Origin: an uncultured Candidatus Saccharibacteria bacterium
Lineage (GTDB): Bacteria; Patescibacteriota; Minisyncoccia; Phycocordibacterales; JAACPR01
Direction of reading: 5' to 3'
NCBI GenBank assembly: GCA_964461185.1
Contig: CAYWTD010000001.1
Location: 1 to 37,077 of the forward strand
DNA: 37,077 bases
Shown here piece by piece: positions 1 to 37,077 of this stretch. The notes under the pieces were generated by a model. That model saw only the letters and a list, made by a program, of their open reading frames with translations. It was not told the DNA's origin and ran no database searches. A program made the position numbers and the translations under genes. Every line of letters begins with the position of its first letter. Position 1 is the stretch's first letter.

Positions 1-539
1 GGACGAACGGTTAAATATAAATTAAATATAAATGTAAGAATGTTTGTGATGACAAAAATAAAAATTAAAAAAACTTTTTGAAAAAATAAATTTGTTTTTA
101 AAAACATATCAAGCATAACTACAGCAAAAAATACTGAGGAAACAATACCGCTGTAAATCTTTCCATGAAAAAAGAAAATTGCAGCTATCGACAAACTGTA
201 AACTAACAAAAAAGGAACAGCGCAATTATTAATTTTGTTTTCGAAATATTTTTTATAATTCACCCACAGCAACATACAAGCAAAAGGCACAGAGATAAAA
301 AACAGCACTTCTTCAACAGGCAGATTTCCAATCAAAAAACCAGTTATGTATTTTTGATTAAAAGACCAAAAATAATTAACAACCAATTCGTCCCAAATCA
401 CAAAAAAAGTTGCGGCAACCAAAATTCCGACGATTAATGCCCGAGGGTTTGGTTTTATTACTTTCCCCTTTCCAAAAATATAAACCAGTAGTGGTCCTAA
501 AATAATTACAATATTAAAAATTAAATATTCGAATATCAT
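1..539 (-). CDS. lycopene cyclase domain-containing membrane protein (partial; C-terminus runs off the window start)
   Basis: Hand translation from ATG 539..537: MIFEYLIFNIVIILGPLLVY...VIWDELVV...GNLPVEEVLFFISVPFACML... It is multi-TM with a PxEE(x)xF motif, as in CrtYc/Yd-type lycopene cyclase domains. The frame stays open to position 1. It is adjacent to a CrtI-family gene. Confidence 0.5.
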   Translation of the reverse strand, partial: MIFEYLIFNIVIILGPLLVYIFGKGKVIKPNPRALIVGILVAATFFVIWDELVVNYFWSFNQKYITGFLIGNLPVEEVLFFISVPFACMLLWVNYKKYFENKINNCAVPFLLVYSLSIAAIFFFHGKIYSGIVSSVFFAVVMLDMFLKTNLFFQKVFLIFIFVITNILTFIFNLYLTVR

Positions 540-572
540 GATTTTCTGTTATTAAGATATATTAACAAATTA

Positions 573-2051
573 TCACAATTCATAGTCTTTGATCAGGTTC
601 ACGACTATTTGTGATGAAATCAAAGTTGTCGGCATTCCAACTCCGGGATTAGTATACTGCCCGACAAAATACAGGTTTTTCACTTTTTTACTAAAATTCT
701 TTGGACGAAACATTGCGGTTTGATTTAGTGTATGGGCGAGACCAAATGCGCAACCCTTGAAAGCGTTATAGTCCGATATAAAATCTCGGTGTGAATATAT
801 TCTTTTTAACTTTATATGCGGAGAAATTTTTTCATCAATTATTTTTTCTAGATGTTCTATAACTTTTTTTGCTTCCCTTTCCCTATTTTCATCTGAATCA
901 TCAAGTCCAGATGCCACCGGAACTAAAATCATCATTGTTTCATGCCCAAGCGGCGCGACAGATTTATCAGTTCTGGAAGGAATGTGAACATAATATGATG
1001 GATTTTCTGGCCAAGAAGGTTCTTTGTAAACATCATCAAAACCTTTTTCCCACGAACTATTAAAATACAAATTGTGATGTTCAAGTTTCTCAAATTTTTT
1101 GTCTAAACCAAGATAAACAATGAATCCAGATGGTGAAAGAGTTTTTTTGTCCCAATATTTTTCATTGTAAGTTTGCCATTTTTTTTCTAATAACTGAGTT
1201 TCCGCAAAACGATAATCAGCATTACAAACCACAACATCAGCATCATAAACACTGTCAGCACAAATAACTTTTTTTGCTCGGCCATTCATTATTTCAATTT
1301 TCGTAACTTCGGCAGAAGTAATAATAGTAACACCAAGTTCAAGACAAACTTTTTCAAAAGCTTTTATAATTTCATGAATTCCGCCCATTGGATAAAAAAT
1401 TCCTTGATTAAAATCAGTGTGAGAGATTAATTCATAAAATGCGGGGGTATTATATGGCGAACCGCCCAAAAATACTGTTGTGAATTCTATTATTTTTTGT
1501 AATTCCGGATTTTTGAAATAAGAAGAAACATCTGAATGAAAAGTTTTTATTAAGCTCATTATTGGAAGTTTAAGTAAAAATTTTGGATTAAATAATGGCA
1601 GAAATGTTTTATAACTAAAAAATACCATTTTATCCATCGCCAAATCATAAAGTTTTTTTGATTTGTCTAAATATTTTTCAAGCTTTTTCCCTGCCCCTTT
1701 TTCAGCTTTTTCAAATTGTAATTTTACATTCTCTAAATCTTCATTAATTAAGTACGTATTACCATTATCGTAAAAAACTTTGTAATGAACATGTAATTTA
1801 TTTAATTCTAAATAGTCATCAATATTTTTATCAAGCAATTTAAAATACATTTTGAAAACTTCTGGCATCATGTACCACGACGGCCCCATATCAAAAACAT
1901 ATCCATTCTCGGTGTATTTTCTAGCTCGGCCGCCAAGCATTGCATTCTTTTCAAGAACAGTGACTTTATGACCTTGTTTTGCCAATAATGCGGCTGTAGA
2001 AAGTCCTCCAATTCCACCACCCACTATTATTATTTTTTTACTCTTTTCCAT
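573..2051 (-). CDS. phytoene desaturase (CrtI/CrtN/CrtD) family FAD-dependent oxidoreductase
   Basis: 492 aa. N-terminal dinucleotide fold IIIVGGGIGGLSTAALLAKQGHKVTVLEKNAMLGGRA. C-terminal YFVGQYTNPGVGMPTTLISS is typical of the CrtI family. Confidence 0.85.
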   Translation of the reverse strand: MEKSKKIIIVGGGIGGLSTAALLAKQGHKVTVLEKNAMLGGRARKYTENGYVFDMGPSWYMMPEVFKMYFKLLDKNIDDYLELNKLHVHYKVFYDNGNTYLINEDLENVKLQFEKAEKGAGKKLEKYLDKSKKLYDLAMDKMVFFSYKTFLPLFNPKFLLKLPIMSLIKTFHSDVSSYFKNPELQKIIEFTTVFLGGSPYNTPAFYELISHTDFNQGIFYPMGGIHEIIKAFEKVCLELGVTIITSAEVTKIEIMNGRAKKVICADSVYDADVVVCNADYRFAETQLLEKKWQTYNEKYWDKKTLSPSGFIVYLGLDKKFEKLEHHNLYFNSSWEKGFDDVYKEPSWPENPSYYVHIPSRTDKSVAPLGHETMMILVPVASGLDDSDENREREAKKVIEHLEKIIDEKISPHIKLKRIYSHRDFISDYNAFKGCAFGLAHTLNQTAMFRPKNFSKKVKNLYFVGQYTNPGVGMPTTLISSQIVVNLIKDYEL

Positions 2052-2107
2052 ACAATTTTATACAGTATATCAGATTAGATAAAAAGATGATTTAGGATCA
2101 AATGAAC

Positions 2108-3049
2108 TTATTCCTTGATATTTTTAAATTCATTCTGAAAATCAGCAGTGTTTATGTAGTCATATTCTTTGGCGACGCCGATTCTCTCTAGAATAAAAAC
2201 AATTATAAAACCAATAATAGCCAACATTATCGGCCAAAATACGGACAAATTAATTGAAGGAAAAACATTCGTCGCAATGCCATTTATATTTACATCTTGC
2301 CATGGCCACACTTGTCGAAGCGATCCAATCATTACACCTATTAAAAAAGCGATGACTGCGGAATGATAGTTCTTCATCAGCCAAGTTAATAATCGAACAA
2401 ATAAAGCTAATCCCATAATTGCCCCAACAGCAAAAATAAATAGTACAAAAAAATCTCGTTCGGCAACGGCATTAATTATTACCTCGTATTGACCAAGTGA
2501 AACCATAATGAGTGATCCAGAAATACCCGGCAGAATCATTGCGGTGATGGCAATGGCGCCTGTTGTAAATACTGCAAATGGAGCCTCGCTTCCACCAAGA
2601 GAAGGTAAACCAACAATTATAAAAGTCAAAATAAATCCCAAAATCAAAAACAGAAACCGGTTAATTGTCCATTTTGTAATTCGTCCGGAAATGATAAACG
2701 CTGATCCAAGAACCAAACCAAAAAAGAATGACCATAACAAAACTGGTTGTGCTTCTAGTAAAAAAGAAACTATTTGAACAAATCCGAAAATTGCTGTCGC
2801 CAAACCAAAAACCAAAGGAATCAAAAAAGAAAACGGAATCAATAGAAATGCTTGCTTAAAATTCCCTGTCAGAATAAGTTTTGGAACTCGTCCAGTAATT
2901 ATTTTTATTGAATAAAGTAATTCGTCGTAAATACCAAACACAAAGGCAATTGTTCCGCCGGATACACCCGGAACCAAATCCGCTATTCCCATGGTTAGAC
3001 CAGTAAAAAATAAATGTATTCTGTTTTTCTTGCTTTTTGTGTTTTGCAT
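2108..3049 (-). CDS. DUF368 family polytopic membrane protein
   Basis: GIADLVPGVSGGTIAF and ILPGISGS motifs, with many TM segments. The start was moved to the internal ATG 3049..3047 (MQNTKSKK...) because the longer track ORF (to 3163) reads through tRNA-Gln. Confidence 0.8.
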   Translation of the reverse strand: MQNTKSKKNRIHLFFTGLTMGIADLVPGVSGGTIAFVFGIYDELLYSIKIITGRVPKLILTGNFKQAFLLIPFSFLIPLVFGLATAIFGFVQIVSFLLEAQPVLLWSFFFGLVLGSAFIISGRITKWTINRFLFLILGFILTFIIVGLPSLGGSEAPFAVFTTGAIAITAMILPGISGSLIMVSLGQYEVIINAVAERDFFVLFIFAVGAIMGLALFVRLLTWLMKNYHSAVIAFLIGVMIGSLRQVWPWQDVNINGIATNVFPSINLSVFWPIMLAIIGFIIVFILERIGVAKEYDYINTADFQNEFKNIKE

Positions 3050-3052
3050 ATT

Positions 3053-3126
3053 TGGTTGCCAGACTTGGACTCGAACCAAGATACCCGCCTCCAGAGGGCG
3101 ATGTCCTACCATTAGACGATCTGGCA
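3053..3126 (-). tRNA. tRNA-Gln (anticodon CUG), CCA encoded
   Basis: Minus strand reads TGCCAGA-TC-GTCT-AATGGTA-GGAC-A-TCGCC-CTCTGGA-GGCGG-GTAT-CTTGG-TTCGAGT-CCAAG-TCTGGCA-A-CCA. This is a full cloverleaf with a U1-A72 pair. Confidence 0.9.
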
Positions 3127-3128
3127 GA

Positions 3129-4079
3129 TCATTCGGAAATACATGGCCGCAATTCTGAATCAAGAGAAACCGGAAGCAGTCGCGACATTATTTCACCATT
3201 ATTTTTTAACACAATTTCTGCCGCTCCGCCATTTCTAACACTTTCCATCCAGTATTGATCAAAAATAAAATTACCAAGCGAGTAAAAAATTGGCTTCTCG
3301 TTATAAATCTCTACTTCCTGCAAAACATGCGGATGAGCACCAATAATTATATCAGCGCCCTTATCAATAAAACTTTTTGCAATACTTCTAACTCTGTTTG
3401 TAACGGGAGTATATTCATCTCCCCAATGAGCAAAAACAATTTCAAAAATTTCTGAATTCCCTTCTATTAGCGAATTTGTCTCTTTTTCTGACCGAGAAAA
3501 TTCGTTAAATGGAATTAGGCGAAAAGATATGTCGTTTTTCTCTAAAGTTAAAGTCTGAAAATCTTTATTTAGAGTGTCGCCAAAATAATACAAATCTGTA
3601 GCCAAAATATTTTCTCCAGTTTGTCTTGCTCCTTCTCTACCAAAATCAAAAATATGATTATTTGCGATGCTCACAATATCTATTCCATTATTTTTAAGCG
3701 CCAACAAGACCTTCGTAGACATTGTAAATTTAAAAAGATTTGGATCCTCTACTGTTTTAACTCGACTAACAGAATTATAATTTGTCACCGGTCCCTCCAA
3801 ATTCACCACCACAAAATCATATTTTTCAAATGTTGGTTTTGCACATTCAAAATAAAAATCGTAACCATTTTTTTCGGCAATAGTTCGAATGTTTCTATCC
3901 ATCATAATATCCCCAACAAAAAGTAGTTTAATCTCTTTCACAACATCCTTTTGAAAAAAATCTGGGGAGCGAGCAATTAACTCTGGCAAAATTCCATTTG
4001 GCGCAAAAACACGACTACCAAAACCCAAAAAAATAATTAAAGATCCCAGAGTAACAGTGATGATAAAATTCTTTATCAT
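3129..4079 (-). CDS. CapA/PGA_cap family metallophosphatase-like protein, N-terminally membrane anchored
   Basis: 316 aa with an N-terminal TM segment. LLFVGDIMMDR...ANNHIFDFG...FAHWGDEY...GAHPHVLQ is the CapA-type metallophosphoesterase motif pattern. Confidence 0.8.
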   Translation of the reverse strand: MIKNFIITVTLGSLIIFLGFGSRVFAPNGILPELIARSPDFFQKDVVKEIKLLFVGDIMMDRNIRTIAEKNGYDFYFECAKPTFEKYDFVVVNLEGPVTNYNSVSRVKTVEDPNLFKFTMSTKVLLALKNNGIDIVSIANNHIFDFGREGARQTGENILATDLYYFGDTLNKDFQTLTLEKNDISFRLIPFNEFSRSEKETNSLIEGNSEIFEIVFAHWGDEYTPVTNRVRSIAKSFIDKGADIIIGAHPHVLQEVEIYNEKPIFYSLGNFIFDQYWMESVRNGGAAEIVLKNNGEIMSRLLPVSLDSELRPCISE

Positions 4080-4091
4080 TTTAATAAAAAA

Positions 4092-4898
4092 TTAAAGAAT
4101 ATTTTTTAAATAAGCAAAGCCTCCAAAAATTCCTCCGATTGAACCAAGTTCCGCAATTTTAATTTCTGGAATTTCAGGGTGAATTTTCATTAACTTTGAA
4201 ATTTGCTCTCTAATTTTATTTGCATCAAGATCTCGGGCCATTGAACCACCAACAACCACAACATCAGGTGACCAATGCAAAATTGAATTATGAATTCCAA
4301 TTGAGACATCACGTTCAACTGTTAGCCATGCGTCGGTTTTTGCCACATCTTTTGGATGCATTTTGTATTTTTTTTCTACGGCCGTACCACTTGCCAAATC
4401 CTCCCAATTTTCTCCGGTTTCATTATTTAAAATTTGGTAACCCGGTTCAAAACCAAATTTATTTTTTTCAAAATTTCCACGAACAATTTTTGTCCCACCT
4501 ATTCCAGTAGAAATTGTAATATAAACAACGGAATCAAAACCTTTTCCGGCTCCCGCCAAAGCTTCTCCTAATCCAACCATATCAGCATCATTTTCTATAA
4601 AAATTTTCGCTCCGAATTCGCGTTCAAAAAATTCTTTGATTGGAACTCTTTCCCATTCTGATAAATGATTAGATTTTAATAAAAATTCTTTTGTAGGATT
4701 AATAATTCCAGCAATTCCCAAAACAATTGCCTTGATTTCATCTTTTCCAGCAAGATTTCTGATCGTTTCGGCAATTAATTTTAACCCATCTTTGGGATTA
4801 TTTGGCGTCGCTTCTATAACTGGTTCATCAAATTCGACCAAATCGCTTGATTTTGCAACTCTAAATTGTGTACCTCCGATATCACATGCAATATACAT
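4092..4898 (-). CDS. ROK family sugar kinase (glucokinase-like)
   Basis: 268 aa. N-terminal ACDIGGTQFRVA ATP-binding motif, then ENDADMVGLGE and ISTGIGGT ROK/ASKHA motifs. Confidence 0.8.
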   Translation of the reverse strand: MYIACDIGGTQFRVAKSSDLVEFDEPVIEATPNNPKDGLKLIAETIRNLAGKDEIKAIVLGIAGIINPTKEFLLKSNHLSEWERVPIKEFFEREFGAKIFIENDADMVGLGEALAGAGKGFDSVVYITISTGIGGTKIVRGNFEKNKFGFEPGYQILNNETGENWEDLASGTAVEKKYKMHPKDVAKTDAWLTVERDVSIGIHNSILHWSPDVVVVGGSMARDLDANKIREQISKLMKIHPEIPEIKIAELGSIGGIFGGFAYLKNIL

Positions 4899-4924
4899 AG
4901 TGAATAAATTATATCACGGAATCA

Positions 4925-6196
4925 CTAAAAAACATTAGGCTTGTCTATCTCTAATCTGTTGTCTTCAGCAATGGTTTTATAAGTAAAAGCCGAGTCACGA
5001 ACGGTTCGTTCTTTGGTTTCAAAATCAACTTTCACCAAACCAAAACGCAACCAAAAACCTTTGTCCCATTCAAAATTATCCAAAAGTGACCAATAGAAAT
5101 ATCCGCGAACGTCCACGCCGACACAAATCGCTTGATGAATTGAAGAAACCACTCGGGCGATAAATTTTTCTCTCATTGTGTCATTCGCATCAGCAATTCC
5201 ATTTTCTGTTATGTAAATTGGTTTATTATATTTTTTTAATTCAACCAGTGCCTGATAAATAGATTCTGGATGAAATTCCCAACCAAAATCTGTTTGTTCG
5301 ATGTTTGGATTTTTTTTGAAACCATTATTAATAACATTTCTATTATAGTGATTTAATCCAACGAAATCTTGATGATTTTTTATTTTGTTCAAGAAAAAAT
5401 AATTACTAAAATAATCAGCAATTTTCTTTAAAACTTTATTTAAAAAAGTCGGTTTAGTCATTTCATAAGAAACAACGTGTTCGGCAATTCCAATTTCAGA
5501 ATTTGGAAAGTTCGTCTTTATAACATTAAAAGCGTTTTTGTGTGCCAAAGATAAATTTTTCAAAGCTCTAAAATAAAATCGTGGGCATCTTTTTTGTGGG
5601 GGCCAAGTTTTTTTCAAATATGCAAATGATGTCTGTAAAGTTGGTTCATTCAAAGTAATCCAAAACTTTACATCATTACCAAAAGATTTAACTAATTTTT
5701 CTGTATATCTTTTAAATTTTTCTGGAAATTCTGGGGAGAGTGTTCCACCTTTTTCTGCCATCCAAATTGGCAAAGTCCAGTGCCATAGTGTTACAAATGG
5801 TTCAATTTTTCTTTTTCGAAGAGAATTTATCATTCCCTTGTATCTGGAAATTGCTGATTCATCAAATTGGCCGTCTTTTGGTTCAATTCTAGACCATTCA
5901 ATCGAAAATCGATATGCGCTTAATCCCAAAAAACTAACGATATTAAAATCTTCCTCAAATCTATTCCAGGAATCACACGCTAGTCCGGAAATATAATTTT
6001 TTGGATTCGTTGCCTCGTCTTTAAATTTTGACCAATTAGGATTCCAAGCAAAAGATTTTTCAGAGTTTTCGGCTAATTTTTGTGCGTTTATTTTTTCCCA
6101 AACAGTCCAATCATTATTTTGTCCACCCTCTATTTGATGAGAAGAAGTCCCCGCTCCCCAATAAAATCCTGGCGGAAAATTTAAAATTTCTTTCAT
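4925..6196 (-). CDS. glycoside hydrolase family 1 beta-glucosidase
   Basis: 423 aa. FYWGAGTSSHQIEG at the N-terminus. Catalytic TLNEP and YITENG motifs are present, plus WSLLDNFEW. Confidence 0.9.
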   Translation of the reverse strand: MKEILNFPPGFYWGAGTSSHQIEGGQNNDWTVWEKINAQKLAENSEKSFAWNPNWSKFKDEATNPKNYISGLACDSWNRFEEDFNIVSFLGLSAYRFSIEWSRIEPKDGQFDESAISRYKGMINSLRKRKIEPFVTLWHWTLPIWMAEKGGTLSPEFPEKFKRYTEKLVKSFGNDVKFWITLNEPTLQTSFAYLKKTWPPQKRCPRFYFRALKNLSLAHKNAFNVIKTNFPNSEIGIAEHVVSYEMTKPTFLNKVLKKIADYFSNYFFLNKIKNHQDFVGLNHYNRNVINNGFKKNPNIEQTDFGWEFHPESIYQALVELKKYNKPIYITENGIADANDTMREKFIARVVSSIHQAICVGVDVRGYFYWSLLDNFEWDKGFWLRFGLVKVDFETKERTVRDSAFTYKTIAEDNRLEIDKPNVF

Positions 6197-6204
6197 AATT
6201 AAAA

Positions 6205-7131
6205 TTATTTATTTTGAAGATATCTTTTGATTGCCCAAAAACTTGAAACGCTACCAATTACAATTCCAGAACCAAGTACAATAAACAAAATTTGACCAAA
6301 ATTTCCTAGATAATATTCAAATAGATCGAGTCCAAAGAAAAGTTTTGCGGTATCTTTTCCAATATACAATGTAAGCGGATAAAGCAAAACCATAACCAAA
6401 ACAGAAGAAACGATTCCATAAATGGCGCCGGCAACGACAAAGGGCCCGCTAATATAACTGTGATCCGCTCCAACCAAATTCATCACTTTTATTTCATCAC
6501 GAGAAACATACATCGCGAGACGAATAGTGTTTAATGTGATTAATACAGAAAGAATTATAAAAATTAATGTGACAATCATTCCGAATTTTTCTCCTGCCTC
6601 GATGATTCCGCCAAGTCTTTCTATAACCTCGTGTTTTTTGGTTGAATTTACACTATCAATAATTGATCCGACTGTACCGACATCATAATTATCTTCCAAG
6701 AATTTATTGATAACTTCGTATTGTGACAAATCAACAGCCTTTATTTTCAAAGCGGCGCCAAATGGATTGTCATTCAATAATTCCAAAGCATCAAGTGTGA
6801 TTTGTTCGTCTTCATTATTTAAAATAAATTCCTGTAAAACTTGATCTCGTGACAGCAACTCAACGGATTCAATTTGTGGCAAAGTTTTTAAATCATTCTG
6901 AATTTTATCTATTCTGTCTTGGGGTGCATCAGGAAGAATATTTATATTAATATCAACTTTTTTTTCAAGTTCGCTTAATGTGTGTTTCAAAAGAACGCTA
7001 GAGAAAAGTGCGCTTGATAAAATAAGCAAAGTAATAACCATCACTAAAATTGCTGACAAAGAGACGACTCCATTTCGCCAAAAATCTACAAAACCAGTTT
7101 TCAATATTCTTTTAAAATTTAACCAAGTCAT
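6205..7131 (-). CDS. ftsX: cell division permease FtsX
   Basis: 308 aa. One N-terminal TM, a large periplasmic-type domain, then three C-terminal TMs. It lies directly downstream of ftsE. Confidence 0.85.
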   Translation of the reverse strand: MTWLNFKRILKTGFVDFWRNGVVSLSAILVMVITLLILSSALFSSVLLKHTLSELEKKVDININILPDAPQDRIDKIQNDLKTLPQIESVELLSRDQVLQEFILNNEDEQITLDALELLNDNPFGAALKIKAVDLSQYEVINKFLEDNYDVGTVGSIIDSVNSTKKHEVIERLGGIIEAGEKFGMIVTLIFIILSVLITLNTIRLAMYVSRDEIKVMNLVGADHSYISGPFVVAGAIYGIVSSVLVMVLLYPLTLYIGKDTAKLFFGLDLFEYYLGNFGQILFIVLGSGIVIGSVSSFWAIKRYLQNK

Positions 7132-7140
7132 AATTTTTTA

Positions 7141-7821
7141 TTATAAAACATAACGTCCGGTTGGATCGTCTCTAATAATTCGACCGTTCTCCATGGTGAT
7201 TACCCTTTTGCCTAATTCATCAATCACGCCTTTGTTGTGAGTTGTTAAAATTACTGTCGTACCCAAATCATTAATTTTTTTCAAAATTTGAACAATTTCA
7301 TAAGTATTCATCGGATCAAGGTTTCCTGTTGGTTCGTCAGCCACAATAACATCTGGTTGATTTACAATTGCTCTAGCGATTGCGACGCGCTGTCTTTCGC
7401 CACCAGAGAGTTCTCCTGGAAAATTCCAAGCCTTGTCCGCCAAATCCACAAGTTCTAAAACATAAGGTACGTCTGCGATAATATCTTCATCTGTTCGGCC
7501 GGCGGCTTCCATAGCAAAAGCGATATTTTCATAAACAGTTTTGTTCGGAAGAAGTCTGAAATCTTGAAAAATTGTACCAATTCTGCGTCTTAATTTATTT
7601 ACATGTTTCCTGCGCAAAGAATGAATGTCAGTTGATTCAAAATATAATTTTCCATGAGTTGGTTTTTCTTCAGCCAAAAGCATTTTTATCAAAGTGGATT
7701 TACCGGCGCCAGAATGTCCGACAATAGAAACGAATTCTTTTGGTTCAATTTTTAAAGTAATATCAGACAAAGCTTTTGTGTTGTCGTCGTAAATTTTTGT
7801 AACTTTATCAAAATAAATCAT
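7141..7821 (-). CDS. ftsE: cell division ATP-binding protein FtsE
   Basis: 226 aa. Walker A GHSGAGKST, ABC signature LSGGERQR and Walker B VIVADEPTGNLD. Confidence 0.9.
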   Translation of the reverse strand: MIYFDKVTKIYDDNTKALSDITLKIEPKEFVSIVGHSGAGKSTLIKMLLAEEKPTHGKLYFESTDIHSLRRKHVNKLRRRIGTIFQDFRLLPNKTVYENIAFAMEAAGRTDEDIIADVPYVLELVDLADKAWNFPGELSGGERQRVAIARAIVNQPDVIVADEPTGNLDPMNTYEIVQILKKINDLGTTVILTTHNKGVIDELGKRVITMENGRIIRDDPTGRYVL

Positions 7822-7831
7822 AGATTTTATA

Positions 7832-8713
7832 TTATTCTTTCATAGATTCTATAAACAAGTCAATTTTTCCATTTAGGACCGCATCAACATCCGAGGTTTC
7901 TGCTTTGTTTCTGTGATCTTTGACTAATTTATACGGATGCAAAACATACGATCTTATCTGACTTCCCCAAGTAGCCTCTGTGCTTTTTGAGATCGATAAT
8001 TCTGAAATTTCGCTTTTCTTTTGCTTTTCGAGTAGCGTGTATATTTTACCACGAATTAATTCAAATGCCTTTTCTTTATTCTGTGCCTGACTGCGCTCGT
8101 TTGAGACAAAGGCGGAAATCCCTGTTGGTCTGTGGATAACACGAACAGCGGTCTCTCTCTTATTAACATTTTGACCTCCTGGACCACTGGATTTTGTAAA
8201 TTGTATTTCTAAATCATCGTCTTTTATTTTTAGTTCATCATCGTCTCCAAATTCCGGTAAAACTTCTACGAGAGCAAATGAAGTCTGTCTTTTTCCAGCA
8301 GAATTAAATGGGGATTTTCTAACAAGACGATGAACCCCGGATTCATGTTTCAAAACCCCGTAAATATTTTTACCTACAATTTCAAAAGTCACTGAACGAA
8401 AACCACCGTTTGTATTTTTATTTTCATCCAAGAAATTTATCTGCCATTTTTTAATGTCAGCAAATTTCATATACATTTCAAGGAGTATTCTGACCCAGTC
8501 TTCGGCATCTTCCCCGCCGGCACCGGCAAAAATATTTACAATCGCATTATACTTATCGTGCTTTTCAACTCCCGCTAGTTTATCTTTTAACTCATCAAGT
8601 TCTTTCAAAGTCCTCTGCGCCAAATCCTTGTCGTGCCAAAAGTCGTTTTGAAGCATTAATTGTTCGATTTCTGTAATGCGTTTTTCTGCTTGTATTTTAT
8701 CTTTTTCATCCAT
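7832..8713 (-). CDS. prfB: peptide chain release factor 2 (short form, single uninterrupted ORF)
   Basis: 293 aa with a GGQ motif (SGPGGQNVNK). The RF2-type SPF tripeptide is present (RKSPFNSAGKRQTSF), as is WGSQIRSYVLHPY. Confidence 0.9.
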   Translation of the reverse strand: MDEKDKIQAEKRITEIEQLMLQNDFWHDKDLAQRTLKELDELKDKLAGVEKHDKYNAIVNIFAGAGGEDAEDWVRILLEMYMKFADIKKWQINFLDENKNTNGGFRSVTFEIVGKNIYGVLKHESGVHRLVRKSPFNSAGKRQTSFALVEVLPEFGDDDELKIKDDDLEIQFTKSSGPGGQNVNKRETAVRVIHRPTGISAFVSNERSQAQNKEKAFELIRGKIYTLLEKQKKSEISELSISKSTEATWGSQIRSYVLHPYKLVKDHRNKAETSDVDAVLNGKIDLFIESMKE

Positions 8714-8759
8714 AAAAGTTTTCTAATTTTATCAGAAAATCACGCCCTAATCTAACTTG

Positions 8760-8832
8760 AGCCGTTGTCCGGGATTGAACCGGAGACCTCGTCATTACCA
8801 ATGACGTGCTCTACCAACTGAGCTACAACGGC
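8760..8832 (-). tRNA. tRNA-Thr (anticodon GGU)
   Basis: Minus strand reads GCCGTTG-TA-GCTC-AGTTGGTA-GAGC-A-CGTCA-TTGGTAA-TGACG-AGGTC-TCCGG-TTCAATC-CCGGA-CAACGGC-T. Confidence 0.9.
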
Positions 8833-8901
8833 AACAAACAATTTAACCAGTTAAATGTAATATAAATTTGGTGGTTTTTCAATTCTGACAAGGTTTTGAT
8901 G

Positions 8902-8974
8902 AGCCACCTCGCAGAATCGAACTGCGGACCTCTGCTTTACGAAAGCATTGCTCTACCAACTGAGCTAAGGTGGC
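8902..8974 (-). tRNA. tRNA-Thr (anticodon CGU)
   Basis: Minus strand reads GCCACCT-TA-GCTC-AGTTGGTA-GAGC-A-ATGCT-TTCGTAA-AGCAG-AGGTC-CGCAG-TTCGATT-CTGCG-AGGTGGC-T. Confidence 0.9.
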
Positions 8975-8984
8975 AAATTTTTTA

Positions 8985-10127
8985 TTAAATTATCACCCTT
9001 TCCAAATTTGGCCAAACACGAGTTGTGATTTCATAATTAATCGTACCGATTCTATTTGCCAAATCTTCAGCCGTGATTTCATTATTTCCCTGTTTACCCA
9101 ACAGAACAACTTCAGTTTCAATTATTTCCTCCAAAGAATATTTCTTGGTCAATTTTGTAACATCCACAACAAACATATTCATAGCCACGCGACCAACAAG
9201 CGGACATTTTTCACCAAAAATCAAAACCTCCGAATTGTTAGAAAATCCACGATCATAACCATCACTGTATCCTTGAGGAATAATTGCAATCGTTGTCGGT
9301 TCTTTTGTAATAAAAGTGCAACCATATCCGATTGGAAAATTTTTTGGAACTTTTTTTACTTGAACTATTTTTGAAACCCAACGCATCACCGGTTTCAACG
9401 TGATATTTTTTGAATATCTATTTTTCAAACCTTCTGACGGCCAAAGACCGTAAAGACCAATTCCAAAACGCACAATTTGTCCTCCCCAATTACTTTTTTG
9501 ATCGGTCAAAAATCCCGAAGTGGCAGAAATGTGATGATAAATATCTTTAAAACCAGCTCTTTTTGCAATTTCTTTTACTTCTAACAAATTTTCATGTTGA
9601 ATTTTTGCCTGAGATAAATCACTTACATCTTCAATGTTTGAAAAATGAGAGTAAACCGCCTCAACTAAAATATTTTTATATTTTTTTAACTCTTCAAAAA
9701 ACCCTTCAGCAGTTTCTTTCAAAATTCCCTGCCGGCCAAGAAAAGCGTCGACTTTGACATGGACACGTGCAATTTTATTTTTATTTTTTGCAATTAAATT
9801 TAATGTCTCGACAATATGTAAATCATAAACACCGAGTGTCGCTCCGAGATCAACAAATTCGTTTATTTCGCTTTCATCTACAAACCCAAAAACCAAAACT
9901 GGTTTTCTGGTGTATTTTCTGATTTCCTTTAATTCAGCGAAATCGTCAACTTGTAAATAATCGACATAATTTTCAATAATAGAAACAATTTCTTTCATAC
10001 CGTGACCATAGGCATTGGCTTTGACCACACCAGCGATTTTGTTATCAACTGGCAAAATGTTCCGAATTTCCCGGATATTTGAAAGTAAATTTTCTTTTGA
10101 GATTTGAATTTTTGCCGCCGAACTCAT
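8985..10127 (-). CDS. alr: alanine racemase
   Basis: 380 aa. PLP-lysine motif VVKANAYGHG. The C-terminal beta domain has GYGCTF...IPQGYSDGY...GRVAMNMFVVDV. Confidence 0.9.
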   Translation of the reverse strand: MSSAAKIQISKENLLSNIREIRNILPVDNKIAGVVKANAYGHGMKEIVSIIENYVDYLQVDDFAELKEIRKYTRKPVLVFGFVDESEINEFVDLGATLGVYDLHIVETLNLIAKNKNKIARVHVKVDAFLGRQGILKETAEGFFEELKKYKNILVEAVYSHFSNIEDVSDLSQAKIQHENLLEVKEIAKRAGFKDIYHHISATSGFLTDQKSNWGGQIVRFGIGLYGLWPSEGLKNRYSKNITLKPVMRWVSKIVQVKKVPKNFPIGYGCTFITKEPTTIAIIPQGYSDGYDRGFSNNSEVLIFGEKCPLVGRVAMNMFVVDVTKLTKKYSLEEIIETEVVLLGKQGNNEITAEDLANRIGTINYEITTRVWPNLERVII

Positions 10128-10199
10128 TCATAAGATATTAGCACACGATTAAGAAAAATACATTTGTAAAATAAATTAACTGTTTGAATAACTTAATAA

Positions 10200-11498
10200 T
10201 TAATCAATAACCAAACTCAAACCATCTCCCTCGTTATATAAATCTGATATTTCACCGGCAGATAATGCTCTGTTCCAAATAGCCACTTCATCAATAAAAC
10301 CCTTAATATAAGTGGTGGTATTGTAATGTTTTCCAATTATTAATGCGGCATTATTTGTTGGTACACCGGAACCGTTCGCCCTATTATTTTCGAGGCCATT
10401 AACATATAGTGTTTGTCCCGAACCATTATAGACAAGAACTACGTGATACCATGAACCCTTTGTAGGAGATGACGAATACCCTGGCGTTCCCCAGCCCCAA
10501 TTACTTGTACCACCATAAAATTTACAATCTGAACCACTGGCCCACAGAGCATAACCGGTGTAGTCTGTATTTTTTCCAACTATTAAGGGACATGAGCTGG
10601 CACTGCAATTAAAACCAATATCATAATTAACCCACGCCTGTAAAGTAAAGCTACCAGAAATATTTAACGACGACGAGTGTGGTACTGAAATGTAATCACC
10701 CACACCATCAAGATACAGTGCCTTTCCACCAACTTTATAGTTAGAACTAGACACTAAAGCATTTCCAAAGGTAGATCCGTTATTAGTGCCAATATTCGAA
10801 TAATCATTCATATTAACATCAAAAGGCCAGTAACCAGCAAGCCCACTTCTCAAGGCCGCCACAATCTCAGCTTCTGTTGGGGCCTCACTATCATCCTCTT
10901 CCGAATCACAGTTAGCATCAAGCAGATCAGTATCTCCATCACTATCATTATCTTCTCCATCACTACACTCTGGCAGTTCTCCACCCTCTTCTGTTTCAGC
11001 AGCAGTAACTACATAAGTGTTATTTCCAATGACCACAGGGTCAAGACCTTGTTCAATACTATTTGGAGCACCGAAAGACAGTTTAGAAGTACCTTCTAGT
11101 GCCATAACATAGTTTCCACCAGCAGGATTTGCAGGTAGAGCAGAAATATAGGTTGGAGCTAAGGCAGAGAGGTTAACACAAGTAACATCATCAACTTCTC
11201 CACCTGTACCACAGATTTCCCAAGCCTTATTACCATCTGGGTCACCTCCTTGATTAAGGGGGTCATCCCAAGGATATTCTAAATTATCTATGTAGTATTG
11301 TTGAATAGCTTTGTATATTTGATTCAAATCACTCGCTCTTTGAGCATTTCTCGCTTGTGCTAATTGACGAGCTGGGTTTATGGCGACGATGACTATTGCT
11401 GCCAATATAGCAACGATGGCAATCACCAACAACATTTCTAGGAGAGTGAAACCTGCCTTTTTTGATGATTTAGAACTTGGATTAATAAAAGATCTCAT
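10200..11498 (-). CDS. type IV pilin-like protein fused to a LamG/concanavalin-type lectin domain
   Basis: 432 aa. Prepilin cleavage/methylation motif KKAGFTLLEMLLVIAIVAILAAIV. Acidic Cys-containing linker ECSDGEDNDSDGDTDLLDANCDSEEDDSE. C-terminal LamG-like region has LYLDGVGDYISVP...FTLQAWV...IDEVAIWNRALSAGEISDLY. Confidence 0.8.
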   Translation of the reverse strand: MRSFINPSSKSSKKAGFTLLEMLLVIAIVAILAAIVIVAINPARQLAQARNAQRASDLNQIYKAIQQYYIDNLEYPWDDPLNQGGDPDGNKAWEICGTGGEVDDVTCVNLSALAPTYISALPANPAGGNYVMALEGTSKLSFGAPNSIEQGLDPVVIGNNTYVVTAAETEEGGELPECSDGEDNDSDGDTDLLDANCDSEEDDSEAPTEAEIVAALRSGLAGYWPFDVNMNDYSNIGTNNGSTFGNALVSSSNYKVGGKALYLDGVGDYISVPHSSSLNISGSFTLQAWVNYDIGFNCSASSCPLIVGKNTDYTGYALWASGSDCKFYGGTSNWGWGTPGYSSSPTKGSWYHVVLVYNGSGQTLYVNGLENNRANGSGVPTNNAALIIGKHYNTTTYIKGFIDEVAIWNRALSAGEISDLYNEGDGLSLVID

Positions 11499-11538
11499 GG
11501 TTTATAAATGATTAAAATAATTAATAATATATAGAGAA

Positions 11539-11567
11539 ATTATAATAAAAATGGGCGGGGGGGGCAA
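11539..11567 (-). promoter_or_regulatory. sigma70-like promoter of the pilin-LamG gene with a C8 tract spanning the -35/spacer
   Basis: Minus strand reads TTGCCC-CCCCCGCCCATTTTTAT(17)-TATAAT. The -10 is at 11544..11539 and the -35 at 11567..11562. The G8 run on the plus strand is at 11557-11564. The ATG lies 40 nt downstream. Confidence 0.45.
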
Positions 11568-11666
11568 ATGAGGTGTGTTAATAATTAAAATCTATAATAC
11601 ATAATTTATAGAGAGATCATAACAAAAAAATATAAACTGTGCGCGATCCAGAAAATGAAATTATTT

Positions 11667-12485
11667 TTAATATAAATCAACCTTTTTAACCTCAATTTTT
11701 CGGCCGATCAATTTTCCGCCGATTTTCTGGAATTTTTCTGTTAAATCTGTAGTAAAAAACTGTCGTTCTGATTTTCTGTCCAGAGTCTTTTCAATTTCTG
11801 GATGACGATGTAAATAATCAACTAATTTTTTGGCCACAATTTCCCCCTCGCTAATAATCGTGATTTTTCTACCAGATTTTTTAATTAAGTTTTCAATATT
11901 TTTCTTTAGAATTCCATAATGTGTACAACCCAAAATCAAAGTATCAATATTTTTTGCCAAAAGAGGTTTCAAATAATTTTCTAGGGCCAAATCAATAATT
12001 TTTTTGTTTTTTTCGTCAGATTCAACAATTGGAACAAGTAGCGGACACGCTCTGGCGAAAGTTTTTATTTTTGAATCTTTCTTTGCTAATTCGTTAGAAA
12101 AAGCACCCGAACGAACAGTACTCTCTGTTCCAATAACACCTATTTTTTTATTTTTTGATTTTTCTGTCGCCTCTTCAATCGCTGGAATAATTACACCCAA
12201 AACCCGTCTACCTGGATATTTTTTTACCAAATATTCTTGCTGAATTTTTCGCAGTGCTTCTGCCGATGCGGTATTACAAGCCAAAATAATCAGCTGACAT
12301 TTCTTATCAAATAGAAAATCAATGGCCTCTGTCACATATTGATAAATCGTTTCCTGCGAACGTGAACCATACGGGGTCCTCGCATTATCGCCCAAATAGA
12401 TAAAATCATATTTTGGCAAAGTTTTTTCGATATGACGAAATATATCAAGTCCACCGAAGCCAGAATCAAATATTCCAATTTTCAT
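11667..12485 (-). CDS. murI: glutamate racemase
   Basis: MKIGIFDSGFGGL, LACNTASA and LGCTHY motifs. The start is set at ATG 12485 because the longer track ORF (to 12563) would overlap the divergent nadK start. Confidence 0.9.
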   Translation of the reverse strand: MKIGIFDSGFGGLDIFRHIEKTLPKYDFIYLGDNARTPYGSRSQETIYQYVTEAIDFLFDKKCQLIILACNTASAEALRKIQQEYLVKKYPGRRVLGVIIPAIEEATEKSKNKKIGVIGTESTVRSGAFSNELAKKDSKIKTFARACPLLVPIVESDEKNKKIIDLALENYLKPLLAKNIDTLILGCTHYGILKKNIENLIKKSGRKITIISEGEIVAKKLVDYLHRHPEIEKTLDRKSERQFFTTDLTEKFQKIGGKLIGRKIEVKKVDLY

Positions 12486-12552
12486 GGAGACAGTATAGCA
12501 AAAATTATATTCGATTGTCCTCTGCAACAAACCACGATAAAATGAGTTCGTT

Positions 12553-13230
12553 ATGAAAGCCATTTTATTTGGAAGAGAAAGTACTGATATAAAAGATCTT
12601 GCTATTAAAAAAGGAATTGAAATTGTTGCTGAAAATCCTGATTTTATTATAAGTTACGGTGGAGATGGAACACTAATTATGTCCGAATCCCTTTTTCCTT
12701 CTATTCCAAAAATAATTTTACGAAATAGCACAGTTTGTAAATTGTGTTCAAGTTTAGAGAATGAAACAATTTTAGATAATTTAATTTCCAAAAAATATTC
12801 TATAAAAGAAATTGAAAAATTAGAGGTTTCTGTTGGCGATGAAAAAATGTTGGCCATTAACGACATTATCATCCACAACAAAAATCCGCGTCACGCGATT
12901 AGATACAAAGTTGAAATAGATGGAAAACAAATTCCGCCTCGCGAAATAATCGGTGATGGATTAATCATTGCCACGCCTTTTGGCTCAAGCGGTTATTATC
13001 GCAGTATCACCGATGGGATTTTTAATGTTGGAATTGGAATTGCGTTTAATAACAGCACCGAGCAATCAGATCATATGGTTATTCGTGCAGATTCAATAAT
13101 AAAAATTACTATTACTCGTGGTCCAGCTTTGATTTTTGCAGATAATCAAGAAAAAGAAATAGAAGCAAAAACTGGTGATGAAATTGTTATAAGAAAATCA
13201 GAAAATTCCGCAAAAATATTAAAGTTTTAA
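12553..13230 (+). CDS. nadK: NAD(+) kinase
   Basis: 225 aa with the GGDGT motif (IISYGGDGTLIMS). Also has NDIIIH... and ATPFGSSGYYRS, which are typical of PpnK/NadK. Confidence 0.85.
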   Translation: MKAILFGRESTDIKDLAIKKGIEIVAENPDFIISYGGDGTLIMSESLFPSIPKIILRNSTVCKLCSSLENETILDNLISKKYSIKEIEKLEVSVGDEKMLAINDIIIHNKNPRHAIRYKVEIDGKQIPPREIIGDGLIIATPFGSSGYYRSITDGIFNVGIGIAFNNSTEQSDHMVIRADSIIKITITRGPALIFADNQEKEIEAKTGDEIVIRKSENSAKILKF

Positions 13231-13234
13231 TAAA

Positions 13235-13633
13235 TTACTCTCTTTTAATAGAAGAAATATTTATAGGATTTATAGAATCTAAATGAATATTCAGTCCGGC
13301 ATATGTTTCATCGGATAAAATTTCTACAAAAATCTCTCTTTGCGTTTCGTCGACATAGACAACTTCGTACGAACATTCTCTATCATCCAAATAAACACTA
13401 TCAGTCCCAACAAATAAATTATTATTTTTTATCTCAAGCAGAGCCATTTCAGTGCAAGCATCAAGTAAAAATTCTTTTTTTGTATTAGTGCTTTCTCTCT
13501 GACTTTTAACAACAGAAAATAGTCCGTCCATCGATATCAAAGCCGCAAAAGACAACAATACGCCGCCAATAATTATGACAACAATCAATGTTGAGAAACC
13601 TTTTTCGTTTTTTATAAAATTTATTTTTTTCAT
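13235..13633 (-). CDS. pseudopilin/minor pilin-like protein
   Basis: 132 aa. N-terminal KGFSTLIVVIIIGGVLL is a degenerate prepilin-type hydrophobic helix. Its start overlaps the upstream gene's stop by 4 nt (13630-13633). Confidence 0.55.
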   Translation of the reverse strand: MKKINFIKNEKGFSTLIVVIIIGGVLLSFAALISMDGLFSVVKSQRESTNTKKEFLLDACTEMALLEIKNNNLFVGTDSVYLDDRECSYEVVYVDETQREIFVEILSDETYAGLNIHLDSINPINISSIKRE

Positions 13634-14136
13634 TTTAATGAAGCTCCGCCCGTGAAATTAATCTCATAAACTTTTTCTGCGGTGGTTTTTGTTAGGTTAC
13701 TTATTTTAAAATTAAAGTGAATATTTCCAGCCGTTTCATCATTAGAAAAATTATAAAAAACCAAATCAGAAATTACGAAATTTTCTGAAGATAAATCAAT
13801 TTCTTGTGAAGCAACACTTTCAAACAAAATTCCTTCATTTAAGTATAAAGTTCTCTCGCCGTTAGAAAAAAACATTGTCAGACTATTTGCTGATTCAGTT
13901 TGAGTTGGTGAAATAATTGAATTGGCCTGTTTTATCTCAGAGATAATAATGTTAACAATTTGTTTCCCTTCTCTATTAATATCACTATAAATTTTATTCC
14001 TTAGTGAAAGAGTATTAACGAAACTAAAAAAAGAAAGAATTGTAACAATGAATATTCCAAAAATTGAAACATAAATTATGACCTCTAACAAAGAGTATCC
14101 TCTAGAAAATATTTTTTTGTTCTTTCTGATTTTCAT
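13630..14136 (-). CDS. pseudopilin/minor pilin-like protein
   Basis: 168 aa. N-terminal RGYSLLEVIIYVSIFGIFIV is a prepilin-type G-x-S/T-L-L-E motif. Confidence 0.65.
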   Translation of the reverse strand: MKIRKNKKIFSRGYSLLEVIIYVSIFGIFIVTILSFFSFVNTLSLRNKIYSDINREGKQIVNIIISEIKQANSIISPTQTESANSLTMFFSNGERTLYLNEGILFESVASQEIDLSSENFVISDLVFYNFSNDETAGNIHFNFKISNLTKTTAEKVYEINFTGGASLK

Positions 14137-14138
14137 AA

Positions 14139-14597
14139 TTAAATTTCTGGATCAATTTCACCGCGCCAATTTGTCAGATAAGTTTGCGCGGAAAATATAT
14201 TTTCATCGGAAACAGAATCGGACCAAGTAATTGTGACAAAAATAAATTTCTGGTCATTATTAAAATCAGCTATTTGTACGCTTCTTTCAAAAAATCCAAC
14301 TTCGTCGGGCGAATCAGCCAAAGCCCATTTGCCAGCATTTGCCGACAAACCAAATTCTCCATTATTCAAACCAGAAAAATCTGCGTCTCTAATATTTTTT
14401 ACAATCTCTAAAGATTCATTCGCCAAAATGCCGGCTTGGTCAATATTTGCAGAATGGATAATTTGTTTAAAGGAATAATTTGCAATATTTAAAACTGTAA
14501 CAACAAAAATCATAAACAACGAAATTGAAATAATAATTTCTAAAATCGAAAAACCTGTTTTATTTCTTTTTAAACTTTTATTATTGTTTATCATCAC
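14139..14597 (-). CDS. pseudopilin/minor pilin-like protein
   Basis: 152 aa. N-terminal KTGFSILEIIISISLFMIF. The track start is GTG at 14597. The next codon, ATG at 14594, is an alternative start. Confidence 0.65.
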   Translation of the reverse strand: MMINNNKSLKRNKTGFSILEIIISISLFMIFVVTVLNIANYSFKQIIHSANIDQAGILANESLEIVKNIRDADFSGLNNGEFGLSANAGKWALADSPDEVGFFERSVQIADFNNDQKFIFVTITWSDSVSDENIFSAQTYLTNWRGEIDPEI

Positions 14598-14603
14598 TTG
14601 GAT

Positions 14604-14684
14604 TTAGAACCTTACCTGAAAATAGAGTGTCGTGATTCCGATGAACAATGCAAAAAGAACAAAAGCAATAAATAATTTATTCAT
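14604..14684 (-). CDS. possible 26-aa hydrophobic peptide upstream of the pseudopilin operon
   Basis: Hand translation gives MNKLFIAFVLFALFIGITTLYFQVRF*. It is below the track cutoff and has no other support. Confidence 0.2.
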   Translation of the reverse strand: MNKLFIAFVLFALFIGITTLYFQVRF

Positions 14685-14709
14685 ACTCCTAATTATATAT
14701 GAGAAAAGA

Positions 14710-15798
14710 TTAAAAAACCAAGCCTAGATTTATTTGCTTTAATAAATATTCCAGAGATATATAGTTTTTTGGTTCAATAATGTTTATCCCCGTATTTTTT
14801 ACAATATTTGCGCTTGTATTAATTATGAAAGTGCCCTCTTCACTGTTAAGAACACTGGCGTAATCAACCCTTTCAATTTCGCTTTTCTTGTTAATATAAT
14901 AAGAGATATCAAAATAACCATCAATTTCATTCGCAAAATCTGTATTGTCATCAATCACATCAGAAAACCCTGCCCATTCTGGTATTTCGTTACCAAGTTC
15001 CTTGATCGAAGACATAAAAGCCACAGTAAAATCTTTTAGATCGTATTTATATGAAATTTTTAATCCAATATTTGTTTTTTCACGTTTGACAATTGGTTTT
15101 GCATCTTCAACAATAACCGCGATTATTTTTTCTTCAACAATTTTTTTCTGCTCTGCAGTAAGTTCAATTTTTTCTTGATTGGGTAAATTAATAAACGCAG
15201 CTGAATTAACAATAAAATCATTACTAATTTTTATCCATGTGTTCAATCTATTTGCAGGAACAAACATTGCAACCATGCTTGGTAGTTTATTTATCTTGGC
15301 GAAAAAATCAGAACCAATAGAAATTGTCTCAAGATTTACAGAAAAATCACATTTGTTGATTTGATTTAAACCCGGATTTGACTGTGGCATGCCTAAAAAC
15401 ACCGGTGAAAAATCTATATCACCAATTGATAAGTGAGTATTAAAAGTATTGTTATCTTTCATTTCTCCAATATCAAATTTCACAGGTATAGTTATTTCGA
15501 ATTCTCCAACATTTACCTGATTAACGTCCGGCTTTGCCTCAATGTTTACTGTAGCATCGACGGTAAACTGACCTTCACTAAGAATTTTTTGAGTATTAAC
15601 ATAGGCGGTTTTTGTAACATCCACATTGCTCTTCAAAAGAAAAGGATTAAAAAATGTTGCGTAGGCGAAAAACCCTCCACCTAAAATTATAATGGCCGCT
15701 AATAATATAACTGCAACTAAAAATTTCTTTGATCCACCTTTCTCCACGACGACAGGCTCTTCATTAATAATTACTTGATTATTATTTTGTTCATCCAT
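14710..15798 (-). CDS. hypothetical membrane-anchored protein
   Basis: The track ORF starts at TTG 15819. The ATG at 15798 (MDEQNNNQ...) lies 9 nt after a TATAAT box (15813..15808), so that start is preferred. One TM segment (FLVAVILLAAIIILGGGFFAYA) precedes a large extracytoplasmic part. Confidence 0.6.
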   Translation of the reverse strand: MDEQNNNQVIINEEPVVVEKGGSKKFLVAVILLAAIIILGGGFFAYATFFNPFLLKSNVDVTKTAYVNTQKILSEGQFTVDATVNIEAKPDVNQVNVGEFEITIPVKFDIGEMKDNNTFNTHLSIGDIDFSPVFLGMPQSNPGLNQINKCDFSVNLETISIGSDFFAKINKLPSMVAMFVPANRLNTWIKISNDFIVNSAAFINLPNQEKIELTAEQKKIVEEKIIAVIVEDAKPIVKREKTNIGLKISYKYDLKDFTVAFMSSIKELGNEIPEWAGFSDVIDDNTDFANEIDGYFDISYYINKKSEIERVDYASVLNSEEGTFIINTSANIVKNTGINIIEPKNYISLEYLLKQINLGLVF

Positions 15799-15868
15799 AA
15801 TCAAAATATTATATAACAATAGTTATTTAAATAATACTATGGAACAAAAGTTACCGCGCAAAAAAAGA

Positions 15869-16033
15869 TTATTTTACTTTCCTAGACGAAACGGTTTTTC
15901 CTATAAATAAACCTACTAGGAAAATAATTGCTCCGATTACAGCAAACAAATAAATTTTGTCTTGATTAAAGAAGTTGCTCAAAAAATTATTCTTTCCGGC
16001 GGCTTCGTTATTATTGTCATCCTCAACTGTCAT
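15869..16033 (-). CDS. possible small (54 aa) single-TM protein at the distal edge of the repeat array
   Basis: Hand translation gives MTVEDDNNNEAAGKNNFLSNFFNQDKIYLFAVIGAIIFLVGLFIGKTVSSRKVK*. It is below the track cutoff. Confidence 0.3.
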   Translation of the reverse strand: MTVEDDNNNEAAGKNNFLSNFFNQDKIYLFAVIGAIIFLVGLFIGKTVSSRKVK

Positions 16034-16148
16034 TTTATCTGGGATACCATCTGCTTCATAAACAATTAAAGTGTGTTTATTTGGTTGTATTGGAGAAATT
16101 GTTTTAAAAATAAAAAAGCTTCATTCGGAACCGGCTCTTTATTTTAAT

Positions 16149-16177
16149 GCGCGCTTTCGTGGACGTTGTTGGAACTA
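16149..16177. repeat. 29-bp array repeat R1 (GCGCGCTTTCGTGGACGTTGTTGGAACTA, exact)
   Basis: Direct reading of the plus strand. It is one of 7 same-orientation copies. Confidence 0.95.
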
Positions 16178-16224
16178 GGATTTCAGAAACAATCACTACA
16201 TCATCTTAAAAAAGATGGTTCGAT

Positions 16225-16980
16225 CTAAAACGCAGGCATGTTCCACTGTTTCAAATCATCAATCGCTATCCTCTTATAAGAGAATTTCCCTGTACTTAAT
16301 GAATTCTTACAAACAGTAATCACTTTACCGGTCGCCATATCACTACCATCACCTTTTTGGGAAAATTTAGTACTGACCACTACCCAACCGTCTTCCATCT
16401 CCCCAGAAGATCTCTTGATTTTGACTATTAAGGGGGTTCTTTTCATAAGTTCATCCTCTAGATTTAAGGGATTTAAACGATCTTCTATATATTCTTGGGC
16501 TGCTAATTTTAATTCTGAAATATAATTTCTACCATGTCTTACCGCATCTGTAAAAGTCTTTTTTAATGGTTCAGGAATATTGTGTATCTTATCTTTAAAC
16601 TCATCAACAATCTGTCCAGTTACTTGCATATGCTCAACGATGCTTCTTAATCTAAGGACTATTTGCCGCCCGGCTTCATATCTATCTGGCTGTTCTATGG
16701 ATCCCCTATTTAAAGACTTTTCACGATATTCCGTGTAAAGAGCCAGATCATCTCCCGATAACACATCTTGTGCAACGGCATCAGAAATTTCAATACTAAT
16801 ATTTTGTAATTCATTGAAGAATTTTTGGCGAACACCATCACCCCAAGTGGCTTCTGAGTGGGTGTTTTTTATATTGCCGACCAATACGGACGATTCCTTA
16901 AAGTAGTCATCAAATGTCCCCACCATGATCTCTTCACCATTTTCAACTCTGGATTGATGCTTTGGATGTTCAATTCCCAT
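16225..16980 (-). CDS. hypothetical protein (cassette 1), no recognisable domain
   Basis: 251-aa ORF with ATG at 16980, downstream of a TTGACA-18-TAGAAT promoter. No signal peptide or TM. Confidence 0.6.
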   Translation of the reverse strand: MGIEHPKHQSRVENGEEIMVGTFDDYFKESSVLVGNIKNTHSEATWGDGVRQKFFNELQNISIEISDAVAQDVLSGDDLALYTEYREKSLNRGSIEQPDRYEAGRQIVLRLRSIVEHMQVTGQIVDEFKDKIHNIPEPLKKTFTDAVRHGRNYISELKLAAQEYIEDRLNPLNLEDELMKRTPLIVKIKRSSGEMEDGWVVVSTKFSQKGDGSDMATGKVITVCKNSLSTGKFSYKRIAIDDLKQWNMPAF

Positions 16981-17007
16981 GTTTTTTATCTAATTAATGT
17001 TACCATG

Positions 17008-17037
17008 ATTCTATCACGCACGTGGCACATCTGTCAA
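17008..17037 (-). promoter_or_regulatory. promoter of cassette 1 (TTGACA-18 nt-TGATAGAAT)
   Basis: Minus strand has TTGACA at 17037..17032. The extended -10, TGATAGAAT, ends at 17008, 27 nt before ATG 16980. Confidence 0.55.
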
Positions 17038-17061
17038 ACAAAAAATTTGTCCGTTGAAACC

Positions 17062-17092
17062 AAAAACACCCCTGTTTACAAAGGTGTTTTTA
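17062..17092 (-). terminator. hairpin terminator downstream of cassette 2 and repeat R2
   Basis: AAAACACC (17063-17070) pairs with GGTGTTTT (17083-17090), flanked by A and T runs. The shape is bidirectional. Confidence 0.5.
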
Positions 17093-17118
17093 TTGTTTGG
17101 AACATTTCTGTCCCGACT

Positions 17119-17147
17119 GCGCGCTTTCGTGGACGTTGTTGGAACTA
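17119..17147. repeat. 29-bp array repeat R2 (exact)
   Basis: Direct reading. Its terminal CTA (17145-17147) is the TAG stop of CDS 17145..17933. Confidence 0.95.
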
Positions 17148-17933
17148 TTGTCTTCCCGTGCAATGATATCCTTTGCCGCCTTCCTTGTTAAGAGTGGTTA
17201 AATCTAGAGTGACATGTTCGTCAATGCCTGCACCCAAGCCAAATCCACTATACTCAGAAAATTCCGGGCAGTTATCCTCTGTGGCCACAATGTCTGTGGG
17301 GCTCCAATAGCTAATGATATTATTCTTGATAGATAAAAATTTTGAATATGAATCATTAAAAATTTTTTTTCTTGATACAAGATCATAGACTCCAAGACCA
17401 CGTGGCGGTGGACCAGTACCAGAATCAGTTATCAAGAAATCGCCCTCAAGGGCCCTCACATATTCGGCGAATTTATTAGATAAAACAAAGTCGTTGTCAT
17501 TTTCAACATATTTGCAAGGATATTCTTGATCTATCTCTGTTTTATATTTGATCAAAATATTTGTACCCACACTGTCTACAAGATCTTCTCTAATTACAAA
17601 GTATTTATCATTGCTTACACAATCAGATTCGTATAGTCGATCATCTAGTCTGCATCTATTGAACGTTGTGTAATCGGGGGTAATATTTTGACCTCCATTT
17701 GCCATACACCATTCGAAAGCATCAATTTCTGTTTTATCAAGACGCTCTTCATCACTTATAAAAGCATTTTCCTCATGCTGATTAATATTATCTGGTTTTT
17801 GGGGAAGAAGTATACCGCCCGATCTGTTATCAAAAATGAAACCGTATTTTTTAGTTAAATAATATCCGCCGCTGATAATTAATAAACAGATAATAATAAT
17901 TAAAATTATCAGGGGCCCTTTGTTTATTTTCAT
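17145..17933 (-). CDS. hypothetical secreted or membrane-anchored protein (cassette 2)
   Basis: The track ORF begins at TTG 17939. The ATG at 17933 (MKINKGPLIILIIIICLLIISGGYYL...) lies 6 nt after TGGTAGAAT. It has an N-terminal signal anchor and several Cys residues. Confidence 0.65.
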   Translation of the reverse strand: MKINKGPLIILIIIICLLIISGGYYLTKKYGFIFDNRSGGILLPQKPDNINQHEENAFISDEERLDKTEIDAFEWCMANGGQNITPDYTTFNRCRLDDRLYESDCVSNDKYFVIREDLVDSVGTNILIKYKTEIDQEYPCKYVENDNDFVLSNKFAEYVRALEGDFLITDSGTGPPPRGLGVYDLVSRKKIFNDSYSKFLSIKNNIISYWSPTDIVATEDNCPEFSEYSGFGLGAGIDEHVTLDLTTLNKEGGKGYHCTGRQ

Positions 17934-17985
17934 ACACAAATTCTACCACCTTATGTTTAGTACATGAAGTTCATTACATTCATTT
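17934..17985 (-). promoter_or_regulatory. type-II cassette leader with extended -10 TGGTAGAAT (-10 at 17945..17940)
   Basis: Minus strand reads AAATGAATGTAATGAACTTCATGTACTAAACATAAGGTGGTAGAATTTGTGT-ATG. It is similar to the leader at 21321-21371. Confidence 0.55.
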
Positions 17986-18014
17986 GCGCGCTTTCGTGGG
18001 CGTTGTTGGAACTA
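17986..18014. repeat. 29-bp array repeat R3 (1 mismatch, A15G)
   Basis: GCGCGCTTTCGTGGGCGTTGTTGGAACTA. Confidence 0.95.
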
Positions 18015-18050
18015 GTTTTCAATAAATTGTATACTCATTCATAATATATT

Positions 18051-18677
18051 ATGACGAAAGCCAACGACTCTGTCGTAAAATACATAATTAAACACATAAA
18101 AAAACTAGATAGTAAAAAAAGGTTAGTAATAACATTGGATGGTATTAGCGGATGTGGGAAAACTTCAATTTCAAAGAGGGTGGCGGAGTTATTAAAGGAT
18201 GTAACAGTTTTACATGCAGATTATTTTATTTATCCATATTCAAAATTAGTAAAGAAAATAGAAAAATTTGAGAATAATTATAGTATTTTATATGAAAAAA
18301 ACTGGTATGAGACAAAAAATTTGTTAAGCGTGGTTAACTCTTTTTTAAAAGGTACAAAGAACTCATATATATACAAACCAAAAAGGTATACAAAGAACAA
18401 GGAAATAGAAATTAATCTCACTAATAGAATACTTATAGTAGAGGGGTGTTTTGTCTCTCATGATGATTTACTGGGACAAATTTCTGATAGTAAAATATTT
18501 CTATCACTACCAAAGGATAGTGTTGTCAGCAGAAGAAAAAAACGTCGAATTATTAGAGGTCTTGGGGAAAAAAGATCTCTACTATCTCCTCATTTCCATA
18601 AGGCATATAAACACTATACGGAAGTATACAAAATTAGCTCAAAATCTAACCTGCATATATTAATGAATCCAAAATAA
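18051..18677 (+). CDS. P-loop nucleoside/nucleotide kinase-like protein (cassette 3, inverted relative to the other cassettes)
   Basis: 208 aa with Walker A LDGISGCGKTSISKRV. The size and layout resemble uridine kinase/PRK-family small kinases. This is a family-level guess only. Confidence 0.55.
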   Translation: MTKANDSVVKYIIKHIKKLDSKKRLVITLDGISGCGKTSISKRVAELLKDVTVLHADYFIYPYSKLVKKIEKFENNYSILYEKNWYETKNLLSVVNSFLKGTKNSYIYKPKRYTKNKEIEINLTNRILIVEGCFVSHDDLLGQISDSKIFLSLPKDSVVSRRKKRRIIRGLGEKRSLLSPHFHKAYKHYTEVYKISSKSNLHILMNPK

Positions 18678-18719
18678 CAATCTGGTATAATCTGCATTAT
18701 TATTAGATAAATAAAAAAT

Positions 18720-18845
18720 ATGGAAGAAATAAAACTGCCTGTAGATAACGATTCCGCTGCAGCTGAAGAGATGAAGGAAGAGCCGACATCAATAGGTGAT
18801 CTCACAACAATCCAGCCAGAAGATAGAGAAGCTGAACAAGCCTAA
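18720..18845 (+). CDS. possible 41-aa highly acidic peptide
   Basis: Hand translation gives MEEIKLPVDNDSAAAEEMKEEPTSIGDLTTIQPEDREAEQA*. It is followed immediately by a strong terminator and is below the track cutoff. Confidence 0.3.
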   Translation: MEEIKLPVDNDSAAAEEMKEEPTSIGDLTTIQPEDREAEQA

Positions 18846-18852
18846 CCGTTAA

Positions 18853-18880
18853 AAAAGAACTCCAAAAGGAGTTCTTTTTA
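18853..18880 (+). terminator. rho-independent terminator ending cassette 3
   Basis: AAGAACTCC-AAAA-GGAGTTCTT followed by a T run (18855-18879). Confidence 0.7.
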
Positions 18881-18885
18881 AATTT

Positions 18886-18914
18886 GCGCGCTTTCGTAGA
18901 CGTTGTTGGAACTA
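18886..18914. repeat. 29-bp array repeat R4 (1 mismatch, G13A)
   Basis: GCGCGCTTTCGTAGACGTTGTTGGAACTA. Confidence 0.95.
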
Positions 18915-18930
18915 AAATTAATCCAGCAAT

Positions 18931-19809
18931 CTACAGGTCAACTAATTTATCAAGGTTTTTTATTTCATCAACGGTTATAAAGTGTATATCTGGATAGGCT
19001 GATTTCAAGGCATTAATGGCTGACTCATATTGGCGCGGAACTAATACGGCCAAAAGGTTTTCTAAACCAAAATCCCTTCCAGGACTTCCAATCAACATAA
19101 AACCTTCGTGTTTAGCAGAATAACCCAGACCAGAGAGTTGTTTTTCCTCTTCCACACCTTCGCCTTCGGGAATATAAAACGATCCCCAAAACTGGCCTCG
19201 AAAATCATTTTTCAATGCTACCTTTAGTCTTTTAAAATCATCCACAACGTCTGGTCCAAGTACCCCCTCCAAACCACGCGCTGGTAGATTTCTCGCAAAA
19301 TCTTTATCAAGTTGCTGTGCTTCACGAATAAAATCTTCGTGCTGAGTTCCTGGCAACACCTCTCCTTTCTTTGCCCTAAAATACATATTATCTATTACTT
19401 TCTGGAGATTGTCCGTGCCATTTTGAGATTTATTACTTTCATCAAAACCAAGACTCGTATTTGTTTCGCCGGCTTCTGGTGTTTGATCATTAAGTGCGGC
19501 TAACTTTTGCCTGACCTTATCTAGTTCTTTAACTCTGGAAATTTCTCCCTCTCTAATCAACACGGATTCAGACTCTCTCTTTCTCAAAAAATCTAAAATT
19601 TTTTGTCTTCTTTGTTTTTCCGCCTCGGTCTTTTCTTGATCAATATATATTTTTGGTACCCAAAGTTGTTCAACTATTTCAGAGGATAATCCATCATACT
19701 GAGCTGGAACACGAATCTCTTCTTCCTGTGATGGCAAATCATTTATGTTAGAACTGCCGTCTCCAGATAACTCAGTATCATCTATTGATAAATTTACCTC
19801 TTCTTTCAT
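18931..19809 (-). CDS. hypothetical protein (cassette 4), acidic N-terminal half
   Basis: 292-aa ORF with ATG at 19809, 9 nt after TGGTAGAAT. No recognisable motif. Confidence 0.6.
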   Translation of the reverse strand: MKEEVNLSIDDTELSGDGSSNINDLPSQEEEIRVPAQYDGLSSEIVEQLWVPKIYIDQEKTEAEKQRRQKILDFLRKRESESVLIREGEISRVKELDKVRQKLAALNDQTPEAGETNTSLGFDESNKSQNGTDNLQKVIDNMYFRAKKGEVLPGTQHEDFIREAQQLDKDFARNLPARGLEGVLGPDVVDDFKRLKVALKNDFRGQFWGSFYIPEGEGVEEEKQLSGLGYSAKHEGFMLIGSPGRDFGLENLLAVLVPRQYESAINALKSAYPDIHFITVDEIKNLDKLVDL

Positions 19810-19818
19810 TACAATATA

Positions 19819-19887
19819 ATTCTACCACAGTTCCAAATCCCTTCCTCCGTTGAGATTTCAGCGGCTTAAATTAAGCTTCAAATGTTT
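19819..19887 (-). promoter_or_regulatory. type-I cassette leader module, copy A (extended -10 TGGTAGAAT plus about 60 nt conserved upstream sequence)
   Basis: Plus strand reads ATTCTACCACAGTTCCAAATCCCTTCCTCCGTTGAGATTTCAGCGGCTTAAATTAAGCTTCAAATGTTT. It is near-identical to 21043-21111 and 23312-23380. Confidence 0.6.
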
Positions 19888-19916
19888 GCGCGCTTTCGTG
19901 GACGTTGTTGGAACTG
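19888..19916. repeat. 29-bp array repeat R5 (last base G instead of A)
   Basis: GCGCGCTTTCGTGGACGTTGTTGGAACTG. Confidence 0.95.
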
Positions 19917-19948
19917 AGTTGTGGAGAAATAAAACTTGTTTGTGATAA

Positions 19949-19983
19949 GAAAAAGGAGCTCACAGTCAAACCATGAGCTCCTC
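19949..19983 (-). terminator. rho-independent terminator ending cassette 5
   Basis: On the minus strand GGAGCTCA-11 nt-TGAGCTCC is followed by TTTTTC. The stems are at 19955-19962 and 19974-19981. Confidence 0.7.
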
Positions 19984-19995
19984 AAGAAATAATAA

Positions 19996-20295
19996 TTATG
20001 AACCAATCTTCTTAACCGTCATGGACGGATATTCACTACAATTAGGACATCCAAATCCAAATATGTATTGCTTACAACTAACAAAATCATCCACTGTTAG
20101 ATTCGTATCATCTCTGATATTCACCAACACAAGAACATCTGCTAGCTGCTTGCGATCAAGTTCTAAAATTACTCCACACGATGAGCAATACAAATACGCG
20201 ACTGAATCAGGATTATCAAATGGCTTGCTTGCCAAATCGGTTGGCAGGGTTTTACTTGAACCACATGTGCCAAAAAAATTTGATTGTATGTCCAT
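19996..20295 (-). CDS. hypothetical small protein with two CxxC pairs (zinc-ribbon-like), cassette 5 gene 2
   Basis: The start is set at ATG 20295 (MDIQSNFFG...), 6 nt after AGGAGG (20307..20302). Contains CSSCG...and...GCPNC. The plus-strand ORF 19973..20341 is taken as its shadow. Confidence 0.6.
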   Translation of the reverse strand: MDIQSNFFGTCGSSKTLPTDLASKPFDNPDSVAYLYCSSCGVILELDRKQLADVLVLVNIRDDTNLTVDDFVSCKQYIFGFGCPNCSEYPSMTVKKIGS

Positions 20296-20342
20296 GCCTT
20301 TCCTCCTTTCTGTTTTTCTTTCATTAGAATATAACATATAAA

Positions 20343-20990
20343 TTATCTGTCAAGCCTACCAATAATAACCTTTACTATTTTATCCGCCTCTTGCGCCACA
20401 AACAGATCGAAGGAAGTTTGGTCGGTTTTCTGGTCCAACTCCTCAGGAAAGATGGTCACAACATCTGCCTTAGAGGTTTTATTAGGATTTATACTACCAT
20501 CCATTGTTATGAGAATTGTTTTACCAAAAATTGATATATCAAAAAAGGCATCTACTCCATGATACCGATCAGTGGGCGTTTCGACAAAACCATCTTGAGT
20601 AGTTTTTAGCCTGAGATCAGAGCAAGCGGTATAGTACAACACAGAATCATCGTCGACACCAACTCTTGAATCTGGTAAACGTTCTTTTAGGATCTTCAAA
20701 ATCTTCTGACGAAGAAAATAAGCATATGGCTTATCTGGATTTGTTGGTTCAAATTTCCTACAACGCCTGACCAACTCAAAACTCTCTTCACGTTTTAGAT
20801 ATGGAGGGTTCCCTTCCCTTAGTCTCTTCATCGCCTCCACAAATTCAGACTCTAGTTCTGGATTAGACTTGAGTTTATCTTTTAGACTTCTTAGCTCATC
20901 AAGATATTTAGACTGATCAATTAAACCGAAATGTTCATACTCAGCCATTTTCCCGGATTCACCAAAGTGATTTCTAAATCCTCTATACAT
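20343..20990 (-). CDS. hypothetical protein, cassette 5 gene 1
   Basis: 215-aa ORF, about 50 nt downstream of the TGGTATAGT promoter in leader copy B. No recognisable motif. Confidence 0.55.
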   Translation of the reverse strand: MYRGFRNHFGESGKMAEYEHFGLIDQSKYLDELRSLKDKLKSNPELESEFVEAMKRLREGNPPYLKREESFELVRRCRKFEPTNPDKPYAYFLRQKILKILKERLPDSRVGVDDDSVLYYTACSDLRLKTTQDGFVETPTDRYHGVDAFFDISIFGKTILITMDGSINPNKTSKADVVTIFPEELDQKTDQTSFDLFVAQEADKIVKVIIGRLDR

Positions 20991-21042
20991 TGTTTTTTAT
21001 TTTTAATGTTGCTTTAATGTTTTGCAACTTTTTTATAATAAA

Positions 21043-21111
21043 ACTATACCACAGTTCCAAATCCCTTCCACCGTGGAAATTTCGGTAGCCTTAATTAAAC
21101 CTCAAATGTTT
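21043..21111 (-). promoter_or_regulatory. type-I cassette leader module, copy B (extended -10 TGGTATAGT)
   Basis: Plus strand reads ACTATACCACAGTTCCAAATCCCTTCCACCGTGGAAATTTCGGTAGCCTTAATTAAACCTCAAATGTTT. Confidence 0.6.
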
Positions 21112-21140
21112 GCGCGCTTTCGTGGAGGGGGTTGGGGCTA
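21112..21140. repeat. 29-bp array repeat R6 (degenerate; 5 substitutions, all to G)
   Basis: GCGCGCTTTCGTGGAGGGGGTTGGGGCTA. Its terminal CTA is the TAG stop of CDS 21138..21320. Confidence 0.85.
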
Positions 21141-21320
21141 CTTTTTACGTTTACGCACAAACAAGCAAATGATTAGTAGTATCCCGCCAATAATTATTAG
21201 GGGGTAACCAAACCAGATCGCGCCAAAGCCGTACCCGGTACTCATATTTGTTAGAGGACTCCAGAAATATGCAGAAACAATTAATCCAATAATTATTACT
21301 GCCAATGATATTTTTCTCAT
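21138..21320 (-). CDS. small 2-TM membrane protein (cassette 6)
   Basis: 60 aa: MRKISLAVIIIGLIVSAYFW...YPLIIIGGILLIICLFVRKRKK. The ATG lies 6 nt after TGGTAGGAT. The overlapping ORF 21151..21336 is not hydrophobic or coherent and is rejected. Confidence 0.5.
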   Translation of the reverse strand: MRKISLAVIIIGLIVSAYFWSPLTNMSTGYGFGAIWFGYPLIIIGGILLIICLFVRKRKK

Positions 21321-21371
21321 GCCATAATCCTACCACTCTGTGTTAAGTTCACAAAGTTCATTTGGTTCACT
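21321..21371 (-). promoter_or_regulatory. type-II cassette leader with extended -10 TGGTAGGAT
   Basis: Minus strand reads AGTGAACCAAATGAACTTTGTGAACTTAACACAGAGTGGTAGGATTATGGC-ATG. Confidence 0.5.
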
Positions 21372-21400
21372 GCGCGCTTTCGTGGACGTTGTTGGAACTA
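21372..21400. repeat. 29-bp array repeat R7 (exact)
   Basis: Direct reading. Confidence 0.95.
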
Positions 21401-21465
21401 GGGCGCTATAAAAAATAACAAGACAAATTGTTGTATCGTTCTAAGTGTTCCACCAGCTTTTATTT

Positions 21466-23304
21466 CTAGTAATCACACTTCCCGTTGCCCGTAGTGTCAT
21501 AACAATCTACCTCCCCATCATAATTTGTGTCCCACATATTTGGTCTGCCGTTTCCTGTGGTATCGAAACAGTCTGGTTGTTCATCTCCATTTGTATCCCA
21601 CATATTTGGTTTACCCCAATCAGTTTGGTCATTACTGTTCCATGCATCCATTTTCGCATCTCCATCCGTATCAAAATTATCACAATTCCCATTTGAGTTC
21701 GTATCGTAGCAAATTCCATCACCATATAACCACCAATTAATGTTTCTAGAACCAGAGGTTTTGCCCATGTTGCATTCACCATCACTTGTCGTGTCATAAC
21801 AATCTACCTCCCCATCATAATTTGTGTCCCACATATTTGGTCTGCCGTTTCCTGTAGTGTCAAAAGAATCTGCATTTCCGTCGTTATTATTGTCCCAACA
21901 ATCAATTTCTCCGTCGCTGTTACAATCCCAAGAACCAGAAACTTGTTCTCCTGGGTTTTCAAAATCTATTTTAATTCCGTAGATATCATATCCTCCGTAA
22001 TACCATTTGGGGGTTGGTTTATCTTTCAACCCAACCGGTCCGCCAGATAACAGATATTCCTTATAGAAAGTGAGATACAAGTCAAGAGGATTTAAATAAC
22101 CTTCGGGTGTAGAAAGAATTCTTACTTCAGGATTGGTCTGAATAATATTATCTTGCACAACAGTATCAACATCATAATTACTTGGTACAGAGTATAACGC
22201 CTCTTCTTCTGTCCATTTAACACCATCGGCAGAACTTCTTGTAATTATCGAATCAGTTTCTTTATCAAAATAGAAAGTTTTAAAAATTTTCTCTGAGGGA
22301 ACGTATTTTACGTCAAACTGGTTGAATACATTCGTTAATCCTGCAGCATCGGTCAGTCTGTTTGAATATGAATTTTCAAAATCTGTCGGGTCATTACTTT
22401 TAGAAACCATTTGATAGGGTATTTGTTCTTCAGCCGAACGATTGTATTTATAAATATTTCCTTCAGGGTCAGTCCAAACTAGAAAATAAGTCGTATCTAC
22501 GTAATACAAATATATATTTTCACCATCTGTCGTTACTCTTGGGATTCCCGCTCCATAAAGTTCTAAGTACGGATTTCCGTATCCTACAGAAGTAAAGTAA
22601 TTGTCATTTATATAATCGTGTCCAGCCAAACTTAATATATTTGACTCCAAAACTGGTTTATAAGAATATTCTGTAGGAGAATTCTTCCACCCCTCATCAG
22701 TTAATATTTTAAATGGACCTTCTGGATTTCTAGATCGAGCCACAAATATGGACAAAATCTTGCTTGGATCTGTATATGATTCAAAATATAAATAATAATA
22801 ACCTTCAAAATAGACAATTGCGTTTCCACATCCGCCTTGTGCCAAATCACTCTGACCATTTTCTCTTGAAGCTTCAATGATTATCTCTGCTGGAGACCAA
22901 TTTTCTCCATTATCGTCGGAATATTGATACCTTATTTTATCAGTTTCATATTCTGCGGTTTTTCTCCAGTCGGGTGCTGACCCAGAATCAAAAGGCTCTC
23001 CTGATGAACAATAGTATATGTGAATTCTTCCAGATTCATCTCGGATTGAGTTATGTAAATGTGCATAGTAACTTCCTCCTTCTCTAGCATCTATCCATTT
23101 TCCTTGATCTATAATTTCCCCTTCAGAAAAATTGATATTTTCATCTTCATTTGGGGAAATGTCCGCTTTTGCCAATAACGATAAATTGTTATTGAAAATA
23201 TTGCTTGAATAATTAAAAGTGAAATCGTTTTTATTTTCTTTGGCAATAAAAAATATTGCAACAAAAACAACTGATATAAATATCGGTAAAATGTATTTTT
23301 TCAT
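21466..23304 (-). CDS. secreted protein: Asp-box/beta-propeller-like N-terminal domain plus C-terminal Asp-rich calcium-binding-type repeats (cassette 7)
   Basis: 612 aa. Signal peptide MKKYILPIFISVVFVAIFFIA. SDDNGENWS matches the Asp-box pattern SxDxGxxW. The C-terminus carries repeated DTNxDGxxDCxDTT units (TTGNGRPNMWDTNYDGEVDCYDTT twice). Confidence 0.7.
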   Translation of the reverse strand: MKKYILPIFISVVFVAIFFIAKENKNDFTFNYSSNIFNNNLSLLAKADISPNEDENINFSEGEIIDQGKWIDAREGGSYYAHLHNSIRDESGRIHIYYCSSGEPFDSGSAPDWRKTAEYETDKIRYQYSDDNGENWSPAEIIIEASRENGQSDLAQGGCGNAIVYFEGYYYLYFESYTDPSKILSIFVARSRNPEGPFKILTDEGWKNSPTEYSYKPVLESNILSLAGHDYINDNYFTSVGYGNPYLELYGAGIPRVTTDGENIYLYYVDTTYFLVWTDPEGNIYKYNRSAEEQIPYQMVSKSNDPTDFENSYSNRLTDAAGLTNVFNQFDVKYVPSEKIFKTFYFDKETDSIITRSSADGVKWTEEEALYSVPSNYDVDTVVQDNIIQTNPEVRILSTPEGYLNPLDLYLTFYKEYLLSGGPVGLKDKPTPKWYYGGYDIYGIKIDFENPGEQVSGSWDCNSDGEIDCWDNNNDGNADSFDTTGNGRPNMWDTNYDGEVDCYDTTSDGECNMGKTSGSRNINWWLYGDGICYDTNSNGNCDNFDTDGDAKMDAWNSNDQTDWGKPNMWDTNGDEQPDCFDTTGNGRPNMWDTNYDGEVDCYDTTGNGKCDY

Positions 23305-23311
23305 ATACCAA

Positions 23312-23380
23312 ATTCTACCACAGTTCCAAATCCATTCCTCCGTCGGAATTTCGGTGGCTTTAATTAAGCTTCAAATGTTT
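23312..23380 (-). promoter_or_regulatory. type-I cassette leader module, copy C, abutting the 3' end of tRNA-Asp
   Basis: Plus strand reads ATTCTACCACAGTTCCAAATCCATTCCTCCGTCGGAATTTCGGTGGCTTTAATTAAGCTTCAAATGTTT, followed by GCGCG, which is the tRNA 3' end. Confidence 0.6.
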
Positions 23381-23381
23381 G

Positions 23382-23455
23382 CGCGAGTGATGGGACTTGA
23401 ACCCACGACCTTCCGCGTGACAGGCGGACGCTCTAACCAGCTGAGCTACACCCGC
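23382..23455 (-). tRNA. tRNA-Asp (anticodon GUC), no encoded CCA
   Basis: Minus strand reads GCGGGTG-TA-GCTC-AGCTGGTTA-GAGC-G-TCCGC-CTGTCAC-GCGGA-AGGTC-GTGGG-TTCAAGT-CCCAT-CACTCGC-G. Confidence 0.9.
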
Positions 23456-23511
23456 ATTTATTTCGCATAAACGCGAGACCTATAATTTATCAGATTTACA
23501 TAAATATATCA

Positions 23512-23541
23512 ATAAAAAAGGCCACCTAAAAAAGTGGCCTG
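23512..23541 (-). terminator. rho-independent terminator after the GC-rich two-gene unit
   Basis: AGGCCAC (23519-23525) pairs with GTGGCCT (23534-23540). On the minus strand the hairpin is followed by TTTTTT. Confidence 0.7.
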
Positions 23542-23763
23542 TCACCAGACATTTTGTCCTGGCGGTTTGCAACGGTTGATGCCTTTAAAGAATTTCTTCT
23601 TTTCAGAATTTCTGAATTCCAGACGATGCCGTTCACAAAGATGATTCGGATCATTCGACGTCCTGCAGATGCAACAAAGCTCTCGCCCTTTTGCATCAAG
23701 TTGCAGAGTCAAATCACCCAAATCAAGTCCAAGGCTTCTCGTCATGTCCTTGGGCTTCATCAT
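23542..23763 (-). CDS. small Cys/His-motif protein, paralog 2 (73 aa)
   Basis: The start is set at ATG 23763..23761, which overlaps the upstream stop as TGATG. Sequence: MMKPKDM...ELCCICRTSNDPNHLCERHRLEF... The motif CxxC-x7-HxxCxxH-x3-F is shared with the upstream gene. Confidence 0.55.
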   Translation of the reverse strand: MMKPKDMTRSLGLDLGDLTLQLDAKGRELCCICRTSNDPNHLCERHRLEFRNSEKKKFFKGINRCKPPGQNVW

Positions 23764-24029
23764 CAGGCCTGCCGTTTCCGTTGCTCTTTCTCGAACGCCC
23801 GGCGGTGACCAGTGCAAAGGCCGTGAGTGGTATCGTCACCACAAGCGTAGCACGGACGATCACCGTAACCATCGTCATCCGATGCGCCCCGATCTTCCGC
23901 GACAACGGTCTTTTGATTATCCGGCAAGGGTTGAGTCTGACCCCGTTTTGCTGTATCAATACTCAATCCCCAAGGAGTGTTGATCATTGAGAACAAAGCT
24001 AGTTGGCCAGCAATATCTTTTTCCTTCAT
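23763..24029 (-). CDS. small Cys/His-motif protein, paralog 1 (88 aa)
   Basis: MKEKDIAG...RPCYACGDDTTHGLCTGHRRAFEKEQRKRQA*. An SD-like AGAGG lies 8 nt upstream and TGTGATATAAT further upstream. Several overlapping plus-strand ORFs are taken as GC-driven shadows. Confidence 0.55.
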   Translation of the reverse strand: MKEKDIAGQLALFSMINTPWGLSIDTAKRGQTQPLPDNQKTVVAEDRGASDDDGYGDRPCYACGDDTTHGLCTGHRRAFEKEQRKRQA

Positions 24030-24144
24030 TACAAACCTCTTTCTTTTTTAAATTTTTTAACGAACTCCTAACCTAATTAAATTATATCACAAGTTATGAA
24101 AAAATCAACTATTCTACACTTTCCCACTAAGATTTACTTTCTTG

Positions 24145-24218
24145 TCCCGGGGGGCGGAATTGAACCGTCGACCTTAGCTTTATGAGTGCTACGCTCTAAC
24201 CAACTGAGCTACCCCGGG
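24145..24218 (-). tRNA. tRNA with CAU anticodon (elongator Met, or Ile2 if lysidinylated)
   Basis: Minus strand reads CCCGGGG-TA-GCTC-AGTTGGTTA-GAGC-G-TAGCA-CTCATAA-AGCTA-AGGTC-GACGG-TTCAATT-CCGCC-CCCCGGG-A. There is one A.C mismatch in the T stem and one A.A at the base of the anticodon stem. Confidence 0.8.
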
Positions 24219-24362
24219 TAAAACATCACAGGAACAATATATCACACCAGCCAGACTACTATAATATTTTTCAACAAATTTCTCAAATAAGTTAATAAAT
24301 TCAGGCGCATCCAGTGTCTTGCGAAAATTCAAAAATTGTGTAATACTTTTTAGTACTAATAT

Positions 24363-24433
24363 CGCGGGATGGAGGAGTAGTACCTCGAGAGGCTCATAAC
24401 CTCTAGGCCCCGGTGCAATTCCGGGTCCCGCAA
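24363..24433 (+). tRNA. initiator tRNA-fMet (anticodon CAU)
   Basis: CGCGGGA-TG-GAGG-AGTAGTA-CCTC-G-AGAGG-CTCATAA-CCTCT-AGGC-CCCGG-TGCAATT-CCGGG-TCCCGCA-A. It has the C1xA72 mismatch and the CGCGGG...CCCGCAA ends of bacterial initiators. Confidence 0.8.
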
Positions 24434-24446
24434 CAATTTTTAGTCT

Positions 24447-25466
24447 CTATATAAAGTAAAATTCGCTGAAGACTTCCTTGTAAAGTTCTATTGCCTTTTC
24501 CGCTTCATCACGAGACAAAACATAATCAGTACCTTTGTGGGCAATTTGATTTCTAATTTTGTGTGCCTCCCAAGCCGAGTCGATCGTTAGAAAATCGCTT
24601 CTTTCAACTTTTTTTAATTTTTCTCCCAAAGAATCACCTTTGTACCCCATTTTACCGACCATGTCATCCAAAATAATATCAGCCTCTATAATTGCCTGCT
24701 TCCAATCATTTACGCTATGGGAATTAATTAAACTCTGAATATTTGCCCAACGACGATTACTAACATTTTCAGTTTTCGGCGCATCGTCCCCTGTTGGTAA
24801 ATTTTCTATTTCAATTTCGTTCACCGACTCATCTTCATTTGAAACATTTTCATCTGGACGATTTTTTGCTAAATCCTGTTCAGTAACTAATTCTTTTTGT
24901 TTTTTCTTTAACTTTTTCAAATCAGAAAATTTTAAATAGATAACAAAAATCAAAACTATAAATAAAATTGACAAGAAAACCAAAAATGGTTTTAAAATTC
25001 CAAAAGTAATTGGCAAAATATTAAAAACACTAAAGAGAACTGTTTTTGCGGTTAAATTATCACCCATAACCCAGCCGTCCGGAGAATTTTTGTAATCCAT
25101 TCTCCACCACTGTTTTGCGTATTTTTCCACCGGCCCAGCCAAAATTTTACCAACGGCCCGCGCAGGCTGTTTTCCAATTATCATTCCGGCCGGTTCGTTA
25201 CGAACAATTAATTCGCCTTTATTCATGGCGTTCTTTCCGGCCTCCAAATTTCCATTAGGGAAAAGACTAGCAAAGAAAGATAAATCCGCATCAGAATTTT
25301 CAGATTTTGAATCGCTGTCAAAAAAAGCATCATATTTTCTAAAAAGTTCTTTGCCGGCCATTGTTCCAGCAAAAACCATAATTAGTAAAATAATGAAAAT
25401 TAATTTCCAAGCTATTGCATGTCCATCTTCACCCGGAGGACTGGGTGCCTTTTTTTTATCTGCCAT
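24447..25466 (-). CDS. hypothetical multi-TM membrane protein
   Basis: 339 aa. One N-terminal TM, an extracytoplasmic segment, further TMs, and a soluble C-terminal domain (WKQAIIEADIILDDMVGKMGY...AHKIRNQIAHKG). Its start lies 2 nt after the gatA stop. Confidence 0.6.
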   Translation of the reverse strand: MADKKKAPSPPGEDGHAIAWKLIFIILLIMVFAGTMAGKELFRKYDAFFDSDSKSENSDADLSFFASLFPNGNLEAGKNAMNKGELIVRNEPAGMIIGKQPARAVGKILAGPVEKYAKQWWRMDYKNSPDGWVMGDNLTAKTVLFSVFNILPITFGILKPFLVFLSILFIVLIFVIYLKFSDLKKLKKKQKELVTEQDLAKNRPDENVSNEDESVNEIEIENLPTGDDAPKTENVSNRRWANIQSLINSHSVNDWKQAIIEADIILDDMVGKMGYKGDSLGEKLKKVERSDFLTIDSAWEAHKIRNQIAHKGTDYVLSRDEAEKAIELYKEVFSEFYFI

Positions 25467-25468
25467 AC

Positions 25469-26875
25469 TTATCTTATTGTCTCAAATTTCTTGCCAACTT
25501 GGAATAGACGATTCTCGCCAAGATGCGGAGCAATCAATTGAATACTGGTTGGTAAATTTTTATTTTCTCTTTCAACTGTGCCATCTGGAATAGAAATTGC
25601 CGGAACTCCGACCAAATTAACAAAGATTGTAAAAATATCAGCTAAATACATTTGAAGCGGGTCGTCTGCCCTCTCACCAATTTTAAAAGCTGGCACCGGA
25701 GATGTAGGTAAAATTATTAAATCAACTTTTTCAAAAGCCAATTCGAAATCTTTCTTAATCAAATTTCTAACTTGCCAGGCCTTGTTGTAATAATCATCAG
25801 CATAACCAGCTGATAAAACATAAGTTCCCAAAATTATTCTTCTTTTTACTTCTGCCCCAATCAAATTACCTCGGGTTTTAAAATAATGATCAATCAAATT
25901 TTTTCCTTCTGATTTTTCACCAAATTTTATACCATCATATCTCGCCATATTAGAAGAAACTTCTGCTGGCATCAGAGTGTAATAAACGGCCAAAGAATAA
26001 TCCAGGTTTGGCAAATCAATATCAACGATTTTATATCCAGCATCGCTAATTTTTTTCAAAGAATTTTCAAAATTTTCTAAAACATCTTTATCAAGTCCTT
26101 TTTGTAAATATGATCTTGGAACACCAATTATTTTTACTTCATCTGAAATTTCTCCAGAAACTGTCGTTGAATCTTTTATATCTTTTCCTTTTGTCGCATT
26201 AAAAATTAATTCAGCATCTTCGACAGATTTTGTAATTGGACCAATAACATCAAGAGAGCTGGCCATCGCCATCAAACCATATCTAGAAACTGAACCATAA
26301 GTCGGCTTTAGACCCACCACGCCGTTGAAACTGGCTGGCTGACGAATCGAACCACCAGTATCAGATCCCAGGGCTGCCATAGCACAATCCGCCGCCACCG
26401 CGACTGCAGAGCCCCCAGAGGAACCACCTGCAACTCTGTCAATATCAATTGCATTTTTTGTCACACCATATGCTGAATTTTCGGTTGAACCACCCATCGC
26501 AAATTCATCCATATTTGCACGACCAATAAACACAACTCCTTGGTCAATCAATTTCTGTGCAGCTGTTGATGTATAAGTCGCATTGTAATTTTCCAAAATT
26601 TTTGAACCAGCACTAGCAATTTTTCCTTCAATCAAAATATTGTCTTTAATCGCAAAAGGAATTCCAGTTAATTCTGTTCCCTTTCCTGAATCAATTATTT
26701 CTTGGGCACGAGAAATTTGATTATCAATATCACCATAAATTTCAAGATAAATATTGTATTCTGGATTTTTTGATTTTGAATTTTCCAAAAAATAATAAAC
26801 AAGTTCTTTTACAGTGATTTTTTTATCACGTAATAATTTTGAGGCAGATGTGATTGTTAAATTTTTGAAATCCAT
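25469..26875 (-). CDS. gatA: Asp-tRNA(Asn)/Glu-tRNA(Gln) amidotransferase subunit A
   Basis: 468 aa. Amidase signature GGSSGGSAVAVAA...GSDTGGSIRQPA. Directly downstream of gatC. Confidence 0.9.
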   Translation of the reverse strand: MDFKNLTITSASKLLRDKKITVKELVYYFLENSKSKNPEYNIYLEIYGDIDNQISRAQEIIDSGKGTELTGIPFAIKDNILIEGKIASAGSKILENYNATYTSTAAQKLIDQGVVFIGRANMDEFAMGGSTENSAYGVTKNAIDIDRVAGGSSGGSAVAVAADCAMAALGSDTGGSIRQPASFNGVVGLKPTYGSVSRYGLMAMASSLDVIGPITKSVEDAELIFNATKGKDIKDSTTVSGEISDEVKIIGVPRSYLQKGLDKDVLENFENSLKKISDAGYKIVDIDLPNLDYSLAVYYTLMPAEVSSNMARYDGIKFGEKSEGKNLIDHYFKTRGNLIGAEVKRRIILGTYVLSAGYADDYYNKAWQVRNLIKKDFELAFEKVDLIILPTSPVPAFKIGERADDPLQMYLADIFTIFVNLVGVPAISIPDGTVERENKNLPTSIQLIAPHLGENRLFQVGKKFETIR

Positions 26876-26876
26876 A

Positions 26877-27161
26877 TTACATAATCTTTTTTACTTTTAT
26901 ATAATCGCCTTCTCGATCAGGAGCAGATTCCAGAATTTTATTTTTGTTGACAGCACGTTCATGAGAGTTTTCATCTTCACGATAAACATTTCTAACGCTA
27001 GCGCTCTCTATTCTTCTTTCGGTCTCATTAGAAATAGCGTTTTTGATTTGGCCGACATATTCTAAAACAGCCTCTATTTCTTTGGCCATTTTAGCTAGAT
27101 CTATCTCTGATATTTCAATTCTCGCCAGATCAGCGAATTTTTTAACTTCTAGAGAATTCAT
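26877..27161 (-). CDS. gatC: Asp-tRNA(Asn)/Glu-tRNA(Gln) amidotransferase subunit C
   Basis: 94 aa. VKKFADLARIEISEIDLAKMAKEIEAVLEYV is the typical GatC N-terminus. Position is immediately upstream of gatA. Confidence 0.85.
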   Translation of the reverse strand: MNSLEVKKFADLARIEISEIDLAKMAKEIEAVLEYVGQIKNAISNETERRIESASVRNVYREDENSHERAVNKNKILESAPDREGDYIKVKKIM

Positions 27162-27199
27162 AGGGCTATAATAACACAGAGAATAAAAACCAAAAACCG

Positions 27200-29221
<2,022 letters not shown>

Positions 29222-29239
29222 CTATTTTAAACCCAAAAA

Positions 29240-29827
29240 CTATTGTACGCTACCAACCCTCAATGCCCTCTGGACTCTTCGTGGATTGTTAGGATCACAG
29301 GTATTATAACCATAGGAATCTATTTGATTTCTTATTACTGGTCTATCTGGATCAGAATCGTCATAAACTCTTCTAACAATAACGTGGGCACAATATGGCA
29401 ACTCAGCATCAAACGCCAAATAAAATTCTGTTGTAGCGGAGTTTTCGCCTTCTTGTGTAATTTCTAGACCTGGCAAATCTGTATAACTGTATCCATTAAC
29501 AGAATTAAAATCATTAAATAGATTTCTGTTTCCGTCGCTGCCTTTCCACGCACACCTGACTGTATCCTCATCAGTGGTCAAATCAGAACCTTCGCTATAT
29601 TTAAAAACCAAACCATCTTCTGGGGGATTCCACAACCAATATAAAGCGCACTCTATTCCGGTGTTTGCAGCATAAAAAGCGTATTGTGATTCTCGACTAG
29701 ATCCCGACAAAATTATCTGCTTTATAGAAAGATTTATAATTGACGCGCCGACTGCTAAAATTAAAACAGAAACCAAAACGGCAAATAATAAAGTGAAACC
29801 TTTTTTTGTATTGTTAAATTTCATCAT
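29240..29827 (-). CDS. pilin/pseudopilin-like protein
   Basis: 195 aa. N-terminal KKGFTLLFAVLVSVLILAV. Confidence 0.65.
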   Translation of the reverse strand: MMKFNNTKKGFTLLFAVLVSVLILAVGASIINLSIKQIILSGSSRESQYAFYAANTGIECALYWLWNPPEDGLVFKYSEGSDLTTDEDTVRCAWKGSDGNRNLFNDFNSVNGYSYTDLPGLEITQEGENSATTEFYLAFDAELPYCAHVIVRRVYDDSDPDRPVIRNQIDSYGYNTCDPNNPRRVQRALRVGSVQ

Positions 29828-30371
29828 ATATTGGTGGCCATCTTAACAAATTTTCTCTAGACTCTACTTCTTTTAAAACACCGTTATCTGTCAACCAGCC
29901 AACTTTTACTGTAATTTGTATTTCTTGATCACTTTCAACCTCGAGAATGTTGATTGTTCTATAAAATTTTGTTGATTCCCCATTAAAACCAAATTTGCCA
30001 GACGAACTAATTCTATTAAGAGTATTTAATTGTCCACACCCAGGGTCCGCGCTTTCGGTCGAACACAATTTTATATTATTATCATTTATAGTTGTATCAA
30101 CTGTACAAATATTAGAACCAAGACAATTGTCTAGACCATCAAGCCAGTCCCTAATATTTATAAAATTATCATCTCTTTTATTCTTTATAAATTCGATAGC
30201 ATCTTGTGCAAGATAATACGCGACTGTTTGGTCTCTTGCGATAAAAGCCGCTTTCAATCCACCCTGCGCGACGGCGAGAGGCCCGGTGATAGAAATTAGA
30301 AGTAAGAAAATTGCGACCAATGTTTCGACCATAGTAAATCCTTTATTTTTTTGTAATTTTGAAATTGTCAT
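29814..30371 (-). CDS. pilin/pseudopilin-like protein
   Basis: 185 aa. N-terminal NKGFTMVETLVAIFLLLISI. It overlaps the downstream gene by 14 nt. Confidence 0.7.
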   Translation of the reverse strand: MTISKLQKNKGFTMVETLVAIFLLLISITGPLAVAQGGLKAAFIARDQTVAYYLAQDAIEFIKNKRDDNFINIRDWLDGLDNCLGSNICTVDTTINDNNIKLCSTESADPGCGQLNTLNRISSSGKFGFNGESTKFYRTINILEVESDQEIQITVKVGWLTDNGVLKEVESRENLLRWPPIYDEI

Positions 30372-30919
30372 TATTCAAATTTTAATGCATTACTAAAATT
30401 TACGGTTCTGGGCGAAACAGTCGTCTGTATAATAAAATCTGAACTTACTCGTGAGGACGCCTCGGCGTAACCTTCGACAACCATCAAAAATCTGGGTTGT
30501 GATGAAACCCCACGATTGATCGGTTCTAAATAAAACTTGGTGATTTTAATTTGATTTGAAACAATAGGAATATAATTAGTACAAACATTTTTATCCGAGG
30601 ATTCGCATTTTTCAATTAAATCATTATCCCCGTTAAACCGATAAGTTACATAGTTAGCGGTAGATCTTTGATCTTTAAATCGATACAGTCCACCAAAATC
30701 GCTGATTTCTGTTGCAGTTTTTATCGTCCTTGTCATGCTCTCAAGGGTAAAGTTTAAATCGTTCATCACTGTCGTGAGAGTTTGAGATTTTCGATTAATA
30801 TCAACCGTTGTGGTAATCGCTCCAAATGTAATAACCACGACGATAGAAAAAAGAGCAACTGATAACAAAAGTTCAATTAAAGTAAATCCATTATTATTTT
30901 TAAGATCAAGAAATTTCAT
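30371..30919 (-). CDS. pilin/pseudopilin-like protein
   Basis: 182 aa. N-terminal NNGFTLIELLLSVALFSIVV. Confidence 0.7.
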   Translation of the reverse strand: MKFLDLKNNNGFTLIELLLSVALFSIVVVITFGAITTTVDINRKSQTLTTVMNDLNFTLESMTRTIKTATEISDFGGLYRFKDQRSTANYVTYRFNGDNDLIEKCESSDKNVCTNYIPIVSNQIKITKFYLEPINRGVSSQPRFLMVVEGYAEASSRVSSDFIIQTTVSPRTVNFSNALKFE

Positions 30920-30922
30920 TTA

Positions 30923-31654
30923 TCAATTATTACGAATCATCTCTACAGTAATTTGACCACTTTCTCTTACAACAACAGCTCTTTTGGATCCAGCTGTTGA
31001 TTTCAAGACGATTCCAATATTTAATTTATCGTCTTCAAAATATTCAGCATCGTCCGTTCTTATTATTGCATTTGTATATGGTCTCGCAAAAGTAACATGA
31101 GCGCTAGAAACCTGCGATTCGGCACATTCACCAGACAAAAGATCAACAGGATCAATTCCCTCTGGGCTGACACATAATTTATCAAAAGTAATTCCGCTAG
31201 ATAATCTTGCAACTCTTAGACATTCAAAAGTACAAATACCTGAGGAGACATTGCACAAAGAATCGTCTACTTCTTCAGAATTACACACACCATTTCCATC
31301 TGGTGAATCAATATCATCTTGATCAAAATTTGCTGGATAAAAATCAGCAAATGTCATAAATGCAGCATTTTTTTCACCACCAATAACTTCAAAAAATACG
31401 CCGTAGCGCGTGTTGAAAGAATCTACATCGCTAGGTAAATATGAATCACTAACACCTCTTACTCCCAAACCATAAACCTGTGCCTGTCTAATTTCAAGAG
31501 CAACTTCATAAGCCAAATTTGAAACGATAATATTGTTATTAAAATTTCCATAATTATAAATAACGATGGAAGTTAAAATAGAAAAAATTCCAATAACAAA
31601 AAGAAGCTCTAGAAGAGTGAAACCTTTTTTTGTATTTGTAATTTGCAATTTCAC
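30923..31654 (-). CDS. pilin/pseudopilin-like protein
   Basis: 243 aa. N-terminal KKGFTLLELLFVIGIFSIL. Confidence 0.7.
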   Translation of the reverse strand: MKLQITNTKKGFTLLELLFVIGIFSILTSIVIYNYGNFNNNIIVSNLAYEVALEIRQAQVYGLGVRGVSDSYLPSDVDSFNTRYGVFFEVIGGEKNAAFMTFADFYPANFDQDDIDSPDGNGVCNSEEVDDSLCNVSSGICTFECLRVARLSSGITFDKLCVSPEGIDPVDLLSGECAESQVSSAHVTFARPYTNAIIRTDDAEYFEDDKLNIGIVLKSTAGSKRAVVVRESGQITVEMIRNN

Positions 31655-31657
31655 AGT

Positions 31658-32467
31658 TTAGAAAAATAAACTTACGCCGATAACATCAATTTCCAAAAAA
31701 AATTCAATCAAGGTTCCGGCGATAAGGAATGGCGCGAACGGTATTTCAGTCTTCATTGTAATGTTTTTATGCTTATTCTTCAATCTTTCTATCAACATCA
31801 ATCCAATTGCAAAAACCGCACCAATCCAAAAAGCCAAAATAACCGCAGATATTCCCTTTACAAAACCCAAATACCAACCAATTCCCAGTGCTAATTTGCC
31901 GTCGCCAAGACCAACCCAGCGACCAGATGAAATAAACCATAAAATAAAGAACGGCAAGAATAAAATAAAGCCGGAAAGAATATTAAGTAAAGAAATCGTC
32001 GAATATTCAAAATAAATAGGATTCATTATTATGACTTGGATGAAAGAAAATATCGCAAATGAATAAGAAAAACCGTCGGGAATTATTTTGTGTCGCAAAT
32101 CATAAACAAAAGTGACAATTAAAATAGAAAAAATAATAGCATTCCAAACAAAATACATCGCCATCAGATATGGCGCGCCAAGTAATGGCAACGCCGTCCA
32201 AAACAATAAAGTGAATAAGGCAGCTGTAAAAAATTCAACCAGAGGATATTGAATAGAAATTTTTGATCCGCATTTTCGGCAACGACCTTTTAATAAAAGC
32301 CAACTAAGAATTGGGATCATGTCGCGTGCCAACAATTTTTCTCCACAACTGAGACACCCGGATCTGCCACCAACAGTTTTTCCGGTGTTATATCGCAAAA
32401 TAACAACATTTAAAAAACTGCCAATTATGGCGCCCAGAGCAAAAATAAAAATAAATCCAGAAATCAT
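31658..32467 (-). CDS. pilD: prepilin peptidase (A24 family)
   Basis: 269 aa, polytopic. Has the CxxC...CxxC zinc cluster (CLSCGEKL...CRKCGSKI). The catalytic-region motif GLGDGKL is present. Confidence 0.85.
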   Translation of the reverse strand: MISGFIFIFALGAIIGSFLNVVILRYNTGKTVGGRSGCLSCGEKLLARDMIPILSWLLLKGRCRKCGSKISIQYPLVEFFTAALFTLLFWTALPLLGAPYLMAMYFVWNAIIFSILIVTFVYDLRHKIIPDGFSYSFAIFSFIQVIIMNPIYFEYSTISLLNILSGFILFLPFFILWFISSGRWVGLGDGKLALGIGWYLGFVKGISAVILAFWIGAVFAIGLMLIERLKNKHKNITMKTEIPFAPFLIAGTLIEFFLEIDVIGVSLFF

Positions 32468-32498
32468 TAATCAATTATACCAAATTAGTTTTTAATTT

Positions 32499-32535
32499 AT
32501 AACAAAACACCACGGCTAGCGCGGTGTTTTGTTAT
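32499..32535 (-). terminator. strong hairpin terminator after the major pilin gene
   Basis: AACAAAACACC (32501-32511) pairs with GGTGTTTTGTT (32523-32533). Confidence 0.7.
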
Positions 32536-32552
32536 TAAATATAGAATGAGGG

Positions 32553-32948
32553 CTATTCGCAAGATATGCCTGTTGGTGCGACAGCTGGATTACCGGTATA
32601 TCCACTGTCATCAACACAATAAATAACGCCTCCTGATAATGTTACATATGCCGCCCAACCATCAACATCATCATTACAGTATTCGCCCTCAGTACCACCA
32701 TCAGATTTGCCGACTGCAGAATCAAAAATCGCTTTTGTCCTTGTTCCGGCGGTACAAACATCATCGTAGCCATCTCCATCAGATTGAAGCTCGGCCTCTA
32801 TTCTTAGCGAACCAAGTTCAGCCATTGCAGCTGCATCCTTACCCTTTTGTCTTGCTGTGTTTAGTGAAGCAAGAACAACTGATGAGAGAATACCAATGAT
32901 CGCAATTACAACCAAAAGTTCAATCAAAGTAAAACCTTGTTTTTTCAT
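32553..32948 (-). CDS. type IV major pilin-like protein
   Basis: 131 aa. MKKQGFTLIELLVVIAIIGILSSVVLASLNTAR is the canonical prepilin leader, cleavage site and alpha1 helix. It has a C-terminal Cys pair, its own long 5' UTR and a strong terminator. Confidence 0.85.
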   Translation of the reverse strand: MKKQGFTLIELLVVIAIIGILSSVVLASLNTARQKGKDAAAMAELGSLRIEAELQSDGDGYDDVCTAGTRTKAIFDSAVGKSDGGTEGEYCNDDVDGWAAYVTLSGGVIYCVDDSGYTGNPAVAPTGISCE

Positions 32949-33079
32949 AATAATTAATTTAAATTTAAATTTTAAAAGCTTTTTTAGAAATAGGTTTCTA
33001 GAGAACCTAAATAAAGCTTGTATAAATTATACTTTCTTTATCAGGTTTATACAAATAGACAATATCCACAAACAGAAAA

Positions 33080-34225
33080 CTATCTAATTATTTTAAATCG
33101 AATATAACGGCAAATCGCCCCCAGAGAAGTAATAGTAAACAGAACAATCAACCAATTTCCGACAACCGGAACAAATTGTAAACCGGTCAACGCCACCACT
33201 CCAAATGTTGCACCCTGGAAATCAACTCCCACATCTTGGTTATCGCCAAACTTTTTCTTTAACAAATTACCAACAAAAATTCCCGAAACTGCCGGAGAAA
33301 TAACAGTAATAAAAGTCATCGCTATCATAAACAGAAATCCAATTGGTAGTGCAACTAAACTAATAAATGAAACCACAATCAAAAGTGGAGCAAAAAAGAT
33401 AACCAAAAATCCTGTAAGAAAACTTTTCCAAAAAGAATTTCTGGCGAGATCAACAACTTCCTGAGAAAAAACTTTGAAAACATAAACCAAGATAAACGCC
33501 AAAATCAAAGTTGTAATAAATCGGAGTAAATACCAAAAACTGATAAAACTTAACAAAATTTTCTTTATAAATCCCGAATCACGAATTGCATCAATTTCAT
33601 TAAACTTCATTTGACCAGAAATTGCGGTGGCCACTGACTCATTAATTTTATTTGGAGCGTAATATGAAAAAGTTCCAGAAATTTTAGCATTCGAACTTAT
33701 TTGTAAATTTTGAGTTGTAATTTCTGAAGCGCCAGATAATTCTCCATTTATAAAAACTTTTCCACCAATCATTTTAATTTCAGCGCTTGAATTGTTCTCT
33801 ATTATTATTGAACCACCAACAGCAAAAATTTCTTTGTTTATAACAGCGCCTGGTAAAATATTAACTTCTCCGCCCAAAACCAGGACGTCCCCAACAACTT
33901 CCCCGCTAATTGAAACATTTCCGCCGACAATTCGCAGATCACCAAAAGTTTTTCCAGAAAAATCTATTTTCCCGCCAAGCAAAAATACATCGCCGGTAAT
34001 ATTTCCCGTAACTTTTACTTCACCACCAAAAATTACCAAATCTTCTGATAGGTTTCCTTCAACAATCGATTTTACTGCGCCAATATAAAGATTCTCGGAA
34101 TATTCTTTTTCAACTCCGATAAAAACTTCTGAACGATTCAATATTTCCGCAGCAAAAGATAGATTTGGCAATATCGCCCAAAGAAAGCCAACAAAAATAG
34201 AAAATATAGGAATTAGTCTTTTCAT
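33080..34225 (-). CDS. membrane protein with an N-terminal bactofilin-like repeat (beta-helix) domain and a C-terminal multi-TM domain
   Basis: The track start is TTG 34243. ATG 34225 (MKRLIPIFSIFVGF...) is preferred. It contains repeated G(D/E)(V/L)xxxGGxVxxxG units (GDVFLLGGKIDFSG, GDLRIVGGNVSISG, GDVLVLGGEVNILPG). Four or more TM helices follow. Confidence 0.6.
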   Translation of the reverse strand: MKRLIPIFSIFVGFLWAILPNLSFAAEILNRSEVFIGVEKEYSENLYIGAVKSIVEGNLSEDLVIFGGEVKVTGNITGDVFLLGGKIDFSGKTFGDLRIVGGNVSISGEVVGDVLVLGGEVNILPGAVINKEIFAVGGSIIIENNSSAEIKMIGGKVFINGELSGASEITTQNLQISSNAKISGTFSYYAPNKINESVATAISGQMKFNEIDAIRDSGFIKKILLSFISFWYLLRFITTLILAFILVYVFKVFSQEVVDLARNSFWKSFLTGFLVIFFAPLLIVVSFISLVALPIGFLFMIAMTFITVISPAVSGIFVGNLLKKKFGDNQDVGVDFQGATFGVVALTGLQFVPVVGNWLIVLFTITSLGAICRYIRFKIIR

Positions 34226-34261
34226 AACTATAAAATAGCACAAAAAGCCAAAAATAAAAGT

Positions 34262-36784
34262 TTACTTTATTTTCCAGCCATCATTCAAATATTCATCCGC
34301 TTTTTTAAATTTTACCTCTATTTCCTTGTCGTCTTTAATCAAAATGACTTTGTCGTTTCGGCCAATTTTTTGTTCAGCGTGACCTGGGCTAGAAATTTTT
34401 GAATCATCGTCTTTTCCTCCACTTGTAATCTGTGCCATTTTTACACTTTCGCGTAATTTTTGTTCAGCCTTCAAAAAAGCACCAGCGCCGATGTTTGGGA
34501 GAACATTTACAATTTGTTCATAAACTGCCACCTTCATTTCCTTGAACAATCGCAAAGCTTCTTTTCTATATTCAACCAAAGGATCTCTTTGCCCATAAGC
34601 GCGTAAATTAACGCTTGATCTTGTGTAGTCCATTGTCTCCAAATGATCCACCCAAAATGTATCGATACTCTGCAAAACCACTCTTTTCAAAGTTTTGTAC
34701 CACTCTTCTTCACCAAGAGTTTGTTTTTTTTCTTCGATTATTTTTGAAATTGCATCGCCACCGTGATTTATTATTTCGACGACTTCGGCATCTAGCGCTT
34801 CTTTGTCACCAAGCAAAATTTTTCGGCGTTTCTCATAAATAGACGTTCTTTGAGTATTTAAAACTGAATCAAATTCAAGTAAATGTTTTCTTGAATCAAA
34901 ATGAAAACCTTCAATTTTTGTTTGTGCATTTTCAAGAGATCTAGAAATCATTCTGTTTTGAATTGGCTCGTCTTCTGGCAAACCAAGACGTGCCATCATT
35001 GATTTTAGCGATGGTGAGGCAAAAATTCTCATCAAAGAATCATCAAGTGAAACAAAAAATTGTGTTTCACCCGGATCACCCTGTCGACCAGAACGACCTC
35101 GCAACTGATTATCAATTCTACGAGCTTCGTGGCGTTCGGTACCAACAACAAATAAACCGCCAAGATTTTTTATCTCTTCATAAGAATCTTTGCTGAACGG
35201 TTCTCCACCAAGTTTAATATCGACTCCACGACCTGCCATGTTTGTCGCAATTGTTACTGCTCCCTTTTTACCTGCCTGAGAAATTATTTCTGCTTCTCTT
35301 TCGTGATTTTTCGCATTCAAAATATTATGTGGAATTCCATTTTTCGTTAGATATTCAGAAATTATTTCATTTTTTTCAATTGAGGCAGTACCAACCAAAA
35401 CTGGTTGACCTTTTTCGTGAAGTTCTTTTATTTTTCTAACCAAAGCATTAAACTTTCCTGGCTCTGATTGATAAATCAAATCATCATGATCAGTTCTGGA
35501 ATTTGGGCGATTCGTTGGAATAGCAATTGTCTCCAGACGATAAACTTTGAAAAATTCCTCGGCGGAAGTTTTTGCTGTACCTGTCATACCAGAAAGTTTT
35601 TTGTACATTCTGAAATAATTTTGATAAGTAATAGAAGCAAAAGTTCTGGATTCTTGGCCAACCGGAATTCCTTCTTTGGCTTCAATCGCCTGATGCAAAC
35701 CTTCCGACCAACGACGACTTGGTTGCATACGGCCAGTAAATTCATCGACAATAACAATTTGTCCATCTTTTACAACATAATCTTTGTCGCGTTTAAAAAG
35801 AGCTTCAGCGCGAACAGATGTCTCCAAATGATGAACGTACTTTATTCCCTTTTCTGTATAAATATTTCCAACACCAAGAAAACTTTCAGCTTTTGAAATT
35901 CCTTTATCGGTCAAACTGATTGATTTTAATTTTTCATCAACCGTATAATCTTCTTCTTTAATCATTTTCTTAGAAATTCCAGCAAAAATTTCATAAAGAT
36001 TTTCAGCGTTCGCTGATGGCGCAGAAATAATTAACGGGGTTCTCGCTTCATCAATCAAGATAGAGTCAATTTCATCGATGATGGCAAAATTATATTCTCT
36101 TTGTCGTAAATTTTGCGTATCGTATTCTATGTTGTCACGCAAATAATCAAAACCGAATTCACTATTTGTTCCATAAGTAATATCTGCGGCATAAGCTTCT
36201 TTTCTGGAAACCGGGCGAAGATATTCATAAACGATATGAAAAAATCCAGCCTCGTCTCTTTCTTTATCCTGACTATCATTTGTATGAATCGGATCATAAA
36301 GATAAGAAGCTTGTTGATTTATAACTGCAGTACTTAATCCCAGAAAATGATAAATTTGTCCCATCCAAACTGTGTCACGGCGAGCAAGGAAATCATTAAC
36401 AGTAATCACGTGAACACCTTTTCCGGTCAGAGCATTTAAATAAACTGGCAAAGTTGCCACCAAAGTTTTTCCCTCACCAGTTCTCATTTCGGCAATATTA
36501 CCTTCGTGTATAGTCATTCCACCAACAAGCTGAACATCATAATGTCTTTGACCCAAAGTTCGTGTCGCGGCCTCGCGAACAACAGCAAAGGCTTCGGGTA
36601 ATATATCATTTAGCGTTTTACCACTTGCCAATTCATTTTTAAAGAAAGCTGTTTTATTTTTTAGCTCTTCATCAGTTAAACCGGCCATTATTTCGGCAAA
36701 AGAATTAATCCCTGAGACTCTTGATTCATAAGCCTTTAATAGACGACTATTTGGGTCACCAAAAATTTTAGATAAAAAAGCCAT
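34262..36784 (-). CDS. secA: preprotein translocase ATPase SecA
   Basis: 840 aa. MRTGEGKT Walker A, DEIDSILIDEARTPLIIS DEAD-like motif, TNMAGRGVDIKLGG. Confidence 0.95.
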   Translation of the reverse strand: MAFLSKIFGDPNSRLLKAYESRVSGINSFAEIMAGLTDEELKNKTAFFKNELASGKTLNDILPEAFAVVREAATRTLGQRHYDVQLVGGMTIHEGNIAEMRTGEGKTLVATLPVYLNALTGKGVHVITVNDFLARRDTVWMGQIYHFLGLSTAVINQQASYLYDPIHTNDSQDKERDEAGFFHIVYEYLRPVSRKEAYAADITYGTNSEFGFDYLRDNIEYDTQNLRQREYNFAIIDEIDSILIDEARTPLIISAPSANAENLYEIFAGISKKMIKEEDYTVDEKLKSISLTDKGISKAESFLGVGNIYTEKGIKYVHHLETSVRAEALFKRDKDYVVKDGQIVIVDEFTGRMQPSRRWSEGLHQAIEAKEGIPVGQESRTFASITYQNYFRMYKKLSGMTGTAKTSAEEFFKVYRLETIAIPTNRPNSRTDHDDLIYQSEPGKFNALVRKIKELHEKGQPVLVGTASIEKNEIISEYLTKNGIPHNILNAKNHEREAEIISQAGKKGAVTIATNMAGRGVDIKLGGEPFSKDSYEEIKNLGGLFVVGTERHEARRIDNQLRGRSGRQGDPGETQFFVSLDDSLMRIFASPSLKSMMARLGLPEDEPIQNRMISRSLENAQTKIEGFHFDSRKHLLEFDSVLNTQRTSIYEKRRKILLGDKEALDAEVVEIINHGGDAISKIIEEKKQTLGEEEWYKTLKRVVLQSIDTFWVDHLETMDYTRSSVNLRAYGQRDPLVEYRKEALRLFKEMKVAVYEQIVNVLPNIGAGAFLKAEQKLRESVKMAQITSGGKDDDSKISSPGHAEQKIGRNDKVILIKDDKEIEVKFKKADEYLNDGWKIK

Positions 36785-36804
36785 AGGTCTATCGATAATA
36801 CCAC

Positions 36805-36844
36805 AAAAAACAAAGCTCTCAAATTTATGAGAGCTTTGTTTTTT
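36805..36844 (-). terminator. rho-independent terminator between the small basic gene and secA
   Basis: A 17-bp perfect stem: AAAAAACAAAGCTCTCA (36805-36821) pairs with TGAGAGCTTTGTTTTTT (36828-36844). Confidence 0.8.
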
Positions 36845-36849
36845 ATCTA

Positions 36850-36963
36850 CTATTTTCTTCTGCTTGATTTCTTCTTTGAAGATTTCTTCGCAACTTTTCT
36901 TGAAGATTTCTTTGTAGATTTTTTTGCTGCTTTTTTTACAGCTTTCTTTTTCTTCACTGCCAT
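36850..36963 (-). CDS. possible 37-aa lysine-rich basic peptide
   Basis: Hand translation gives MAVKKKKAVKKAAKKSTKKSSRKVAKKSSKKKSSRRK*. It is followed by the strong terminator. Below the track cutoff. Confidence 0.4.
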   Translation of the reverse strand: MAVKKKKAVKKAAKKSTKKSSRKVAKKSSKKKSSRRK

Positions 36964-37077
36964 TTTATTTTTTTATTAACTAATAAAAGTTTTCTTCCCC
37001 TATTTAATTATCTCAGTATCTGGAAAAACTAAAAGAGATTTTGAAATAAAAGTGTGGATAAGTTAAAAAAATATTTT

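Follow-up and report, generated by a model that had tools for sequence, protein, structure and literature searches.

The window, i.e., the whole stretch of 37,077 nucleotides of Saccharibacteria DNA that we analyzed, contains a locus with the order GatCA, a 339-aa gene, two tRNA-Met genes, tRNA-Asp and then a variable stretch (Table 1). Seven copies of a 29/30-nt repeat, R, all in the same orientation, split positions 16149-23381 into seven units. Each unit begins on its 5' side with a short module, F, made up of a terminator, a host-type promoter or both; one or two genes follow, and R (30 nt) closes the unit. The initial annotation described this array as anchored at tRNA-Asp, and we found the tRNA in the place and orientation that this requires. 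Past the array, the variable interval continues without R, and a conserved pilin trio begins at 14597. The two ORFs of this remainder had no counterpart by BLASTP in the variable intervals of two relatives, L014 and L015.

Table 1. Features of the repeat array and its surroundings, listed from tRNA-Asp outward (a slash within a sequence marks the junction).
Feature	Position	Strand	Remarks
tRNA-Asp (GTC)	23381/2..23455	-	3' end (...GTCCCATCACTCGCGC/A) faces the array
Module F_A	23302..23380	-	directly 3' of tRNA-Asp; small hairpin and GGATTTGGAACTGTGGTAGAAT promoter
612-aa cassette gene	21466..23304	-	secreted; weak BNR match; internal duplication, copies 297 bp apart
R copy 1	21372..21400	-	exact; minus strand reads TAGTTCCAACAACGTCCACGAAAGCGCGC; closes 612-aa cassette
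Module F_B	21321..21371	-	AGTGAACCAAATGAACTTTGTGAAC...TGGTAGGAT; on the 3' side of R copy 1; 60-aa ORF promoter
60-aa cassette ORF	21138..21320	-	hydrophobic
R copy 2	21112..21140	-	degenerate, 5 mismatches; 60-aa ORF stops at the TAG of this copy
Module F_A copy	21033..21111	-	adjoins R copy 2 on the 3' side; 215-aa gene promoter region; 83%
Two-gene cassette	19996..20990	-	215 aa (20343-20990) and 113 aa (19996-20337); terminator hairpin 19953-19983
R copy 3	19888..19916	-	1 mismatch; closes 215-aa + 113-aa cassette
Module F_A copy	19809..19887	-	adjoins R copy 3 on the 3' side; 292-aa gene promoter
292-aa cassette gene	18931..19809	-	ORF
R copy 4	18886..18914	-	1 mismatch; closes 292-aa cassette
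Inverted cassette	18051..18845	+	208-aa PRK/uridine-kinase-like P-loop protein (18051-18677) and 41-aa acidic ORF (18720-18845)
R copy 5	17986..18014	-	1 mismatch; bounds inverted kinase cassette
Module F_B copy	17924..17985	-	3' of R copy 5; promoter of 264-aa gene
264-aa cassette gene	17145..17939	-	signal anchor; weak DUF5092 match
R copy 6	17119..17147	-	exact; 264-aa ORF stops at the TAG of this copy
251-aa cassette gene	16225..16980	-	ORF
R copy 7	16149..16177	-	exact; most distal; followed by ATTAAAATAAAG... and a weak hairpin
Remainder of variable interval, without R	14710..16148	-	54-aa ORF and 369-aa ORF

The 29-mer of R, GCGCGCTTTCGTGGACGTTGTTGGAACTA, has six matches on the plus strand of the window, three exact and three with one mismatch each, for an expectation of zero from shuffles; the seventh copy is the one with five mismatches. 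We thus recovered the counts given earlier for this repeat and reproduced all of its spacings (970, 867, 900, 1002, 1224, and 260 bp). The alignment of 37 non-redundant instances defines a 30-nt motif with sharp edges and flanks at background level. Its consensus, read in the direction of tRNA-Asp, is YAGTTCCAACA-n-CGTCCAC-nnnnn-CGCGC-A. Two direct half-sites, GTTCCAAC and GTCCAC, lie 11 nt apart within the motif, which has none of the dyad symmetry that is usual for the core sites of tyrosine and serine recombinases. R is asymmetric and unstructured: as had been claimed, it forms no hairpin, folding no better than shuffles (z of +1.0 to +1.3). It lies 0-80 nt past the stop codon, usually 0-30 nt, and abuts or overlaps it in most units. 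The proposal that the repeat marks the boundaries of units and lies outside gene UTRs holds as a statement on boundaries. We also confirmed that the unit at 18015-18885 is coded on the opposite strand and that the repeats around it are not flipped.

These properties raise the possibility that R is an expression signal carried by accessory genes, either a 3'-UTR element or insulator or a site for a conserved protein (a foreign-gene silencer, a factor-dependent terminator or RNA processing), with the tRNA-linked locus being only an insertion hotspot in which all genes bear this signal. We find this improbable. R does sit in the 3' UTR, usually ahead of an intrinsic terminator hairpin, but its distances to the stop codons and to the next promoter vary between units, and around the inverted cassette it keeps its orientation and ends up upstream of the gene. 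There, the hexamer TTGGAA, read on the strand opposite to R in copy 5, can provide the kinase gene, which is on the plus strand, with a -35 box. An RNA that is C-rich and unstructured, and direct half-sites resembling tandem-dimer binding sites, would also suit a signal of this kind. However, R has no match in Rfam, and neither the roughly 35 core genes of the window nor the core genes in any of the relatives' 21-kb loci carry it. A role in expression would also leave unexplained the equivalence of the tRNA and R junctions (see below).

The cargo of the array consists of strain-specific accessory genes: orphans, secreted or membrane proteins, and a kinase. In relatives it includes toxin-antitoxin pairs, GNAT, Fic, MFS, and hydrolases. 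The proteins are rare or orphan. For the 251-aa protein we found no homologue among 5.8 billion proteins, and for the 292-aa protein, 1.84 billion cluster representatives yielded only 4 relatives with scores below 1e-30. The protein descriptions of the initial annotation are mostly borne out by profile searches (PRK/uridine-kinase-like for the 208-aa protein, orphan for the others), except that the 612-aa protein has only the weak BNR match; DUF5092 is the sole addition. The list of ORFs is as described save for two lengths that depend on the choice of start codon (264 aa instead of 262 aa, and 113 aa instead of 99 aa). The 113-aa ORF has a zinc-ribbon match that is marginal only (E of 0.06), and its putative CxxC label comes from the initial annotation. 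The units were also said to have their own promoters. This is supported for at least four of them, which have an extended -10 (TGnTAnAAT); a generic scan for sigma-70 promoters and terminators gave results not above chance. The extended -10 is placed 6-9 nt before the ATG in three units and farther from it for the 251-aa gene (-10 at 17016, ATG at 16980); the ATG of the 612-aa gene sits 7 nt past the -10 box of the F_A module next to the tRNA. The core genes of the window share the extended -10 layout with the cassettes. Finally, the array is weakly richer in G+C than its flanks, as had been proposed by eye (0.34-0.40, compared with 0.29-0.31 for the pilin operon and 0.35-0.37 for the opposite side), and this is a weak argument.

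The array is conserved across the lineage. Core synteny around R arrays is maintained among relatives, and at least 10 other Saccharibacteria-type genomes have R at this syntenic position, with 1 to 7 copies each. The copies lie 3' of tRNA-Asp in the same orientation (3 in L002, 5 in L015, 4 in L017, 7 in L019, 1 in L021, 2 in L022, 4 in L024, and 1 in L027), and the close relative L014 has the same locus with zero R. The 29-mer is 100% identical between genomes where GatA is only 65% identical, and R is better conserved between genomes than tRNA-Asp itself. The gene content turns over completely: by BLASTP, there is no cassette protein in common across L001, L002, L007, L014, L015, and the window. 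Relatives have the same motif at the same spot with wholly different genes, which suggests a gene-capture system not yet described. In the window and in the relatives' 21-kb loci, R is confined to the variable stretch 3' of tRNA-Asp and is not scattered as a generic REP-like element would be; the exception is L001, where it lies beside a 22-nt tRNA-Asp fragment. The same core flanks enclose different genes, nearly every one followed by R, and R falls outside any known RNA or terminator. These results support the interpretation of the region as a cassette array made in the initial annotation.

In five genomes, the stretch that follows the tRNA-Asp 3' end is also found behind R copies, with homology that begins immediately past a shared CGCGC. 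It amounts to 73-83% over about 100 nt for the F_A family of the window and to 87-88% in L007, and it is also found in L017, L019, and L022. With this shared flank, R and the tRNA 3' end behave as though either could form the left half of a single recombination junction. Both contain GTCC-N7-CGCGCA. Furthermore, fragments of 19-22 nt of the tRNA-Asp 3' end, beginning in the T-loop, lie at the heads of arrays or inside them in L001, L002, L007, L017, and L019. They point to this 3' end as a genuine site of recombination. In L019, the flank that follows R copy 7 in the window is found after a tRNA-Asp 3' copy and an R copy, which makes it a candidate for the ancestral chromosomal flank. The F_B module next to R copy 1 is homologous to its copy at 17924-17985 and to the R flank at L015:12751. 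However, different genomes have F modules in common, so the junction pattern could in part be due to homologous exchange.

We favor, with about an even chance of its being right, the reading of the locus as an integron-like array whose cassettes were inserted serially and site-specifically at the tRNA-Asp 3' end by a recombinase acting in trans. We propose this 3' end as the anchor of the array and as a partner site akin to attI or attB. Units would enter as circles, and site-specific recombination would take place between their R/F junction and the tRNA-Asp 3' end with its adjoining sequence (...GTCC-N7-CGCGC/A...), the crossover being at the shared CGCGC(A) or adjacent to it. As the tRNA would stay intact and keep taking new units, the array would grow from the tRNA end. 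Each old junction would persist in the form of R with the older unit's F behind it, and the most distal R would be followed by the original chromosomal flank. We found no circular junctions and no excision or insertion variants. Comparison of close strains showed no insertion/deletion polymorphism that breaks at R, and IMG/VR contigs gave no instance of R.

The dedicated recombinase would be encoded outside the cassettes and the locus, elsewhere in the genome. In agreement with the earlier statement that the 37 kb encode no recombinase or integrase, a Pfam scan of the non-nested ORFs of the window of at least 90 aa, bar one (132 aa, 13235-13633), gave no recombinase domain. There was none within about 10 kb of any of 13 arrays either, the sole gene of this type being an IS256-type transposase inserted in the L024 array. 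Alternatively, the units could be decayed remnants of integrase-carrying islands serially inserted at tRNA-Asp, with R as a diverged attR and the integrases deleted. We consider this highly improbable, since there is no integrase or fragment of one in about 40 units of the 13 loci, the units measure 0.1-2 kb with one or two genes, and an R more conserved than the tRNA between genomes is the opposite of decay. The tRNA fragments starting in the T-loop are what such islands would leave, and R shares GTTC..AA, GTCC, and CGCGCA with the tRNA-Asp tail, against which it scores 17 (10-14 against the other five tRNAs of the window), but the overall similarity is not significant (p about 0.09).

The lack of a recombinase near the arrays is also compatible with another, rather unlikely explanation, in which R and the F modules serve as homology handles. 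Cassettes from incoming DNA would be swapped or added by RecA between conserved stretches of R+F (30-115 bp) without a dedicated recombinase, and gene conversion would keep R uniform. The R+F_A module is indeed kept over about 115 bp in four genomes, and F_B and F_C modules are also common to different genomes. However, many R copies have no conserved F module beside them, and R itself, with its sharp edges, offers 30 bp, which is marginal for RecA. Type IV competence-pilus genes (pilin and prepilin peptidase) are present on both sides of the locus, and the variants at R positions 20-24 tend to group by genome, as concerted evolution predicts. Still, RecA-dependent exchange gives no reason for the identity of R between genomes with core proteins 42-65% identical. 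It also leaves unexplained why a tRNA 3' end having only GTCC-N7-CGCGCA in common with R takes its place, and why fragments of the tRNA are found at array heads.

The integron-like reading invites comparison with integrons and CALINs. As in these, the array is a one-directional series of small units with one or two genes apiece, and the recombination-type site that closes each unit lies against the stop codon or overlaps with it. The likeness extends to the cargo (orphans, toxin-antitoxin pairs, acetyltransferases), to the full turnover of genes between relatives, and to a fixed entry point at one end of cassettes that carry no recombinase. The R block TTCCAAC and the inverted TTTGGAA of F_A are each one base off the core consensus RYYYAAC/GTTRRRY. 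In contrast, no intI adjoins any array here, entry would be at a tRNA 3' end and not at attI, cassettes have their own promoters instead of a Pc, and the host belongs to the CPR/Saccharibacteria lineage. R is a linear asymmetric 30-nt site, whereas attC is an imperfect hairpin of 57-141 nt. As an integron or CALIN proper, the array fails the tests, done by hand rather than with an attC model; on the same basis, the absence of a hairpin agrees with the earlier view that the repeat is not attC-like.

The array also fails the tests run for dif modules, classical tRNA islands, REP, and CRISPR. It resembles the Xer-dependent dif modules (pdif of Acinetobacter plasmids) and IMEX in having small modules, including toxin-antitoxin pairs, and sites of 28-30 bp, and in a recombinase that would be a host enzyme encoded elsewhere. 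It differs from them in that all R point the same way instead of alternating, the locus does not coincide with a GC-skew switch, and the partner is a tRNA 3' end and not dif. R lacks the inverted 11-6-11 XerC/XerD arms, which bears out the claim that it is not dif-like. Williams is reported to have classified, in 2002, sublocations of integrase-mediated integration in the T-loop or the 3' end of tRNAs. Tandem tRNA islands share with the array the anchor at the 3' end of an intact tRNA, the junction repeats in the same direction and, in relatives, the short tRNA-Asp 3' duplications from the T-loop. They differ by their size (10-100 kb) and their integrases, and R, better conserved than the tRNA, is not a copy of its 3' end. 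Minimal mobile elements of Neisseria are cassettes between conserved genes that are exchanged by transformation. They have in common with this locus the variable genes between conserved flanks, the lack of a mobility gene, and a bacterium that probably takes up DNA, but they are devoid of an internal boundary repeat and of a tRNA anchor, whereas here R is present in every unit.

The initial annotation had described seven like-oriented copies of a 29-mer beside a tRNA-Asp, and a renewed search returned the same copies with the same spacings between them, with the tRNA facing the array by its 3' end (see the table). No copy of this repeat, which closes each cassette and which we call R, is expected in shuffled sequence. 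On the minus strand, that of the tRNA and of most cassette genes, it reads TAGTTCCAACAACGTCCACGAAAGCGCGC. R lies 0-80 nt downstream of the stop codon of the preceding gene, its own TAG doubling as the stop codon in two units; beyond it there is often an intrinsic-terminator hairpin, and the next gene's promoter comes after that. The short 5' module (terminator and/or promoter) that follows R or tRNA-Asp is called F here, with the kinds F_A, F_B and F_C. We aligned 37 non-redundant instances of R from 13 loci (those of relatives and metagenome contigs are numbered with the prefix L). The consensus, Y-AGTTCCAACA-n-C-G-TCCAC-nnnnn-CGCGC-A, has sharp edges, beyond which the information content is at background within one or two bases, except that 86% of instances have an A at the third base upstream. 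The sequence at positions 20-24 is variable (GAAAG, TAGCC, GAACC, GAGCC) and partly genome-specific. The motif includes GTTCCAAC and GTCCAC as direct half-sites, spaced 11 nt apart. The window and L002 have an identical 29-mer, as against 65% identity for GatA, 42% for a 339-aa marker protein encoded near a pair of tRNA-Met genes, and several differing positions in the tRNA-Asp genes. Because R is better conserved than the adjacent tRNA, and is short and non-coding, its conservation implies a trans-acting factor, itself conserved, that would read it. R might instead be an expression signal of accessory genes (a 3'-UTR, an insulator or a protein-binding site), in keeping with its place after stop codons; but no core gene has R, its orientation does not change around an inverted unit, and its distance from stop codons and promoters varies, which makes this explanation quite improbable. 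Two further candidates were set aside: a plus-strand peptide starting in R (M/L-RAFVDVVGT...), because the tails vary in length and sequence and several copies have no start codon, and a known RNA, because Rfam (gathering and E-value thresholds) gave zero matches at R in the window and nine loci.

The array is real, and arrays of its kind are conserved in a lineage of Saccharibacteria rather than confined to the window. By exact-pattern scans, R is present in three GTDB representative MAGs labelled Candidatus Saccharibacteria and seven metagenome contigs, with a single exact copy per stretch and one stretch in each of the three GTDB genomes; these counts concern exact copies only. With mismatches allowed, these loci too prove to be arrays, as in L002 and L007 (see the table). 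Pattern scans of the IMG/VR viral contigs gave 0 matches, on which ground R was rejected as a phage- or plasmid-borne element. Syntenic loci were fetched through the marker protein, from relatives at 71% down to 42% identity. Most share one core order (pilins, LigA, GatCA, the 339-aa gene, two tRNA-Met genes, a small core gene and tRNA-Asp), and the stretch beyond tRNA-Asp is different in each genome compared. R-like motifs occur solely beyond this tRNA and always in its orientation; in L027 the marker gene is relocated, yet R still stands after the first gene beyond tRNA-Asp. The closest relative with a long contig (L014) has about 6 kb of other genes at the locus and no R. The array of the window is the largest and best preserved that we saw, L019 also having seven copies. 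BLASTP found no cassette protein shared among the window, L001, L002, L007, L014 and L015; the cargo in relatives includes RelB/YafQ, a CopG-type antitoxin, GNAT, Fic, MFS, a serine hydrolase, a 2'-5' RNA ligase and VanY. Among near-identical strains, the contigs break before the array or the arrays are identical, and no cassette insertion or deletion variants were seen, nor any circular unit. Contigs with an identical 339-aa protein end inside a tRNA-Met gene, before the array, and exact-protein look-up gave no record of the 612-aa cassette protein or of the 369-aa ORF product encoded beyond the distal R. Variants of L024 differ solely by an IS256-type insertion. This IS256-family (Transposase_mut) element lies inside the R array of one relative (L024 and L025), and contigs of the same species diverge or stop there. 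In L001, an exact R and another with 8 mismatches lie just 93 nt apart with a terminator hairpin alone between them, an empty cassette; a similar ORF-free unit is present in L017.

Positions of the repeat and of associated features in the window and in compared loci
Feature	Locus	Position	Details
R, exact (plus strand)	window	16149; 17119; 21372	29-mer GCGCGCTTTCGTGGACGTTGTTGGAACTA
R, one mismatch each (plus strand)	window	17986; 18886; 19888	
R, five mismatches	window	21112	
TAG of R used as stop codon	window	17145; 21138	
tRNA-Asp(GTC)	window	23381-23455 (minus strand)	
Flank of tRNA-Asp (family D3)	window	23302-23380	found again after R at 19888 and 21112
F_A with TTTGGAAC	window	19818-19920	
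TGnTAnAAT boxes	window	4916; 17948; 19827; 23320; 32482 (minus strand)	4916 and 32482: core genes
Duplication in 612-aa gene	window	21491-21600; 21788-21897	110 nt, 85% identity, copies 297 bp apart
Split small core gene	window	23542-24029 (minus strand)	
R copies	L002		3 (mismatches allowed)
R copies	L007		3 (mismatches allowed)
R copies	L015		5
R copies	L017		4
R copies	L019		7
R copies	L021		1
R copies	L022		2
R copies	L024		4
R copies	L027		1
Empty cassette between R sites	L001	1062-1183	= L010:7303-7424
ORF-free unit between R sites	L017	13619; 13838	219 nt
IS256-family element	L024	14339-15565	
223-aa ORF	L021	11570-12241	
Element X	L019	12398-12580	
Element X	L017	12152-12292	
Element X	L007	1559-1748 (minus strand)	
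Element X	L002	4778-4956	

The homology of junctions is the central result of this analysis: the sequence directly 3' of tRNA-Asp is homologous to that directly 3' of some R copies, and the homology starts right after the common CGCGC. About 80 nt following the tRNA of the window are found again after two of its R copies (D3, the repeat family covering the F_A copies), and the flank of a tRNA-Asp 3' fragment in L007 is found again after two R copies, at 87-88%. Both the tRNA and one R copy are followed by TAGACCAAAAA, a terminator and a further element in L017, and by ATTAACTTGCGGCAAGTT in L022; in L019, a tRNA 3' copy and an R copy each have ATTAAAATAAAG behind them, and so does the most distal R of the window. 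Alignment of F_A (alignment A3) gives a single module of about 85 nt, a hairpin plus a GGATTTGGAACTGTGGTAGAAT promoter, which in four genomes stands behind an R copy, an intact tRNA or a 22-nt tRNA fragment. From these common flanks it follows that R or the tRNA-Asp 3' end can serve, interchangeably, as the left half of one junction, which is what recombination of a tRNA/F site with an R/F site would produce. In L001, L002, L007, L017 and L019, genuine 3' fragments of tRNA-Asp (19-22 nt, beginning in the T-loop) lie at the head of or within arrays; in L001 the small array, found between an MraY-like gene and ftsW, has at its head such a fragment and not a whole tRNA. In an ungapped right alignment, R and the tRNA tail have GTCC-N7-CGCGCA in common. 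Of six tRNAs, tRNA-Asp gave the best score, but with p about 0.09 against shuffles it is not significant, and the idea that R is a diverged tRNA-Asp tail was kept as a hint only.

Two other elements were noted. F_A carries an invariant TTTGGAAC just upstream of the -10 box, too near it for a normal -35 box, which repeats, in inverted form, the GTTCCAA block of R at a distance of about 95 nt; it may offer the factor that would read R another place to bind. Element X, absent from the window, is a G+C-rich, non-coding stretch of about 170 nt whose last 19 nt copy the 3' end of the local tRNA-Asp, its junction invariably being TGTGAC followed by C(A/G)AGTCCC. Its 5' part pairs and co-varies with its tRNA copy, and a second helix (GGTCGC.../...GTGACC) has compensatory changes too. 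A further copy in L017, located after an R site, is truncated. Element X has no match in Rfam or ARAGORN; it may represent either a small RNA resembling a tRNA or a miniature integrated element.

Taken as a chain of inferred steps, an integron-like model of the array has, in our view, an even chance of being correct. Circular units of F, one or more genes and R would integrate at the 3' end of tRNA-Asp by site-specific recombination, crossing over at CGCGC(A) or next to it, and would leave tRNA-Asp undisrupted. The newest unit would adjoin the tRNA, every R would be followed by the F of the older neighbouring unit, and the last R by the ancestral flank. Gene orientation would be unconstrained within a unit, which would explain the inverted kinase unit. 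A Pfam scan of the larger ORFs of the 37-kb window gave no recombinase domain, in agreement with the initial annotation, and none is recorded by Pfam among the genes called up to 10 kb from the arrays of L015, L017, L019, L021, L022, L024 and L027. Since neither the cassettes nor the locus have one, the recombinase would have to act in trans, as IntI or XerCD do. The interpretation of the region as a cassette array, already proposed in the annotation, is supported; for its putative mechanism the evidence is indirect, namely the equivalence of R and the tRNA 3' end at homologous junctions. The absence of a recombinase would also fit homologous exchange after DNA uptake, with the conserved R+F modules as homology arms, as would the pilus genes flanking both sides; however, this explains neither why conservation stops abruptly at 30 nt, nor why R and the tRNA end are equivalent, nor why R is identical across distant genomes, and we consider it unlikely. 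Decay of integrase-bearing islands into the present units is very improbable, given zero integrase remnants in about 40 units and a repeat that is conserved rather than decaying. With slightly less than even confidence, we propose that site-specific capture in this form is an undescribed gene-capture system of a Saccharibacteria lineage: an unlinked host recombinase would place promoter-bearing, single-gene circles at the tRNA-Asp 3' end through a 30-nt asymmetric, unstructured R and the tRNA tail (GTCC-N7-CGCGCA), a functional equivalent of attI x attC with unrelated sites, and the locus would be the main store of strain-specific genes.

In its putative working, the array is most like an integron or CALIN, by its one- or two-gene units with the site at the stop codon, its orphan and toxin-antitoxin cargo, its fixed entry point and the complete turnover of its content. 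Integrons have an intI tyrosine-recombinase gene adjoining the array, with attI and Pc; their cassettes are promoterless and expressed from Pc, and attC is an imperfect palindrome of 57-141 nt (R''-L''...L'-R') that folds as a single strand. In contrast, no intI was found in the ORF scan of the window or the Pfam annotation of the seven relatives' loci, the cassettes have their own promoters, and R is, as the annotation had stated, not an attC-like hairpin: judged by hand, RNA and ssDNA folds of R and R+F are no better than shuffles (z -1.7 to +1.3), R itself folding more weakly than shuffles (z = +1.0 to +1.3) and R+F modules as ssDNA of both strands having z between -1.7 and +1.1. The sole pairing in R+F, a 7-9-bp terminal one (AGTTCCAA/TTGGAACT), is limited to F_A-type modules. 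On these counts an integron or CALIN was rejected.

Xer/dif sites are 28 bp long, with two inverted 11-bp arms around a 6-bp spacer, and dif lies at the replication terminus. R resembles Xer/dif modules in its length and in a recombinase located elsewhere, but it has no inverted arms or other dyad symmetry, all its copies share one orientation and the locus is off any GC-skew switch, the skew keeping one sign across the window; the earlier statement that R is not dif-like stands, and a dif/IMEX site was rejected. Genomic islands integrated at tRNAs carry an integrase gene beside the tRNA, and their direct repeats copy its 3' segment. The tRNA anchor recalls tandem islands of this kind, whereas the R array has no integrases, its units are tiny and R is no tRNA copy, having only GTCC-N7-CGCGCA in common with the tRNA tail; in relatives, true 19-22-nt tRNA fragments coexist with R. 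REP/BIME elements are palindromic units dispersed genome-wide between genes; R is non-palindromic and not scattered, being confined to the tRNA-Asp variable region in the window and the relatives' loci. CRISPR arrays, with repeats of 23-50 nt and non-coding spacers of 20-70 nt, differ from intervals of 230-2000 nt that code for proteins and have their own promoters. We found no description of such arrays in the full text of PubMed Central and bioRxiv.

The cassette proteins of the window are mostly orphans. Pfam, NCBIfam and PADLOC give a PRK/uridine-kinase-like fold for the 208-aa protein, a weak BNR repeat match for the 612-aa protein and a weak DUF5092 match for the 264-aa protein, and recognise nothing in the others; PADLOC gave just one weak kinase-type match, and a defence function of the cargo was rejected. 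The 251-aa protein has zero homologues among 5.8 billion proteins and the 292-aa protein has four relatives at < 1e-30. Relatives of the 612-aa protein are at most 48% identical, at least two are in other CPR lineages, and the closest, from another CPR lineage, is in an unrelated str-operon context. The internal direct duplication of its gene corresponds to repeated Asp-rich, calcium-binding-like segments. The ORF list agrees with the initial annotation except for some choices of start codon. The own promoters attributed to the cassettes are borne out by TGnTAnAAT boxes upstream of at least four cassette genes, in three of them 6-9 nt before the ATG. Core genes have the same extended -10 layout; the expression signals of the cassettes are thus of the host type and nearly leaderless. 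A generic sigma-70 and terminator scan gave counts no higher than chance, and the promoter claims are therefore based on the conserved extended -10 motif. Minus-strand boxes of core and cassette genes lie 6-9 nt before the ATG, with no Shine-Dalgarno sequence; hence, leaderless or near-leaderless mRNAs may be common in the host genome.

Saccharibacteria and other CPR are organisms of very small genome size that live on other bacteria; they are thought to be poor in mobile elements, and to our knowledge how they acquire strain-specific genes is poorly understood. Such genes likely decide host range and immunity. If the gene-capture reading is true, the locus would be their main store in genomes of < 1 Mb that otherwise have very few mobile elements. 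Since it is conserved, easily recognised and fully renewed in content between relatives, the locus would be a natural place to seek them. The mechanism, if confirmed, would solve in a second and unrelated way the problem that integrons solve, how to capture genes singly at a fixed site, and the 30-nt R with its tRNA-Asp target could become an integration tool for the few transformable Saccharibacteria.

The neighbours of the array are core genes (SecA, two type IV pilin clusters, LigA, GatCA, MurI, Alr, RF and FtsEX). The higher G+C content ascribed to the array exists, but the excess is small: 0.34-0.40 in the array, with 0.29-0.31 and 0.35-0.37 for its two flanks. In relatives, the small core gene between tRNA-Met and tRNA-Asp codes for 154-167 aa; in L021 its usual position is occupied by a 223-aa ORF with a faint LAGLIDADG match. 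In the window it is split between an 88-aa and a 91-aa ORF that overlap in different frames and both match a part of the protein of the relatives, which could be a frameshift, a pseudogene or a sequencing error. This is also the most G+C-rich stretch of the window (0.42-0.43).

Follow-up and report, generated by a model that had tools for sequence, protein, structure and literature searches.

A probable mobile gene-cassette array at the 3' end of tRNA-Asp in an uncultured Candidatus Saccharibacteria bacterium

Positions 16149 to 23455 of the window (the whole stretch of 37,077 nucleotides that was analysed) probably constitute a chromosomal array of mobile gene cassettes, built by site-specific recombination and anchored on the 3' end of tRNA-Asp. 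Since related arrays occupy the same tRNA in many distant relatives, the locus looks like an integron-like, undescribed way of collecting accessory genes in a small-genome bacterium (CPR/Patescibacteria). Seven copies of a 28-bp repeat, reading AGTTCCAACAACGTCCACGAAAGCGCGC on the gene strand, share one orientation where no copy would be expected by chance; they delimit seven to eight cassettes between position 16149 and the tRNA. The features of the locus (R1 to R7, the repeats; A1 to A3, the copies of a 69-nt module) are the following.

16100-16148, minus strand: distal arm ATTAAAATAAAGAGCCGG..., a degenerate terminator
16149-16176, minus strand: R7, exact repeat, distal end of the array
16225-16980, minus strand: cassette 7 gene, 251 aa, no family match
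17119-17146, minus strand: R6, exact repeat, then a terminator hairpin and a TTGACA-18-TAGAAT promoter (17008-17037)
17145-17939, minus strand: gene of cassette 6 (about 262 aa), stop codon overlapping R6
17986-18013, minus strand: R5, one mismatch, then a B-type arm at 17940-17985
18051-18677, plus strand: cassette 5 gene, a 208-aa uridine-kinase-like P-loop protein
18886-18913, minus strand: R4, one mismatch, then a terminator hairpin
18931-19809, minus strand: cassette 4 gene, 292 aa
19819-19887, minus strand: module A3, by alignment
19888-19915, minus strand: R3, exact repeat
19953-19983: terminator hairpin of cassette 3, ahead of R3
19996-20990, minus strand: cassette 3, two genes of 215 aa (20343-20990) and 113 aa (19996-20337)
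21043-21111, minus strand: module A2, by alignment
21112-21139, minus strand: R2, degenerate repeat with five mismatches, AGCCCCAACCCCCTCCACGAAAGCGCGC
21138-21320, minus strand: gene of cassette 2 (60-aa membrane protein), stop codon overlapping R2
21327-21371, minus strand: B-type arm (AGTGAACCAAATGAACTTTGTGAACTTAACACAGAGTGGTAGGAT), promoter of cassette 2; arm family also in L005 and L032
21372-21399, minus strand: R1, exact 28-mer
21466-23304, minus strand: cassette 1 gene, 612 aa, with signal peptide, weak BNR match and internal Ca-binding-like repeats
23312-23380, minus strand: module A1, the 69-nt arm adjoining the tRNA, ending in the promoter box GGATTTGGAACTGTGGTAGAAT (extended -10)
23381-23455, minus strand: tRNA-Asp(GTC), intact (ARAGORN)
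23382-23455, minus strand: tRNA-Asp by Rfam (71.3 bits)

The original prediction had described a 29-mer following two internal copies of the tRNA flank; the repeat is present at both places, but the total is seven copies rather than two, and the structure spans 16149-23385, further to the left than the predicted start at 19819. One cassette carries two genes and the others a single gene; the cassette genes are unrelated to one another, most have no family match, and the cassettes have their own extended -10 (TGGTAGAAT-type) promoter and/or terminator. The repeat usually lies 0-25 nt from a stop codon, just ahead of a terminator hairpin, and the gene of cassette 5 is the only one inverted relative to the repeats. 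Genes for a pilin and a prepilin peptidase flank the locus; cumulative GC skew changes monotonically through the window, and the locus does not lie at a GC-skew switch.

Over 37 junctions, conservation reaches at least 90% at repeat positions 1-10, 14-18 and 24-28, and the base after the repeat is A in 32 cases; the conserved site is laid out as AGTTCCAACAAC-GTCCAC-N5-CGCGC. No structure is predicted in the 28-mer, and our reading of its sequence found no dyad symmetry in the repeat or its junction; the latter counts against site-specific recombination, as typical tyrosine or serine recombinase core sites have dyad symmetry.

The last bases of tRNA-Asp read GCGCG on the plus strand (23381-23385), and the junctions show this core to be common to every repeat. 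The 69 nt beside the tRNA had been predicted to recur at two internal sites, and both the positions and the sequences were confirmed: the segments 19819-19887, 21043-21111 and 23312-23380 align ungapped with identities of 57/69, 62/69 and 59/69 (83-90%), and a 22-nt piece of the module occurs three times, against zero expected occurrences in shuffles. On the plus strand, all three copies run into TCAAATGTTTGCGCG before they diverge; thereafter the tRNA copy reads AGTGATGGG, comprising tRNA nucleotides 70-73 and one base beyond them, and CTTTCGTGG comes next in the internal copies. The homology thus breaks at GCGCG within the tRNA acceptor end, as had been claimed. The copies inside the array are always preceded by the 28-mer, and the genes behind the three modules show no mutual similarity and are not paralogues. 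The GTCC block noted earlier in both repeat and tRNA end is in register (both read GTCC-N7-CGCGC); by our count on right-aligned sequences, the 28-mer and the tRNA end match at only 12 of 28 positions, with CGCGC and GTCC as the only segments in register.

Right arms begin immediately past CGCGC and belong to a few families that stand behind tRNA-Asp or behind the 28-mer, depending on the genome. The tRNA-Asp flank is homologous to internal flanks following repeats in at least four lineages (the window, L032, L038 and L025), which supports the proposal of one arm that meets two different partners at a short core. A T-type arm is 50/52 identical between the tRNA flank of L032 and a repeat flank of L019; the ATTAAAATAAAG arm is another family seen behind tRNA-Asp in one genome and behind the 28-mer in another; and the distal arm of the window follows tRNA-Asp directly in another organism (runs X1/X7) and repeats in L017 and L025. 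Within one genome the intergenic modules are alike; between genomes they differ.

Records titled Parcubacteria, Paceibacterota and Saccharibacteria show this repeat in arrays of one to at least 11 copies on the downstream side of tRNA-Asp, with a shared synteny of GatC-GatA-339aa-tRNAMet-tRNAMet-tRNAAsp. One copy was counted in L001 and L038, two in L040, three in L003 and L005, at least four in L027, at least seven in L025 and at least 11 in L032; at the tRNA-Asp of L024 and L039 there is none. The cargo across arrays (GNAT, Fic and HIT proteins, RelBE-type toxin-antitoxin pairs, hydrolases, amidases) is typical accessory material. Two comparisons lend further support to the same-arm reading. 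In sister-strain contigs (L021/L022, runs X2/X4), the 292-aa cassette is 100% identical and is the first gene-bearing one after tRNA-Asp; only a gene-less insert of ~185 nt lies between them, and cassettes 1-3, the tRNA-proximal ones of the window, are absent. The DNA of a Fic cassette is 83% identical along 1051 nt in L025 and L032, whose GatA proteins are 64% and 339-aa proteins 43% identical; its homology stops exactly at the CGCGC of the repeat, and the adjacent cassettes differ. Judged by these sequence identities, the Fic cassette is horizontally shared between the two lineages. The 3' part of its repeat is of the local host type, which blurs the crossover point and counts against the proposed array.

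If the locus is an array of this kind, each cassette would consist of one or two accessory genes between a 5' arm, with a terminator and/or an extended -10 promoter, and an unstructured 28-bp site. We propose the 3' end of tRNA-Asp as the chromosomal attachment site and infer that a recombinase encoded elsewhere, acting in trans, would pair the tRNA end (GGTTCRAGTCC-N7-CGCGC), which has a similar layout, with the 28-mer of a cassette that is free and probably circular. Strand exchange would take place at or beside the junction of CGCGC and the following A, which corresponds to the discriminator base with its 3' neighbour and would leave the tRNA intact. New cassettes would enter beside the tRNA, displacing the older ones outward. 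The 69-nt module would be the cassette-side arm of a widespread A-type family, and would for this reason follow the tRNA as well as two internal 28-mers.

Negative results also weigh against this reading. A recombinase of any known family was not found in the window (Pfam, all ORFs of at least 100 aa; no Phage_integrase match), nor did Pfam mark one in about ten arrays, those of L023-L040; about 60 cassettes contained no integrase or integrase fragment. The only transposase seen, of IS256 type, occurs in L029/L030 and is absent from L032. Among the assembled contigs, neither a circular cassette (or any short circular contig bearing the repeat) nor a same-strain empty site or excision joint was seen; an apparent "empty site" joint was rejected since it comes from another organism.

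A serious, if rather unlikely, rival dispenses with a dedicated recombinase altogether: natural transformation with RecA-dependent homologous recombination or gene conversion would use the 28-mer, terminator and promoter blocks as short homology anchors, and concerted evolution would account for the likeness of the flanks. The failure to find a recombinase, the pilin and prepilin-peptidase neighbours, the homogeneity of modules within each genome and their divergence between genomes, and the lineage-typed 3' part of the repeat even in the shared Fic cassette are all consistent with this rival. So is the comparison of the window with L022, where identity falls from 100% to about 60% at the conserved promoter box and not at CGCGC; together with the occurrence of the same arm before unrelated genes, this implies a second kind of breakpoint, for example through homologous recombination or conversion between modules, and counts against a purely site-specific array. 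However, CGCGC plus GTCC is all that the 28-mer has in common with the tRNA end, and homologous recombination therefore cannot make the paired junctions of tRNA with arm and of 28-mer with arm that recur from CGCGC onwards in at least four lineages; it also leaves unexplained the constant tRNA-Asp location of the arrays and the conservation of the 28-mer, at 90% or above across the phyla named in record titles and unlike that of its neighbours.

The promoter-box breakpoint would also suit a distinctly improbable scheme of integron-like recombination on folded single strands, in which the 28-mer and arm form a unit of ~95 nt closed by AGTTCCAA/TTGGAACT, crossover occurs at the right-hand box by the promoter, and tRNA-Asp with its arm acts as attI. 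Unrelated genes stand behind one module, as this scheme would have it, and the units are similar to attC in their size (74-97 nt) and in having a variable centre. The 8-bp inverted pair of the original prediction exists at the positions given for it and is conserved in seven A-type units from three lineages, although its partner is mutated to TTGGGGCT in the unit at 21112. The folded, attC-like unit of about 95 nt was not borne out: the DNA folds no better than shuffles (z -1.9 to +1.5), and in the seven A-type units only an outer 9-bp stem is predicted, with zero compensatory changes and thus no covarying pair. Moreover, TTGGAACT (at most one mismatch) lies downstream of only 4 of 22 repeats, compared to about 13% of control windows; most junctions lack the partner box, including those with T-type and ATTAAAATAAAG arms. 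Finally, no IntI-like gene was found in the window or the arrays searched, and the cassettes bring their own promoters.

The usual position of the repeat, between a stop codon 0-25 nt away and a closely following terminator hairpin, and the GTCC-N7-CGCGC layout that it shares with the tRNA end would fit an RNA- or transcription-level element mimicking the 3' end of tRNA-Asp (for example, a signal for 3'-UTR processing or stability), with the variation in genes being unrelated. This is more improbable still: R5 keeps its orientation although the adjacent gene (18051-18677, plus strand) is inverted, the terminator precedes the repeat in cassette 3, the 28-mer has no predicted structure, and the linkage to tRNA-Asp and the repeat-bounded shared cassette would go unexplained.

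In the tRNA-Asp flanks of relatives, the full 69-nt sequence was not found standing alone behind the tRNA of array-less genomes; the closest of these, L024, has a partial similarity of only ~25 nt, covering the left part of the module. Ordinary local duplication, in which copied genes took with them a conserved promoter lying downstream of tRNA-Asp, could draw on this resemblance and on the promoter-like extended -10 within the module, yet it is highly improbable and is contradicted by the dissimilarity of the three genes behind the module, the 28-mer preceding the copies every time, the recurrence of the same architecture with other arm types in unrelated lineages, and the lack of a promoter box in L024.

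Taken as a site-specific cassette array, the locus is close to integrons and to tRNA-anchored islands. With integrons (sedentary chromosomal integrons and CALINs, the integrase-less clusters of attC sites) it shares co-oriented, compact cassettes of one or two genes, a recombination-site-like repeat at the end of each cassette, hybrid junctions across a very short core, a cargo of GNATs, toxin-antitoxin pairs and orphan genes, and cassette order and content that vary among relatives. In contrast to integrons, no intI accompanies the array (Pfam, window ORFs of at least 100 aa; arrays L023-L040), and the anchor is the end of a tRNA gene instead of an attI next to intI. An attC site is a hairpin of 57-141 nt, folded from imperfect inverted repeats (R''/L''...L'/R') and conserved in structure and not in sequence, whereas the repeat described here is 28 bp long, sequence-conserved and unstructured. 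Integron cassettes are mostly promoterless and rely on expression from the common Pc promoter; those of the array have their own promoters and terminators. It is possible, as a tentative suggestion, that these bacteria possess a CPR gene-capture platform that evolved independently of integrons, with the tRNA-Asp 3' end as fixed entry point, a 28-bp double-stranded, unstructured tag, self-contained cassettes that cross the phyla named in record titles, and an unlinked recombinase that may belong to an unrecognised family.

A recombinase encoded elsewhere by the host, as proposed here, and a 28-bp site flanking discrete gene modules also characterise Xer-dependent modules (IMEX at dif; pdif of Acinetobacter plasmids). 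Xer sites are 28 bp long, with two partially palindromic 11-bp arms and a 6-bp spacer, and the chromosomal dif lies at the terminus; by our reading, the repeat lacks a dif-like 11-6-11 partial palindrome, its copies are all direct and not alternating, and no GC-skew switch coincides with the locus.

In the tycheposons of Prochlorococcus, successive arrivals push older elements into the island (bioRxiv 10.1101/2020.12.28.424599). Tycheposons and integrase-less, cis-mobilisable elements integrate at tRNA genes, as the cassettes do immediately 3' of an intact tRNA, and such islands likewise have repeats scattered through them and some units without integrase. Yet their repeats are true partial tRNA copies, which the 28-mer is not, and they mostly carry a tyrosine recombinase and replication genes, in contrast to the minimal single-gene units described here. 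The exact copy of the tRNA 3' end that marks classical tRNA islands is absent from the 28-mer and present in the separate ~185-nt insert of L022, L025 and L027, at whose edge 18 nt of the tRNA 3' end of the host itself are duplicated exactly. The tRNA-Asp end is thus a demonstrated hot spot of recombination, in keeping with the array reading.

The repeat that had been described as a 29-mer is real, but its length is 28 nt, and with seven copies it belongs to a larger structure than the original prediction had stated. The 28-mers (gene strand AGTTCCAACAACGTCCACGAAAGCGCGC) share one orientation and lie at 16149, 17119, 17986, 18886, 19888, 21112 (5 mismatches) and 21372, where chance would produce none. 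Together with the end of tRNA-Asp they bound eight units of 0.26-2 kb, each containing one gene except for a single unit with two. The cassette genes of the window show no similarity when compared with each other and mostly lack a family match; PADLOC and NCBIfam assigned them no defence or named function, with the exception of a kinase-like P-loop protein. One gene (18051-18677) is inverted; the repeats that flank it hold their orientation. Behind every repeat stands either a terminator hairpin or an extended -10 promoter (TGGTAGAAT type), or the two together; the sequence directly after a 28-mer or tRNA-Asp is here called an arm. B-type arms occur at two window junctions and terminator-type arms at three. 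The remainder of the window is housekeeping sequence (GatCAB, LigA, SecA, RF2, FtsEX, pilins, alanine racemase), and Pfam searches of the window's ORFs of at least 100 aa found no recombinase. As a separate observation, the 612-aa cassette gene contains a 110-nt direct repeat (21491-21600 and 21788-21897, 85% identity) whose product carries Asp/Gly-rich motifs in repeated form (DTNYDGEVDCYDTTGNG type) that look Ca-binding.

The array adjoins a tRNA gene on the strand that carries nearly all window genes:

23381-23455, minus strand: tRNA-Asp(GTC)

The 69 nt adjoining the tRNA 3' end (23312-23380) have two further copies, at 19819-19887 and 21043-21111, as originally predicted, and constitute the arm family named A-type; the tRNA-side module aligns without gaps to the internal copies (62/69 and 59/69 identity), as do the two internal copies to each other (57/69), and a 22-nt piece of the module occurs three times in the window and never in shuffles. 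On the gene strand the tRNA copy reads ...CATCACTCGCGC|AAACATTTGAAGC... and the internal copies read ...CCACGAAAGCGCGC|AAACATTTGA...; since the two differ beyond CGCGC, homology breaks at this motif, which consists of tRNA nt 70-73 and one further base and agrees with the break that had been placed at GCGCG inside the tRNA end. The inverted 8-mers are likewise found where they were predicted, one partner being mutated in the 21112 unit.

Searched with a degenerate pattern, the repeat turned up in metagenome contigs and in MAGs whose titles give Parcubacteria, Patescibacteria or Saccharibacteria; three GC-rich matches are due to chance, and relaxed scans showed arrays in the matching MAGs and contigs as well. 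With the conserved 339-aa protein upstream of the tRNAs as anchor for further loci, ten more lineages were obtained. The relatives share the synteny GatC-GatA-339aa-tRNAMet-tRNAMet-(small ORF)-tRNA-Asp, and in most lineages obtained tRNA-Asp is followed by a repeat array.

Number of 28-mer repeats at related loci
L001: 1 repeat
L003: 3 repeats
L005: 3 repeats
L025: at least 7 repeats
L027: at least 4 repeats
L032: at least 11 repeats
L038: 1 repeat
L040: 2 repeats
L024 and L039: 0 repeats

Across 37 junctions, conservation reaches at least 90% at positions 1-10, 14-18 and 24-28 of the 28-mer, positions 19-23 differ from lineage to lineage, and the base following CGCGC is A in 32. The cargo of the relatives' arrays includes GNATs, GrpB, a serine hydrolase, Fic, HIT, amidase, VanY and RelBE/CopG-type pairs; an integrase is absent from every array examined. 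Rfam recognised only tRNAs in the window and related loci, and the 28-mer is absent from the viral contigs, plasmids and phages searched.

Among L029, L030 and L032, strains of one Parcubacteria population, an IS256-type transposase (Transposase_mut) interrupts one small cassette in L029 (14339-15565) and L030 and is absent in L032. A 36-nt tandem duplication starting AGTTC directly upstream of the 28-mer (L001, 3398-3470, and L010; not in L009) is a polymorphic feature that borders the repeat on its 5' side. In the Saccharibacteria-titled MAG locus L019 (6690-6790; same sequence in L002 and L015), a degenerate tRNA-Asp 3' half (CTGTCAC...GTTCGAGTCCCTTCGATCGCGC) sits in the cell-division cluster between mraY and ftsW and is followed by the promoter box, a kinase-like gene with a frameshift, 28-mers and a GNAT gene; this array lies away from the intact tRNA.

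The sharing of flanks between tRNA-Asp and the repeats proved to be general. In L032 the tRNA flank (ATTAGCGAACGGTTCGCAAAAGACA...GGTGTTTTTTTG...GGTATAAT) shares homology with what follows most of the internal repeats, and the same holds in L038 and L025, each with its own arm types. The arm families start directly after CGCGC and are found, in different organisms, behind either partner: the T-type arms at the tRNA flank of L032 and at a repeat flank in L019 agree at 50 of 52 positions, and the ATTAAAATAAAG arm, which follows the last repeat of the window and repeats in L017 and L025, stands directly behind tRNA-Asp in another organism of sequencing runs X1/X7. The Fic cassettes of L025 and L032 are 83% identical in DNA over 1051 nt (GatA and the 339-aa protein are 64% and 43% identical, respectively, between these loci); their neighbours differ, homology stops exactly at the CGCGC of the repeat, and the L032 cassette adjoining Fic is homologous to one lying at the far end of L025's array. 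In sister-strain contigs (L021, L022; runs X2/X4) the gene-bearing cassettes after tRNA-Asp begin with one encoding a 292-aa protein, and only a ~185-nt insert lies between it and the tRNA; the three proximal cassettes of the window are absent. Since this cassette (window 18931-19842) is 100% identical between the window and the contigs L021 and L022, in strains whose flanking core genes differ by ~2-4%, the comparison of these sequences suggests that co-occurring strains exchanged cassettes recently; homologues of the 292-aa protein in other genomes do not adjoin repeats and are uninformative.

The structure is most economically read as an integron-like cassette array anchored on a tRNA, which would grow as the 28-mer and the tRNA-Asp end undergo site-specific recombination through an enzyme that would come in trans. 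By definition the array is not an integron, because it has no intI and no attC structure and its cassettes carry their own promoters; nor is it a classical tRNA island, because its repeats are not tRNA copies, integrases are absent and its units are minimal. A literature search found no paper with the repeat sequence or a description of such arrays; the nearest published parallel found is the tycheposon islands (bioRxiv 10.1101/2020.12.28.424599).

Site-specific joining would not act here alone. The same arm can stand before genes that are unrelated; where the window is compared with L022, the 100% identity gives way to ~60% at the promoter box and not at CGCGC; and the 3' part of the repeat at the Fic cassette is of the local type. 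Taken with the other misfits, these cases show that modules here also undergo homologous recombination or gene conversion with one another. An attC-like hairpin is not supported, because fold and covariation are lacking and the partner box is absent at most junctions: the ~95-nt units (28-mer plus A-type arm), for which folding had been proposed, keep a 9-bp outer inverted pair in three lineages without covariation, but DNA folds of the ~100-nt units were no better than shuffles on both strands, an alignment fold of seven units gave no covariation, the 28-mer itself has no dyad symmetry and no fold, and the TTGGAACT box, missing at most junctions, does not generally accompany the repeat. No feature of the sequence supports a mechanism of the dif/Xer, IS200/IS605 or bridge-RNA (IS110) type: it shows no dyad, no end hairpins and no linked transposase.

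Landfill, bioreactor and wastewater samples contain the population to which the window belongs. Among the assembled contigs, neither a circle nor a same-strain empty site was found, and none of the short contigs bearing the 28-mer was circular. A 16147->23380 joint in run X1 at first resembled excision of the entire array. The match, 30 nt long, is to a contig that belongs to another organism, and the joint therefore counts only as arm sharing.

The genomes of CPR/Patescibacteria are tiny, and little is understood of the ways in which these bacteria gain accessory genes; to our knowledge, few mobile elements have been recognised in them. A conserved tRNA-anchored array would mark a defined hot spot for storing and exchanging strain-specific genes, and the exchange would span lineages that record titles set in different phyla. 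The 28-mer would provide a simple tag for mining the CPR accessory gene pool in metagenomes and would form, with the tRNA-Asp end, a concrete substrate pair for a recombinase search; the responsible recombinase could be a new site-specific DNA-insertion enzyme.

The tRNA-Asp site also carries a GC-rich insert of ~185 nt, found directly after the tRNA in L022, L025 and L027; the insert is likewise present in L003 and L011:

L022, 56-258: 'S' insert
L025, 12362-12579: 'S' insert
L027, 12111-12291: 'S' insert
L003, 4738-4955: 'S' insert
L011: 'S' insert

These inserts end in an exact 18-nt direct copy of the 3' end of their own host's tRNA-Asp; the site is also a hot spot in the classical sense. 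The insert is conserved, stands behind tRNA-Asp or a 28-mer, and carries a terminator together with the conserved blocks GAAAGACGGAG and GAGTCGGGGTCGC; on its 5' side the 3' end of the host's tRNA-Asp is repeated in inverted form. It had no match in Rfam; a mini integrative element and an unknown small RNA are two possible identities for it.

Upstream, between tRNA-Met and tRNA-Asp, lies a GC-rich stretch (23542-24029, minus strand; 48% vs ~35% elsewhere) that codes for a small Cys-rich protein. Two CxxC...C..C/H motifs mark this protein, which had no match in Pfam, NCBIfam, PADLOC or Rfam. Its reading frame is split in the window into two overlapping frames (23763-24029 and 23542-23817) and intact in L005 (167 aa); lengths among relatives range from 53 to 167 aa. 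Two divergent tRNA-Met(CAT) genes (24144-24218, minus strand; 24363-24434, plus strand) stand just upstream of the tRNA-Asp locus. Most relatives obtained have two tRNA-Met genes here, L038 and L039 retain one, and the divergent orientation is held only in the closer relatives L005, L024, L025 and L027.
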